Shown: in pieces, positions 1 to 64,000 of the stretch
How the letters are laid out: the number at the start of each line of letters is the position of its first letter
Position numbering within the stretch: the first letter of the stretch is position 1
DNA from: Lepidodermella squamata
Lineage: Eukaryota; Animalia; Gastrotricha
Assembly: GCA_047495785.1 (NCBI GenBank)
Contig: JBLDXI010000034.1
Span: 682,001-746,000, forward strand
Reading direction: 5' to 3'
DNA: 64,000 nt
Position numbers and translations under genes: made by a program
Notes under the pieces: generated by a model
The model's database searches: none
Seen by the model: the letters and a program-made list of their open reading frames with translations, nothing else
Told to the model about the DNA's origin: nothing

Positions 1-196
1 AGCAATTGTTACAGAGCCAGGTATTAAACCTTGAATTCGCGAAGTCAAAACAAAGACCAAGGTAAAAGTTAACAGGAACATCGGTAATTAATCAAAGTTT
101 CCGCAATGATTTTCGGCTGGGATTATTTGATTACTTCAACATTTGCGACAAATGAACCACGTCACGTACGCAAACCAGGTGCTTCCTCAAATTTTA

Positions 197-1966
197 TTAA
201 TAGCAATAGAAAGAAGAGCCAACCTTCGCTTTAGGAACAAAATTAAGCTTCAGTTTAATATACGGACGCCGATTGTACGGGACTTTATCCTGGTTGTTGT
301 GATACAAGTAATTAACGCTGCAAAATGTCGTCTCGGTGGCTACTGGTAACCCCCTCGCACGCCGGAAAGCCTCGATTCTCGCATCCATGATGTCGCATTT
401 CAGCAAATGCTCGCCATCTCCAATTCGCTGTGTCCACGTCCAGATGACGTTATCAATCCAATCCTTTTTCTTCTTGAGACTGACTAGAATAGGGAAAGAA
501 GTAATTCTGTCCGCCTCAGCTGTTTTTCGTGCGATTGTCAAGCCATATTGCCGGTAGATGGGTGGGTTTGACCCAGGATCCAGGCAAAATGCTGGCCCGC
601 CTGAGTCACCCTCGAAAACGCCAGTACCAAGTTTTCCCATATCGCCAGATTGAAGAATATCTAAAGCCCGAGAGAAAGAGACGTAGGAGTGTAGGCAGAA
701 GACTTCGTCATCTAGCTTCATATTGAGGTGCGTCTCGCAATGATCCTTAAGACGGCGGTAAAATCGAGCGATTTGAGGCTTTTTGGGCAGGAAATATTTG
801 ATTTCCTCGCCTATTTTCATCACGGTCACTCGATTCCCGTTTCTGGTCTGGTTAAGCGTGATTGTTTTCTCGATAAATTTTCTGTCCTGTCCCCAGCCTG
901 AAAAAACTGAATTTCGAGAAAAAGAGGCGTTTCGAAATTGTTACCCATCAAAAAGCAAATTTTGTCGTCACGAAAACTAAGTTCCTCTCCCATTTCATCA
1001 AGACCGTTCGAGTTGGGTGGTAACGGTGCTATGAATTCGCTGAATGAATCATCGGAAGAGGGTAAGGTACAAAGGATCCTTTCTTTACGGTGGGCAGGAT
1101 CAGTAGTGAAGTTAAGCATCGAACTATTTTCCACACGGAGATGGAGTAGCGCAATGTCGTTAGCAAAAGAATTTCTGCCATAGCCCACTGTTGTAACAAA
1201 ATTCTAAGCATTTTTGTTGTTTCTTTTTTCGGAAATCTCACCTGAAAGTTCCTTGTAATCGGAATGAAAGGCGTAGTGATCGACCGGAATATCGACGTAC
1301 TTGTGATTCTTCAGATCAATAGCATGACTACCCAGCCTAACGACCACCTCAAATTTTCGTTCGCATTTTTGAGGTGCGTAGCCATCGGACCAAATCCTAA
1401 AGATCAATAATTATCGAAAATTGGAATTTCAAGGGATGAAAAACTAACATTTTAGTCTTATCTTGAAAGTCTTGCATACAATGAGCTGCTGTGAGCACGA
1501 ATTGCGGATGGATCAGTGTCCCAGTGCAGACCCTTTTGTATTTTCTAAAATGCGAACAAAACTTAGCGAACAGACTCGGTTAACGGTATATTCACCCGAA
1601 TCTGTTTTTGATTTCACCATCAGTTTCGTTTCTGAAAAATCAGGTTTATGAAAGCTGAAAGCTGATCAGACCTTTCCTTACCGTCGCATGATCATCGCGA
1701 GCCACGGCGCAGCTCCAGGCGGTATCACTGCTCCATTTGTGATGCGTTTCGCCATTTTCGCTTTGAATTGAATATCATAAGCCGGACCAAAATGCGGCGA
1801 CATGCATCTCCTTGCTGCAAAGCAGAATCTGACTTGAATATGGGATAATTTCGAATGTAATGGTAATACTTTCTTTCGAATTCGCTGTGATATTCACTGG
1901 GCTTTGAGTGAACGAGCAATTTGACCACCGAGCCACAACAATTACCAATAAAATGGAAGATTTCAT
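197..1966 (-). CDS. Secreted trypsin-like (S1A) serine protease, multi-exon
   Basis: Signal peptide MKSSILLVIVVA; activation site KR|ITNG...APWLAMI; spliced catalytic motifs CTGTLIHPQFVLTAAHC, NDIALL, CFLM|GWG, GDSGGP. The 5' exon boundaries are uncertain. Confidence 0.9.
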
Positions 1967-2082
1967 CTCGCTTTATGAAAAAACACGATCTCTTCGAAAT
2001 ATTTTATTCACTTTTGGTAATTAGATACAGCTGCAAATGTCCATCTTCTACACTGACCCTCACGTTAGATTGAACGATGATG

Positions 2083-4950
2083 CTAAGCAACTACATTGAA
2101 TGATCTCATAATAAAGTCGTGGTCCAAATTCGCATCTCGGATAATAAAAATGTGAATATAAACAAATACAAAAATTCCGGCTATGAAAAAGTAACAATCA
2201 ACAACACGAATCAAGCCAATTCTTCCATTGAGAAATCGCGTTTGACGTCGCGATGGAACGTTAGGATCAAAGTAAGAAGCCGCCAGCGACAAGATCGAAA
2301 GGCTGTAGATGGTCGCTGCGATGCAAAACCACGTCAAACATTGAACCAGCCTGCCGAGGAGAGTGTCGTAGGGCTTTCTCGGAACTTCATTCAATACGGA
2401 ATTCTGCATTACAGTCATTGTTAATAGGACTGTGGCAGAAAAAGCAGCCCGATCCGGTAGATCAGGCGGCATCATGAATAAGAACAAATTAAGAGAAGCG
2501 AGGCTTGATGACGGAATCGCAAAGTTTTTGACGTAGTAACGAGGATTCCTCGCCAGCTTAACAGTGAACGTGAACGTTGAAACGTAATTGCCCTTGTAGA
2601 AATCTTGGCCTGTAGAATTTTCAATGGAGACAAGCGTCCAAATATCGCCTGCGCGACTGGAGATGTTAAAATCGAAAAGAGTCCGTTCGTCAACTCGGAC
2701 AATGTTGCGGCTTTGTTGGAGCGAGAATTTGAAATCGCACGTTTGCGTGTCGAATGGGAATAACTGCAGTGAGAGTTCACAGTTCGCCTCGAACAGGCCT
2801 TCCTTCTGCCAGTAAAAGTCGAACGTTCGGTTGGTTGTTGGGACCTTCGAAGACATCAACATCAAATAATCGTCATTGATCAGCATGCTTCGCATCAGAA
2901 GGTCAGAATTAGCTGCGGAGAGAAATCGGATTTTCGGTAGCCACAAATTGTTGAGATTGTCAATGTAGATTGTCTCGAAATTCTTGCCAGTTGGGAGGGC
3001 GGGCGATGAGAACCAAGGGCAAGTATTTACTCGCCAATAGAGGACCATCAACGCTTGGACTGTGATAGTCTCGCTAACTGTGTTAATCTCATTCAGGCCT
3101 GAGATCTGAAAGCCGACTTGGATTTTGAGAGGGGCGTCGTAGTTGGATAGGTTCTCGAAATTCCGAGGCGCATTAACTGAAGCGTTGAATTGGCCACAAT
3201 TTCGCTGTATCGAGGTCAAGTTGTCGATAGATTCGAATAGGTTGCTATCAAAGAACGGAACCATTTGTTGGGCGATCGAGTTGCCATTTGAGAAAATTGT
3301 TCGCTGCGAGACGAGCCGACCGCATGCGTTGCTCAAGTTGAAGACTTCGTCGGCGCCCAGAGCAGCATTGTAGAAATAAAAGCAAGCGAATTGTGTTGAT
3401 TCGTCGCCGGGGAGTGGCTGTGTAAGGTTTTCGTACCCGATGCCTATTTCCAATGAGAGATCATCAATGGATACTGCGCCTCTCGACCTGAATTCCCAGA
3501 ACGAGATGCAATCGCTCACTGAAACAATAAAAAAATTGCAATAGAAATCTTGGTTGCCTAAGAGGTGAGTATTAGGAAGGGGGTTATCTGAAATCTTTTT
3601 GCGAAATTTTGAAAAATCGAAATCAGTCGCTTTAATCATTCGGTTGTCCATGGAGAACCGTTAAATTGTTGAGGAAAAATTACCTTCCGGCGATTGCTCG
3701 TAGTAAATCGACTGGGAGTATACTGAGCAATTCAAATAAACTTCGTTAGAGGCGATCGCGAAGAACGACCAAGTTCCGGGATTGTTATAATTAACATAAT
3801 GAATTTCGGTAAATTTCGATATGGAGCGGACAATGAATTGCTTGCCATTCCCTGTTTCGCGGCAAGTAATGGTGAGGAAACCAGCGATTGTAGCAATTCC
3901 TGTTCCATCACCATCGCATGACGATTTTACGTAGAACGAAAGGGTGAAGGCCGAACGCGGCCTCGCCAAATGGTCATAGGCAACCAGCCCGCCGAATCGC
4001 CACGCTGTCGTCTTATTCCACGTAACGCTACCCTGCGCATAAGGCCCTTCAAATTTTATCTGCCTAACATTATAAATGCTTGGCCGTCGAGGTAAGATCG
4101 CGTTACTCGTCCCATCCCAGCCGATCAACTTCGAATCGAATGACAGCGGCCAGAAACCGATGAGATTGTCTCGTTGAGGAATGCTTGTCATATCGATTCG
4201 ATCGAAATCGCCCATTTTTGCTTTCGCGGCGTTGAGACACGGTTTCAGGAACAACGATTTCACCTCGTCTGCAGTCAGGACGATCTTATACAAGGTGATA
4301 CATGAAAGATCGAGGAATAACAGATTTTCAACTGTTTCGTCAGCCCACTTGCTAAATTTCCCGATCGTAAATTCTCGCCGAGTGTCTTTAACGTAAAGTT
4401 TATCCGGAACTGTGTAATTTTTTACGTATAATCTCCGATCGCGTGTTCCAATTCGGTAAAAGAATACCTCGTCTGAAGAGTCATGGTAGGTGAAAGCCAC
4501 CAAAATGCTATCGTCGTAATCGTCGCCTTCTACGTCTGAATCATCGCCTGCAAGATACCAACTATTGGGTCCTGTTCTCAAGCGAATACCAGCCGACAGC
4601 ATTTCGAATATGCCGTCTAATTCGATTGAGTCGAACCTGTAGCCAGTGTGCACCGAAACGGTGAAAGAACTCGGAACTTCCGATACCAAATAACTCGCTA
4701 TTTTGTTTCCCATAATCAGGTCGTAGTAGCCAGTATTAACTAAGTTGTTACTGCGGAATTTTACGGTGCTATTGTTCGGCAGCGGACGAAGCTCTTCGTT
4801 AGTTCTCGTGTATCCAGTGAGACCAGAATACGCGTCCATCGGCCAGAATGCGATGAGCTGGTCCAAGCGTGGCAGCTCCATCTTAGAGACATCCAAGCCA
4901 ATAGAATGTCCCAGCAAATAGCTCACGATGAGAGTAAGACCGAAATGCAT
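2083..4950 (-). CDS. Cys-loop ligand-gated ion channel subunit with two N-terminal LamG/pentraxin-like domains
   Basis: ORF 3661..4950 (signal peptide; LIAFWPMD...LSCITLYKIVLTADEV; second repeat NLIGFWPLS) joins ORF 2083..3651 through a phase-1 GT..AG intron 3683-3630 (PE g|cg TDF; an alternative same-phase acceptor lies near 3520). The second repeat ends at FACFYFYNAALGADEV. Channel part: WLPKI, Cys-loop CELSLQLFPFDTQTC, LARNPRYY pre-M1, four TM helices. Confidence 0.85.
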
Positions 4951-5607
4951 AGTTACTGTTGTGAAGTTTACCCGGCGGACTGCGAATATATTTCATTCGA
5001 AAACGTCAAGTTTATATCACCTGAGTGTGACTTCGGGATTTAATTTCCTGTTTAGTCTGTAAGCAATATTTCAGGTATTTGGCTGCACGGGAATTGGAAA
5101 TTGGATATATTTGCAAGCAATCGATTCAGGTTTTGCCAAAATACATTCCTATGTCATGTGATCTTTCGGTGAACTTTATTGATATTGAATGGCAGACCAA
5201 TAATCCGGAGTGCGGCGAACTGAAGGTGACCGACTACGACTTACATGTCGGTTTGGGTCTGCTTTGACAAATTCGTTTCGTTTTGGTTTTATTCGAGATT
5301 CCGACTTGATAAAAGGAAGGAAAATGATAAAAAGTGTTTAGTGTCTAGTTTCATGCACTTGCGCAACAATTTTCGGAATCGTCGATGTTGTGAGGTTGAG
5401 AAGCTCTAGAAATTTCAAATCCAATTCTAATCCAAGAATTTTCATTATTTTTAACACGTTTTATTATGTTGAAATATCTTATCTCTCAACTTCTCGAACA
5501 TTTCTTATCTGACCCCTGAGAAGGCTTCTGTATGCTGGCGTGACACCTGAACTACCAAGATAACAGTCTTCAATTATGAACGCTGTAACTAGAAAACACT
5601 GAGCATA

Positions 5608-6603
5608 ATGATTTTACTGATTTTCACCGCTCTTCTAGTTGCAGGAACTTACGGCTGCACTGTTCACACAACCCCTGCAGATTTGGGTGGAAACGGCGAT
5701 GTGGTCTATCTCGACCGCCATAGCGTTAAATGTCCAGAGCCTGATCAATTAATCGCAGCTTTCGGCCTGAAACGACCCCAATCAAACTTGATTTACTACG
5801 AATACACCTGCTGCCCTGTTCCAGTCATCGATCAATGCTACGAAAAAGTGAATTCATGGTCCGAGACGAAAAATGCGTACTATTTAGACCGGCAAACAGT
5901 CGATTGCGGCCGGAATGGATTTTTGAAAGAATTCAAGCTCGAACGGGAACATCGCGACAACCGGAAAATGAGATACCGCTACACGTGTTGTAGCGTCGGC
6001 GAAATCGGAACATGCGAAATGCAACACACGCAGTACAAAGATGACGGCGGTGGCAATGTTTTCTACCTGGACAGACATCACGCTCGTTGCCCGGATAACC
6101 ATCTGATGAACTGGTTTCATTTACAGCGGTCTTACCCAACAGGCATGTATCGCTACGATTTCGTTTGCTGCGATGTTCCTTTCGATATTTGCGGCGTTCC
6201 GGATGATCAATTTGAGAATATTTTCACATGTGATGCGTCTCGGTCTCAGGAAGCGATGACTTGCGCATTTTCGAAACGAACTGGTACAAGTAGGACTACA
6301 ACTTCCTCCCAGAAAACGATCAACACTAGGACCAGCCAAAAACTTGAGGAGGAGTTTAAAGACAATTTAGACCCAAGCAACTCGACATCGTACTTTTGGG
6401 GTATGGAGACGTCTGAGACGTTTAAGGAGGAGCAGACGTTCAGTGTTGAGACACGATGCTCGGCTGGTTCGATTTGCGAGATGCAGCAAATCGTTGGTTA
6501 CTGCGCTCATTATGCCGTCCGGGCTAACTACTTCCGACTTAAGACATCGCGCCCAAACACAAGATCGGTTAAATACGAAATCGTCAAACTTGGGCCTAAT
6601 TAA
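5608..6603 (+). CDS. Secreted Cys-rich protein: 3x YLDR[H/Q]xxxC...YxYxCC-like repeats plus C-terminal aerolysin/natterin-like beta domain
   Basis: Intronless 331-aa ORF with signal peptide and three clear internal repeats; the C-terminus is Ser/Thr-rich (TCD...TCAFSKRTGTS...YFW...SETF...QIVGYC); AATAAA follows at ~6634. Confidence 0.75.
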   Translation: MILLIFTALLVAGTYGCTVHTTPADLGGNGDVVYLDRHSVKCPEPDQLIAAFGLKRPQSNLIYYEYTCCPVPVIDQCYEKVNSWSETKNAYYLDRQTVDCGRNGFLKEFKLEREHRDNRKMRYRYTCCSVGEIGTCEMQHTQYKDDGGGNVFYLDRHHARCPDNHLMNWFHLQRSYPTGMYRYDFVCCDVPFDICGVPDDQFENIFTCDASRSQEAMTCAFSKRTGTSRTTTSSQKTINTRTSQKLEEEFKDNLDPSNSTSYFWGMETSETFKEEQTFSVETRCSAGSICEMQQIVGYCAHYAVRANYFRLKTSRPNTRSVKYEIVKLGPN

Positions 6604-7082
6604 ACTGTTGAATTGAGAGCTTGCATTTTTTCAAATAAATATGCAATTTCCGCGTAAAATCATTGATAATTCGCTTTTCATCGATTTCTCAATTTGTGCG
6701 TCTTAATTCCATGGGGCAAGCGATGGACACCAATTTGCGTCGCGTTAAATTGGTGGTCAGCATGAATTAATAAATGACTCATATATATTTTGCCACTATT
6801 TGGTTGTAATTTGTATATCAACAATAATAAATTACAAAATTGAGTGTGAGAAAACTGGGCTATGGGCCTCAGACCCGCTATCATAGTAGCACTTTTTCAT
6901 TGATTTAAAGCAGCTCAGTGGTTGCTTTTAGATGTTTTCTATAAAAAAAACCAGAACGCAATCAGTTAAATTGTTTCGCTTAGACCAAATGTTGTTTGTT
7001 TATCGCTTTTGGTAAAACAATCACGCACTCGACTTTGGAAAGCAGTGCAATTCAGACAATTCTTTAGCTACTGGACAGGAGA

Positions 7083-9671
7083 ATGACGTCCTTGGTCAAA
7101 TACGCTGTTCTTGCACTTTATTGGACAATTTTACCGAGTTACTGCCACGAAGTTCCTTGGGCTACCGAAATACAAACAACCCCTCCAGGTTTGAGAGGAG
7201 CCCGCTGCTATATAAATCCTAATTCTATCATTTTTTCATGAATTACAGGAATTCGAGAGAATATCGGCCGGCCATCGTATACCCGCGAGTTTCTAATGTA
7301 ATTCGGGTCTTATATTACTGAAATTTCAGATCTGGCAAGAATTTATCTGCGTTTCCTGTTACGGATCTCGCGCGGAAGCCTCATACAGACGAGCAGCGGC
7401 TGCTACGCGATTTGATGACTGGCTACCTCATTTCAACTCGGCCCGTTCTCAAAAAGTCCACTTGCGTAACTGTAGGAATTGGCCTTACAGTGACGCAGAT
7501 TTTCGAGTTGGACGAGAAGAATGAGGTGCTTATCACTAATGTGTGGCTCGACCAAGAGTGGACGGATGAGTACTTACGCTGGGATCCTGCTAATTACAGG
7601 TAAATAGGAAATAAGAAACCGCTCTAAGGAGAATTCGGAATCCACATTTTTCTCTAGTGGCCTCTCCATGATTCGAATACCATCCTCGAAAATTTGGCTG
7701 CCCGGTATGCTCAATTGCATTTTTTCGAGGAATTTCAAAGACATTTTCTGTATTTTTTAGACATCGTCCTTTACAACAAGTAAAAGTCTATTGGATGATT
7801 GTTGTAGCGCCTTTTTTATTGAATTTCTTAGTGCTGCGGACTTCTCTGGGCGCTACATTGATACAAGAGCGATGATAGGGCATACGGGCTACATCTTTTG
7901 GCCGGTTCCTGTCAAACTGTTCAGCAGCTGTAAGGTTAATGTGAAGGTAAAATGCTAAAACCTAGAGAAATGCATACAAAATCGTGTCTTTCAACGCAGT
8001 ATTTCCCATTTGATGAACAAGTGGTAAGCATAATTTATAAAACTGTAAATATAAAGCTTGAATTTTCTTCATTGTTAGTGTCACATGAAATTCGGAAGTT
8101 GGACATACGGTAAACATTTGAATTTTGAATTTACAATCAGCCAATTTTCTAATTTTGTTGGTTTCGTAGACGGCTTCAAACTTGATCTCACAAATCGTTC
8201 GGAAGGCGTAGACCTCTCGAACTATATTGTCAGCGGAGAATGGGACTTACTCCGCGTTGAGCAGGTGTGCTGTTCAACTTTCCATCTCCTAAAATTACAA
8301 CAATTTTGTTCCCCATCAGTTTCGAAATGTTGTCACCTACACTTGCTGCGAGGAGCCATATCCGGTATGATTTTCATCGGCATTTCTAGAGAAAAAATTA
8401 TAAAAAGAATTTTTACACAGGATATGACATTTTACGTGAGTTGATCTAGATTTTCAATTGCAAAGTCTACAGTCTTATTTTCCTCTCCAGTTTTACATAA
8501 GACGAAAGACTCTATACTATCTCCACAACGTATTCTTTCCTTGCTTTGGTAGGTTAACTAATCACTTCTGAGAAAAAAAAATTGCATCTTTGATCCTCAG
8601 TTATGTCTTCACTAACGGTACTAGTGTTCCTTTTGCCTCCGGATTCGGGCGAAAAATGCGCGGTAAATGAATTTGCTGAACTGATATCTTAGAAACTCCC
8701 ATTTTTGAATAACAGCTCGGAATCACTGTGATGCTATCGTTTGCCGTGTTCATGTAAGTAATATTAGGCTATTCCAATGCGTTTTATATCAAATTGTTCC
8801 ATAGGCTGACTGTTATCGAAAAATTACCCGAAACATCCGAATCTGTACCTTTGATAAGTGAGTTTTTCACAAACACCCTTTTTTATTTAACAGCTTGTAT
8901 TTCACACAGAACTTTTATGCGTAATTTTCTATTTCCTGACAAATGAAAATGGGTGTATTAGCCATTTTTTTTTCAACGTTTTTAGGCATTTATTTGACTG
9001 TGGTCATGTCAATGACCGCTATTTCCGTCATTCTATGCGTTATCCTACTCAACCTCCATCACAAAACTGCAAGGAGTTCTCACGTCGCCGGGTGGGTACT
9101 GCGTTTCTTCGAAAAGATCGCACCCCTCATTTGCATGGACGACAAACGCCCACCGCCTCCAAGTTCCCACTACGACGACGAGTCATTCGAAGAGGACGTT
9201 GTGTATCTTGAGGACAAAATGCCGGCAAAATCGCCGAGCCATAGGTCCCACATGAGTGTTGCCTTTGACCTACCTGATGACGAAATCAGCTCGGACCAGT
9301 TACCGATCAAACAAACGACCAGTTGTTACGGTAGCATGTTAAATCAAGCGGAAAAAGCCTCCTTAATCTCCTCGACCTCAACCCATCAAGTCTTACGGCT
9401 GAGTTTGAACGATTTTATCACAGCTTTAGGCGGGGAGGTCGATGCTATTGGCACGGATATGTTCACTATCGCCCCGGATAAAGCTTTGGCTACAGCGATT
9501 GTTCGAATAATGGATAGGGAACGGAAAGACTCTGATGTCGAAGCGATGATCCAAGACTGGCGTCGATTGGCTGAAATCATCGATCGAATGCTGTTTTGGC
9601 TGTTCCTAATTATAACATTCTCATTCACTGTCTTCATCCTATTCGTAGCCCCGGCAGCTAAATTGCTCTGA
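7083..9671 (+). CDS. Nicotinic acetylcholine receptor alpha-type subunit (~16 exons)
   Basis: Spliced: EQRLLRDL, RPV, DEKNEVL..NVWLDQEWTDEYLRWDP, IWLP|DIVLYNN, CKVNVK|YFPFDEQV|CHMKFGSWTY, loop C YTCCEEPYP, IRRKTLYY, LPPDSGEK, PETSESVPLI, M4 DWRRLAEIIDRMLFW. Confidence 0.95.
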
Positions 9672-9817
9672 TTTTGCAACACTCTTTATTGTAATATACA
9701 CATTTAGAACAATAGACTGAAAGTCACGTAAGATGCGTAGATTAAATGAGTTTTAGCAATCAAACTGGCAGTCATGAGAATAAAAAGTCAATGTTTTTCA
9801 GTACCAATTAGCCTTCC

Positions 9818-11048
9818 TTAATCACCAATTAGTGCGAGTAGCGTTTTCTTGTAATCCCCTGAAGTTTCGTCCTAATTGAACAAAAATCAATATATTACTA
9901 ATAGGCTTAGCATTGATCAAGCCAACCTGAACTGCACTGCCGAGAGATTTGCCGTACAATCGTTGGTATTCGCTTTTTACGTCTGCCAGATCGAAATCGC
10001 AGTGCATAACAATAAGGCGCATTAGTAGATTGTCTTTTGTTCCAGCTCCGACCATAGCATCGTGCAAACGATGGGCGAGAAAAGCAGGGCGATTCCTAAT
10101 TATATCGACTTGAAAAAAGAAAGATTAAGCTCTTTCGAAAGCGAAGAATTTTGAAAATCGAAAAATAATGAATTAAAAAATTTCAGAAATTTCAGAATAT
10201 TCTACTATTTAAAAAACGATTTTTCAAGCAAAAAACTAAATCTTAATGTTTTACCCATTGCTTCAAGGCCATAGGCAATATCTCCGCTGAATTCGCTCTT
10301 GATAACATCCGAAATGTCCTTCTTGTATTCCTGGCCATAGACTTCGAACGTCTCTCGCAGCTGAGCGTAACTTCGAGTGGTCAAAATCGAAATGAACCGG
10401 TTCTCATCCGTTCCAACTTTGTCCTGGCCAGCCTCGTAAAGTGTCTTGGCATCAACCAGCGCAGAAGCGTGGTCAACATTCGTACTGTTTGGCCGATTAC
10501 CGGCAATAACAGCATTCAGAAGGGCTCGGAAATCTCCGCTTGTATCTTTTGAAATCGCCTCTTGCAAAGGTTTTCCATAAACTGGAAGTCTCAAAATTCA
10601 AGCTCAATTAATTAGGAAAATTGCTTGGCTTACGTTCTTTGTACTTGAGTTCAATTGCGTTGAGATCGTCATTCGTTCGTGTGAAGAGAATCTCAACCAC
10701 AGAAGCTTCATCAGTGCCAAGACCCTCAATCGCATGATGAAGCTCCATAGCCGCTAGTTCAACAGGAGTCTTCAACAATCGCTCGATAACATGGTGAAAA
10801 TTGCCGCTGGTCTCGCTCGCAATATCCCGCTCGAGATCTCGACCGAGAACCGTCGCATAGACAGACTCGATCTCTTTACGTTGCTGCCACGATCGGTGGC
10901 AAAGGACAGCTATAATCGCGTCCTCATCCGTACCAGCGCCTTTCATAGCATTTCGAAGAGTCTCGCTGTCCTCTTTCGCGTTGAAATTCGGCTGCGGCTT
11001 AACAGTCGGCGAATGGCGCTCGGCCATGATAGTCTGCGGCATTGCCAT
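9818..11048 (-). CDS. Annexin (four annexin repeats, 4 exons)
   Basis: MKGAGTDE, IEGLGTDE, DKVGTDE and MVGAGTKD repeats; C-terminal ETSGDYKKTLLALIGD*; ATG at 11048 chosen over the upstream in-frame ATG at 11129. Confidence 0.95.
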
Positions 11049-11286
11049 TTTCGGGGTTGTAGAAATAGGTTTAGTAGCGGCTACGCGACTATTTGTGTGA
11101 TGATGTGACTGCTGCGTTGTGTGCTTCATTTTTTATAGCAATATCCGCGCCGATCAATTATTAATGACAGGAAATTGTACTGCTATGCCTTTTCCCGCAG
11201 GGAATAAAGCAAACATGTTCTGCCTTTATTGATCTTTCCGGTCAGATTTAATCATCCATGATTTTAGTGCAAAAATAAGCCACAGA

Positions 11287-11829
11287 TCATGGATTAACAT
11301 AAATCGATACGGGCTGGCCAATTTTTGTAAAATTAAGATTAACATGATAAAAAGCTCGGTTATGCGCGTTGATCACATTTTCACCAACCCCAATAACCAC
11401 ATGTTCGTAATTTTTCGTGAAAATCACAGATCCAGCCTTGACGCAGTCTTTAGTTGTGCCGCAATTCTTCCAGCCGAATGCTTTTAGGAACTCGTAAAGC
11501 CCAGGTTGGCCTCGATTTCGATTTGCAGCCCATTCCAGGTTGTAGCTAACGTTTTGAAATTTGTAATTTCGCAAGCTGTGGTGGAGGCTGTCGGTTTTTA
11601 GGCTGGGCAAATAACCCCCAGCGACGAGAGATCGCGTAACAAATTCAGCACACCTGTACTTGGTCTGATATCGTCCAGCCGGGAGCGTCTCCTCACAGGT
11701 GTAGTTCTTACAGTTCCATTGGCGGTCCGAGAATTCAATTAATGCCGTTGGATTTGGTTTCGCGAGCAGAATTTGTGCGGAAAGAAGGGCTACTGTAACA
11801 GCTAATATTACCGCTCCTAGCCGAGCCAT
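11287..11829 (-). CDS. Secreted NlpC/P60-superfamily putative amidase (Amidase_6-like)
   Basis: Intronless 180-aa ORF with signal peptide; YRCAEFVTRSLVAGG (candidate catalytic Cys), GSVIF, HVVIGVG, INAHN (His residues). Confidence 0.7.
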   Translation of the reverse strand: MARLGAVILAVTVALLSAQILLAKPNPTALIEFSDRQWNCKNYTCEETLPAGRYQTKYRCAEFVTRSLVAGGYLPSLKTDSLHHSLRNYKFQNVSYNLEWAANRNRGQPGLYEFLKAFGWKNCGTTKDCVKAGSVIFTKNYEHVVIGVGENVINAHNRAFYHVNLNFTKIGQPVSIYVNP

Positions 11830-12513
11830 TTTTCGATAATGTTTTAGAGCTTTTCACACCGCCACGCAATGTGCGTAACCTTTTGTACTCTTCAATGTTT
11901 GCGTTTTTGCCTCTATTCATGCAAAGCATACCTCTACCTGATGACGCGTTCACCTGGTTTTTTCATTACAATACGAGTTTGATGACGAAAGCGAAAATTG
12001 TTGGCTTCTGTTATAAGATACCAATACATATCATCATCACCACCAAGTGTTTACGGTTTATGTAAATGAGATGAGGATTTCAATTAGCTATTTACTATAC
12101 TGTCCAATGAATTAAAATGGCAATTGAGTGTTCTTGGGACTCAAAAAAACATCATGCCCTATCTGAGCTCGAAGACTTCGAGAGGTATCATTTTTTGTCC
12201 GAAAAAGGCCAGATTTACTGGACAATCGCCGATATGTGCTAGGGTAGAACCTAATCGCTTATCAGAGATCTCGGTCAGTATTCACGTTCTCGTAGTCCCA
12301 CATTCAACAGAGCAATCAAAGACGATTGATATGGGTAAAGAATTACTTATCGCACCAACAACACAACATACCTAGATTTCAGTAATTGCCTATTAAAGGT
12401 GTTGTTGCCTGATACATAAATTAACTCGTATCAGCGGCAATAAATACTCGAAGAATTTGCCGGTTTCGCGAGACAGAAAGCAGACATTTTTGTGACCTAT
12501 TTATTTGGAAAAA

Positions 12514-13578
12514 ATGGAAAAATCCTCAGCTCTAGCTCTTTGCGTCCTTGCTTTGGGCCTCATTGTAGGAGCCGCAGCTGTTTCTGAGAAGAATTTAGCA
12601 AAATATATCGAGTCAACGTATGCGCAAATTGGAAGATCTGGTCGTCCTGTTGTTGATCCGTAAGTGATTCAAGTCTCTCCACAATGTGAATTCACGCTCT
12701 ATTGTGTAGATCTCAAGCTATTCAAATCAACATTACAGTTCTGCTGAATCAAATTATCGACGAAGACGACGATTCTCTGACTATTGCTGTGTACCTTTTC
12801 ATGGTGAGATCATCTTAATTTGACCCGACTGAATGGAATCCTAAAATTGAAACATAGAAATGGCGCGATGAGTATATCAGCTGGGATCCTAACCAATACA
12901 ACGGCCAGACGTCTATTGTTTTGCCTATCGGTTCAATCTGGTAAATAAACGTTCGGGAGCTCATCTTATTTATGACATGTTGTCTTCTAGGAAACCTGAT
13001 GTCTTCATATGGAACGACTTCTACAACAACTGGGCCGATCAAAACCGTGAAATGGATGCTATCGATGTTTGGGTTTTCTACGACGGATCCATCGCCTGGA
13101 ACCCGACTGGTATCTATCGTGTTCTTTGTAACCCTGACAAAGGCTTCAAAACTCAGAAGGTTTCACCTTATTCCGCAATTTTTCGTTTTCACAGCATTTT
13201 CGATCTCTAGAATTGCACGTTCACATTTGGAAGCCTGACCCATAACATCAACGAAATGGATGTTATATTCGAGGGTGGCCTAGCCGATTTCAATATGACG
13301 GTTTTGATGCCGACCCCTGGTATTGATGTCGTGGCTCATTCAGCCCAGAAAGTCATCGCTGATTTCGATATTCCACGCTCTCATACCAAGTACTGGAACA
13401 TGAACTACAACTTGGGTGAGTGATATTTTCATTACATTGAGCGGGTTTCAATTTTTGAATTATTTTAGTTGTGAGTATCGACAAGGAGCTGTCTCCCGAT
13501 CGCAAAACGCTGAAAAGTGCTCAGAGCAATTACAGGCGGCCATTTTTCGCTATGCCACGAACCCAGACGTTCAACTGA
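12514..13578 (+). CDS. Soluble Cys-loop ligand-binding-domain-only protein (AChBP-like), 6 exons, ~268 aa
   Basis: Exons 12514-12659, 12710-12803, 12858-12940, 12991-13159, 13211-13415, 13469-13578 (807 nt, in frame, all GT-AG). Signal peptide, GRPVVDP, KWRDEYISWDP, IWKPDVFIWN, CNPDKGFKTQKNCTFTFGS. Stop follows a polar tail with no TM; AATAAA at ~13718. Confidence 0.88.
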
Positions 13579-13941
13579 TTCAACGATGACTAGTTATAAG
13601 GCGGATAAAGACAATGACCTTCTCATTAGTTATCGCGATGTTGACTGCTATTTTAGAAAATTATCTCTGTCTGCTACCGTAATGAGATAGTTTAGTTTAG
13701 GGCGTGACCAAGGAGAGAATAAAAGCAAATTGATACGCAAAGCAAACAACCATGCAAGCAATGCTGTAATTAATTTAACATGTCTTACTAAACTTTCAAA
13801 CTCTAATTCTTGGCGTATACAAAGGTGAAATCAACTTATCAATCCATCGATTTGCAATAAAGAAGAGGTTTGATGGCTTTCAAACTCCTCAGCTATGAAT
13901 ACTTTTAAGGTATTCTAAGATAATTGCTGCCATTATTTTAG

Positions 13942-16900
13942 ATGATTCTGACAAGAATGCTCCTAATAATGGCAATGCCATTCCTAAGCTGCACTTACAG
14001 CTTAATTCTCGATGGTGAGTTAAGCTGTATTTATGCGTTATGTTGTTCATGTTTTCCGTAAAAAGATTCGAATACGAGATCTTCATCCAATCGCGCTGGA
14101 AACAGCAAGTTTTAGTCATACCAGTTTTCAGCGAATTATGTTGAGTTAATATTAGTTTGCGCGAATGACGACGTGTGCTCTTTTGGGAGGTGTATCAATG
14201 GGTATTGTTACTGCGCCGAAGAACTCGGAGGCCCAACTTGCATTGAGGAAGGTAGCTGAGGCTCGTCGTCAGGTGTATTATTTCCATAGCTCGTTTTTTC
14301 TTGATAGATGGACCCGTTTGTTCTTCACCTGACAGTCCACTCGCCTCGACTTTCCCACCATGTGTTAGAGGCACGTGTGACGACTCTACTCGCAAATGCA
14401 AATGCGAAGACGGCTGGGTAGGACAATACTGCGAAAGTACGAGATATCAATTACTTCTATGTTCTAATTGATGCTAACGGGAGATCCGCATTGGAATTTA
14501 CAGCTGATCAAACTAGGCCCACAACAGAGAGACCACCTGAACAAGGCGACAGTAAGAAACTGCTTGATAAAGCTCGTAAATAATCCACTATCATCTTCTT
14601 AACTAGTTTGCGACAATACTGGAACTAAAAATTGTGCGCCGGCTGGTGTTTGTGTGAACGGCTACTGTTTCTGCCGAGAGGGCTATGGTGGAACAACTTG
14701 TGCTGACCCTGGCGGTGTCATGTGCCGGACATCTAAAGTTGCTAGTTCGCAAAAATCTCCGAGATGTCAAGGTACTGGCAGCAACTGCGTTGTTTCCGAA
14801 GAGAACGGTAAACAAACTAGTCGTTGCGACTGCGCTGGTGGCCGAACTGGTCGTTACTGCCAAGGTGAGTGAGGACTCTGTCTGACTCTGTCTCATCAAA
14901 GATACTGACTAAAATAGATGTGCCGGGAGAGCCTACATACCCAATACCAACAACAACGCCAAAGCCTGGCACTAGTAAATCCCCTTTTCATCTATATAAT
15001 CATGGCCAGTGTTCAATCTTTCTAGAGTGTACCACGGATAAAGATTGCCAAGATCGAGGCAAGTGCTCAAATGGATACTGTTATTGCAAGGAGCCCTATT
15101 CAGGCCCAGTTTGCGAGGCCCAAGGTGGGGAAGATAATGAGTAAAACTGATGCTCTTTTTTTTTTTAAATTGATTCTTCATAAGATACATATATTTGTCG
15201 GACGCCGGAAGTTGGCGAATCGGCCGAGGGCCCTTCGTGTCTCAATGATGGCAATTGCAAGGTTGTCAGCGGCAGTGGACCAACCACTAAAACCGAATGC
15301 GTTTGCTCACCTGGCTATAGCGGGCGATTTTGTGAAGGTATGTTCGAGCTTAAAAAGCAGAAAGCAGAAGTATAACGAAAATCAATGAAAAAACAAATAT
15401 CACCACCTTGTTGGAAAAAAGAGGTAGATTATGGTGATACACTGAGGCCCACAACCTGAACTCACCTGAAAATTATGAATCCATTATTCAGTGTTTCTTC
15501 AATCTCAAATATTTCCATACGTTTCTCCGAGATTCTTACTTGGTGCTTAGGAATTAAAGCTAAAGATTCTTTTTTTCTGCACAGTCGAGTCATCAGGACA
15601 TGGCAATAGTAAAGACGCATGGAAAATTCCACCGTCTAATGATAGATTTTCTTAGTTTGCACCAATGACCAGCAATGTTCCTTTGGGTATTGCACCAACG
15701 GCTACTGCTATTGCCCAGATGGACTCGGGGAAGTGAATTGCCTGGTGGCAGGTATAACGAAAAAGCTTTAATATCCACAATTTTTAACGATTGAATTGAT
15801 AACAACCAGATGGTCCCGTTTGTGCGTCACCGGAAAATCCGCTCTCTATGCAATACCCACCGTGTGCGCAAGGAACTTGCGATGACACGACTCGAAAATG
15901 CAAGTGTGACGACGGCTGGGTAGGGCAATACTGTCAAAGTAAGCGGTTTCAATCATCAAAATGGATAAATAAAAAAATACCTAAATATCGGAAATCCCCA
16001 GCCGATTCAACGAAACTCACAACAGTAAACACGCCTGAACCTGGAAAAAGTAATGCATTTCTTTAGGATCTCACAATGCACATAACTGTTCTTATAAATG
16101 AGCCAGTTTGCGACGAGAGCAGCAATTTATCTTGCGCTCAGAATGGCGTTTGTTTGAATGGTTACTGCTTCTGCAGAGATGGGTGGGGCGGATTAACTTG
16201 TGCTGAAGAGGGCGGTGTTATGTGCTGGACTTCTGAGGTTCCAAGTTCGCTTAATTCCCCGAAATGCCAAGGCTCCGGCAGTCAATGTGTTGTTTTCGAA
16301 TCGAACGGTAAACAAACAAGCCGATGCGAATGTGCTGGTGGCCGCTCAGGTCGATATTGCCAAGGTCAACTGACATTTCCTTCACTAGGGATAAATTCGT
16401 ATTTATTGTCACTTTTTATAGATGTTCCAGGTGAACCCCCGGTAACTATTCCAACAACAACGCCGAAACCTGGGAATAGTAAATTTAAAATCGATTAGTT
16501 TAGAAAGAATAATGTTTGATCATTTCAGAGTGCACAGCCAATACGGATTGCCAAAACGGAGGCACATGTTTTAACAAATATTGTTATTGCAAAGAACCTT
16601 ACTCTGGCCCCGTGTGCGAGGCCCAAAGTAAGAATGACAATCAGCATGAAGCTACCCTTGCATATCTCTCCTTACCAAGATACTTACATCTGCCGAACTC
16701 CAGACGTTGGGGAATCAGGTGACAGCCCTCCGTGTTTTAATGCTGGTACTTGCCAAGTGGTGAGTGGCAGTGGACCTACGGCGAAAACCGAATGCGTTTG
16801 TCCTAATGGGTTCAGCGGACGATATTGCGAAGGTAAGGGTGATCTAAAAAAATCGATATTTTCTAGAAGGAGATCATAGTTTTCTACGCACTTATTTGCT

Positions 16901-19900
16901 ACCTTCAAAAATTAAATACGCCCAATTAGCCCCCATGTGTAAGAAGGGTGACCAGATATGGGGCTGATTACAGGGATAGAAAGGAAGCAAGATTAATCAA
17001 ATTTACTCAGGAGTAAAAGTCACCTTCTTGTAAGGTTTTTCAATTAAATATTCCCGAAGGTTTTATGGGATCATGGGATCTGAACATACGCAGTCGATTC
17101 ATTGTACCCTGTTACTATCCCCTTTTTCCCTGAAGACTTAAACCAGATAACAGTAAAAGATCCGGAGCTTAATACTTTTAATGAAATAGAGCCAGCGACG
17201 GAAGAACCTGTGTTTACAACCGTGGCTGAACCTGAGGTTACCATCTGGGAACAGACTACTGCAGCTGAAACAGAGGTGACCACTGGGGATCAGATCACAA
17301 CGGCAGACGAACCAGAAACTACAACTACTAGGAAACCAAATGGACATGGCGCGAGTAAGAACGCATGGAGAATCAAACCGCCTAATTATAGCTTTTCTTA
17401 GTTTGCACCAATGACCAGCAATGTAACTCTGGGAATTGCATCAACGGTTATTGCTACTGTCCAGAAGGACTAGGGGATGTGAATTGCCTAGTTGCGAGTA
17501 AGCTTGATTACCTGAATTTTAAATTATTAAATAATCATATTTCAATGAGATGGTCCGGTTTGTGCGACACCTGTGAGCCCTCTCGAGTCCGTTTATCCCC
17601 CTTGCGAGACAGGAACTTGTGATGACATAACTCGAAAATGCGTGTGCGACGACGGTTGGGTAGGGCAATACTGTCAAAGTATGTGGTTTTTATCATCAAA
17701 ATTCATGGACAACAATAAAAAAATTTACAGCCAATACGTCGAAACCCACAACAGTCCAACCACCTGCGCCTGGAGATGGTGATGCATCTCGTTTGAGATC
17801 TTGTACTTTAATCGGCTAGCTTTTAAATCAGTTTGCGACGAGAGCCAGAACAAATTCTGCGCTCCAACTGGTGTTTGTGTAAATGGTTTCTGCTTCTGCA
17901 GAGAGGGTTGGGGCGGAACAATGTGTGCAGAAGAGGGTGGTGTCATGTGCCGGGCAGTAGAGGTTCCGAGTTCGTTTAAATCCCCGAAATGTCAAGGCTC
18001 GGGTAGTCAATGTGTCGTGTTCGAATCGAACGGTAAACAAACCAGCCGATGCGAATGTGCTAATGGCCGCACCGGTCGATATTGCCAAGGTCAGCATAAT
18101 CAGTTGACCTAACATGGATAGGTTTTCATTGCTAATAATTTGCGGTAGATGTTGAAGGTGAACCGCCAGTGCCTACTACTACGCTGAAACCTGGAAACAG
18201 TAATAACAACATAAATTCTCCGATCTGATCTAATATATATGCTATTAATTAAGAATGTAAAACTGATACGGACTGCCAAGATCGAGGCGTGTGTTCCAGT
18301 GGGTACTGTCATTGCAAGGCACCTTATTCTGGCCCTTCGTGCGGAGAACAAGGTATGTATTTCTTTGATGAGAATAAGCGATTACGATAAGCATTTCTTG
18401 TTTCAGACACACTAGTATGCCGCGCTTCGACGATCCCAGAGTCGGGCGACAATCCTCCCTGCTACAACGGTGGGACATGCATAGTGAAAAGTGGTAGTGG
18501 CATCAACGCTAAGACAGAATGTCAATGTCCTTCCGGCTTCAGTGGCCGATTTTGCCAAGGTACGTCGAGGGCGATTATACTAGTGGATATTTGCGCGATA
18601 TTTAACCCATCTCAGTGGAATTCTTAAGTCTTAAGTCCAGAAAGAATGTGGTCCTAAGTCATAATTAGACCAAGATAGTGTGTCGAAAGGAAAGGCAATG
18701 AAAATGAAATTAGAACAATAAAAAGTCACATAGACCTTTTTATTCAATTAACAAATCCATAGAGCGAAGTAGGAACCCCAGGAACAGATTACGAAAATCG
18801 ACGTAAGGGTCCCCCTTTGGTCTTTGACTGAACCTTGAGGAAATTTCAAACTGGTGGGGATGATCCATCTACCTTCCCTAGCTGTACTTAGCTCTCTGAA
18901 CAAATCAGCCCAGTCTCGATCATCAGGATGGTGGGGGAAATAGAGATGTATCGAACGACGCAGGCGAGCTTCTGCAAAAACGACACCAAAAGAGCATCGG
19001 GCGCATGTCATTTGCAACGACCAGGCGCTCGGAGCCCATGCGTTGAAATGGCCCTTTGAATAACCCTTTGCATTTGCAGAACAGGAGGCTACAACAGCGG
19101 TGGAACCTGAGGCTACAACTGTTGAAGAACCTGAAGCTACAACAACGGCGGAACCTGGAGCTGCAACGGTCGAAGAAACTGAAGCTACAACGGCGGCGGA
19201 ACCTGAAGCTGCAACGGTCGAAGAAACTAAAGCTACAACAACGGCGGAACCTGGAGCTACAACGGTCGAAGAAACTGAGGCTACAACGACGGCAGAACCT
19301 GAAGCTACTACGGTCGAAAAAACAGAAGCTACAACTGCAGGGGAAGCAGAATTTACAACTTCAGTAGAAGCCAGGACTACAACTGCAGAGGAATCAGAGG
19401 CTACAACAGAATTAACCACGCTAGGCGAACCGGATTTTACAACATCTGCAAAACTTAATGATGCAACTACGACAGTGGTTACTGATCCTGAACAATCGAC
19501 AGCAGCTCCTGGCCAGACCACATCGGCGGCTATTGAAATCGTCATATGTGAGTTTATTAACTAACTATTCGGTTGTCTCTCTATTGCAATGATTTTTTGA
19601 ATCAGCATGGTGTTTGAAGCTTTATCATAATAATTTAGCGCTATTTTTCCTTCAATCGAATTCTATGTATATATCTTTTTCTGAAAAGCTCTTAAAATCA
19701 CATGATGGTAGGTATTTTAGTAGTCTGCCGTTTGAAGTTTAATCTTTTCCGCAGTTGCCTAATTTCCTTGGTGTTTTCTCGGGAAATGGTACTGGTATGA
19801 GTAAAGTAAATCTATCGTTGTTAATGTTACTCTAACAAGAACATGGTATTAGTTTTAGCTTCTTGTAAAAGCTGATAGTGTACCTTTGTCATAATAACTA

Positions 19901-20911
19901 ATTTCGCGAACTATATATTTTAGACATATCAGCGCAGCTAGCGACTAATCAAATCGTCATAGACGGAAAGCAAATCAAATGGCAGGTCGACATGGCAGAC
20001 ACATCATCTCAAGCCTTCATCGCTGTTAGCAAAATTTTCGAATCTCAAATCGAAGAAATTCTGCTAATCGCCGAGCTCCAACCAATTGATGTTTCAGTTA
20101 CTGAGTTGAGGTTATAATTATTTCGTAGCTTTAAATGTCATCTCAAGCTTCTCCCTTTTTAATCAGAGCGTACAGAATGAATTATTTCAGCAGAGCCGAT
20201 GAAGGCATTAAGGCTTACTACAGAGCTCGCGTGCTTGACGTGCGAAATGCCTATGTTTTAAATGGAAAGGTTGACAAAGCGTTACTCCGATCCTCGATCG
20301 ATGCAGCTAGCGAAGCTCACAAGGCAAGTGATTCATTCAAAATCACTTTTGGCGAAGATGGACAAATTTTGTATCATGATGTCGATAATGCAATAATTAT
20401 TGGTAAGTACTGTTGTTACATTTATCCACTTCTAAAGTTGTAATCCTTGCAGTTCAACCGACCACCGAGCCTAACCCGGTTCTTGAAAGCTGGGAAATCG
20501 CTCTAATTGCTGTTTTCGGCGTTGCGTTTCTTGCCATCGCTGCGGGAGCTGCAGTTTTCTACCTGAGAAAGCGGCGGAAGCTTGAATCAAAGTCGCATGA
20601 TGAAGGGCAAGATCAAGCGATGACTGAATTTGCGGCACCAAAAGCCATTGATCAGGTGAAGGATGACGATCAAGGAGTGGCTACTCCGATGACTTATGCA
20701 GTAACCCCTGCTCCGGAGTACGGAAAGGTATCTGCCAATGAAATATTGCAAGCACCGGTAATTAATCCGAAACCTACTCAGCCAAGGTTCATTTATAAGA
20801 AGTGTTTTTTTCCAGATTTACGATGCGCCTGGTGATTATTTACGTTTCAATCCTGGAGTAAATCTATACGCCCAAATGTATCGCGATTCGTTACCGCAGA
20901 CAGAATTTTAA
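13942..20911 (+). CDS. EGF-mucin-SEA-TM protein A (3 tandem cassettes of ~6 EGF-like modules, short EPEATT mucin, SEA-like domain, TM, tail)
   Basis: Signal MILTRMLLIMAMPFLSC; cassettes at ~14156-15337, ~15585-16832 and ~17402-18559; mucin exon ~19080-19547; SEA-like WQVDMADTSSQAF; TM WEIALIAVFGVAFLAIAAGAAVFYL; last exon ends ...LPQTEF*. Confidence 0.88.
18760..18895. mobile_element. Short MITE-like element, copy 1 (intronic)
   Basis: Imperfect inverted termini agagcgaagta / tacttagctct; internal taagggtccccc shared with the copy at 27418-27560 and with 52531. Confidence 0.45.
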
Positions 20912-21049
20912 GAATGCTAAGTGGCTGTCAAATGTGATTGATATTTTTCTGTTCTCTGTCGCATTACAGCTTTAAGTGAAGTGAAATAACAATATTGCTA
21001 TAGCCACATCGTTTCAATAAAATTGGTCAGTATCTCCGTTATCAAATCC

Positions 21050-21410
21050 TTAGTTTACCGGATTTGGTGGAGCCCATAATATCGTCTGAAAAGTCATGGT
21101 GAATCGATGATATTTCTGATTTACCCCATTGAATCCTAGGCTTATTATCGGAAAAATTTCAAATTCGGAATCCTGAACTCCTAAACATTGCAATTTCATA
21201 ATAGCGAACTCCAATAGCACGGTGCTTTCTCGATTGCTGCACAGGGTCGGGGTCCAGACTTGTGAAATAATCGCGGGAAACAGTTATCGATGGATTTGCG
21301 TTTTTTGTTTGGAACAGATGGTTCCACGCGACAGCTGTGAGTCCAAAAAGCGTTGCAATCAAAGAGGTTGTGTTGATAACGAGTGCAGTTATCGAGGGAG
21401 CACTTCATAA
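21050..21410 (-). pseudogene. Decayed Cys-loop ligand-binding-domain remnant (tentative)
   Basis: Frameshifted pieces NAFWTHSC (compare DFTWQHPC), ISQVWTPTL (WxP motif) and KYHRFTMTF (beta10-like); ~21136-21210 is duplicated at ~24147-24220. Confidence 0.4.
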
Positions 21411-21529
21411 CGGAAATCTTTCTGCTGTGCGCGAAGTAAAAATGGTCATCCCTTAGCTACATTTTGTTTCATTAATTATTCAAATTTGTTGGATAACAAA
21501 AAAAAGAATTACGCGCAAAAGGTGGCTGT

Positions 21530-21780
21530 TTGGGTAAGCCACCCGAACATCGGGATCGACCTGGCTTCTGGCTGAGTTACACCCTGACCATCATGGGCGT
21601 CCGAACGGTGACCCGGTGCATTTGTACCATCACCGCCCTAGTCCCGTGCCAACTGGTGCAAAGCTCGACGTTCAATAGTCGGAAATTCGTACTGTTCGGA
21701 ATGAAATTCTGATGCTAGAACTGATTTTCTTCGTCTGCCTCCTGCTAGCAGTCATAATCATGGTTGGCATCAGTTAAACT
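21530..21780 (+). pseudogene. Fragment of the M1-M4 region paralogous to the 22189-23530 Cys-loop gene
   Basis: ccacccgaaca..gatcg.cctgg.ttct, tacaccctga..atgggcgt, tgcatttg.accatc match 23218-23400, with an internal deletion of M2-M3 and stops. Confidence 0.8.
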
Positions 21781-22188
21781 ATGCGAAGAACCGTCACTGA
21801 TGGATTTATAGGTCTGATATTGACACGATAGCCTTCAGATCGCTGCCAAAGTTTCAGAAACAAAATGGAAACATTGGCTATATCGATTTCTTACGATTGT
21901 TTTTTGAGCCAAAATCGAGTGTCATTTTGTCGTGGCAAAATAGGTAATGTTGTTCGAGTAAAATGCTAACCGGATTCTAAGAATCTGCAGTAAAAATCTC
22001 TGGAAATGTGAAATCCTGAATAAATAAAAGAATTTTCGGGTTTTGAATATTACGCATGCTTATATATTAGAGTAAACTGCAAACTGCTTGCTAGTGAATT
22101 ATATAACATTAGCTAACACCCGTCTTGCTGACACCGAGCTGTTATTTTACGAAAAATGCACGTAGAAACAAATCAGTTGCTTAATGTC

Positions 22189-23530
22189 ATGTGGTTGATT
22201 CGAAGTCTGACAGCGTTCGTCGTACTCATTCTCGTAACAACTACAATATCTCAGAGCGAAGACAACTCGCTACAAAGTAGTTACTGGCCCCCAGGCGAAG
22301 AATTCACGCAGTCGCTGATAACACGGTGCCATTTGAAGACGAAAACGCGCCCGTCGATAGATTTCGACGATGCGACGAACGTCACCGTCGACGCGTACCC
22401 GTATCGCTTCACCGGAATTTTCGACAAGGAGCAAACGTGAGTTGATGTCGCACTTTGTTGACACGCGGTTGACATTCTTTCTAGGTACTCGATTATGATG
22501 CAGATCGATTTCACGTGGCAGCACCCGTGTTCTCATTGGAGCGCAAATGAAAGCAGGCTTGCAGTGTTCGTACTTCGGAATGCTGGTATCCGAGGGTTCA
22601 GCATATCAACGCGAACGACGATTACTCGAAGCCATCCAAGTAAGAGCTTTGCCTGGTTTTATAGAAATTAGAAACTAGAAAAAAATTGAATCGGTTTCTT
22701 TTACATTGCCATCTTTTTTACGTACTTGTATTTTCTCAGCGTGATAGAACCATTCGGCAAGCTCTACGTCGACAGTACAGGCATGATAATGCTGGCTGTA
22801 GTTTTTGAACTCAACTCATTCTGCCCTTTGAAGTTTTCCACCCGAAATGTCGTAGTTTCCTATTTTACGCAATTTCTGCTTTTCAGATTGGAGAAATTTC
22901 CATTCGACACTCAACACTGCCGCGTGGTAATCGAATCATGGTACGCCGCTACGGATGTTCGTTTCCAACTGCCGGCCAACCAGAGCAATCTCGACGACAG
23001 GATCGGCGTCGATTTCCTGTCAGCCAATGACATTTGGCAGTTGATCGAAACTAACGCAAGTGTTGTTGTGTTCACATTCAGCGGTGACGCAACAAACACG
23101 AAGCTTTACCGGGCCGTCTACGAGTTCACGTACCGCCGCAAGTCAGCTTCTTACATCATGAGCATTTTCCTGCCCAGTTTTGCCCTTTTGTCGCTAATGC
23201 TGGCGGTTTGGGTGATGCCACCCGAACACCCTGATCGTCCTGGGTTCTGTATGACTGTCGTCCTCTCATACACCGTTCTACAGTCAATCGTATCCGATTC
23301 TCTGCCGACATCTTCCGAGTTAGGCTACACCCTGATTTTCATGGGCGTGCAAATGGTGACCGGGTGCATTTGCACCATCTACGCTCTTGTTACGTGCCGA
23401 AAGGAGGAAAATTCCTCTGCGAGTCATGAAAATTAGTCTTCTCCGTTTTATTGACCTGCTTTTCTTTCTCTCACTGCTGGTAGCGATAGCGATCATGGAT
23501 GGCGTTATTTTCTTCAATATGTTGTCATAA
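22189..23530 (+). pseudogene. Divergent Cys-loop channel subunit with two frameshifts
   Basis: Signal peptide, TRP, DKEQT, spliced CPLK|LEKFPFDTQHC, RRKSASY, MPPEHPDR, M1-M3. One frameshift near 22557 (ESRL vs CSVRTSECWYPRV) and one near 23425 (SHEN* vs MKISLLRFIDLLFF, M4), with no introns available to rescue either. Confidence 0.75.
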
Positions 23531-23668
23531 TTCGCTGATAAAACGCTTTATACGCGAGTCTATACGTTCCAATCAGAATAATATCTATATATTATCTGTA
23601 ATTTCTCGGAATCTAGACTATCAATGAATAAGAGAATAAGCAAGCTGTTTTTATTTGTCGAAAAATAA

Positions 23669-23870
23669 GCATAGCGCAGCCACTTTTTACCGTAGCAGAG
23701 AAAATCGCACAATAGAGGAATTACCTGACCAAGAGGGCACACTTTTTGGGCAGATAATTTGTTTCCAAAATAAGACTATTCGTCGAAAAATCCATTCGCG
23801 TTCCATTATTCAATTTACGGGCTCTATTGTGAGATTTTCTCCACCTCGGTAAAAAGTGGCTTCGCTATGC
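23669..23870. mobile_element. MITE-like fold-back (~200 bp)
   Basis: ~48-bp imperfect inverted repeats: gcatagcgcagccactttttaccg...aatagag / ctctattg...cggtaaaaagtggcttcgctatgc. Confidence 0.65.
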
Positions 23871-24519
23871 AGTAATTTCAGGCACCGGCCACAAGTGAGA
23901 GCGGCAAATCAAAAAATTGGACGTAATGGTGGGGTCTGGCTGGGTTCACGGATGTTTTTGCACACAGAGAAATATACAGGAAGAAATAAATAAAATATTT
24001 TAATTTATAATACATACAATACACATGTATGAACCTTCTTGGCGCCTTAGCCATAATCATAATTGCATCTCGAGATCGAAAAGTCAAACAACATCAGTTC
24101 AAACTTGTAGAATCAGATGACAGCTCGGTAGATATCAGGTAGAATCGTAGGCTTATTATCGGAAAATATTCAGATTCAGAATCCTGAACCCCTAAACATT
24201 GCAATTTCATTGTAGCGAACTACTTTAAGCTTTGTTGTTTATGAAACGTAACGCATTTATTCGAATTCCAACGTTTCGGTTATACTCGATAACCATCTTC
24301 AGGGATTAGTAAGGAAATTAAATCGAAATTTGAAATTTAATAAGCTTTAATGGTTATTACAACAGAGGCCGTTTTTCACAAGGCTGGTTTTAGGGTATTT
24401 TCAGCAAATCGTATCTTTGCGTCCTTTCCTTGGTCTTGGCTTTTAGAGGCCTCATGATGAAAGTAGTCCTATTACTCAAAACTGGTTTCTATTCTTATTG
24501 TGGAACTTAGAAATAGCGT

Positions 24520-24830
24520 GACAAGTACTTATATCAGCTGGGATCCAAAGCGGATTCAACTGGGATTCAACTGCGAGACGTCAATTGTTCTACCTGGTAT
24601 GATCTGGTAAAATTGAGTTTGAAAGATAATTTTTCATTTAGTGATTCTGTGTGGGCTAGGAAACCTGACGTCTTCATATGGAACGACTATAAGGGCTTCA
24701 AATTCAAAATGTATAGAAATGTTTATTAATTTTCCGCTTTTACACCATTTTTCGATCCAGAATTGTCCGCTCACATTTGGAAATTTGGCCCACAATAGTA
24801 TCAGCGAAATGGATGTAATATTCGATGACA
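24520..24830 (+). pseudogene. Decayed paralog of the AChBP-like gene
   Basis: tatatcagctgggatcc, gacgtc.attgtt, tctg|gtaa...ag|gaaacctga.gtcttcatatggaacgact, ggcttcaaa, ag|aattg...cacatttggaa and gaaatggatgt.atattcga match exons 3-5 of 12514-13578, introns included; most of exon 4 is deleted. Confidence 0.85.
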
Positions 24831-25371
24831 ACTATTTTTCAGTATTTTGGTATTTTATTCTTAATAAATAACGTCTATTAACAATCATTGGAAAACCACG
24901 ATGATCTCGGCATGAACCATTTAGTAATTCAGTTAATCCTAATTAACTGATAGTAAGTAAAAAGGGTCATCCCTTAGCTACGCTTTTTCATTAATTATTC
25001 AAACTATTACAAGCAAAATATTCGAGGGAAAATCCTGTTTTCTTGCAAAAAATTTGAATAATTGATGAAACAAGATCAAAATGTTGCTACGGCTGTAGGT
25101 TGACTACTGCAGCAAAAACGCTGTTTTAAAAAATTCATGCATCGCACGACAGAATGTTACATGCCGGATCGTAACAACGCAGATCGATTGACCAGTCAGC
25201 GTTCGAAACTGGTTCGAAACTTTCGAGTGGTTCCGTTATGTCGATTTATAAACGAGTCGAAATATTAGAAACAGGCTTCAAGAAGTAAACTGTCACTACG
25301 ATAGCAAGAAACAGAAGCGGATTCATCACCGGATAAATATTCAATCACAATGTTTCAGTTTCAATCCGCAA

Positions 25372-28300
25372 TCAGAAGATGAGAAATTCAGAGAATGTTA
25401 CCGGCATCGCGCCATTTTTTTCAATCCTGACATAGCGGCCCATCATTGGCGGCGTGCAATACATAGGCATCGATTGGCTAGTCGTCAAAGTCGGAAAAAC
25501 ATTAGCTCGAAAAAAGTCGCAAATCGCATTAGCAGAGCCATTCACCAAATCGCCAACACGAGCTACAATCTCATAGCTGTAGGCCACAGAATAATTTATT
25601 CCATTACCCGAAGCTACCGCAACAACTTTTGACACTAGAAGCGACTGGCCGAGATCGATTTGAAACCAGGAATTCGCCGCATTTCCGCTATTCACTGGAG
25701 GTGCGAAGGACCCATCGACAGCCTGAGCATTTTGCGCTGCTGAAGAGCTGGACGAGGTGACCTGCTTCAAAAACGCAAGATTAGCTCCGGGTTCATAGCT
25801 TGCTTCGACTTTGCACAGATACATAACAGTGTCGCGCTGATCTATGCTGACGGTGATGTATCGTGCTGAAACCGGCGGGTAACACGGCACAGAAATTTTC
25901 GCATCATACAGCATATTCCGATAGAAATTACTGTCCTGGTCATTATTGCAACCCTGTAGCGAGTCGACTACACTCCCTGTGGGAAGTGTAGCCGATACAC
26001 CGATTTTAAACCCGTACATCGTGTAGGGAACCTCAAGGTAGTTGCATCCTTTGAAGCTGAACCGTCCAATCGGCTGCAGGGTAAATTTATCGACGTACAA
26101 CCGAACAGCAGCTGCTACTAAACCCGGCTTAAGATAGTTGACAAAAGGTTCAGAATTCGGTCCGCTTGAAGGTCCATCGAATATTCGAATCCGCGAGCCT
26201 TTGTTGAAAGAGTTATAAGCTACCCATTTGCTGGAGCCGGTTAACCTCGATGTGAGGTGGTACTTTTCAATCCACGCGGCCAAAGTCGCGCTTGACTGAA
26301 CTGCGACGATATTCAAGATTTTCAGCTGGGTGAATGCGATTTGAAAATAAGGCTGGCGGTCAGTTGCTAACGGGATCCAATCTGCATTGCCGATATCGGA
26401 ATTGTTCAAACCATTCGGATTAGTTGCACTTGATGCGGATTCAACCGCGTCACTGTCGAAGAGTTCAATGTTGCAAAATTGATCTGGGAAGACATTTTGA
26501 AGACTCTATACTTGTCTAGGAAGGTATTTATTAAAACCTACGCGCACAGCCTCTAACGCGCCACTTGAGGCAGATGTGGCCACTCCAAGTCTCAGGATGG
26601 AATCTTATAAATCTAGCATCAATTTGAGGCCTTATGAAGTTCCATTGAGTTGAAGTTGAATCCGAATTTCCGGAGAAAATCTTCGTTTAAAATAATGATT
26701 CACGAATAACACGAATTTATTGTAACAAACTTTAGTAGACGATAGGCCTCTAGCACGGTCGTGGAAAAATTTGAACGTAACGCCATTGTTGCTATATGAA
26801 AGCCGGAAAGATTGAACAAAGCAGTTATTAGTTGCGTCCCCAGCTGTTGCGATTGAATGAACAATTTTCTGCTCGCCGAAATCAAGAGTTAGGAATTCGG
26901 ACGAATTCGCGTTAGCTGGCGTCCAACTGCAGCCAAGCGAGCCGCGTATGTCGTTCGCATCTGAGCAAACGCCGTACGGCGGCGAGGCTGATGAGTAGTT
27001 GGAGCTGTAAGTCCACCTAGAAATAATAGATAGATCTGCTTCGCAAACGTGGCCCTCAACTGTTAGAATCGGATATAATTGTTTCTGAGAGTTGTATAAC
27101 ACGGAGATCTTACGCATGTTTGGCGGGGGAATTTGATTGGCGAGCTCCATAGCTATCAATGAATCGGCAGCAGATTGGTAAATGACGAGCCAAGTCATCA
27201 TGCCGTTGAAATATTCAGCAGCCAAACCATTCTTAGAATTAAACGTAAAATACAGAAAAATATTTTGAATTCAACATTTCAATGATTGAAGTATTTTTTG
27301 GATTTTAAAATGTTAAACTGGATTTTTCTAAGAAATTAATTTTTATATCAATTTCAAACAATTCCGCTTTTTAGGTAAACGATGATCAATGCTTAGGGTT
27401 AGGGGTCAAGGTTAGGTCAGTGCGCGAAGTAGGATCCTCGAACTAAGGGGTATTTTCGGGCCTTCATTTTAGAACCTAAGGGTCCCTCCTGTGGTATTGT
27501 TGGTTTTACCAACTTAGCTTTGCGAACTGGATACCCCATTTCCCCCTGTACTTCGAGCCCTAGGTTAGGTGTCAAGGTATTGGCTTTAGGGCTTGGTTTT
27601 GGTTAGATTTAGGATGAATTTCGGTTTCCAAACAAATTGTGAATTTTGGGCGCTTTACGGTCATTTACAGTAAACAGATAGAAAAGGAGGTAAAAGTGCA
27701 GAATTTGGCATGTTTCCTCTATGAAAGAAACCTAATAGAAACTCACTCTTCCTATGATGAGGTTGCTGGAATCATCGGGAATGCAATCGGAAAATGTTTT
27801 GCTTGCAACAGCTACTCCGTCTCTGTAGCCAGTCATTACATGAGCACCCGGCGTGAAATCGACCGCGACCAGGTGGTGCTGCCAGCGGTCAAGCGTGACG
27901 CCGCCTTGTACCCGAGCGGTCTGCACGCCGCCGCATTTAAGTTCATAGTTAACCGCCGAGCCATTGTGAATCTGCAGCGAGAGTGTCGGGTTGAAGCTCG
28001 AGTCCGCGTGTGTTATCAACGGCGTACGGCCAGCTGTGATATTTGAAATCAAATAGGCGTGAACAGCCATGGTGTAAGACGACAAAGGAGCCGTTCGGTC
28101 GCCGCCTGGTTTGATGCCCGGGTTATAGCTTAATGCCGTCAGGAAATTCATGGTTGACGGAATGAAACGGTAGACACTCGAATCGCCAGTTGACCAAGGA
28201 AAAGTCGGTCCGCGAGCTGCAGTTCCGTTCTGGAAAAAGTAGTTGGCGTTGTTACCGAGAGTAGAAATGCCGTTGTTGAAGTCAAAAGGTGTTATCACCC

Positions 28301-31300
28301 TCGCGCCCATTTCGTACGTCGAAGTTATCGGACATCGTTTGAACGATTGGACGAATTTTTGAGACAAGCCCTCTCGATGTGATACAAGGCACGCGTAGCT
28401 GGCAGGAACTGTGCCAGGTCCGCCCATTCTGAAGTAGACTTTATTTGTTGCTAAGCCTACGCCGGAGCATACACCGACTAGCGTGCTCGCAACGAACTCG
28501 CCCTCATGCACCAGGTACAGCATCACGTTGTATATGTAGACATATCCGATGTAGTTCCACTGATCGGTTTGCATCTTTGCTCTCGATGTTACGTTCAGAT
28601 ACACCGGGGTTGAACCGGCGCACATGAGCGTCAGCCTCAGATGACCGGACGGAATTATGCTGAATCCAACGGTGAAATTGCTCGATGACAAGGTATCCGT
28701 CCAGCCGAACAGCCAACCGCTGCCGCTGCTAGGTTTCACGTGGATTAGCAGGCTGGAAGCGGTTGTATACGACAACTTGACAGAGGTGCTGGTGGCGTAC
28801 AGATAATCGGCTGTGGTGGGCAGTCTCCATGCTCTAATAACGATACGTATGTCAAACAGCCATTTATTGCCCCTCAACCCTCAACATTGCGGAGAAGCTT
28901 ATGCCAGAGACGTTAAAGATTATTTGAAACAGAATATTCTTTACAAGAACCAATTTTTCCGGTGAGCGGCACCAAACTCAAAAGGGAATTGGGGATATAG
29001 GATGAAGTGAAATCATTACAAAATTATTGAATTCCGTACCAAATTATTCAAATCATTTCCAAACCCCAAATTTTAAGACCTAGCCTCCAACCTTAACCTA
29101 ACCCTAACCTAACCCTAACCCCAACCCCCAACCACTAACCAGTTAAATGACGAAAATAGTGGTTGGTTTAGGTATTGAATTAAATGAAATTTGGTAACGG
29201 TGCAAGATTTTCCAAACTAAAAATATGCACCTAGTCACTTTTCGAATAATTGTAGGAATTTGAAGCAAAGCATGATTGCAGAGTTTTATTGGTCAGCCAT
29301 GGCACTTTTTAAGTTCCGAAAAGTGATTATAAGACCATTAAAAATTCCGAAATGTGGTTTCGCTAATGTAAAAGATCCGAAAGTTTTTATGTTCTAGACC
29401 GGATTTGCCAAACCGGACTGATTTTGGACATATTCGATGTAGGCATGCCCATTTATAAAGGATTTGCACCTGTCCTACATGAGACACCTCGCCAAATTGA
29501 ACTTTCTCAATCGGCAATGGCCAATCAACCTGGATCCAGGCTCTAAGTAGTTAGCAATATTTATGAATTGAATGATGACTTGAAAGCTCATTAAATAAGT
29601 AAAATCCCAAAGTTTACGCTATATTTTCCTAATATTTCGTATATAACGCTAGCTTTTATGTGATATTAACTTTACATAACAACAGTACGGCCCTATGTAG
29701 TGTTGATTTTCATCCTGAGTTTTGAAAGCACTAGGGAAGCTCTAGAGTTTTTTGACAACTTTCATTGTATGAGGTTTGATTTATGGCTCAAAGATTAAGG
29801 CTCTCGCCAACGTTGTTAGGCCGCTCTCACACAATGTATTCCGGTATTAGCTTAGTTTCTTTACGAGATTAAATCAAATACTTACGTTATACTATTCTAG
29901 CCCTCTTTACAAGGCCTAACTTGCATGAATTAGAAGTTTTTAAATCAATATTACGCGCTGTTGTAGCTGAGAAATTTATCGCATATTGGGCTTCCCGCTG
30001 TCGAAAAATTGCTGCCGTTAGGAGTAATCAAATCGCCAAGGGAGCAGGCCAGTGGATACATGACGTATGGAGGTGGAGCTGAAACATGAAATAAGTAGTT
30101 CATCATCATGTCCAACAAAGGCTTCAAGCTCACGGGTCCAAGAAGACTGAGCTATTTGTTCGATGTCGTCGTTATCGAGCGCGCGTTTGTAGATTTGAAT
30201 ATTTGCCAGCTTGCCAAACCACGACGATGAGCTGCCAATGACGAGGTATGAGTTGACTTTGATGGAGGTCGCATTATAGTTGCAAGGCAGCCAGATGATG
30301 CCGCGCTCCACGCGGTCGACGTAAACGCGAGATATACTCGACCGGCAGTTCCACGTCACTGCAACGTGAATCCATTGATTCTTGCCGATTTTCAGGCTAT
30401 TCCCCATAGCTGTTGAATAAGGGTATTTTCCTGGGGAGGAACAAGCAAAAGCTCCCTGAACCTCGAAGTTTCCGATATCGTCGACCACAATTTGTAAACA
30501 TGGATCCCAGCTGAAAAAGAATGATTAAAAGGTTTAACGCAGAGGGGGTTCTTACTTTAATTGGAATGAACTGATAAGATTAATACTGCCATTGGTATGC
30601 CAGATCCAAGCCGCATACGTCCAGCCGTCGTTCTTGTCTATCGCTAGGTTATCCATAGGCAGTAGCAGCTTGCCGGAGCCTGACCACTCGAGAGCGGAAA
30701 GAGCCCTATCACCGACACCATTGCTGAATTTCAGCGTGCTCCCATAAACCCCGTGGTTTCCATTGCCACTCAAATCATCAGCTCTGTGAAAACGGGTTAG
30801 AGGCCAATAACCGTCTGGAACCAGCGTGAATTGAGGATCCAGCTGAGCAGTGGTCAACTCGACCGACGTAATAGTCCTCATCTGGCCGAGGTCAATCGTC
30901 ACGAAAGGACGAGCAAAGGTCCCGCCCTTATTCAATTTGGTGCAGTTCATGTAACTTTTTTCCCTAATAACGCGGCTGGAAGTTAGGACTGACGCATTGA
31001 GGAAGCCAAGCAGCTGATCCGTCTCAGCTGCGTTGGCTATAGCAACATTGCTTTTGAAGGCAAGATTCGCCGTATACCTAGGCACAGTCTTACAGCCAAG
31101 CAGCTCTACTTTGTAGCAACGAGTTGACCCAGCTGAGGCAATCGGCTCAATCAAGAAAAATTGACCGATGATTGGCTTAGGAAATACGACTGTCGCGATC
31201 TGAGTGCTGTCTATGTTGCCTTTCAGATCACTACGGCCGTTGTTGCCCACAACATCAGTCCAGCTATCACTCGCCCTAGCTTTATACCTAAGACCGAAAA

Positions 31301-32384
31301 ACGTGACCCATGAATTCAGCTGGTCACAACCTTGAAGTTGTATGGCTGTTACAATGGTTTGTTTCCTCAAATCTATTTGAAGCGGCTGCGTGTTTGCCTG
31401 AAGAGCCATTCCCCAATTCAATCGTGAGTAGTAAGGACCAGCTACGACTGTTGAAAGCTGTGAATCGTCTATCTCCAAGCTTTCCATGCCTAGCGGTTCG
31501 AAGCATTGGGCTGGGCTTCCCTTCACTGCATATTTTCCGAAGGTGTAATAATTCGCCGTTCTGTTTTCAAAAGCACTGGACATTTTGACGTGCCTCGTCA
31601 AAGTTGGTCGAAATGGAGTGAAAGTTGTCAACGTCAAGACGACAGGGTCAGCATACTGTGGTTCGCCATGGCCGTTATTAATTGGGTAGAAATCTATCCC
31701 GTCAAAGCTATACTCAAGCTTGACCCTCACGAAACAGCTTGCGCAGTAGATTTGAAATTGGGTCATCCAAACAAAACGTTCAAGGTCGATTCGGAGCCAT
31801 GACCCGACGAGCGAATTCGTGTAGAAAGAAAAGTAGGCTGGATGCTGCGCGTAAAGTCGACCCAGCTGACTGTATTCCGTACCGTAGACAGAGCTTTGGG
31901 AATAAGCCAAGTCGGTGACGTAGGTGTTATCGAAATCTACAATTTCGTCACTGGCAACGCTCGGCAACAAACTAGGCGCTGTCCAGGCTGATTTGAGAAT
32001 GGCATCCCAAATCCAAGTGACGCCACACGTTGTCGCAGAGCATTGCCGTGATTTTTTCAGAATATTTTGCGTTGCGATTGAAAACGCGTAGGCAATCGAA
32101 TCCGCTGATGATGTGGCGATTTGTGACCCGGCTAAATCGAAACTCCACAACAAGCAACTTCCGTTGTTTGAAGTGAACTGGCCAGATTTGCATATATCAT
32201 TTGTGTTGCATGCGGTCATGCAATGTGTAGCGCCCCTGATTGTACTCAAATTGCCAACAAGGTGACTTGATAGGTTGTAGTTGGCCGTTATTGGTACAAT
32301 AGCCATGCCTGGGTAGATGTTGTAATGGTACCCACCCGCATGAGCCAATCGAAATAAAACGAAGCAGATACCCAATTGCTTCAT
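25372..32384 (-). CDS. Large secreted mosaic (~1,720 aa): PAN/apple, FA58C x2, F-lectin N-half, LamG x3, FA58C x2, F-lectin C-half, F-lectin
   Basis: Seven exons join in frame (~32384-30555, 30510-30134, 30080-29955, 28833-27746, 27231-26731, 26680-26542, 26483-25372). Motifs: CMTACNTNDICKS (PAN); CFEPLGMES/LQIDL/VELLGC (FA58C); GYWPL, WIHVAVTW, IQIYKRAL (LamG); NLAF/AVDG/WFQIDLG/GRYVRI (F-lectin). No TM. Confidence 0.85.
27418..27560. mobile_element. Short MITE-like element, copy 2 (intronic), flanked by TTAGG(G)-like sequence
   Basis: Termini gcgcgaagtag / gtacttcgagc; internal taagggtccctcc; resembles 18760-18895. Confidence 0.45.
29089..29140. repeat. Degenerate interstitial telomere-like repeat (CCTAA/CCCTAA)
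   Basis: ccttaacctaaccctaacctaaccctaaccccaacccccaaccactaacc inside an intron. Confidence 0.6.
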
Positions 32385-33001
32385 TTTATCAAGAGTTACA
32401 GTTTCATATAATTTACGTGATCAAAATTGGATTTGCTTAGTTATAGACAGGAATCATTGATTTCTGGTTTGCACCCTGGTGTAACTATAACCACTTCAAT
32501 CGATTCAGAGGATTAAACTATTTCTTTCCTGAAACACCCGTCCTGCCTATTAATCTGGGTTCAATACCGCTTCGTTGTGCACGATTTTGGCGTGAGGAAT
32601 AGAGCCGGCTTTCATTGATCATCACAGCTAGCCAAAAACGAGATATAGCACGGAAGCTTCGCAAATTATTACGGCTGAAATCGTACCAATCAGAACATGT
32701 TTGTTACGCATGTCTTTTTTACGCAGCGATGCTAGAAGCATCTGCATGGCTCGGCTAGTCTGAAATCTCACACCTTTTAACGCCAAAGTTCTTGGGCGCC
32801 GTTAATCGATGAAATCGTTGATTTATTCATCAAATTTGCTGTAATAATTTTTTCCTGCCTTAATTACCTTTTAATCAATGATTTTTGCTTTTATCCACCC
32901 TACACAAATCGTCTAACAAAACAGTTCAATCCTACGCCGCAAGAAATATTTTAGGGACCCTTCCCTATTCCCTTGGAAAGAAATGCGCGTTATCCTATAT
33001 A

Positions 33002-33874
33002 CCGTAATCCGGTACAACTTTGAACACCTTACGTTCATGCAAACTTGAATGTGCAGTGTAAACTCAACAGATGCGATTTTGGTCGGGTGTTCAACTTAGT
33101 TCAACTGGTGCAGCACTCCGTAACATCCAGATATTTTGCATTCTCAGAAATTCGCTAGCGTAATGATTCGGCAAGGGGTACCCCAAAAGTAGAACTTTGA
33201 ACACAAAGATTTCGTGAAATAAAAAAGCCGCCTTTTTGCGCGAGCAGAGAATTCTGTGCAAATTTTACTATTTGCAATTTTCACCTCACTGCTTTGCTCT
33301 TTGCTTCATAGAGAACGTAGTGCGTGAAAATTGAAAATGTTACACTTAATTACACTTAAGGAGAAAAATTAATAATTATCAACACTTTTATGGTGGATTT
33401 TTGTACTCGATATTTGAAATTCGAACTTTATTCGCCATTGCCATTACGAGATAGGAAGTATCCTCTCTGATCACTACGCTATCTATGCTCGACAGTAAAT
33501 GCGAAAAATCTGGACAAAACTTGAAACATTCTCCTAAAAGTCAAAATGATGATTTTTTATCGTGTTCAAAGTTGTACTGGCTACCCTTGCAACTTTGAGC
33601 GCATGCCACGTGGAAACCACGTGGATGGGCGTGCCTTTTTGGCTACTTCTTCGAAAAAGTATAAGCTTCAATTCGCCAAGTTAGACCGCGCGGATATCTG
33701 CTACGGTTATCGCAGGGCAGCACTTCAAAGTAGACCAAAAACGCTGTTCTTTCGAGAATTTTCAAGGGAGAGACTGTGGGGGCTGTGTTGACTTGGAACT
33801 TGGCAAATGTTAGATCACAACGATATCTCCATTCAGTAAAAGTTGCAAGGGCTCAAAGTTTTACCGGATTACGG
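33002..33874. mobile_element. Non-autonomous Tc1/mariner/pogo-like DNA transposon
   Basis: TIRs ccgtaatccggta(c/a)aactttga at both ends; TA on both flanks (33000-33001, 33875-33876); internal aactttga repeats; no transposase ORF. Confidence 0.75.
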
Positions 33875-34289
33875 TATGTGTAAATGTACTTTGTGGGAAA
33901 ATGCAGTATATTCCTTTACTAAGGCAGCCTTGTTCCGGTCGCAAGGCAATTTCGAATATTAATAATGTCAAGCCGAATAAGTAAATTGATCCACATTTTC
34001 TCATGCCGTTTACTAAATGGTCTCACTGTTATCTGAACTGAATAAAACCGTGTCCGATTCAAACCAAATCAGGAAATGAGGTATCTGATTATGCATTTCA
34101 CATTTGCTTTGCTTTCTTCATTGGAATGATGGAAATGGTTGAGTATGAGTTGGGCAATCGATACTCAGATGTTAACAAAAAATCGTTTACTTCACTCAGT
34201 CTTTTCCGAACTTGCACTATTGATCAAATGCGAACGTGAAAGCGGCATAAAATATATTTACGGCTAAATTAAATTTCAAGCTATTTAAG

Positions 34290-35033
34290 TTACAAGAGGC
34301 GAGCAGCCATAGCGATGGCAACAACGACGATCGACGCTGAAAGACCGCTAGCTCCAGCTGGGGTTGTTGGCGCTTCAGTGGGCTTCATGGTCGTGGGAGC
34401 CATAGTTGGCGCTTCCGTGGGCTTCATAGTAGTGGGGGCCATTGTTGGTGCCTCGGTGGGCTTCATCGTGGTAGGAGCCTCAGTTGGGGCCTCAGTGGGC
34501 TTCATGGTGGTGGGCGCCTCAGTTGGAGCCTCGGTTGGCTTCATAGTGGTGGGAGCTTCCGTTGGCTTCATGGTCGTGGGTGCTTCAGTTGGGGCCTCAG
34601 TGGGCTTCATAGTGGTGGGAGCCTCGGTGGGTGCCTCAGTGGGCTTCATGGTAGTCGGAGCCTCAGTGGGTGCTTCGGTGGGCTTCATGGTGGTTGGAGC
34701 CTCAGTTGGGGCCTCAGTTGGCTTCATTGTAGTCGGAGCTTCAGTCGGAGCCTCAGTCGGTTTCATGGTAGTTGGCGCCTCGGTGGGTGCTTCGGTGGGC
34801 ATCATGGTAGTCGGAGCCTCAGTCGGAGCTTCAGTTGTCGGGTCGGCATCCACATTTCGAACAAATCGCTTGTTTACCAGCGCCGAAGCAACCTGCGCCG
34901 CAAGGATTTCTTGCGCGCTCCTGAATTTGGCAGCCTGAATCACCACATCATTCGCGGCTTTCAGCAGAGGCTGAACGTTGGCCGATACAGCTACAGCCAG
35001 GCAAAGAGCGATCACAGCAGTAAAAGCGTTCAT
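34290..35033 (-). CDS. Small mucin-like protein with TEAPTEAPTTMKP repeats, probable GPI anchor
   Basis: Intronless ORF; signal peptide; KRFVR basic site; ~12 repeat units; C-terminal AGASG plus hydrophobic tail with no cytosolic segment. Confidence 0.85.
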   Translation of the reverse strand: MNAFTAVIALCLAVAVSANVQPLLKAANDVVIQAAKFRSAQEILAAQVASALVNKRFVRNVDADPTTEAPTEAPTTMMPTEAPTEAPTTMKPTEAPTEAPTTMKPTEAPTEAPTTMKPTEAPTEAPTTMKPTEAPTEAPTTMKPTEAPTEAPTTMKPTEAPTTMKPTEAPTEAPTTMKPTEAPTEAPTTMKPTEAPTMAPTTMKPTEAPTMAPTTMKPTEAPTTPAGASGLSASIVVVAIAMAARLL

Positions 35034-35433
35034 CTTATTTTTTTACTTCAAGAAGTCAAGTAAGTCAAAATAATGAAATGTACCGGGACTAATGAGTGAA
35101 GCTGCGCACAGAGCTTTTTGTAATACTGCCGTATTATCTTTATTACCGGCGACGTGGGAGTGTCAACAATACCGCGCTAGTAGCCAGCCTTTATCACAAG
35201 AGATAAAAGCCTACACGTGGACGCGTTTCTGGTGAAAAATGAATAGAACCGGGTGGATAAAGCAGCTGTTTTTTCTTCCTTCATCGTTACATTTTATTTG
35301 CGCAAGATAACGGGCGAAAAAATATATTATGGACCTTATCCAAGTAATTTTATCACCACACAAGATATCACGTTTGGTCCGGTTATGCATCGGACAGATG
35401 AATCCTCATCGAGAATAGTCTTCAACTGGGAGA

Positions 35434-36214
35434 TTAGATATTGCTCGACGGCATCAGCTTGTTTTCGGCCGTCCAACGGTTGTAGCAGTTCAGGCTCTTA
35501 GCGGTCAGGACGATTTCGAAGCAGGCGAGAGCTACGGCGAAGAATCCGTTAGTGACCATAAAGACCCCAGCGACTATGTAACCTGCCCCACATCCGTTGC
35601 AAGTTAGAAGGCGAAGTCCATTGTAGAAACCGCTAAGAAAAATAAAAACATTCAAAATGTGCAAAATTTTCGAAGTTCAATCACAAAAAATTCAAATTTT
35701 AATATCGGAAATTTTAGAAAAATTATTTGAATTCTTACGGTGTGTATCCCATGATTCCGATTGCGTCGAAAACCAGCAGCGAAACGGAGATGATCGAAAA
35801 AGCGAAGAAAGTCGAGAATGTGAAGCGTTGATTGGCTTGAGCTTGGGGGTTGCCGTAGATTTCTCGGCGGAAGGTCCAATAAATTCCGAAACGGAACCAG
35901 AATACGTAGGTTAGGGGAATGAAGAGCAGCAGATGGAACATTGAGCTGAAAAGCTGACCGGCAGCTGATAGGAATCTACCGTAAGCGATCCACATCGTAA
36001 TCGCAGCCGCAGTGCTGAAAATTCCATAAGCACAGAGAGCTGAAGAGCTATCACAATTAATTTCAAAACAAATTAATGGGAATAACAGACCTATGAAGAA
36101 CTTGAAAGCTTGGCGAACAACAGACTGGGCATTGATTTGAATTTCTTCGCAAATGTTTTGGTAGAAACACGGAAGAAAGGGTGGGAAGTTTTTCGCTTTT
36201 GTTTCGTTAGCCAT
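35434..36214 (-). CDS. Secretory carrier membrane protein (SCAMP)-like, short form without NPF repeats, 3 exons
   Basis: NFPPFLPCFYQNICEEI; LFIPLTYVFWFRFGIYWTFR (E-peptide region); AIGIMG|..SGFYNG; four hydrophobic helices. Confidence 0.8.
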
Positions 36215-37036
36215 TTTTCAGTAGAGGATGAGTTGTAATTTAAAAAGTTGAATTTACGCTGAAATGAACAGCTGTTTAATCAATGAGCGTAGTCTCACTC
36301 GGTTTTTCAACATCGCGTGCCTTAGTGGCCTGGCGTAAAAAAACAATTGACCGATCGATTCCACCGCTTAATATTTCACATATTGCTCAAAATACTATTT
36401 CTTTTTGGCATTAATACGTTTGAATTCAATGATGCGATAAACATGGAAACAGAAAAATTCTGAAAGTATTGAAATTATGGAACTTGATTGAAAAACAAGC
36501 AGTCTCGGAGCTCTCCATTGAGAGGAAACGAGTTATGTTATCATCATTTCCGTACGCAGCTAAGGGCATCCAGAATCCGGAATCTAGCTGAGAAATCATG
36601 CATTTGCCAAACTCATCTGCGGTCTGTAATTACTAATTTCAAGATCAACTCTGTCCCAGTGCGTTTGCATGCCCCAGTTTTTCTATAACTCGCTGTCCAA
36701 CGATAAACAGTCTAGGAGGATAAAACAGGCGAGATGAAAGCTCAGGTGAACTTCAAGAAATTTCCCACATGGTACCAGCTAAAGTCAATAAATTATCGGA
36801 AAAGACTTTTTTGGTGAGCATGACGCTTGTTTAACTGTATCGTATTAAGAAATCGAAAAGGAGATCAATTTCAATACATTTCTTGCTGGATTAGGTGATA
36901 TTATCTCTGAAATTTCGAAATAAAATCCCGCAAGATTACAACAACTAATTTTATTATTAATTAATAATTCAGAGCTTAGCATTCATAAAGCATTTAAATC
37001 ATAAGGCAGAACCGCTTGTACCGTTGATTCTAGAAT

Positions 37037-40000
37037 TTAGAGAAAATCGGCCTCGTCATCAACCTGAAAATAGAATAGGTAACGTAAACCGCAAAGATCT
37101 TTCAAGATTTCTACCTCTTGAGAAACATCTGGATGTACTTCTGCTGTCGCCGCAACGGTTGATACCCTTCCAAAGTCAGGTCTTGGCATTTTTGGATACG
37201 TCATCGATGAAATGAGGCTTTGTTCGGCTAGTGCGCCGTCTTGAGCCGGGGCAGGCTCTGCCGTTAAATTTCCTTGTTCGCTATCTGAGAGCTCATTCCC
37301 ATGTTTGCTAGCCTGTCTCAGGTATAATACGGCAGCCCCAGTGGCAATTACGAGTACAATACCACCAAAAACAGCTATTAGAACGATTTCCCAAACTTCC
37401 AGTTGCGCGTTGGTATATTCGACTTTAATCGATCAATTAAAAGTTAAAGCAAATGTAAATATAGCCTGGCTTACCTATTCTCACTGCTTCTTCGACATTG
37501 TGTTCTAGAATGGCTCCATCTTGGCCGAAAGCTGCTTTGAAAGAATCTGTTTCGGAATGCTTAACTCCTGCTGCTGCAACTGATTTCTGTATTGCGTCTT
37601 TGTCTACCGCACCATTATCGCCGATATAGGTCCGTTTCTCGTCAATCGCTGTTGCTTTGTAATAGGCGCGAATTCCGGAATTGCTGTCGTAGAAAATCAA
37701 GGCCAGCAGTGAAGGGACATTGTATTCCCTGAGTGTAATAAAATAAACGTCAATTAATCGAAACTAAGAATGATAGCGCTTACTTGAGCTCGGTTACGGA
37801 GACCTTAACTGGCGTCAGCTCAGCGATAAGCAGAATTTCCTTGATTTGAGATTCGAAAGTTTTGCCGACTTCAACGAATAATTGTGAGGAATTGTCAGCC
37901 ATTTCATCGCTCCATTTATACATTTGATTGCCGACAATTACTTGGCTGGTAGCAAGCTGAGCTGATATCGCTAAAATAACACAGCAACAGTATTAGCCAA
38001 AATTACACTGCGTATAAAGTCACAATGAAATTGATGCAATAGAGACAGTGTGAACGCGAAAAATAATGGCATATAACATATAATACGGTGAAACTCACAT
38101 ATGAGAACCGAATTAGCAAGGGATGTAGTTTGGCCAGGGTCGACTGTTGTCACAGCCGACTTCGTAGTAGTGGCTACGGGTTCCCCAGCGGTAGTGGCTC
38201 CGGTGACCTCCGGTTCTCCAGCAGTGGTCGCCTCAGTTACTTCGGGAACTGCAGTGGTCGCCTCGGTTACTTCGGGAAGTGCAGTGGTCGCCTCAGTTAC
38301 TTCGGGAACTGCAGTGGTCGCCTCAGTTACTTCGGCTTCCCCAGCTGTAGTCGCATCAGTTACTTCGGCTTCCCCAGCTGTAGTCGCATCAGTTACTTCG
38401 GCTTCCCCATCTGTAGTGGCGTCTGTTATCTCAGATTCTCCAGCAGTGGTTGCTTCTGGCTCGGCCACACTTGTCGCTTCAGGCTCGGCAACGGTGGTAG
38501 CTTCTGGAACAGCAAGGGTTGTCGCATCTGGATCGGCAACAGTTGTTGCTTCTGGATCAGCAACGGTTGTCGCTTCTGGCTCGCCAACGGTGGTAGCTTC
38601 TGGCTCGCCCACGGTGGTAGCCTCTGGATCAGCAACGGTTGTCGCTTCTGGTTCGGCAACGGTGGTAGCTTCAGGTTCAGCTACGGTTGTCGCTTCTGGA
38701 TCAGCCACAGTTGTCGTTTCTGGCTCGGCAACCGTGGTAGCTTCAGGTTCAGCTACGGTTGTCGCTTCTGGCTCGCCCACGGTGGTAGCTTCTGGTTCAG
38801 CTACGGTTGTCGCTTCTGGCTCGCCCACGGTGGTAGCTTCAGGTTCAGCTACGGTTGTCGCTTCTGGCTCGCCCACGGTGGTAGCTTCTGGATCGGCAAC
38901 AGTTGTTGCTTCTGGATCAGCAACGGTCGTCGCTTCTGGCTCGCCCACGGTGGTAGATTCTGGATCGGCAACAGTTGTCGCTTCTGGATCAGCAACGGTC
39001 GTCGCTTCTGGCTCGCCCACGGTGGTAGATTCTGGATCGGCAACAGTTGTCGCTTCTGGTTCAGCTACGGTTGTCGTTTCTGGCTCGCCCACGGTGGTAG
39101 CTTCTGGTTCAGCTACGGTTGTCGCTTCTGGCTCGCCCACGGTGGTAGCTTCAGGTTCAGCTACGGTTGTCGCTTCTGGCTCGCCCACGGTGGTAGCTTC
39201 TGGATCGGCCACAGTTGTTGCTTCTGGATCAGCAACGGTCGTCGCTTCTGGCTCGCCCACGGTGGTAGCCTCTGGATCAGCAACGGTCGTCGCTTCTTGC
39301 TCGCCCACGGTGGTAGCCTCTGGATCAGCTACGGTTGTCGCTTCTGGATCAGCCACAGTTGTCGTTTCTGGCTCAGCAACCGTGGTAGCTTCAGGTTCAA
39401 CAACGGTTGTCGCTTCTGGTTCGGCCAGGGTTGTCGCTTCTGGCTCGGCAACCGTGGTAGCTTCTGGATCAGCAACGGTCGTCGCTTCTGGTTCGCCCAC
39501 GGTTGTAGCTTCAGGTTCAGCAACGGTCGTCGCTTCTGGCTCGGCAACCGTGGTAGCTTCTGGATCGGCAACCGTGGTAGCTTCAGGTTCAGCTACGGTT
39601 GTCGCTTCTGGCTCGCCCACGGTGGTAGCTTCAGGTTCAGCAACGGTCGTCGCTTCTGGCTCGCCCACGGTGGTAGATTCTGGATCGGCAACAGTTGTCG
39701 CTTCTGGTTCAGCTACGGTCGTCGCTTCTGGCTCGCCCACGGTGGTAGATTCTGGATCGGCAACAGTTGTCGCTTCTGGATCAGCAACGGTCGTCGCTTC
39801 TGGCTCGCCCACGGTGGTAGATTCTGGATCGGCAACAGTTGTCGCTTCTGGTTCAGCTACGGTTGTCGTTTCTGGCTCGCCCACGGTGGTAGCTTCTGGT
39901 TCAGCTACGGTTGTCGCTTCTGGCTCGTCCACGGTGGTAGCTTCAGGTTCAGCTACGGTTGTCGCTTCTGGCTCGCCCACGGTGGTAGCTTCTGGATCGG

Positions 40001-43000
40001 CCACAGTTGTTGCTTCTGGATCAGCAACGGTCGTCGCTTCTGGCTCGCCCACGGTGGTAGCCTCTGGATCAGCAACGGTCGTCGCTTCTTGCTCGCCCAC
40101 GGTGGTAGCCTCTGGATCAGCTACGGTTGTCGCTTCTGGATCAGCCACAGTTGTCGTTTCTGGCTCAGCAACCGTGGTAGCTTCAGGTTCAACAACGGTT
40201 GTCGCTTCTGGTTCGGCCAGGGTTGTCGCTTCTGGCTCGGCAACCGTGGTAGCTTCTGGATAAGCAACGGTGGTAGCTTCTGGCTCGCCCACGGTGGTAG
40301 CCTCTGGATCAGCAACGGTTGTCGCTTCTGGTTCGGCAACGGTGGTAGCTTCAGGTTCAGCTACGGTTGTCGCTTCTGGATCAGCCACAGTTGTCGTTTC
40401 TGGCTCGGCAACCGTGGTAGCTTCAGGTTCAGCTACGGTTGTCGCTTCTGGCTCGCCCACGGTGGTAGCTTCTGGTTCAGCTACGGTTGTCGCTTCTGGC
40501 TCGCCCACGGTGGTAGCTTCAGGTTCAGCTACGGTTGTCGCTTCTGGCTCGCCCACGGTGGTAGCTTCTGGATCGGCAACAGTTGTTGCTTCTGGATCAG
40601 CAACGGTCGTCGCTTCTGGCTCGCCCACGGTGGTAGATTCTGGATCGGCAACAGTTGTCGCTTCTGGATCAGCAACGGTCGTCGCTTCTGGCTCGCCCAC
40701 GGTGGTAGATTCTGGATCGGCAACAGTTGTCGCTTCTGGTTCAGCTACGGTTGTCGTTTCTGGCTCGCCCACGGTGGTAGCTTCTGGTTCAGCTACGGTT
40801 GTCGCTTCTGGCTCGCCCACGGTGGTAGCTTCAGGTTCAGCTACGGTTGTCGCTTCTGGCTCGCCCACGGTGGTAGCTTCTGGATCGGCCACAGTTGTTG
40901 CTTCTGGATCAGCAACGGTCGTCGCTTCTGGCTCGCCCACGGTGGTAGCCTCTGGATCAGCAACGGTCGTCGCTTCTTGCTCGCCCACGGTGGTAGCCTC
41001 TGGATCAGCTACGGTTGTCGCTTCTGGATCAGCCACAGTTGTCGTTTCTGGCTCAGCAACCGTGGTAGCTTCAGGTTCAACAACGGTTGTCGCTTCTGGT
41101 TCGGCCAGGGTTGTCGCTTCTGGCTCGGCAACCGTGGTAGCTTCTGGATCAGCAACGGTCGTCGCTTCTGGTTCGCCCACGGTTGTAGCTTCAGGTTCAG
41201 CAACGGTCGTCGCTTCTGGCTCGGCAACCGTGGTAGCTTCTGGATCGGCAACCGTGGTAGCTTCAGGTTCAGCTACGGTTGTCGCTTCTGGCTCGCCCAC
41301 GGTGGTAGCTTCAGGTTCAGCAACGGTCGTCGCTTCTGGCTCGCCCACGGTGGTAGATTCTGGATCGGCAACAGTTGTCGCTTCTGGTTCAGCTACGGTC
41401 GTCGCTTCTGGCTCGCCCACGGTGGTAGATTCTGGATCGGCAACAGTTGTCGCTTCTGGATCAGCAACGGTCGTCGCTTCTGGCTCGCCCACGGTGGTAG
41501 ATTCTGGATCGGCAACAGTTGTCGCTTCTGGTTCAGCTACGGTTGTCGTTTCTGGCTCGCCCACGGTGGTAGCTTCTGGTTCAGCTACGGTTGTCGCTTC
41601 TGGCTCGCCCACGGTGGTAGCTTCAGGTTCAGCTACGGTTGTCGCTTCTGGCTCGCCCACGGTGGTAGCTTCTGGATCGGCCACAGTTGTTGCTTCTGGA
41701 TCAGCAACGGTCGTCGCTTCTGGCTCGCCCACGGTGGTAGCCTCTGGATCAGCAACGGTCGTCGCTTCTTGCTCGCCCACGGTGGTAGCCTCTGGATCAG
41801 CTACGGTTGTCGCTTCTGGATCAGCCACAGTTGTCGTTTCTGGCTCAGCAACCGTGGTAGCTTCAGGTTCAACAACGGTTGTCGCTTCTGGTTCGGCCAG
41901 GGTTGTCGCTTCTGGCTCGGCAACCGTGGTAGCTTCTGGATCAGCAACGGTCGTCGCTTCTGGTTCGCCCACGGTTGTAGCTTCAGGTTCAGCAACGGTC
42001 GTCGCTTCTGGCTCGGCAACCGTGGTAGCTTCTGGATCGGCAACCGTGGTAGCTTCAGGTTCAGCTACGGTTGTCGCTTCTGGCTCGCCCACGGTGGTAG
42101 CTTCAGGTTCAGCAACGGTCGTCGCTTCTGGCTCGCCCACGGTGGTAGATTCTGGATCGGCAACAGTTGTCGCTTCTGGTTCAGCTACGGTCGTCGCTTC
42201 TGGCTCGCCCACGGTGGTAGATTCTGGATCGGCAACAGTTGTCGCTTCTGGATCAGCAACGGTCGTCGCTTCTGGCTCGCCCACGGTGGTAGATTCTGGA
42301 TCGGCAACAGTTGTCGCTTCTGGTTCAGCTACGGTTGTCGTTTCTGGCTCGCCCACGGTGGTAGCTTCTGGTTCAGCTACGGTTGTCGCTTCTGGCTCGT
42401 CCACGGTGGTAGCTTCAGGTTCAGCTACGGTTGTCGCTTCTGGCTCGCCCACGGTGGTAGCTTCTGGATCGGCCACAGTTGTTGCTTCTGGATCAGCAAC
42501 GGTCGTCGCTTCTGGCTCGCCCACGGTGGTAGCCTCTGGATCAGCAACGGTCGTCGCTTCTTGCTCGCCCACGGTGGTAGCCTCTGGATCAGCTACGGTT
42601 GTCGCTTCTGGATCAGCCACAGTTGTCGTTTCTGGCTCAGCAACCGTGGTAGCTTCAGGTTCAACAACGGTTGTCGCTTCTGGTTCGGCCAGGGTTGTCG
42701 CTTCTGGCTCGGCAACCGTGGTAGCTTCTGGATAAGCAACGGTCGTCGCTTCTGGTTCGCCCACGGTTGTAGCTTCAGGTTCAGCAACGGTCGTCGCTTC
42801 TGGCTCGGCAACCGTGGTAGCTTCTGGATCGGCAACCGTGGTAGCTTCAGGTTCAGCTACGGTTGTCGCCTCTGGCTCGCCCACGGTGGTAGCTTCAGGT
42901 TCAGCTACGGTTGTCGCTTCTGGCTCACCCACGGTGGTAGCTTCTGGATCGGCAACAGTTGTTGCTTCTGGATCAGCAACGGTTGTCGCTTCTGGATCGG

Positions 43001-46000
43001 CAACCGTGGTAGCCTCTGGATCAGCAACGGTTGTCGCTTCTGGTTCGGCAACGGTGGTAGCTTCAGGTTCAGCTACGGTTGTCGCTTCTGGTTCGGCAAC
43101 GGTGGTAGCTTCAGGTTCAGCTACGGTTGTCGCTTCTGGATCGGCAACGGTGGTAGCTTCAGGTTCAGCTACGGTTGTCGCTTCTGGATCAGCCACAGTT
43201 GTCGTTTCTGGCTCGGCAACCGTGGTAGCTTCAGGTTCAGCTACGGTTGTCGCTTCTGGCTCGCCCACGGTGGTAGCTTCTGGTTCAGCTACGGTTGTCG
43301 CTTCTGGCTCGCCCACGGTGGTAGCTTCAGGTTCAGCTACGGTTGTCGCTTCTGGCTCGCCCACGGTGGTAGCTTCTGGATCGGCAACAGTTGTTGCTTC
43401 TGGATCAGCAACGGTCGTCGCTTCTGGCTCGCCCACGGTGGTAGCCTCTGGATCAGCAACGGTTGTCGCTTCTGGTTCGGCAACGGTGGTAGCTTCAGGT
43501 TCAGCTACGGTTGTCGCTTCTGGTTCGGCAACGGTGGTAGCTTCAGGTTCAGCTACGGTTGTCGCTTCTAGATCGGCAACGGTGGTAGCTTCAGGTTCAG
43601 CTACGGTTGTCGCTTCTGGATCAGCCACAGTTGACGTTTCTGGCTCGGCAACCGTGGTAGCTTCAGGTTCAGCTACGGTTGTCGCTTCTGGCTCGCCCAC
43701 GGTGGTAGCTTCTGGATCGGCAACAGTTGTTGCTTCTGGATCAGCAACGGTCGTCGCTTCTGGCTCGCCCACGGTGGTAGCCTCTGGATCAGCAACGGTT
43801 GTCGCTTCTGGTTCGGCAACGGTGGTAGCTTCAGGTTCAGCTACGGTTGTCGCTTCTGGTTCGGCAACGGTGGTAGCTTCAGGTTCAGCTACGGTTGTCG
43901 CTTCTAGATCGGCAACGGTGGTAGCTTCAGGTTCAGCTACGGTTGTCGCTTCTGGATCAGCCACAGTTGACGTTTCTGGCTCGGCAACCGTGGTAGCTTC
44001 AGGTTCAGCTACGGTTGTCGCTTCTGGCTCGCCCACGGTGGTAGCTTCTGGTTCAGCTACGGTTGTCGCTTCTGGCTCGCCCACGGTGGTAGCTTCTGGA
44101 TCGGCAACAGTTGTTGCTTCTGGATCAGCAACGGTCGTCGCTTCTGGCTCGCCCACGGTGGTAGCCTCTGGATCAGCAACAATTGTTGCTTCTGGATCAG
44201 CAACGGTCGTCGCTTCTGGCTCGCCCACGGTGGTAGCTTCTGGATCGGCAACAGTTGTTGCTTCTGGATCAGCAACGGTCGTCGCTTCTGGCTCGCCCAC
44301 GGTGGTAGCCTCTGGATCAGCAACGGTCGTCGCTTCTGGTTCGGCAACGGTGGTAGCTTCAGGTTCAGCTACGGTCGTCGCTTCTGGTTCGGCAACGGTG
44401 GTAGCTTCAGGTTCAGCTACGGTTGTCGCTTCTGGATCAGCCACAGTTGTCGCTTCTGGCTCGCCCACGGTGGTAGCCTCTGGATCAGCAACGGTCGTCG
44501 CGTCTGGCTCGCCCACGGTGGTAGCCTCTGGATCAGCAACGGTCGTCGCTTCTGGCTCGCCCACGGTGGTAGCCTCTGGATCAGCTACGGTTGTCGCTTC
44601 TGGATCAGCCACAGTTGTCGTTTCTGGCTCGGCAACCGTGGTAGCTTCTGGTTCAGCTACGGTTGTCGCTTCTGGCTCGCCCACGGTGGTAGCTTCAGGT
44701 TCAGCTACGGTTGTCGTTTCTGGCTCGCCCACGGTGGTAGCTTCTGGTTCAGCTACGGTTGTCGCTTCTGGCTCGCCCACGGTGGTAGCTTCAGGTTCAG
44801 CTACGGTTGTCGCTTCTGGCTCGCCCACGGTGGTAGCTTCTGGATCGGCAACAGTTGTTGCTTCTGGATCAGCAACGGTTGTCGTTTCTGGCTCGGCAAC
44901 CGTGGTAGCTTCAGGTTCAGCTACGGTTGTCGCTTCTGGCTCGCCCACGGTGGTAGCTTCTGGTTCAGCTACGGTTGTCGCTTCTGGCTCGCCCACGGTG
45001 GTAGCTTCAGGTTCAGCTACGGTTGTCGCTTCTGGCTCGCCCACGGTGGTAGCTTCTGGATCGGCAACAGTTGTTGCTTCTGGATCAGCAACGGTCGTCG
45101 CTTCTGGCTCGCCCACGGTGGTAGCCTCTGGATCAGCAACGGTTGTCGCTTCTGGTTCGGCAACGGTGGTAGCTTCAGGTTCAGCTACGGTTGTCGCTTC
45201 TGGTTCGGCAACGGTGGTAGCTTCAGGTTCAGCTACGGTTGTCGCTTCTAGATCGGCAACGGTGGTAGCTTCAGGTTCAGCTACGGTTGTCGCTTCTGGA
45301 TCAGCCACAGTTGACGTTTCTGGCTCGGCAACCGTGGTAGCTTCAGGTTCAGCTACGGTTGTCGCTTCTGGCTCGCCCACGGTGGTAGCTTCTGGTTCAG
45401 CTACGGTTGTCGCTTCTGGCTCGCCCACGGTGGTAGCTTCTGGATCGGCAACAGTTGTTGCTTCTGGATCAGCAACGGTCGTCGCTTCTGGCTCGCCCAC
45501 GGTGGTAGCCTCTGGATCAGCAACAATTGTTGCTTCTGGATCAGCAACGGTCGTCGCTTCTGGCTCGCCCACGGTGGTAGCTTCTGGATCGGCAACAGTT
45601 GTTGCTTCTGGATCAGCAACGGTCGTCGCTTCTGGCTCGCCCACGGTGGTAGCCTCTGGATCAGCAACGGTCGTCGCTTCTGGTTCGGCAACGGTGGTAG
45701 CTTCAGGTTCAGCTACGGTTGTCGCTTCTGGATCAGCCACAGTTGTCGCTTCTGGCTCGCCCACGGTGGTAGCCTCTGGATCAGCAACGGTCGTCGCGTC
45801 TGGCTCGCCCACGGTGGTAGCCTCTGGATCAGCAACGGTCGTCGCTTCTGGCTCGCCCACGGTGGTAGCCTCTGGATCAGCTACGGTTGTCGCTTCTGGA
45901 TCAGCCACAGTTGTCGTTTCTGGCTCGGCAACCGTGGTAGCTTCTGGTTCAGCTACGGTTGTCGCTTCTGGCTCGCCCACGGTGGTAGCTTCAGGTTCAG

Positions 46001-49000
46001 CTACGGTTGTCGTTTCTGGCTCGCCCACGGTGGTAGCTTCTGGTTCAGCTACGGTTGTCGCTTCTGGCTCGCCCACGGTGGTAGCTTCAGGTTCAGCTAC
46101 GGTTGTCGCTTCTGGCTCGCCCACGGTGGTAGCTTCTGGATCGGCAACAGTTGTTGCTTCTGGATCAGCAACGGTCGTCGCTTCTGGCTCGCCCACGGTG
46201 GTAGCCTCTGGATCAGCAACGGTTGTCGCTTCTGGCTCGCCCACGGTGGTAGCTTCTGGTTCAGCTACGGTTGTCGCTTCTGGCTCGCCCACGGTGGTAG
46301 CTTCAGGTTCAGCTACGGTTGTCGCTTCTAGATCGGCAACGGTGGTAGCTTCAGGTTCAGCTACGGTTGTCGCTTCTGGATCAGCCACAGTTGACGTTTC
46401 TGGCTCGGCAACCGTGGTAGCTTCAGGTTCAGCTACGGTTGTCGCTTCTGGCTCGCCCACGGTGGTAGCTTCTGGTTCAGCTACGGTTGTCGCTTCTGGC
46501 TCGCCCACGGTGGTAGCTTCTGGATCGGCAACAGTTGTTGCTTCTGGATCAGCAACGGTCGTCGCTTCTGGCTCGCCCACGGTGGTAGCCTCTGGATCAG
46601 CAACAATTGTTGCTTCTGGATCAGCAACGGTCGTCGCTTCTGGCTCGCCCACGGTGGTAGCTTCTGGATCGGCAACAGTTGTTGCTTCTGGATCAGCAAC
46701 GGTCGTCGCTTCTGGCTCGCCCACGGTGGTAGCCTCTGGATCAGCAACGGTCGTCGCTTCTGGTTCGGCAACGGTGGTAGCTTCAGGTTCAGCTACGGTT
46801 GTCGCTTCTGGATCAGCCACAGTTGTCGCTTCTGGCTCGCCCACGGTGGTAGCCTCTGGATCAGCAACGGTTGTCGCTTCTGGTTCGGCAACGGTGGTAG
46901 CTTCAGGTTCAGCTACGGTTGTCGCTTCTAGATCGGCAACGGTGGTAGCTTCAGGTTCAGCTACGGTTGTCGCTTCTGGATCAGCCACAGTTGACGTTTC
47001 TGGCTCGGCAACCGTGGTAGCTTCAGGTTCAGCTACGGTTGTCGCTTCTGGCTCGCCCACGGTGGTAGCTTCTGGTTCAGCTACGGTTGTCGCTTCTGGC
47101 TCGCCCACGGTGGTAGCTTCTGGATCGGCAACAGTTGTTGCTTCTGGATCAGCAACGGTCGTCGCTTCTGGCTCGCCCACGGTGGTAGCCTCTGGATCAG
47201 CAACAATTGTTGCTTCTGGATCAGCAACGGTCGTCGCTTCTGGCTCGCCCACGGTGGTAGCTTCTGGATCGGCAACAGTTGTTGCTTCTGGATCAGCAAC
47301 GGTCGTCGCTTCTGGCTCGCCCACGGTGGTAGCCTCTGGATCAGCAACGGTCGTCGCTTCTGGTTCGGCAACGGTGGTAGCTTCAGGTTCAGCTACGGTT
47401 GTCGCTTCTGGATCAGCCACAGTTGTCGCTTCTGGCTCGCCCACGGTGGTAGCCTCTGGATCAGCAACGGTCGTCGCGTCTGGCTCGCCCACGGTGGTAG
47501 CCTCTGGATCAGCAACGGTCGTCGCTTCTGGCTCGCCCACGGTGGTAGCCTCTGGATCAGCTACGGTTGTCGCTTCTGGATCAGCCACAGTTGTCGTTTC
47601 TGGCTCGGCAACCGTGGTAGCTTCTGGTTCAGCTACGGTTGTCGCTTCTGGCTCGCCCACGGTGGTAGCTTCAGGTTCAGCTACGGTTGTCGTTTCTGGC
47701 TCGCCCACGGTGGTAGCTTCTGGTTCAGCTACGGTTGTCGCTTCTGGCTCGCCCACGGTGGTAGCTTCAGGTTCAGCTACGGTTGTCGCTTCTGGCTCGC
47801 CCACGGTGGTAGCTTCTGGATCGGCAACAGTTGTTGCTTCTGGATCAGCAACGGTCGTCGCTTCTGGCTCGCCCACGGTGGTAGCCTCTGGATCAGCAAC
47901 GGTCGTCGCTTCTGGCTCGCCCACGGTGGTAGCCTCTGGATCAGCAACGGTTGTCGCTTCTGGTTCGGCAACGGTGGTAGCTTCAGGTTCAGCTACGGTT
48001 GTCGCTTCTAGATCGGCAACGGTGGTAGCTTCAGGTTCAGCTACGGTTGTCGCTTCTGGATCAGCCACAGTTGACGTTTCTGGCTCGGCAACCGTGGTAG
48101 CTTCAGGTTCAGCTACGGTTGTCGCTTCTGGCTCGCCCACGGTGGTAGCTTCTGGTTCAGCTACGGTTGTCGCTTCTGGCTCGCCCACGGTGGTAGCTTC
48201 TGGATCGGCAACAGTTGTTGCTTCTGGATCAGCAACGGTCGTCGCTTCTGGCTCGCCCACGGTGGTAGCCTCTGGATCAGCAACAATTGTTGCTTCTGGA
48301 TCAGCAACGGTCGTCGCTTCTGGCTCGCCCACGGTGGTAGCTTCTGGATCGGCAACAGTTGTTGCTTCTGGATCAGCAACGGTCGTCGCTTCTGGCTCGC
48401 CCACGGTGGTAGCCTCTGGATCAGCAACGGTCGTCGCTTCTGGTTCGGCAACGGTGGTAGCTTCAGGTTCAGCTACGGTTGTCGCTTCTGGATCAGCCAC
48501 AGTTGTCGCTTCTGGCTCGCCCACGGTGGTAGCCTCTGGATCAGCAACGGTCGTCGCGTCTGGCTCGCCCACGGTGGTAGCCTCTGGATCAGCAACGGTC
48601 GTCGCTTCTGGCTCGCCCACGGTGGTAGCCTCTGGATCAGCTACGGTTGTCGCTTCTGGATCAGCCACAGTTGTCGTTTCTGGCTCGGCAACCGTGGTAG
48701 CTTCTGGTTCAGCTACGGTTGTCGCTTCTGGCTCGCCCACGGTGGTAGCTTCAGGTTCAGCTACGGTTGTCGTTTCTGGCTCGCCCACGGTGGTAGCTTC
48801 TGGTTCAGCTACGGTTGTCGCTTCTGGCTCGCCCACGGTGGTAGCTTCAGGTTCAGCTACGGTTGTCGCTTCTGGCTCGCCCACGGTGGTAGCTTCTGGA
48901 TCGGCAACAGTTGTTGCTTCTGGATCAGCAACGGTCGTCGCTTCTGGCTCGCCCACGGTGGTAGCCTCTGGATCAGCAACGGTTGTCGCTTCTGGCTCGC

Positions 49001-52000
49001 CCACGGTGGTAGCTTCTGGTTCAGCTACGGTTGTCGCTTCTGGCTCGCCCACGGTGGTAGCTTCAGGTTCAGCTACGGTTGTCGCTTCTAGATCGGCAAC
49101 GGTGGTAGCTTCAGGTTCAGCTACGGTTGTCGCTTCTGGATCAGCCACAGTTGACGTTTCTGGCTCGGCAACCGTGGTAGCTTCAGGTTCAGCTACGGTT
49201 GTCGCTTCTGGCTCGCCCACGGTGGTAGCTTCTGGTTCAGCTACGGTTGTCGCTTCTGGCTCGCCCACGGTGGTAGCTTCTGGATCGGCAACAGTTGTTG
49301 CTTCTGGATCAGCAACGGTCGTCGCTTCTGGCTCGCCCACGGTGGTAGCCTCTGGATCAGCAACAATTGTTGCTTCTGGATCAGCAACGGTCGTCGCTTC
49401 TGGCTCGCCCACGGTGGTAGCTTCTGGATCGGCAACAGTTGTTGCTTCTGGATCAGCAACGGTCGTCGCTTCTGGCTCGCCCACGGTGGTAGCCTCTGGA
49501 TCAGCAACGGTCGTCGCTTCTGGTTCGGCAACGGTGGTAGCTTCAGGTTCAGCTACGGTTGTCGCTTCTGGATCAGCCACAGTTGTCGCTTCTGGCTCGC
49601 CCACGGTGGTAGCCTCTGGATCAGCAACGGTCGTCGCGTCTGGCTCGCCCACGGTGGTAGCCTCTGGATCAGCAACGGTCGTCGCTTCTGGCTCGCCCAC
49701 GGTGGTAGCCTCTGGATCAGCTACGGTTGTCGCTTCTGGATCAGCCACAGTTGTCGTTTCTGGCTCGGCAACCGTGGTAGCTTCAGGTTCAGCAACGGTT
49801 GTCGCTTCTGGTTCGGCCAGGGTTGTCGCTTCTGGCTCGCCCACGGTGGTAGCCTCTGGATCAGCAACGGTCGTCGCTTCTGGCTCGCCCACGGTGGTAG
49901 CCTCTGGATCGGCAACGGTTGTCGCTTCTGGTTCGGCAACGGTGGTAGCTTCAGGTTCAGCTACGGTTGTCGCTTCTGGATCGGCAACGGTGGTAGCTTC
50001 AGGTTCAGCTACGGTTGTAGTTTCTGGCTCGGCAACGGTGGTAGCCTCAGGTTCAGCAACGGTCGTCGCTTCTGGCTCGGCAACCGTGGTAGCTTCTGGA
50101 TCGGCAACCGTGTTAGCTTCAGGTTCAGCTAATGTTGTTACCTCTGGATCAGCAACGGTCGTCGCTTCTGGCTCGCCCACGGTGGTAGCCTCTGGATCAG
50201 CAACGGTCGTCGCTTCTGGCTCGCCCACGGTGGTAGCCTCTGGATCAGCAACGGTCGTCGCTTCTGGCTCGCCCACGGTGGTAGCCTCTGGATCAGCAAC
50301 GGTCGTCGCTTCTGGCTCGCCCACGGTGGTAGCCTCTGGATCAGCTACGGTTGTCGCTTCTGGATCAGCCACAGTTGTCGTTTCTGGCTCGGCAACCGTG
50401 GTAGCTTCAGGTTCAGCAACGGTTGTCGCTTCTGGTTCGGCCAGGGTTGTCGCTTCTGGCTCGGCAACCGTGGTAGCTTCTGGATCAGCAACGGTCGTCG
50501 CTTCTGGTTCGCCCACGGTGGTAGCCTCAGGTTCAGCAACGGTCGTCGCTTCTGGCTCGGCAACCGTGGTAGCTTCTGGATCGGCAACCGTGGTAGTTTC
50601 AGGTTCAGCTAATGTTGTTACCTCTGGATCAGCAACGGTCGTCGCTTCTGGTTCGCCCACGGTGGTAGCCTCAGGTTCAGCAACGGTCGTCGCTTCTGGC
50701 TCGGCAACCGTGGTAGCTTCTGGATCGGCAACCGTGGTAGCTTCAGGTTCAGCTAATGTTGTTACCTCTGGATCAGCAACGGTCGTCGCTTCTGGCTCGC
50801 CCACGGTGGTAGCCTCTGGATCAGCAACGGTCGTCGCTTCTGGCTCGCCCACGGTGGTAGCCTCTGGATCAGCAACGGTCGTCGCTTCTGGCTCGCCCAC
50901 GGTGGTAGCCTCTGGATCAGCAACGGTCGTCGCTTCTGGCTCGCCCACGGTGGTAGCCTCTGGATCAGCAACGGTCGTCGCTTCTGGCTCGCCCACGGTG
51001 GTAGCCTCTGGATCAGCAACGGTCGTCGCTTCTGGCTCGCCCACGGTGGTAGCCTCTGGATCAGCAACGGTCGTCGCTTCTGGCTCGCCCACGGTGGTAG
51101 CCTCTGGATCAGCTACGGTTGTCGCTTCTGGATCAGCCACAGTTGTCGTTTCTGGCTCGGCAACCGTGGTAGCTTCAGGTTCAGCAACGGTTGTCGCTTC
51201 TGGTTCGGCCAGGGTTGTCGCTTCTGGCTCGGCAACCGTGGTAGCTTCTGGATCAGCAACGGTCGTCGCTTCTGGTTCGCCCACGGTGGTAGCCTCAGGT
51301 TCAGCAACGGTCGTCGCTTCTGGCTCGGCAACCGTGGTAGCTTCTGGATCGGCTGCATTGGTAGTAATAGCGTCAGTTACAGTGGTAGGTTCCGCTTCTA
51401 TAAAAGACAATATTACATGCAATTTAGATGATTGGCAATCATTTTATTTATTTATTGCAATCAAAATTACTTTTTTTCCCATGGTGTCTTTTGTTTTTTT
51501 ATATCTAATCTTGCTCTCTTAGCCATTTAACGCCTCGAGTGAGGCTGTTTCAAAGCGATCTCATGCCTCCAATATGGCCGTGTCTATGCCTCAGACGTCA
51601 TCATCAAGAAAATAAGGGGGTATATTCCTTATGTGTCATGTTGGGGCCTGGTATTGCGTATGGTATGGTGTCTACTAGGCGTATTAGAACCGTGATATTT
51701 TGCATTGGGTATTATTTGATTTGATTTGCATCTTAAATCACGGACCTCAATCAATCAAAATCACTCATTGTCCCAATTGTCCAGGACCTAATCAATCAAA
51801 TCAAATCATCGACACTCGACACCCATAAGTGACAATAAATCGCGAAACATCGGAATTTTCATTAATCTGGGGGCTTCGAAATGACAAGAAATGGATAAAA
51901 TAAGGCGAATTGGAAACTACAGTCCCTTTCTGAAGCAACATTTCATCAAAAAGGAGGAGAGGTCTTATTTTCGCGTTATTTAGTTTTTCGATTGCATCCC

Positions 52001-55000
52001 CAAGGGTAAATCAAAATCAAGCAAATCAAAATGCTTCCCCGCGTAAATCAATCATTTCAAATCTAAATCAGTGAAAATAGGGTCTAAATCAAATCAAATC
52101 AATTTGGATATTTTGACCTGAAAATTGGGTGAAATGTCCAAAACACTACGGCTACGCCCCAGTAACGACCAATAACGGCTGCTCGCGTACCCATGCGTTT
52201 CCCAAGGGGCTCCATCCCGATGCCCTAACGCATTTGACCGAAGTCATTTGCCCGAAAGCAGGTGGACGAATGCCATTTGGCCGAATGCTTAATTGCCCGA
52301 ATGTAATTCATCCGATGAACAAATAACAGAATGACTCTTGGCCGAATCGTGATTTTCGAAATGTTTAACAATTCTCAGAGACTTTTAATCGCCATTCAGC
52401 CTATTTTGAGAAGCTTGATAAATTTGTCATCCAGCGATTTCCTATTTCCTGTTTCCTCAATAAAAGCTGGACGATGCCCAAAGTTGAGTAATTTTTTGGT
52501 AATTAGGCGTTCGAAATGTTCTAAAAAACGTAAGGGTCCCCCCTGCTGATTTGCAAATTTAGGGCTCAAAATGCTCAGAGCTGGACCTAGTCGGAACCCT
52601 GAACATTTCTAACTAACATAGAATCAACATTACTATCATTGAAGCGGCGAAAAATCAATAAGGGCATGACGTCTCAAAAAGGATCTCAAAGCTCAAAAAG
52701 CAGTTGCTTTCGGGCTCGAACAAATATTATTTTGATTAAAGTGATTCAGTTCCAGTAATAATGTGAATTTTCAGGTTGGTATTTCTAATTTTTCCTAATC
52801 GCAACGATTCGCCAAGGCAGTGCTACTACGCGGTTTGCTTTGCAAATGAAGATATTGGTCTACGGATAAGCTGTCAGCCAAAATTAGAATTTGTTGTTTT
52901 AGCCCTGACGATGCTTTTGCATCGAAACGTCGGCGATTTTATATGAATAAAGTTTCACCGTGGTGATATCAAACATCTAACTTTATCAATTTTATTGAAT
53001 TTTATTTAAAAAATGCCGGAAAATTATGCTAGATTTTTTACGCTGCCTAATAATCGAAATTTAACTCGCAAATCCAGTAAAATTTAAATAAAAATTGTCG
53101 GGGTAAAACTGGGAATTTTAGACTATTTTTCTGTAATTTTATCCACCTTAACATCGAAAAAGTGCGGTTGAATGAAATCCACGTGGCTAGCGGTGTTTCA
53201 AATGTGATTTACATTACAGGAAATTATCTTTAAAATGAACTGATCGTTCCAGTTTGATTAGCGGGCTGAATTAAGCTACCGAAATTCTCAATTTCATAGT
53301 TATGATTCGCAAATTTATTGGTTGCTACTTGCCATCATCTCGGCATTCCTAGCAGTCGTGCTGAGTTCCTAAGCCATCTCTGCCCCTCGTCAGTACAAGT
53401 CCTCAATACATTTTCAAAGCGTAAAGTCAAATTTCAAATTATCAGAGTACCAGGTCTGAGGCCAGAAATTGCTTCAGGACTTGACCGATTATGGAAAGGC
53501 ACTTTGAAAATGTTACTTTGTGCTTAGAAAATTTGAGGACTTGTGCTGACGAGGGTCAGAGATGGCTCGGACACTCAGCACGACTGCTGGAAACGCCGAG
53601 CGGATGGCAAGTAGCAGGCAATAGATTAGCGAAAATCAGAGCAATTTTCGTGCAATCAGAGCAATTGGAGACCATACCAAAAATAGGCCATGATCGATGA
53701 TCGATGTGATCGTCGGTTCAAGAAACATCTCGAACCGCCGGGAATGATTGATTATGATTAATCACCCAAGAATAATGAGCGATCGAAAATCACCTGATTT
53801 GTTTACTTTCCCAACCACTCTGATTCATCACATATCTGGCGTTTACAGGCTTTGTCAGGAGTAGGACCTCTATCTTAAAACTAGCTCTATGGGTTGTATT
53901 CAATGTGATGTTTTAATCATCACTTCAGTCATCAACTATGCATATGGCTGTATTACCTTGACAGAATCTGCCTTTATAGCCAGGAGGGCATTGACATTCT
54001 GTAATAGAGTTGACTCCATTATCAATTTTCACTAAGCAAGTTCCGCCGTTGTAGCAGGGAGGACTGTCGCTAGATTGTGCAATCGTCGACGCGCGACATA
54101 CAATGGTATCTGGAATGAATAAATGGGTATGCTATGCGCGAGGATTCTCTCCGGGATATACGCACTTTCTTCTGCGCACACAGGACCGGAAGATGGTGCC
54201 TTGCAATGACAGTATCCGCTGGAACACGTGCCTCGATCTTGACAGTCCTTGTCCGTTGTACATTCTTAATTAATAGCATAATATATACTATTATTATCAG
54301 ATCCGAGTATTTTTATTATCATTACTGTTTCCAGGTTTCAGTGTGGTTGTAGGTACGGTCACTGGCGGTTCACCCTCAACATCTAAAGCAAATTATTAGT
54401 AATGAAAACTTATCCATGTTAAGTCAATTGTCAACTGATTGCTAACCTTGGCAATATCGACCAGAGCGGCCATCAGCACATTCGCATCGGCTGGTTTGTT
54501 TACCGTTCGATTCGAACGCGACACATTGACTGCCCGAGCCTTGACATTTCGGGGATCTCAACGAACTCGGAACCTCAGTTGTCCAGCACATGACACCACC
54601 CTCTTCTGCACAATTGGTTCCGCCCCAGCCCTCTCTGCAGAAGCAGTAACCATTCACACAAGCACCAGTTGGAGCGCAGAATCTGTTTTGGCTCTCATCG
54701 CAAACTGGTTAAAAAGCTATCCGATTAAGATACGATATCGGAAACGAAACAATTACCATCTCCAGGTTCGGGTGGTTTAACTGTTGTGGGTTTCGACGAA
54801 TCGGCTGTACATTCCCGATTGAAAATTGTAATTGGCAGTGCCGATTTCCGAGAATTAAAACAGCTTACTTTGGCAGTATTGCCCAACCCAGCCGTCGTCA
54901 CACTTGCATTTTCGAGTATCGTCATCGCAAGTTCCTTTCTCGCAAGGTGGATAACTCAAATCGAGAGGATTTCCTGGTGTCGCACAAACCGGACCATCTT

Positions 55001-55353
55001 ATTGAAAGGAATTTAGTCTATGTCTAAAAGTAGGTATAATATTATGCTTACTCGAAACTAGGCAATTCACTTCCCCTAGTCCATCAGGGCAGTAGCAATA
55101 ACGGTTGATGCATTTCCCAGATGAACATTGCTTGTCATTATCACAAACTGAAAAATAGCTAATTAGATGCCATAATAATTTATGCCTCAAAATTACTATT
55201 TCCTTCACGGTTGATTGCATTTCTTGTTATCGAATCTTTGAATGAAACATACCCAGTAATATCACGTCTACCCAACGGCAAAACAAACTTACCGTCGAAA
55301 CCCTGGGCCACTAATGACAGACTCAATAGAAGTAACGCCCGCGTTAACCGCAT
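37037..55353 (-). CDS. EGF-mucin-SEA-TM protein B (~5,000 aa): 1 EGF cassette, giant mucin exon, SEA-like domain, TM, tail
   Basis: Signal MRLTRALLLLSLSLVAQG; EGF exons ~55148-53957; ~2.5-kb intron; exon ~51398-38100; SEA-like WSDEMADNSSQLF; TM WEIVLIAVFGGIVLVIATGAAVLYL; last exon VDDEADFL*. Confidence 0.88.
38440..51350 (-). repeat. Coding 24-bp tandem repeat (~540 units; [A/G][E/D]PEATTV) with higher-order periods
   Basis: Uninterrupted 4483-aa frame; variant units recur at 792-bp and 1080-bp intervals. Confidence 0.97.
53303..53639. mobile_element. Long palindromic MITE-like fold-back in the intron of gene B
   Basis: Arms of at least ~100 bp: tgctacttgccatc..agcagtcgtgctgagt..agccatctctg.ccctcgtcag.acaagtcctcaa and its reverse complement. 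Confidence 0.7.
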
Positions 55354-56384
55354 CTATAAAGTTCTCGAAGATGCTTAGATGTGTCTCAAAACATGAGAAT
55401 ATAAAAATTGCATACAGAACTGCCTAACTTCTTGTGACTACAGATATGAACAAAAATGAAAATTGGAATTTTTAACAAATCCCCGTGTATTCAAATTGGT
55501 GGTTTCAGAATGTTGATGAAGCAAGGAGCCCGGAATGCCGATATGTTTTAATATTTGAATAGGGATTTTGCATTATGAGATATTTTTTGTTAATCAGGAG
55601 CCAACATGCAGCAAGAAATTTAGTAATGCCTCCGCAATTCAGAAGCATTCTGACGAGGCGGATCAGCTGTAGCGTATGAACTTAAAGAGATAACAAAACC
55701 ACGCCTTCCATTGTTAATCGGAAAAAAACCAAATTATCTCGAACGCGCAATGGTAGTGAGTTAGTTATGTCAATTCATGCCAACATGACATGATATCTTC
55801 TGCTATCAAAAACATCGCCAAATTTCAGAAGCGCTAAAAATGGAGTTATGATAACTTAACGGGAGGCGTGACTATCTGCGTCAAAATAACGTTCTCGGCA
55901 CGTGGGACAGTCTGGATTCATGCTAGTGCAAGTCTCGTGGTAAAAAAAGCGGATCAATCCAAAATGACCCAGAAACTTCGCACTCTTCCTCAATCCAAAT
56001 AATTATAGCCATTCCTGTTGCATGTAACATCTCGACGAATTCTACGAAAGGTTCATGCCTAAGGCCTTAGGCTTGTGAGTGGGTTTCTATCTCGGTCTAG
56101 GCACAACACCGTAAAAGCCCTCAAAATATAGTTGAATATACCAAAGTCATTCCCACAATACGAATTGCGTTCATACGAAGAATGGGTGATTCATCACGCG
56201 GAATTCAGGAACTACGTCAATTTTTGTGATTTTGAAAAATTTCAGTGATCCAAGGCATTTTCTGGAGATTTAAGGATTAAAGACTGACACGTACACATTT
56301 TTTCATTTTATTAACAATTTTTGCAGTGTATTGAGTGGTAGCAAATCATGAAGCAGTTCGAGTAAATCATATTGATTTTTGCAA

Positions 56385-59300
56385 TCACAAATTTTCGCTC
56401 CTTTCTTCGTAAATCTGAAAAATTGGATCAGTAACATAGATTGACAATTCAATGTGAAACTAATACCTCTTGTTGAACAGCTGGGTGTATTTCTTCGGCT
56501 ACTGCGACCGCAGATACCTGAACAGCATTAGGTCGAGGCATTTTTCTATACGTGATCGATGTTTCGTTGCCAGGTTCGTATTCGTTCTCTAAAACAGCTA
56601 AATCTTTCGGCGAATCGGCCGGGGCGAGTTCTTTCATCGCATGACCAGGTTCCTCATCAGGCGATTTCTCTTCTGCTGAATTACTTCTTCGTAGGTAGAA
56701 AGCGGAGGCTCCGACTACAAGAATGAGGAAAAGAGCACTAAAAACAACTATTAAAGCGATTTCCCAGTCTTGAAGGCCTGATCCATCAGCAGTTTCATCT
56801 GTGAAAAATACATATACGAACACTGTTTCATTCGGGAAACAAAGACTTACTTATTCTCTCTACATCATCGACATCATGGTACAGTATTTGCCCATCTGTG
56901 CCAAAAGCAGTTCTAAATGACTCAGCACTCTCGTGCTCTATAGTAGCAGACTTGATCGAGGACTGAACTTTCGGCTTATCGGCCTTGCCATCTGAAACAT
57001 GGACTTGTTCTACGTCGCTCACTCTGGCTTTGTAATATGCATTGATTCCTGATTCGCCGCTATAGATTAACGCAGCCGTGTTCAATTTATACTCTCTAGT
57101 TAGAACAAAAAACAATAAATGAAGATAAACTAGAAAGATAAGTTTACCTCAGCTCAGTGACAAAAACGTTGACTGGCTCGAGCTTCGCTTTCCGCAGAAT
57201 TTCGGCGATTTGAGATTCGTAAATTTTGCTGACCGCTAGGAAAGTTGGCGATGATGTCTCCAACATGTCCGCCTGCCATGTGTACTTTGTGCTGTTCAGC
57301 ATAATTTGGTTTGTCGCAAACTGCGCTGATATCGCTGAAATGGGAAATGGTCACTTGAAAATTTGATTTTTTTAATCCCAGACCCAATCAGTAAGCAGGC
57401 GAAATATGTAGCGAACGTAAGCCACAAAATGTTCAAATTCTAACCATAATTTTTCAAGTCTAGTTTTTTCGCAATTTTAAAAAATTCTCAGAAATTTAGA
57501 AATTCTTCCTCGTAATTCAGTTCATTTAGGTAGATTTGAAGCTTTATATTTCGAATTGTTACCTTCCTATCACTAAATAAAGGGAAGCGTTAACTTCTGA
57601 GCTTAAAGCCGAACTTACACATCAAAATGCCTGATGGAGTTGGGGATGTTGCTTTCCCTTCAGTCGTGGTACTGGCTGAATTAGGTTCCGTTACAGAACT
57701 GGTAATCAAAGTTGTCGTAGTTGCGGCTGATGGGTCTACGCCTGGATCGGTTACTTGCTGCGTAGTTGAGTCGCCTTGGCTAGTAAGTTGACCATCGCTC
57801 GTCGTTGTTTCTTCGCCGGGATCTTTTGTTGCATCAGTGACTTGACCTCCGCCCCCAGTTGTTGTTACTGCAGTTGAATCTATAGCAGGATCGGTTGACT
57901 GCCCATCACTCGAAGCAGCCGTAGTTGCCGAGCTCGGGTCCACATTTGGGTCCTGTGTTGTTAAACCTTCGCTGGAGATTGCGGTAGTTGCTGCACTGGG
58001 ATCAACGACAGGATCAGTCACAGGGCCGTCACTTGAGATCGCTGTTGTCGCAGCACTTGGATCCTCGATTGTTTCGGTAACTTGTCCATCACTGGAAGAT
58101 GCCGTAGTCGCGGCACTTGGATCGACAGTAGGCTCCGTTACCTCACCGTCGCTCGATTTGGTTGTTGTGCTAGGATCTTGATTAGGATCGGTTACTTGGC
58201 CTTCACTTGAGGCTGCCGTAGTCGCGACAATGGGATCCAGAACAGTCTCAGTTACTTGTCCATCGCTCGATGCAGCTGTAGTTGCTTCACTTTGCTCTTT
58301 TGTAGATTCGGTTACGGTAATGTCGCTGGAACCTGAAGTTGTAGTGCCACTTGGATCTTCTGGATCAGTCACCTGACCATCGCTTGACAATGCGGTTGTT
58401 GCAGCACTTGGGTCTACATTAGGATCTGTCACCTCGCCGTCGCTCGATGCAGCAGTTGTAGCGTCAGTAGGATCCACATCTGAAGCCGTTGTACTAACGA
58501 AATCCGGATCTCCAGTAACTTGGCCTTCGCTTGAGCCTGCCGTAGTTGCAGTGCTTGGATCAGTTGTTAGGTCTTCACTCGATGCAGCAGTTGTGGCAGC
58601 ACTGGGATCAACATCTGCATCGCTCGAAGCTGTGGTAGTAGCGGAACCCGGGTCTACAACGGTCTCAGTTACTTCGCCTCCGGTGTAGCCTTCAGTTGTT
58701 GCGGCGGTAGGGTCAACAGTGGGATCAGTGGTCTCCCCATCACTAGATGCTTCTGTAGTCGCAGCGCTTGGATCTATGACAGGATCAGTTGCCTGGCCGT
58801 CGCTCGAAGCTGCCGTTGTTGCGATGCTTGAATCAATGCTTGGATCTGTAACTTCGCCATCACTTGAGGCCGCTGTGGTTGCGGCACTTGGATCGAGATC
58901 AGTCTCAGTTACTTTGCCATCACTTGTTTCTGCAGTAGTTGCGGCACCCATGTCTATAGTTGTTGTTTCAGCAATAGGACCAGCTGTTGACGCCTCAGTT
59001 GTTGTGACTTCCGTAGTAGTCGGAGGAGTTGTAGTCACGGCCGTGGTTGTCGGAGCAATAGTGTTTGTTGTTGGATCTGGCACTGGAAATTACAGAGAAA
59101 ATTTATTGAAATACATTTTATTTCAGGTTTTTCTGTCAGAGAGATATAGCAGGAGATACACAAGGAGATGCAGCCTTGTTTTTGGAAAAGTCAGGAGACT
59201 GAACTAGAGACTCAGTAGGAACCGAAGCCGAGAAATCGCTCCGGCTGACAGGTTTCTTGAATTAGCTGGCGTTTCGAGCATGTCAGTATATTAAATCTTT

Positions 59301-61792
59301 TAAATCAGCTGTCACCACGACTTGATTGTTCACATTCACATTCACATTCAACATATTTTATAAACATGAAGCAGTGATGCGCAAACTCAGTTTTTCGAGG
59401 CATTTTTGGCGGCCGGCTGGCCTTTCGGCTCAGTAATACTACGTGCGACCTGTCGAAGCTTTTGCAGTCGGTGATTTGGTATTATAGGGGGACAGAAGGC
59501 AACCAGCTCCAAAATTTGTTGAGCAATCGATAGGTCCAGCCACCTTAATTTAATGGGGTAATTTTTCATGGTCAAATAATGGTTGAAATTTGCGACTATC
59601 GATGGACTGATCGATGGACTATCTTGCTAATTTTGGCGATTTGTTCCTCCTCGAATGAGATGCCACGAGTTTTTCCACTTTGTTTTAGCCGCTTTCAAGT
59701 TGATAAAACGGAGAGATTTCATAAACCTTGAACCTGCTTTCTATCTGGAACATCCATTAAAAATGGCGTTTTGAAACCTTTTTAACCTTTGCCTTTTGAC
59801 TTCATCTTGGACTGAACTTTGACTTAACATTTTTGGAACCATGAAACGTGGTATGCGATTTTTTGATTTAAGATGAATCTGGAATTTGAGACTGGTACCA
59901 AGACAGGGGATCAATGATTTAACCTGAGAAGGCTGGGTTGCATTTGTGGCTTCTGGGTAGTCTCATAAAATGTTCTGCATCATCCACCGTAGAAAATTGG
60001 AAATAGGTATTAATTTTGAATTTTGTCGTCGAAATCTTGGTTTAGAGAAACATTTTACAACGAAAATCAGTTGATTTGGCCAATGACATTATTCCGGCAG
60101 TGCGGCCGATTTAAGACGCCGAGAGTGTTGCGGCCGGTTAGGGACATTTCCGGCCGCCTCAATTGCCGGTAGTAAAATAAGTTTGCGCACCACTGACATG
60201 AAGCATATATAGATCTAAATTTCGTTAGGAAACTTGAGAGGAAATGAGCCATACTAGTAACAACGCTACTAGTCCGGGTTAATTAATGGCTTATATTCAA
60301 GATTGGTTTTTTTAACTTGTGCTGTTCGTTATGTACTTAGTTATTGTAAGCTATTAATATAACTTAATAAGGTAAGTTACTTATAGAAAACGAAATACCT
60401 TCACAAAATCGCCCGCTGAAACCAGGTAGGCAAACACATTCAGTTTTTGCCGTATTACCGCTGACCACTTTGCAATTGCCACCATTGAAACACGGAGGAC
60501 TCTCGGCTGAATCGACTACCTGCGGCGTGCGACAAATATACGTATCTTGAAGAAAAACCATGAATGACAGCATTCGCTACGCAATTTATCTCCCACCTTG
60601 GGCCTCGCACACTGGGCCCGAATATGGCTCCTTGCAATAACAGTATCCATTGGAGCACTTGCCTCTATATTGGCAATCTTTATCCGTAGTACACTCTAGA
60701 AAGATTGAATAATGGGCATGATTATTCAAATGGAAAGGTGGATTTACTAGTGCCAGGTTTTGGCGTTGTTGTCGGTATTGGGTATGGAGGCTCTCCCGGC
60801 ACATCTATATTTTAATCAGTATCTTTGATGAGACATTTTCTCTGACATAGTCCTCATTACCTTGGCAGTAACGACCAGTTCGGCCACCAGCGCAGTTGCA
60901 TCGACTAGTTTGCTTACCATTCTCTTCAAAAACGTCGCATTTACTGCCAGAACCCTGACATCTCGGGGATTTCAGCGAACTAGCAACTTTGGATGTGCGA
61001 CACATGACACCGCCTTGTTCAGCGCAAGTTGTTCCACCATAGCCATCTCTGCAGAAACAGAAGCCGTTCACACAAACACCAGCCGGGGCGCAATTCTTTA
61101 TCCCTGTATCATCGCAAACTGAATAAAGCAATAATTAATTATTTCTGATAGTAAGAACGCGAGTTCTAACTGTCTCCTTGTTCCGGGGGTCTTTCTGTCG
61201 TTGGCTGTGTTGGATCGGCTTTAAATTTCAGAGAAGCTTCTTATCACCAAAAGACGAAAATTGATATTGCATACTTTCACAATATTGTCCCACCCAGCCG
61301 TCGTCACACTTGCATTTTTTAGTTGTGTCGTCGCAGGTTCCTCTAACACATGGCGGATAAATGTTTGAAGTGGGATGTTCAGGTGAGGCACAGACGGGAC
61401 CGTCTAACAGGTAAAAGATTTTGTATTCCAGTCAAAATTAGCCATAGAAATCTTGTTTCATTCACCTTCCACCAGACAGTTCACTTCTCCAAGCCCTTCT
61501 GCGCAGTAACAATACCCGTTGATGCATCTCCCGAAGCTGCATAGACTATCATCCTGGCAAACTAAGAGACCAGATGAAGTCTATTAAGGTTTCATATATA
61601 TCACATTGCACTTACTTCCTCCTTTCCGTTCATATGGGAATCCTAATAATGAAGCGGTAAAATAGGCTGTGATAATATCAATTGTTATTTTTGAAAATAT
61701 CAGCAGCGCATGCACAATTTACCATTCGGAGTTGGATTGTAGGTCGCGGCCAACAAAGGCTGAATCATCAGTAAAATCAGAGCCGACCGCAT
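56385..61792 (-). CDS. EGF-mucin-SEA-TM protein C: 1 EGF cassette, ~490-aa degenerate mucin, SEA-like domain, TM, tail
   Basis: Signal MRSALILLMIQPLLA; EGF exons ~61561-60399; mucin exon ~59084-57620 with ~21-aa SSDGQVTDP..DPSAATTA units; SEA-like WQADMLETSSPTF; TM WEIALIVVFSALFLILVVGASAFYL; end IYEERSENL*. Confidence 0.88.
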
Positions 61793-62155
61793 CCGATAGA
61801 TGATTAGGTCTGAAGAAGCTAATAGGAAGCTATTTATAACACAAATCGAATATTCTATATATCAATCCCTCAAGCCGTGATTGATCCAGTGATGTATGAA
61901 CTCTTTAATTTTAAGATAACAAAACCACGCGTTCGCCAGTTAAGCAGTAAAACTTTATTATCTCAAATGCAGAACGATAAAGGGAGGATAGTAAAAATAG
62001 ACATGTCTCTCATTAGGAGGCTGAGCTACACACGTCATACAAACAAAAAGCAGAGATTCATAAGCGCTATACAAGAACAGACGATAGCCCACCGGAGGGC
62101 GTGGCTATCCGGGTCAAGATAAAGTCTCGGCACGTGAAAACAGTCGACATTCCAT

Positions 62156-62616
62156 TTAGTGCAGTGATGGGTATCCCCGTGGAGCTTGGTAACCGCCTGG
62201 AATTGGATACGTCCCACGAGGAGGCGGGAACGGATACGAGCCTGAAATAAGACCAAAATAAAGTGCGACTGCCAACAAAGTGATAAAAGGTTTATAAACT
62301 TACTCCCTACACAGTTCAAATATGGCGAGTACGTATACATCGGGAAGTCCAACTGCTTGTTAGGAGGCGGGGTGGGCGGAACATCACGCTTCCTGCGATC
62401 GTGGGTCTCCTCGTGGTAGTCATTATTCTGACGATGCTCGTCATCGCTGCTCGATGAGCTGGAGCTCGAGGAACTTGAGGATGAGCTCGATTTCCGATGA
62501 CGGTCGGATTCCTTCTTCCGGTCTCGCTCGCGTTCCCGCTCTCGTTCGTAATCGCGATCTCGATCACGCTGGAACGAAGTTGTGTAGCTTGTAGTAGTAT
62601 GCGTTGTACGAGACAT
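62156..62616 (-). CDS. Small disordered protein (RD/RE dipeptides, poly-Ser, YP/G-rich tail), 2 exons
   Basis: A GTAAG..TTTCAG intron (~62303-62243) gives ...CVGSSYPFPPPRGTYPIPGGYQAPRGYPSLH*; no recognised domain. Confidence 0.55.
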
Positions 62617-64000
62617 TTTTCACCGGAAAAATCTACAAAAAAATCAACAATAGGAATTAAATGCTCTATGAAAAAATAAGAATGCGAAATGCTCGTCGTA
62701 AATAACAATCCGTGAATGTTGGCCAACCATACGTAGAAGTTTGGAGACCTCTATCATCGCTATGTTGGTTCATATTTGAGCATTTTGTGAAAACCCACCA
62801 AGAATTTATAAGGTAATCAAGGTAAAATTAAATTTTAACATTGGATGAGAAATATATATAATAAAATTAGCAAAAAATAATAATAAAAAAAAAATAATAT
62901 TAAAATTGAAATTTTTTTAATGAAAATGGGAAAATTAAGGGTTCCTCAAGGGTGCATACAATATGCTCTTGCTATCACGTGACAGAGATCAGCCATGATA
63001 TAATTTTAATTTCAGGAGATATGAATTGCTGAGGTACAAATTCAAAGAATTTCCGTTGCTAGAAACCAACATAGCATGCTTGAAGCGCTCATTCATAGAA
63101 AGAATACTCGAATTTGGCAATTATTCGGAAGTTAAATTCGGGGTAAATTTAAATAATCACGGAAAATCCCGAAATCCTCAATTGAAGGCTGAATTTCATC
63201 AGGCAACTTGAGAGATTGTTAAGAGTGCAAGTTTCATCTTCAGAAGTGTAAAAATCTTATCATCTCTGCCAGAAAGCGATATGGGGAATAAGCGCACGAA
63301 AAAACTGAAGAAGAAAACGTGACGTTATAGGCTGAACGGCAAAAAGCTCGTAACGTAGTGCCGCTGGCGTGTTGCCTCTCTTGAGTTTTTAAGTCAGTAC
63401 GCAACAGGCTTTGGCGGCGCCACGGCTACACACCTGGCAAGAACGTGTGAGAACAACTGTGTAAATAATCACGAGCAGATGATGATGACAATATAATGAC
63501 AAAAAAACACATTTCTTGTTCGCGCGCGCGTATTTTTTGCATAATATATTCAGACGAAAATTGTGTGCGTTTCGCTTTTTTCCTGGCAAATAAATGCGGC
63601 AAATGTAAAAATGTCATCTTCCGCGCATCAATGACATAATATTAGGTCAAGAATTAATGTCACACATTTTAAGCATGAATAATTGATTAAATAAATATCG
63701 AATTTCGTCATGATTGAAAACGGAAAACACAAAAAAACGGGACTGAAATTTAGATGTTCATTTTGTTCCACTTCAATTGTTACCTCGCTGAGTGCATCAT
63801 CACTTCCATTGTTCTCCGAGAGAGCCATTAAATAGTGTAGCTTGCAAGCTGTTCGCAAAGCCATTACGCTAATAATGAGATGATAACACAGTTAAAGAGT
63901 AAAGACCATCCGCAAAAATTATTAGCGTCACGCGTAAGTCTACTGATGAAGCGGATAGAAAAGTAATGGCCATTTTAGGTTATTAGCAAACAAAAATGAC

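Follow-up and report, generated by a model that had tools for sequence, protein, structure and literature searches.

In the window, that is, the whole stretch of 64,000 nucleotides of Lepidodermella squamata DNA analysed here, the gene at positions 12514-13578 encodes what we consider, at a probability of about 60%, to be a secreted ligand-binding domain from the nicotinic branch of Cys-loop receptors, free of any membrane part, that resembles the acetylcholine-binding proteins (AChBPs), is a putative extracellular binder of a ligand other than acetylcholine, and represents the deepest branch of a family of soluble proteins. The initial annotation had likewise read this gene as a soluble AChBP-like protein with a remodelled pocket, and this part of its proposal stands, as the gene is expressed, selected and devoid of a membrane part, while the independent derivation that it placed beside a nicotinic alpha gene is not supported.

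We found that the window gene is transcribed, is spliced as modelled, and has a terminal exon and a 3' UTR of its own. Located at 12514-13578 on the forward strand, its six exons, when joined and translated, yield an open frame of 268 codons that runs to a TGA, with GT..AG at every intron border. Upon comparing the contigs of three public runs (X1, X2 and X3) with positions 12200-14150 (1951 letters), we observed that X1 and X3, which come from two other studies than X2, cover only the exons of the gene; X2, a DNA run from which the assembly may have been built, contains the full 12200-14150 stretch unchanged. The X1 and X3 contigs carry the joints 12659>12710, 12803>12858, 12940>12991 and 13159>13211, and the fifth intron appears as reciprocal loose ends at 13415 and 13468, whose letters spell the first bases of exon 6 and the last bases of exon 5, respectively. 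One X1 contig stops at 12470 and then reads GGTATCAACGCAGAGTACATGGGG, which we take to be the 3' portion of the SMART template-switch oligo; X1 is accordingly cDNA, with transcription beginning at about 12470. A TATA-like element upstream of this point may act as a promoter element of the gene. The features are as follows, all on the forward strand:

12439..12446 (+): TATA-like AATAAATA, read from the sequence, preceding the cDNA 5' end by ~24-31 nt
12470..12513 (+): 5' UTR; at 12470 an X1 contig runs into 24 loose letters of template-switch oligo
12514..12659 (+): exon 1, with the start codon and the N-terminal helix containing IGRSGRPV; joint 12659>12710
12514-12582 (+): putative signal peptide of ~23 aa in exon 1, with hydrophobic core ALALCVLALGLIVGAAA, judged by eye
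12710..12803 (+): exon 2, strands beta1-beta2, with Tyr at the loop-D position (AVYL) versus Trp in channels
12858..12940 (+): exon 3, with the conserved W-x-D...W-D-P core; PF02931 at 16.3 bits; joints seen in cDNA
12991..13159 (+): exon 4, with loop A, the family-specific insert NNWADQN and the first Cys-loop cysteine; PF02931 at 20.2 bits
13010-13012 (+): Trp115 in loop A (Tyr in channels), from the exon 4 translation and the alignments
13127-13129 (+): first Cys-loop cysteine, in exon 4
13211..13415 (+): exon 5, with the second Cys-loop cysteine, loop B, and loop C without a Cys-Cys pair
13214-13216 (+): second Cys-loop cysteine, within an N-C-T sequon, in exon 5
13235-13237 (+): Leu173 in loop B (Trp in channels), in exon 5, aligned to C-NLTFGSWTYN of alpha-9
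13469..13578 (+): exon 6, with the end of beta10, a hydrophilic basic tail of 30 aa and the TGA; loose ends 13415/13468
13579..13745 (+), end approximate: 3' UTR, with contigs covering 13550-13712
13718-13723 (+): AATAAA in the 3' UTR

Both the joined frame and the confirmation of all five introns by cDNA-type contigs bear out the intact six-exon ligand-binding domain without a transmembrane region that had been claimed from the sequence, and the polyadenylation signal said to lie downstream is the AATAAA close to which the contigs end. Unbroken contigs span exon 6, the stop codon and the 3' UTR as far as 13712, the contig depth is low in the bin 13718-13783, and it is zero at 13784-14150; the poly(A) site is approximate, since contigs cannot fix the exact end. 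Splicing to downstream transmembrane exons, which the initial annotation had named as a way in which its reading could fail, was looked for, and the X1 and X3 contigs showed no joint or loose end from exon 5 or 6 to any other exon within 12200-14150; as the runs are assembled contigs, a rare isoform could be missed. No membrane segment (M1-M4) occurs in the 268-codon frame or in the spliced transcript.

The window gene is one of at least 11 intact membrane-less genes for nicotinic-type ligand-binding domains in this genome. Exon 5, used as a query, turned up a locus on contig C6, and exon 4 one on C15; both genes encode a signal peptide and the same N-terminal helix (..LAK..GRPV..), followed by the ligand-binding domain, and terminate shortly past beta10. 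The family loci (labelled L001, L004 and L026-L033) lie on contigs C6, C15, C75, C42, C9, C17, C33 and C29, as follows for those other than C6:

C15: three loci in all, from the exon search of the genome
C75: a near-identical copy of one C15 locus, seen as a search match only
C42: four loci, namely a tandem pair and two more, from the exon search; three of them are in the alignments
C9, C17, C33: one membrane-less locus each, from the exon search of the genome
C29: one locus with an in-frame TAA stop, a probable pseudogene, from the exon search of the genome

At every family locus, the stop falls within a few residues of beta10 and is followed by unrelated genes or repeats, with no TM-like ORF within ~2.5 kb downstream. 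Five further candidates (C24, C10, C9b, C15d and C2) were rejected as soluble relatives, all of them being full channels. Downstream of the C15-group genes (L004, L026, L027), we also noted tRNA-like or SINE-like elements in many copies, which translate to SWLERQSHNLEVVSSILTGGS.

The homology of the window protein to ligand-binding domains is clear indirectly, from local comparison with its paralogues. Family scans and large searches were run exon by exon, and the joined 268-aa translation was used in local alignments and trees. PF02931 scored 16.3 bits on exon 3 and 20.2 bits on exon 4, both under the cut-off of 26, while exons 4 and 5 weakly matched nicotinic subunits among solved structures, where the alignment to alpha-9 pairs C-NLTFGSWTYN with C-TFTFGSLTHN of exon 5. 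Local phmmer comparisons of the whole protein, by contrast with these single-exon scores, gave 135 bits to the soluble C6 gene, 104 to a C15 gene and 103 to a channel on C16, and it is from these three values that the assignment follows; the neighbouring alpha subunit reached 45. The main exon of C6 itself scored 91 bits on PF02931, and an ESM Atlas look-up of it returned PF02931 again and nothing more. Word-index protein searches with the C6 exon and with the family profile gave no matches, which is weak evidence of absence and says little, as such searches require shared 5-mers and a length window. An AlphaFold model of the C6 main exon, built on a shallow family alignment, had a mean pLDDT of 58, too low for use in a fold search.

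The faintness of these matches bears on the notion that a truncated duplicate of a receptor gene is decaying here, transcribed but functionless. In its favour, Pfam sees only two exons, both below threshold, the hallmarks of the pocket are lost, and exon 5 has no relatives among 1.84 billion representative proteins, against which it returned only three repetitive proteins as summed chance matches, a blank that weighs little given the word and length filters of the search. We nevertheless consider such decay very improbable, given that the frame is intact over 268 codons and six exons with all canonical splice sites in use, that its branch is long yet unbroken, with the other clade members intact too, and that both haplotypes of the gene occur in cDNA from two studies and differ almost entirely at synonymous positions. 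Specifically, X1 and X3 each carry two mRNA forms, one identical to the window and one variant, that are set apart by 17 base differences in 15 codons, of which 14 are synonymous and the remaining three fall in one codon, changing Ser106 to Val in exon 3. With ~173 synonymous and 631 non-synonymous sites, this amounts to a ratio of roughly 0.05, indicating that the window gene is under purifying selection; the absence of expression and a dN/dS near 1, against which the initial annotation had asked its reading to be measured, are thus not what we observed. As high-identity matches of exons 4 and 5 occur at the window locus only in the 121-Mb assembly, making the gene single copy, the variant is an allele or population haplotype and not an assembled paralogue. 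Within the soluble family, the more recent pairs have dN/dS values of 0.13-0.57.

In maximum-likelihood trees that combined the soluble genes with 24 channel domains of this genome, the window gene was the earliest branch of the clade of at least 11 membrane-less genes. The soluble genes formed one clade with three genes (97/94), with nine (98/93) and with eleven (97/91), the nine- and eleven-gene trees being computed with two rows of very long branches (L007 and L025) left out, and the window gene was sister to the other ten (97/91). The C16 channel was in turn sister to the soluble clade (86/81 to 95/93). The clade was kept at an SH-aLRT of 87 when the columns of the Cys-loop and of the loop-A insert were removed. 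Since the 24 channel domains were sampled from more than 160 ligand-binding-domain loci (itself a lower bound), an unsampled channel could fall inside the clade. Further shared characters support the clade: the window gene, C6 and C15 are all interrupted behind the N-terminal helix at one and the same codon and in one phase, the window gene and C6 also agree in the codon position and phase of their last intron, and an insert after loop A that ends in DQ is present in the window gene and in the aligned C6, C15, C42 and C9 genes. Most simply, the channel part was lost once, in an ancestor held in common with the C16/C7 channel, and duplications followed. This closest full channel (G000:C16:995.7k) carries YYSCC and TM helices and has a near-identical twin on C7. 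The two copies, L002 (C16:993.5-999.5k) and L003 (C7:1554.5-1560.5k), are collinear, and several other ligand-binding-domain loci also occur as pairs of identical score, a pattern suggesting that the assembly retains haplotypes or includes large duplications of recent date.

A nicotinic alpha gene does lie about 3 kb from the window gene, as had been noted from the sequence, and it is separated from it by two genes on the minus strand:

7083-9671 (+): complete nicotinic alpha subunit, with YTCC, a C-x13-C loop containing YFPFDEQ, and M1-M4, 2.8 kb upstream of the window gene
9822-11129 (-): annexin gene, between the alpha subunit and the window gene
11287-11829 (-): secreted single-exon ORF of 180 aa with no Pfam match, between the alpha subunit and the window gene
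13900-20835 (+): EGF-like gene of three tandem ~1.7 kb units with Thr/Pro-rich linkers, next downstream

Derivation of the window gene from this alpha neighbour was rejected. The neighbour is distant at only 45 bits, against 135 for C6 and 103 for C16, and the independent derivation that the initial annotation had proposed gives way to membership in a clade of at least 11 genes. Nor do the introns coincide: those of the alpha gene close to W-x-P-D, to the second Cys and to beta10 are displaced by 1-3 codons from those of the window gene or differ from them in phase. The EGF-like gene on the other side ends in a C-terminal single-pass membrane anchor (IALIAVFGVAFLAIAAGAAVFYL) and has no channel helices.

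The binding site of the window protein departs from that of the channels at several positions, and here the residues read in the initial annotation were recovered in both translation and alignments. The Cys-loop, C154-NPDKGFKTQKN-C166, has 11 residues between its cysteines and is hydrophilic, with FPFD absent, as had been stated. Loop B reads FGSLTH versus FGSWTY in channels, and loop A reads FIWN versus VLYN. The mature protein contains two cysteines only, which leaves no vicinal pair. The loop-C Tyr positions are occupied by Phe and Tyr and the loop-D Trp by Tyr, such that four of the five positions of the aromatic box are still aromatic. Across the soluble family, the Cys-loops range from 8 to ~32 residues and none contains FPFD. 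The loop-C Cys-Cys pair is kept in six members (C17, C33, the three C42 genes and C9) as well as in the sister channel; the window gene, C6 and the C15 group lack it, which on the tree corresponds to three separate losses. In structural work on nicotinic receptors and AChBPs, the loop-B Trp is the main cation-pi contact with acetylcholine; it is kept in the channels and in all ten other family members, and is replaced, by Leu, in the window protein only.

These residues weigh on whether the protein could still bind acetylcholine and, in the manner of a conventional AChBP, buffer or scavenge cholinergic ligands, as described for the glial AChBP of snails. Such a function would fit with the retention of the loop-B Trp, the loop-C Tyr and the Cys-Cys pair in several family members, with the Capitella and Bulinus AChBPs being the best solved-structure matches of some of them, and with the aromatic residues that the window protein itself keeps at loop A, at both loop-C positions and at loop D. 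Yet in FGSLTH, not only is the Trp changed to Leu but the adjoining Tyr is changed to His, the Cys-Cys pair is missing, and the protein is the one of 11 members that lacks the main cation-pi contact, and we therefore regard a cholinergic AChBP as unlikely. As the loop-B Trp is Leu and the Cys-Cys pair is gone, the ligand is most likely not acetylcholine, though weak cholinergic binding may be retained, given the aromatic residues at four of the five box positions.

The mature window protein is ~28 kDa and acidic (pI 5.0) and has three N-x-S/T sequons, one of which lies on the second Cys, as in nicotinic subunits. It could alternatively be a truncated subunit that acts inside the secretory pathway, where it would co-assemble with full-length nicotinic subunits and modulate their assembly or surface expression. 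The N-terminal helix and the subunit-contact faces of the beta-sandwich are kept, and the nearest non-soluble relative is a full alpha-type channel, both of which are in line with such a role. However, the C-terminus has no ER-retention motif, the sequence ending in TQTFN, the hydrophilic Cys-loop lacks the FPFD that makes the contact with the membrane domain, and the identity of ~31-34% to the nearest relatives suggests diverged interfaces. We judge this role to be unlikely, and slightly less probable than that of a cholinergic AChBP.

We thus favour an extracellular protein with an altered pocket. The window protein would be exported, like AChBPs, and would assemble via the conserved faces of its beta-sandwich, probably as a pentamer, with a small ligand held at the subunit interfaces. 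This ligand would most likely be some small compound other than acetylcholine, partly hydrophobic or capable of aromatic stacking. Outside the cell, the protein may thus bind, buffer or scavenge its ligand, working alongside sister proteins in which the cholinergic residues are kept.

AChBPs are used as structural stand-ins for nicotinic receptors, and include those of Lymnaea, Aplysia, Bulinus, Biomphalaria and Capitella (PDB 1i9b, 2br7, 2bj0, 4aod and 4afg). Like these mollusc and annelid proteins, the window protein consists of a putative signal peptide and a stand-alone ligand-binding domain of nicotinic-type sequence, with the membrane region absent and a short, hydrophilic Cys-loop without FPFD; the Cys-loop of Lymnaea AChBP has 12 residues, compared to 11 here. 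Unlike them, it has the loop-B Leu, no Cys-Cys pair in loop C, and a basic tail of 30 aa, and it comes from a clade that numbers at least 11 genes within a single genome. With the nicotinic alpha subunits (C16/C7) it shares the same domain, the IGRSGRP motif, and Q-x-N-C-T-x-x-F-G-S at the second Cys, and exon by exon its best solved-structure matches are nicotinic alpha subunits; it differs from them in lacking M1-M4, the Cys-Cys pair and the loop-B Trp, and in its 11-residue Cys-loop without FPFD as opposed to 13 residues with FPFD in a nicotinic channel. A precedent for a non-synaptic role of the AChBP fold is the ACC-binding protein of the pearl oyster, an AChBP homologue that reportedly acts in biomineralisation, although we saw no sign of a mineral-binding role for the window protein.

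Upon comparing the relatives with solved structures, a C42 member matched Capitella AChBP (4afg) at 45 bits and Bulinus AChBP at 42, both above any receptor, and a C15 member had Bulinus AChBP (2bj0) as its sole match. The best match of C6 was nicotinic alpha-9 at 69 bits, with Capitella AChBP at 47, and the family profile likewise scored nicotinic alpha-9 highest (101 bits), ahead of Capitella AChBP (86 bits). The AChBP matches are ambiguous between common origin and convergence, since shortened Cys-loops alone could favour them.

Before a putative AChBP was described in a spider, molluscs and one annelid were the only reported sources of AChBPs, whose Cys-loops vary in length (PMC4569296). 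The spider protein, CsAChBP of Cupiennius salei, has a Cys-loop of 16 residues and is seen as a transcript only, from a single gene (PMC4569296). Like CsAChBP, the window protein is a membrane-less nicotinic-type domain from outside molluscs and annelids with a Cys-loop of atypical length, but unlike that single gene, it is part of a family in which cholinergic residues were lost repeatedly. The expanded nicotinic genes of molluscs display many domain combinations (PMC6896357).

We tentatively suggest, as a broader and less certain scenario, an old radiation from one nicotinic channel, independent of the mollusc and annelid AChBPs, that shed cholinergic residues repeatedly (the Cys-Cys pair thrice, the loop-B Trp once) and gave rise to a repertoire of soluble pentameric binders, each suited to other small molecules, with the window gene as its oldest member and with a ligand other than acetylcholine. 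A family of at least 11 such proteins in another small invertebrate would provide natural soluble scaffolds with different pockets that are small and likely to crystallise. As its members gave up acetylcholine-binding residues independently, the family would also be a tractable system for the re-tuning of a neurotransmitter site. To look for ligands, one would best start with the window gene, as it has changed most and branched off first.

Elsewhere in the window, several elements were seen alongside these genes:

5608-6603 (+): an ORF of 331 aa that starts with a signal peptide and contains a ~55-aa repeat, built on YLDR..V.C ... Y.Y.CC, three times, with no Pfam match
22156-23436 (+): a divergent orphan Cys-loop channel gene with EKFPFDTQHC and M1-M3 in one exon, and with weak Pfam scores
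38444-51364: a 13-kb array of a 24-nt unit in ~538 copies, with a G+C of 0.58 and a strong AT skew
19100-19564 (+): an EPEATT repeat similar to the 38444-51364 array

On the minus strand, the 13-kb array reads as VAEPEATT repeats, resembling a giant mucin-type exon.
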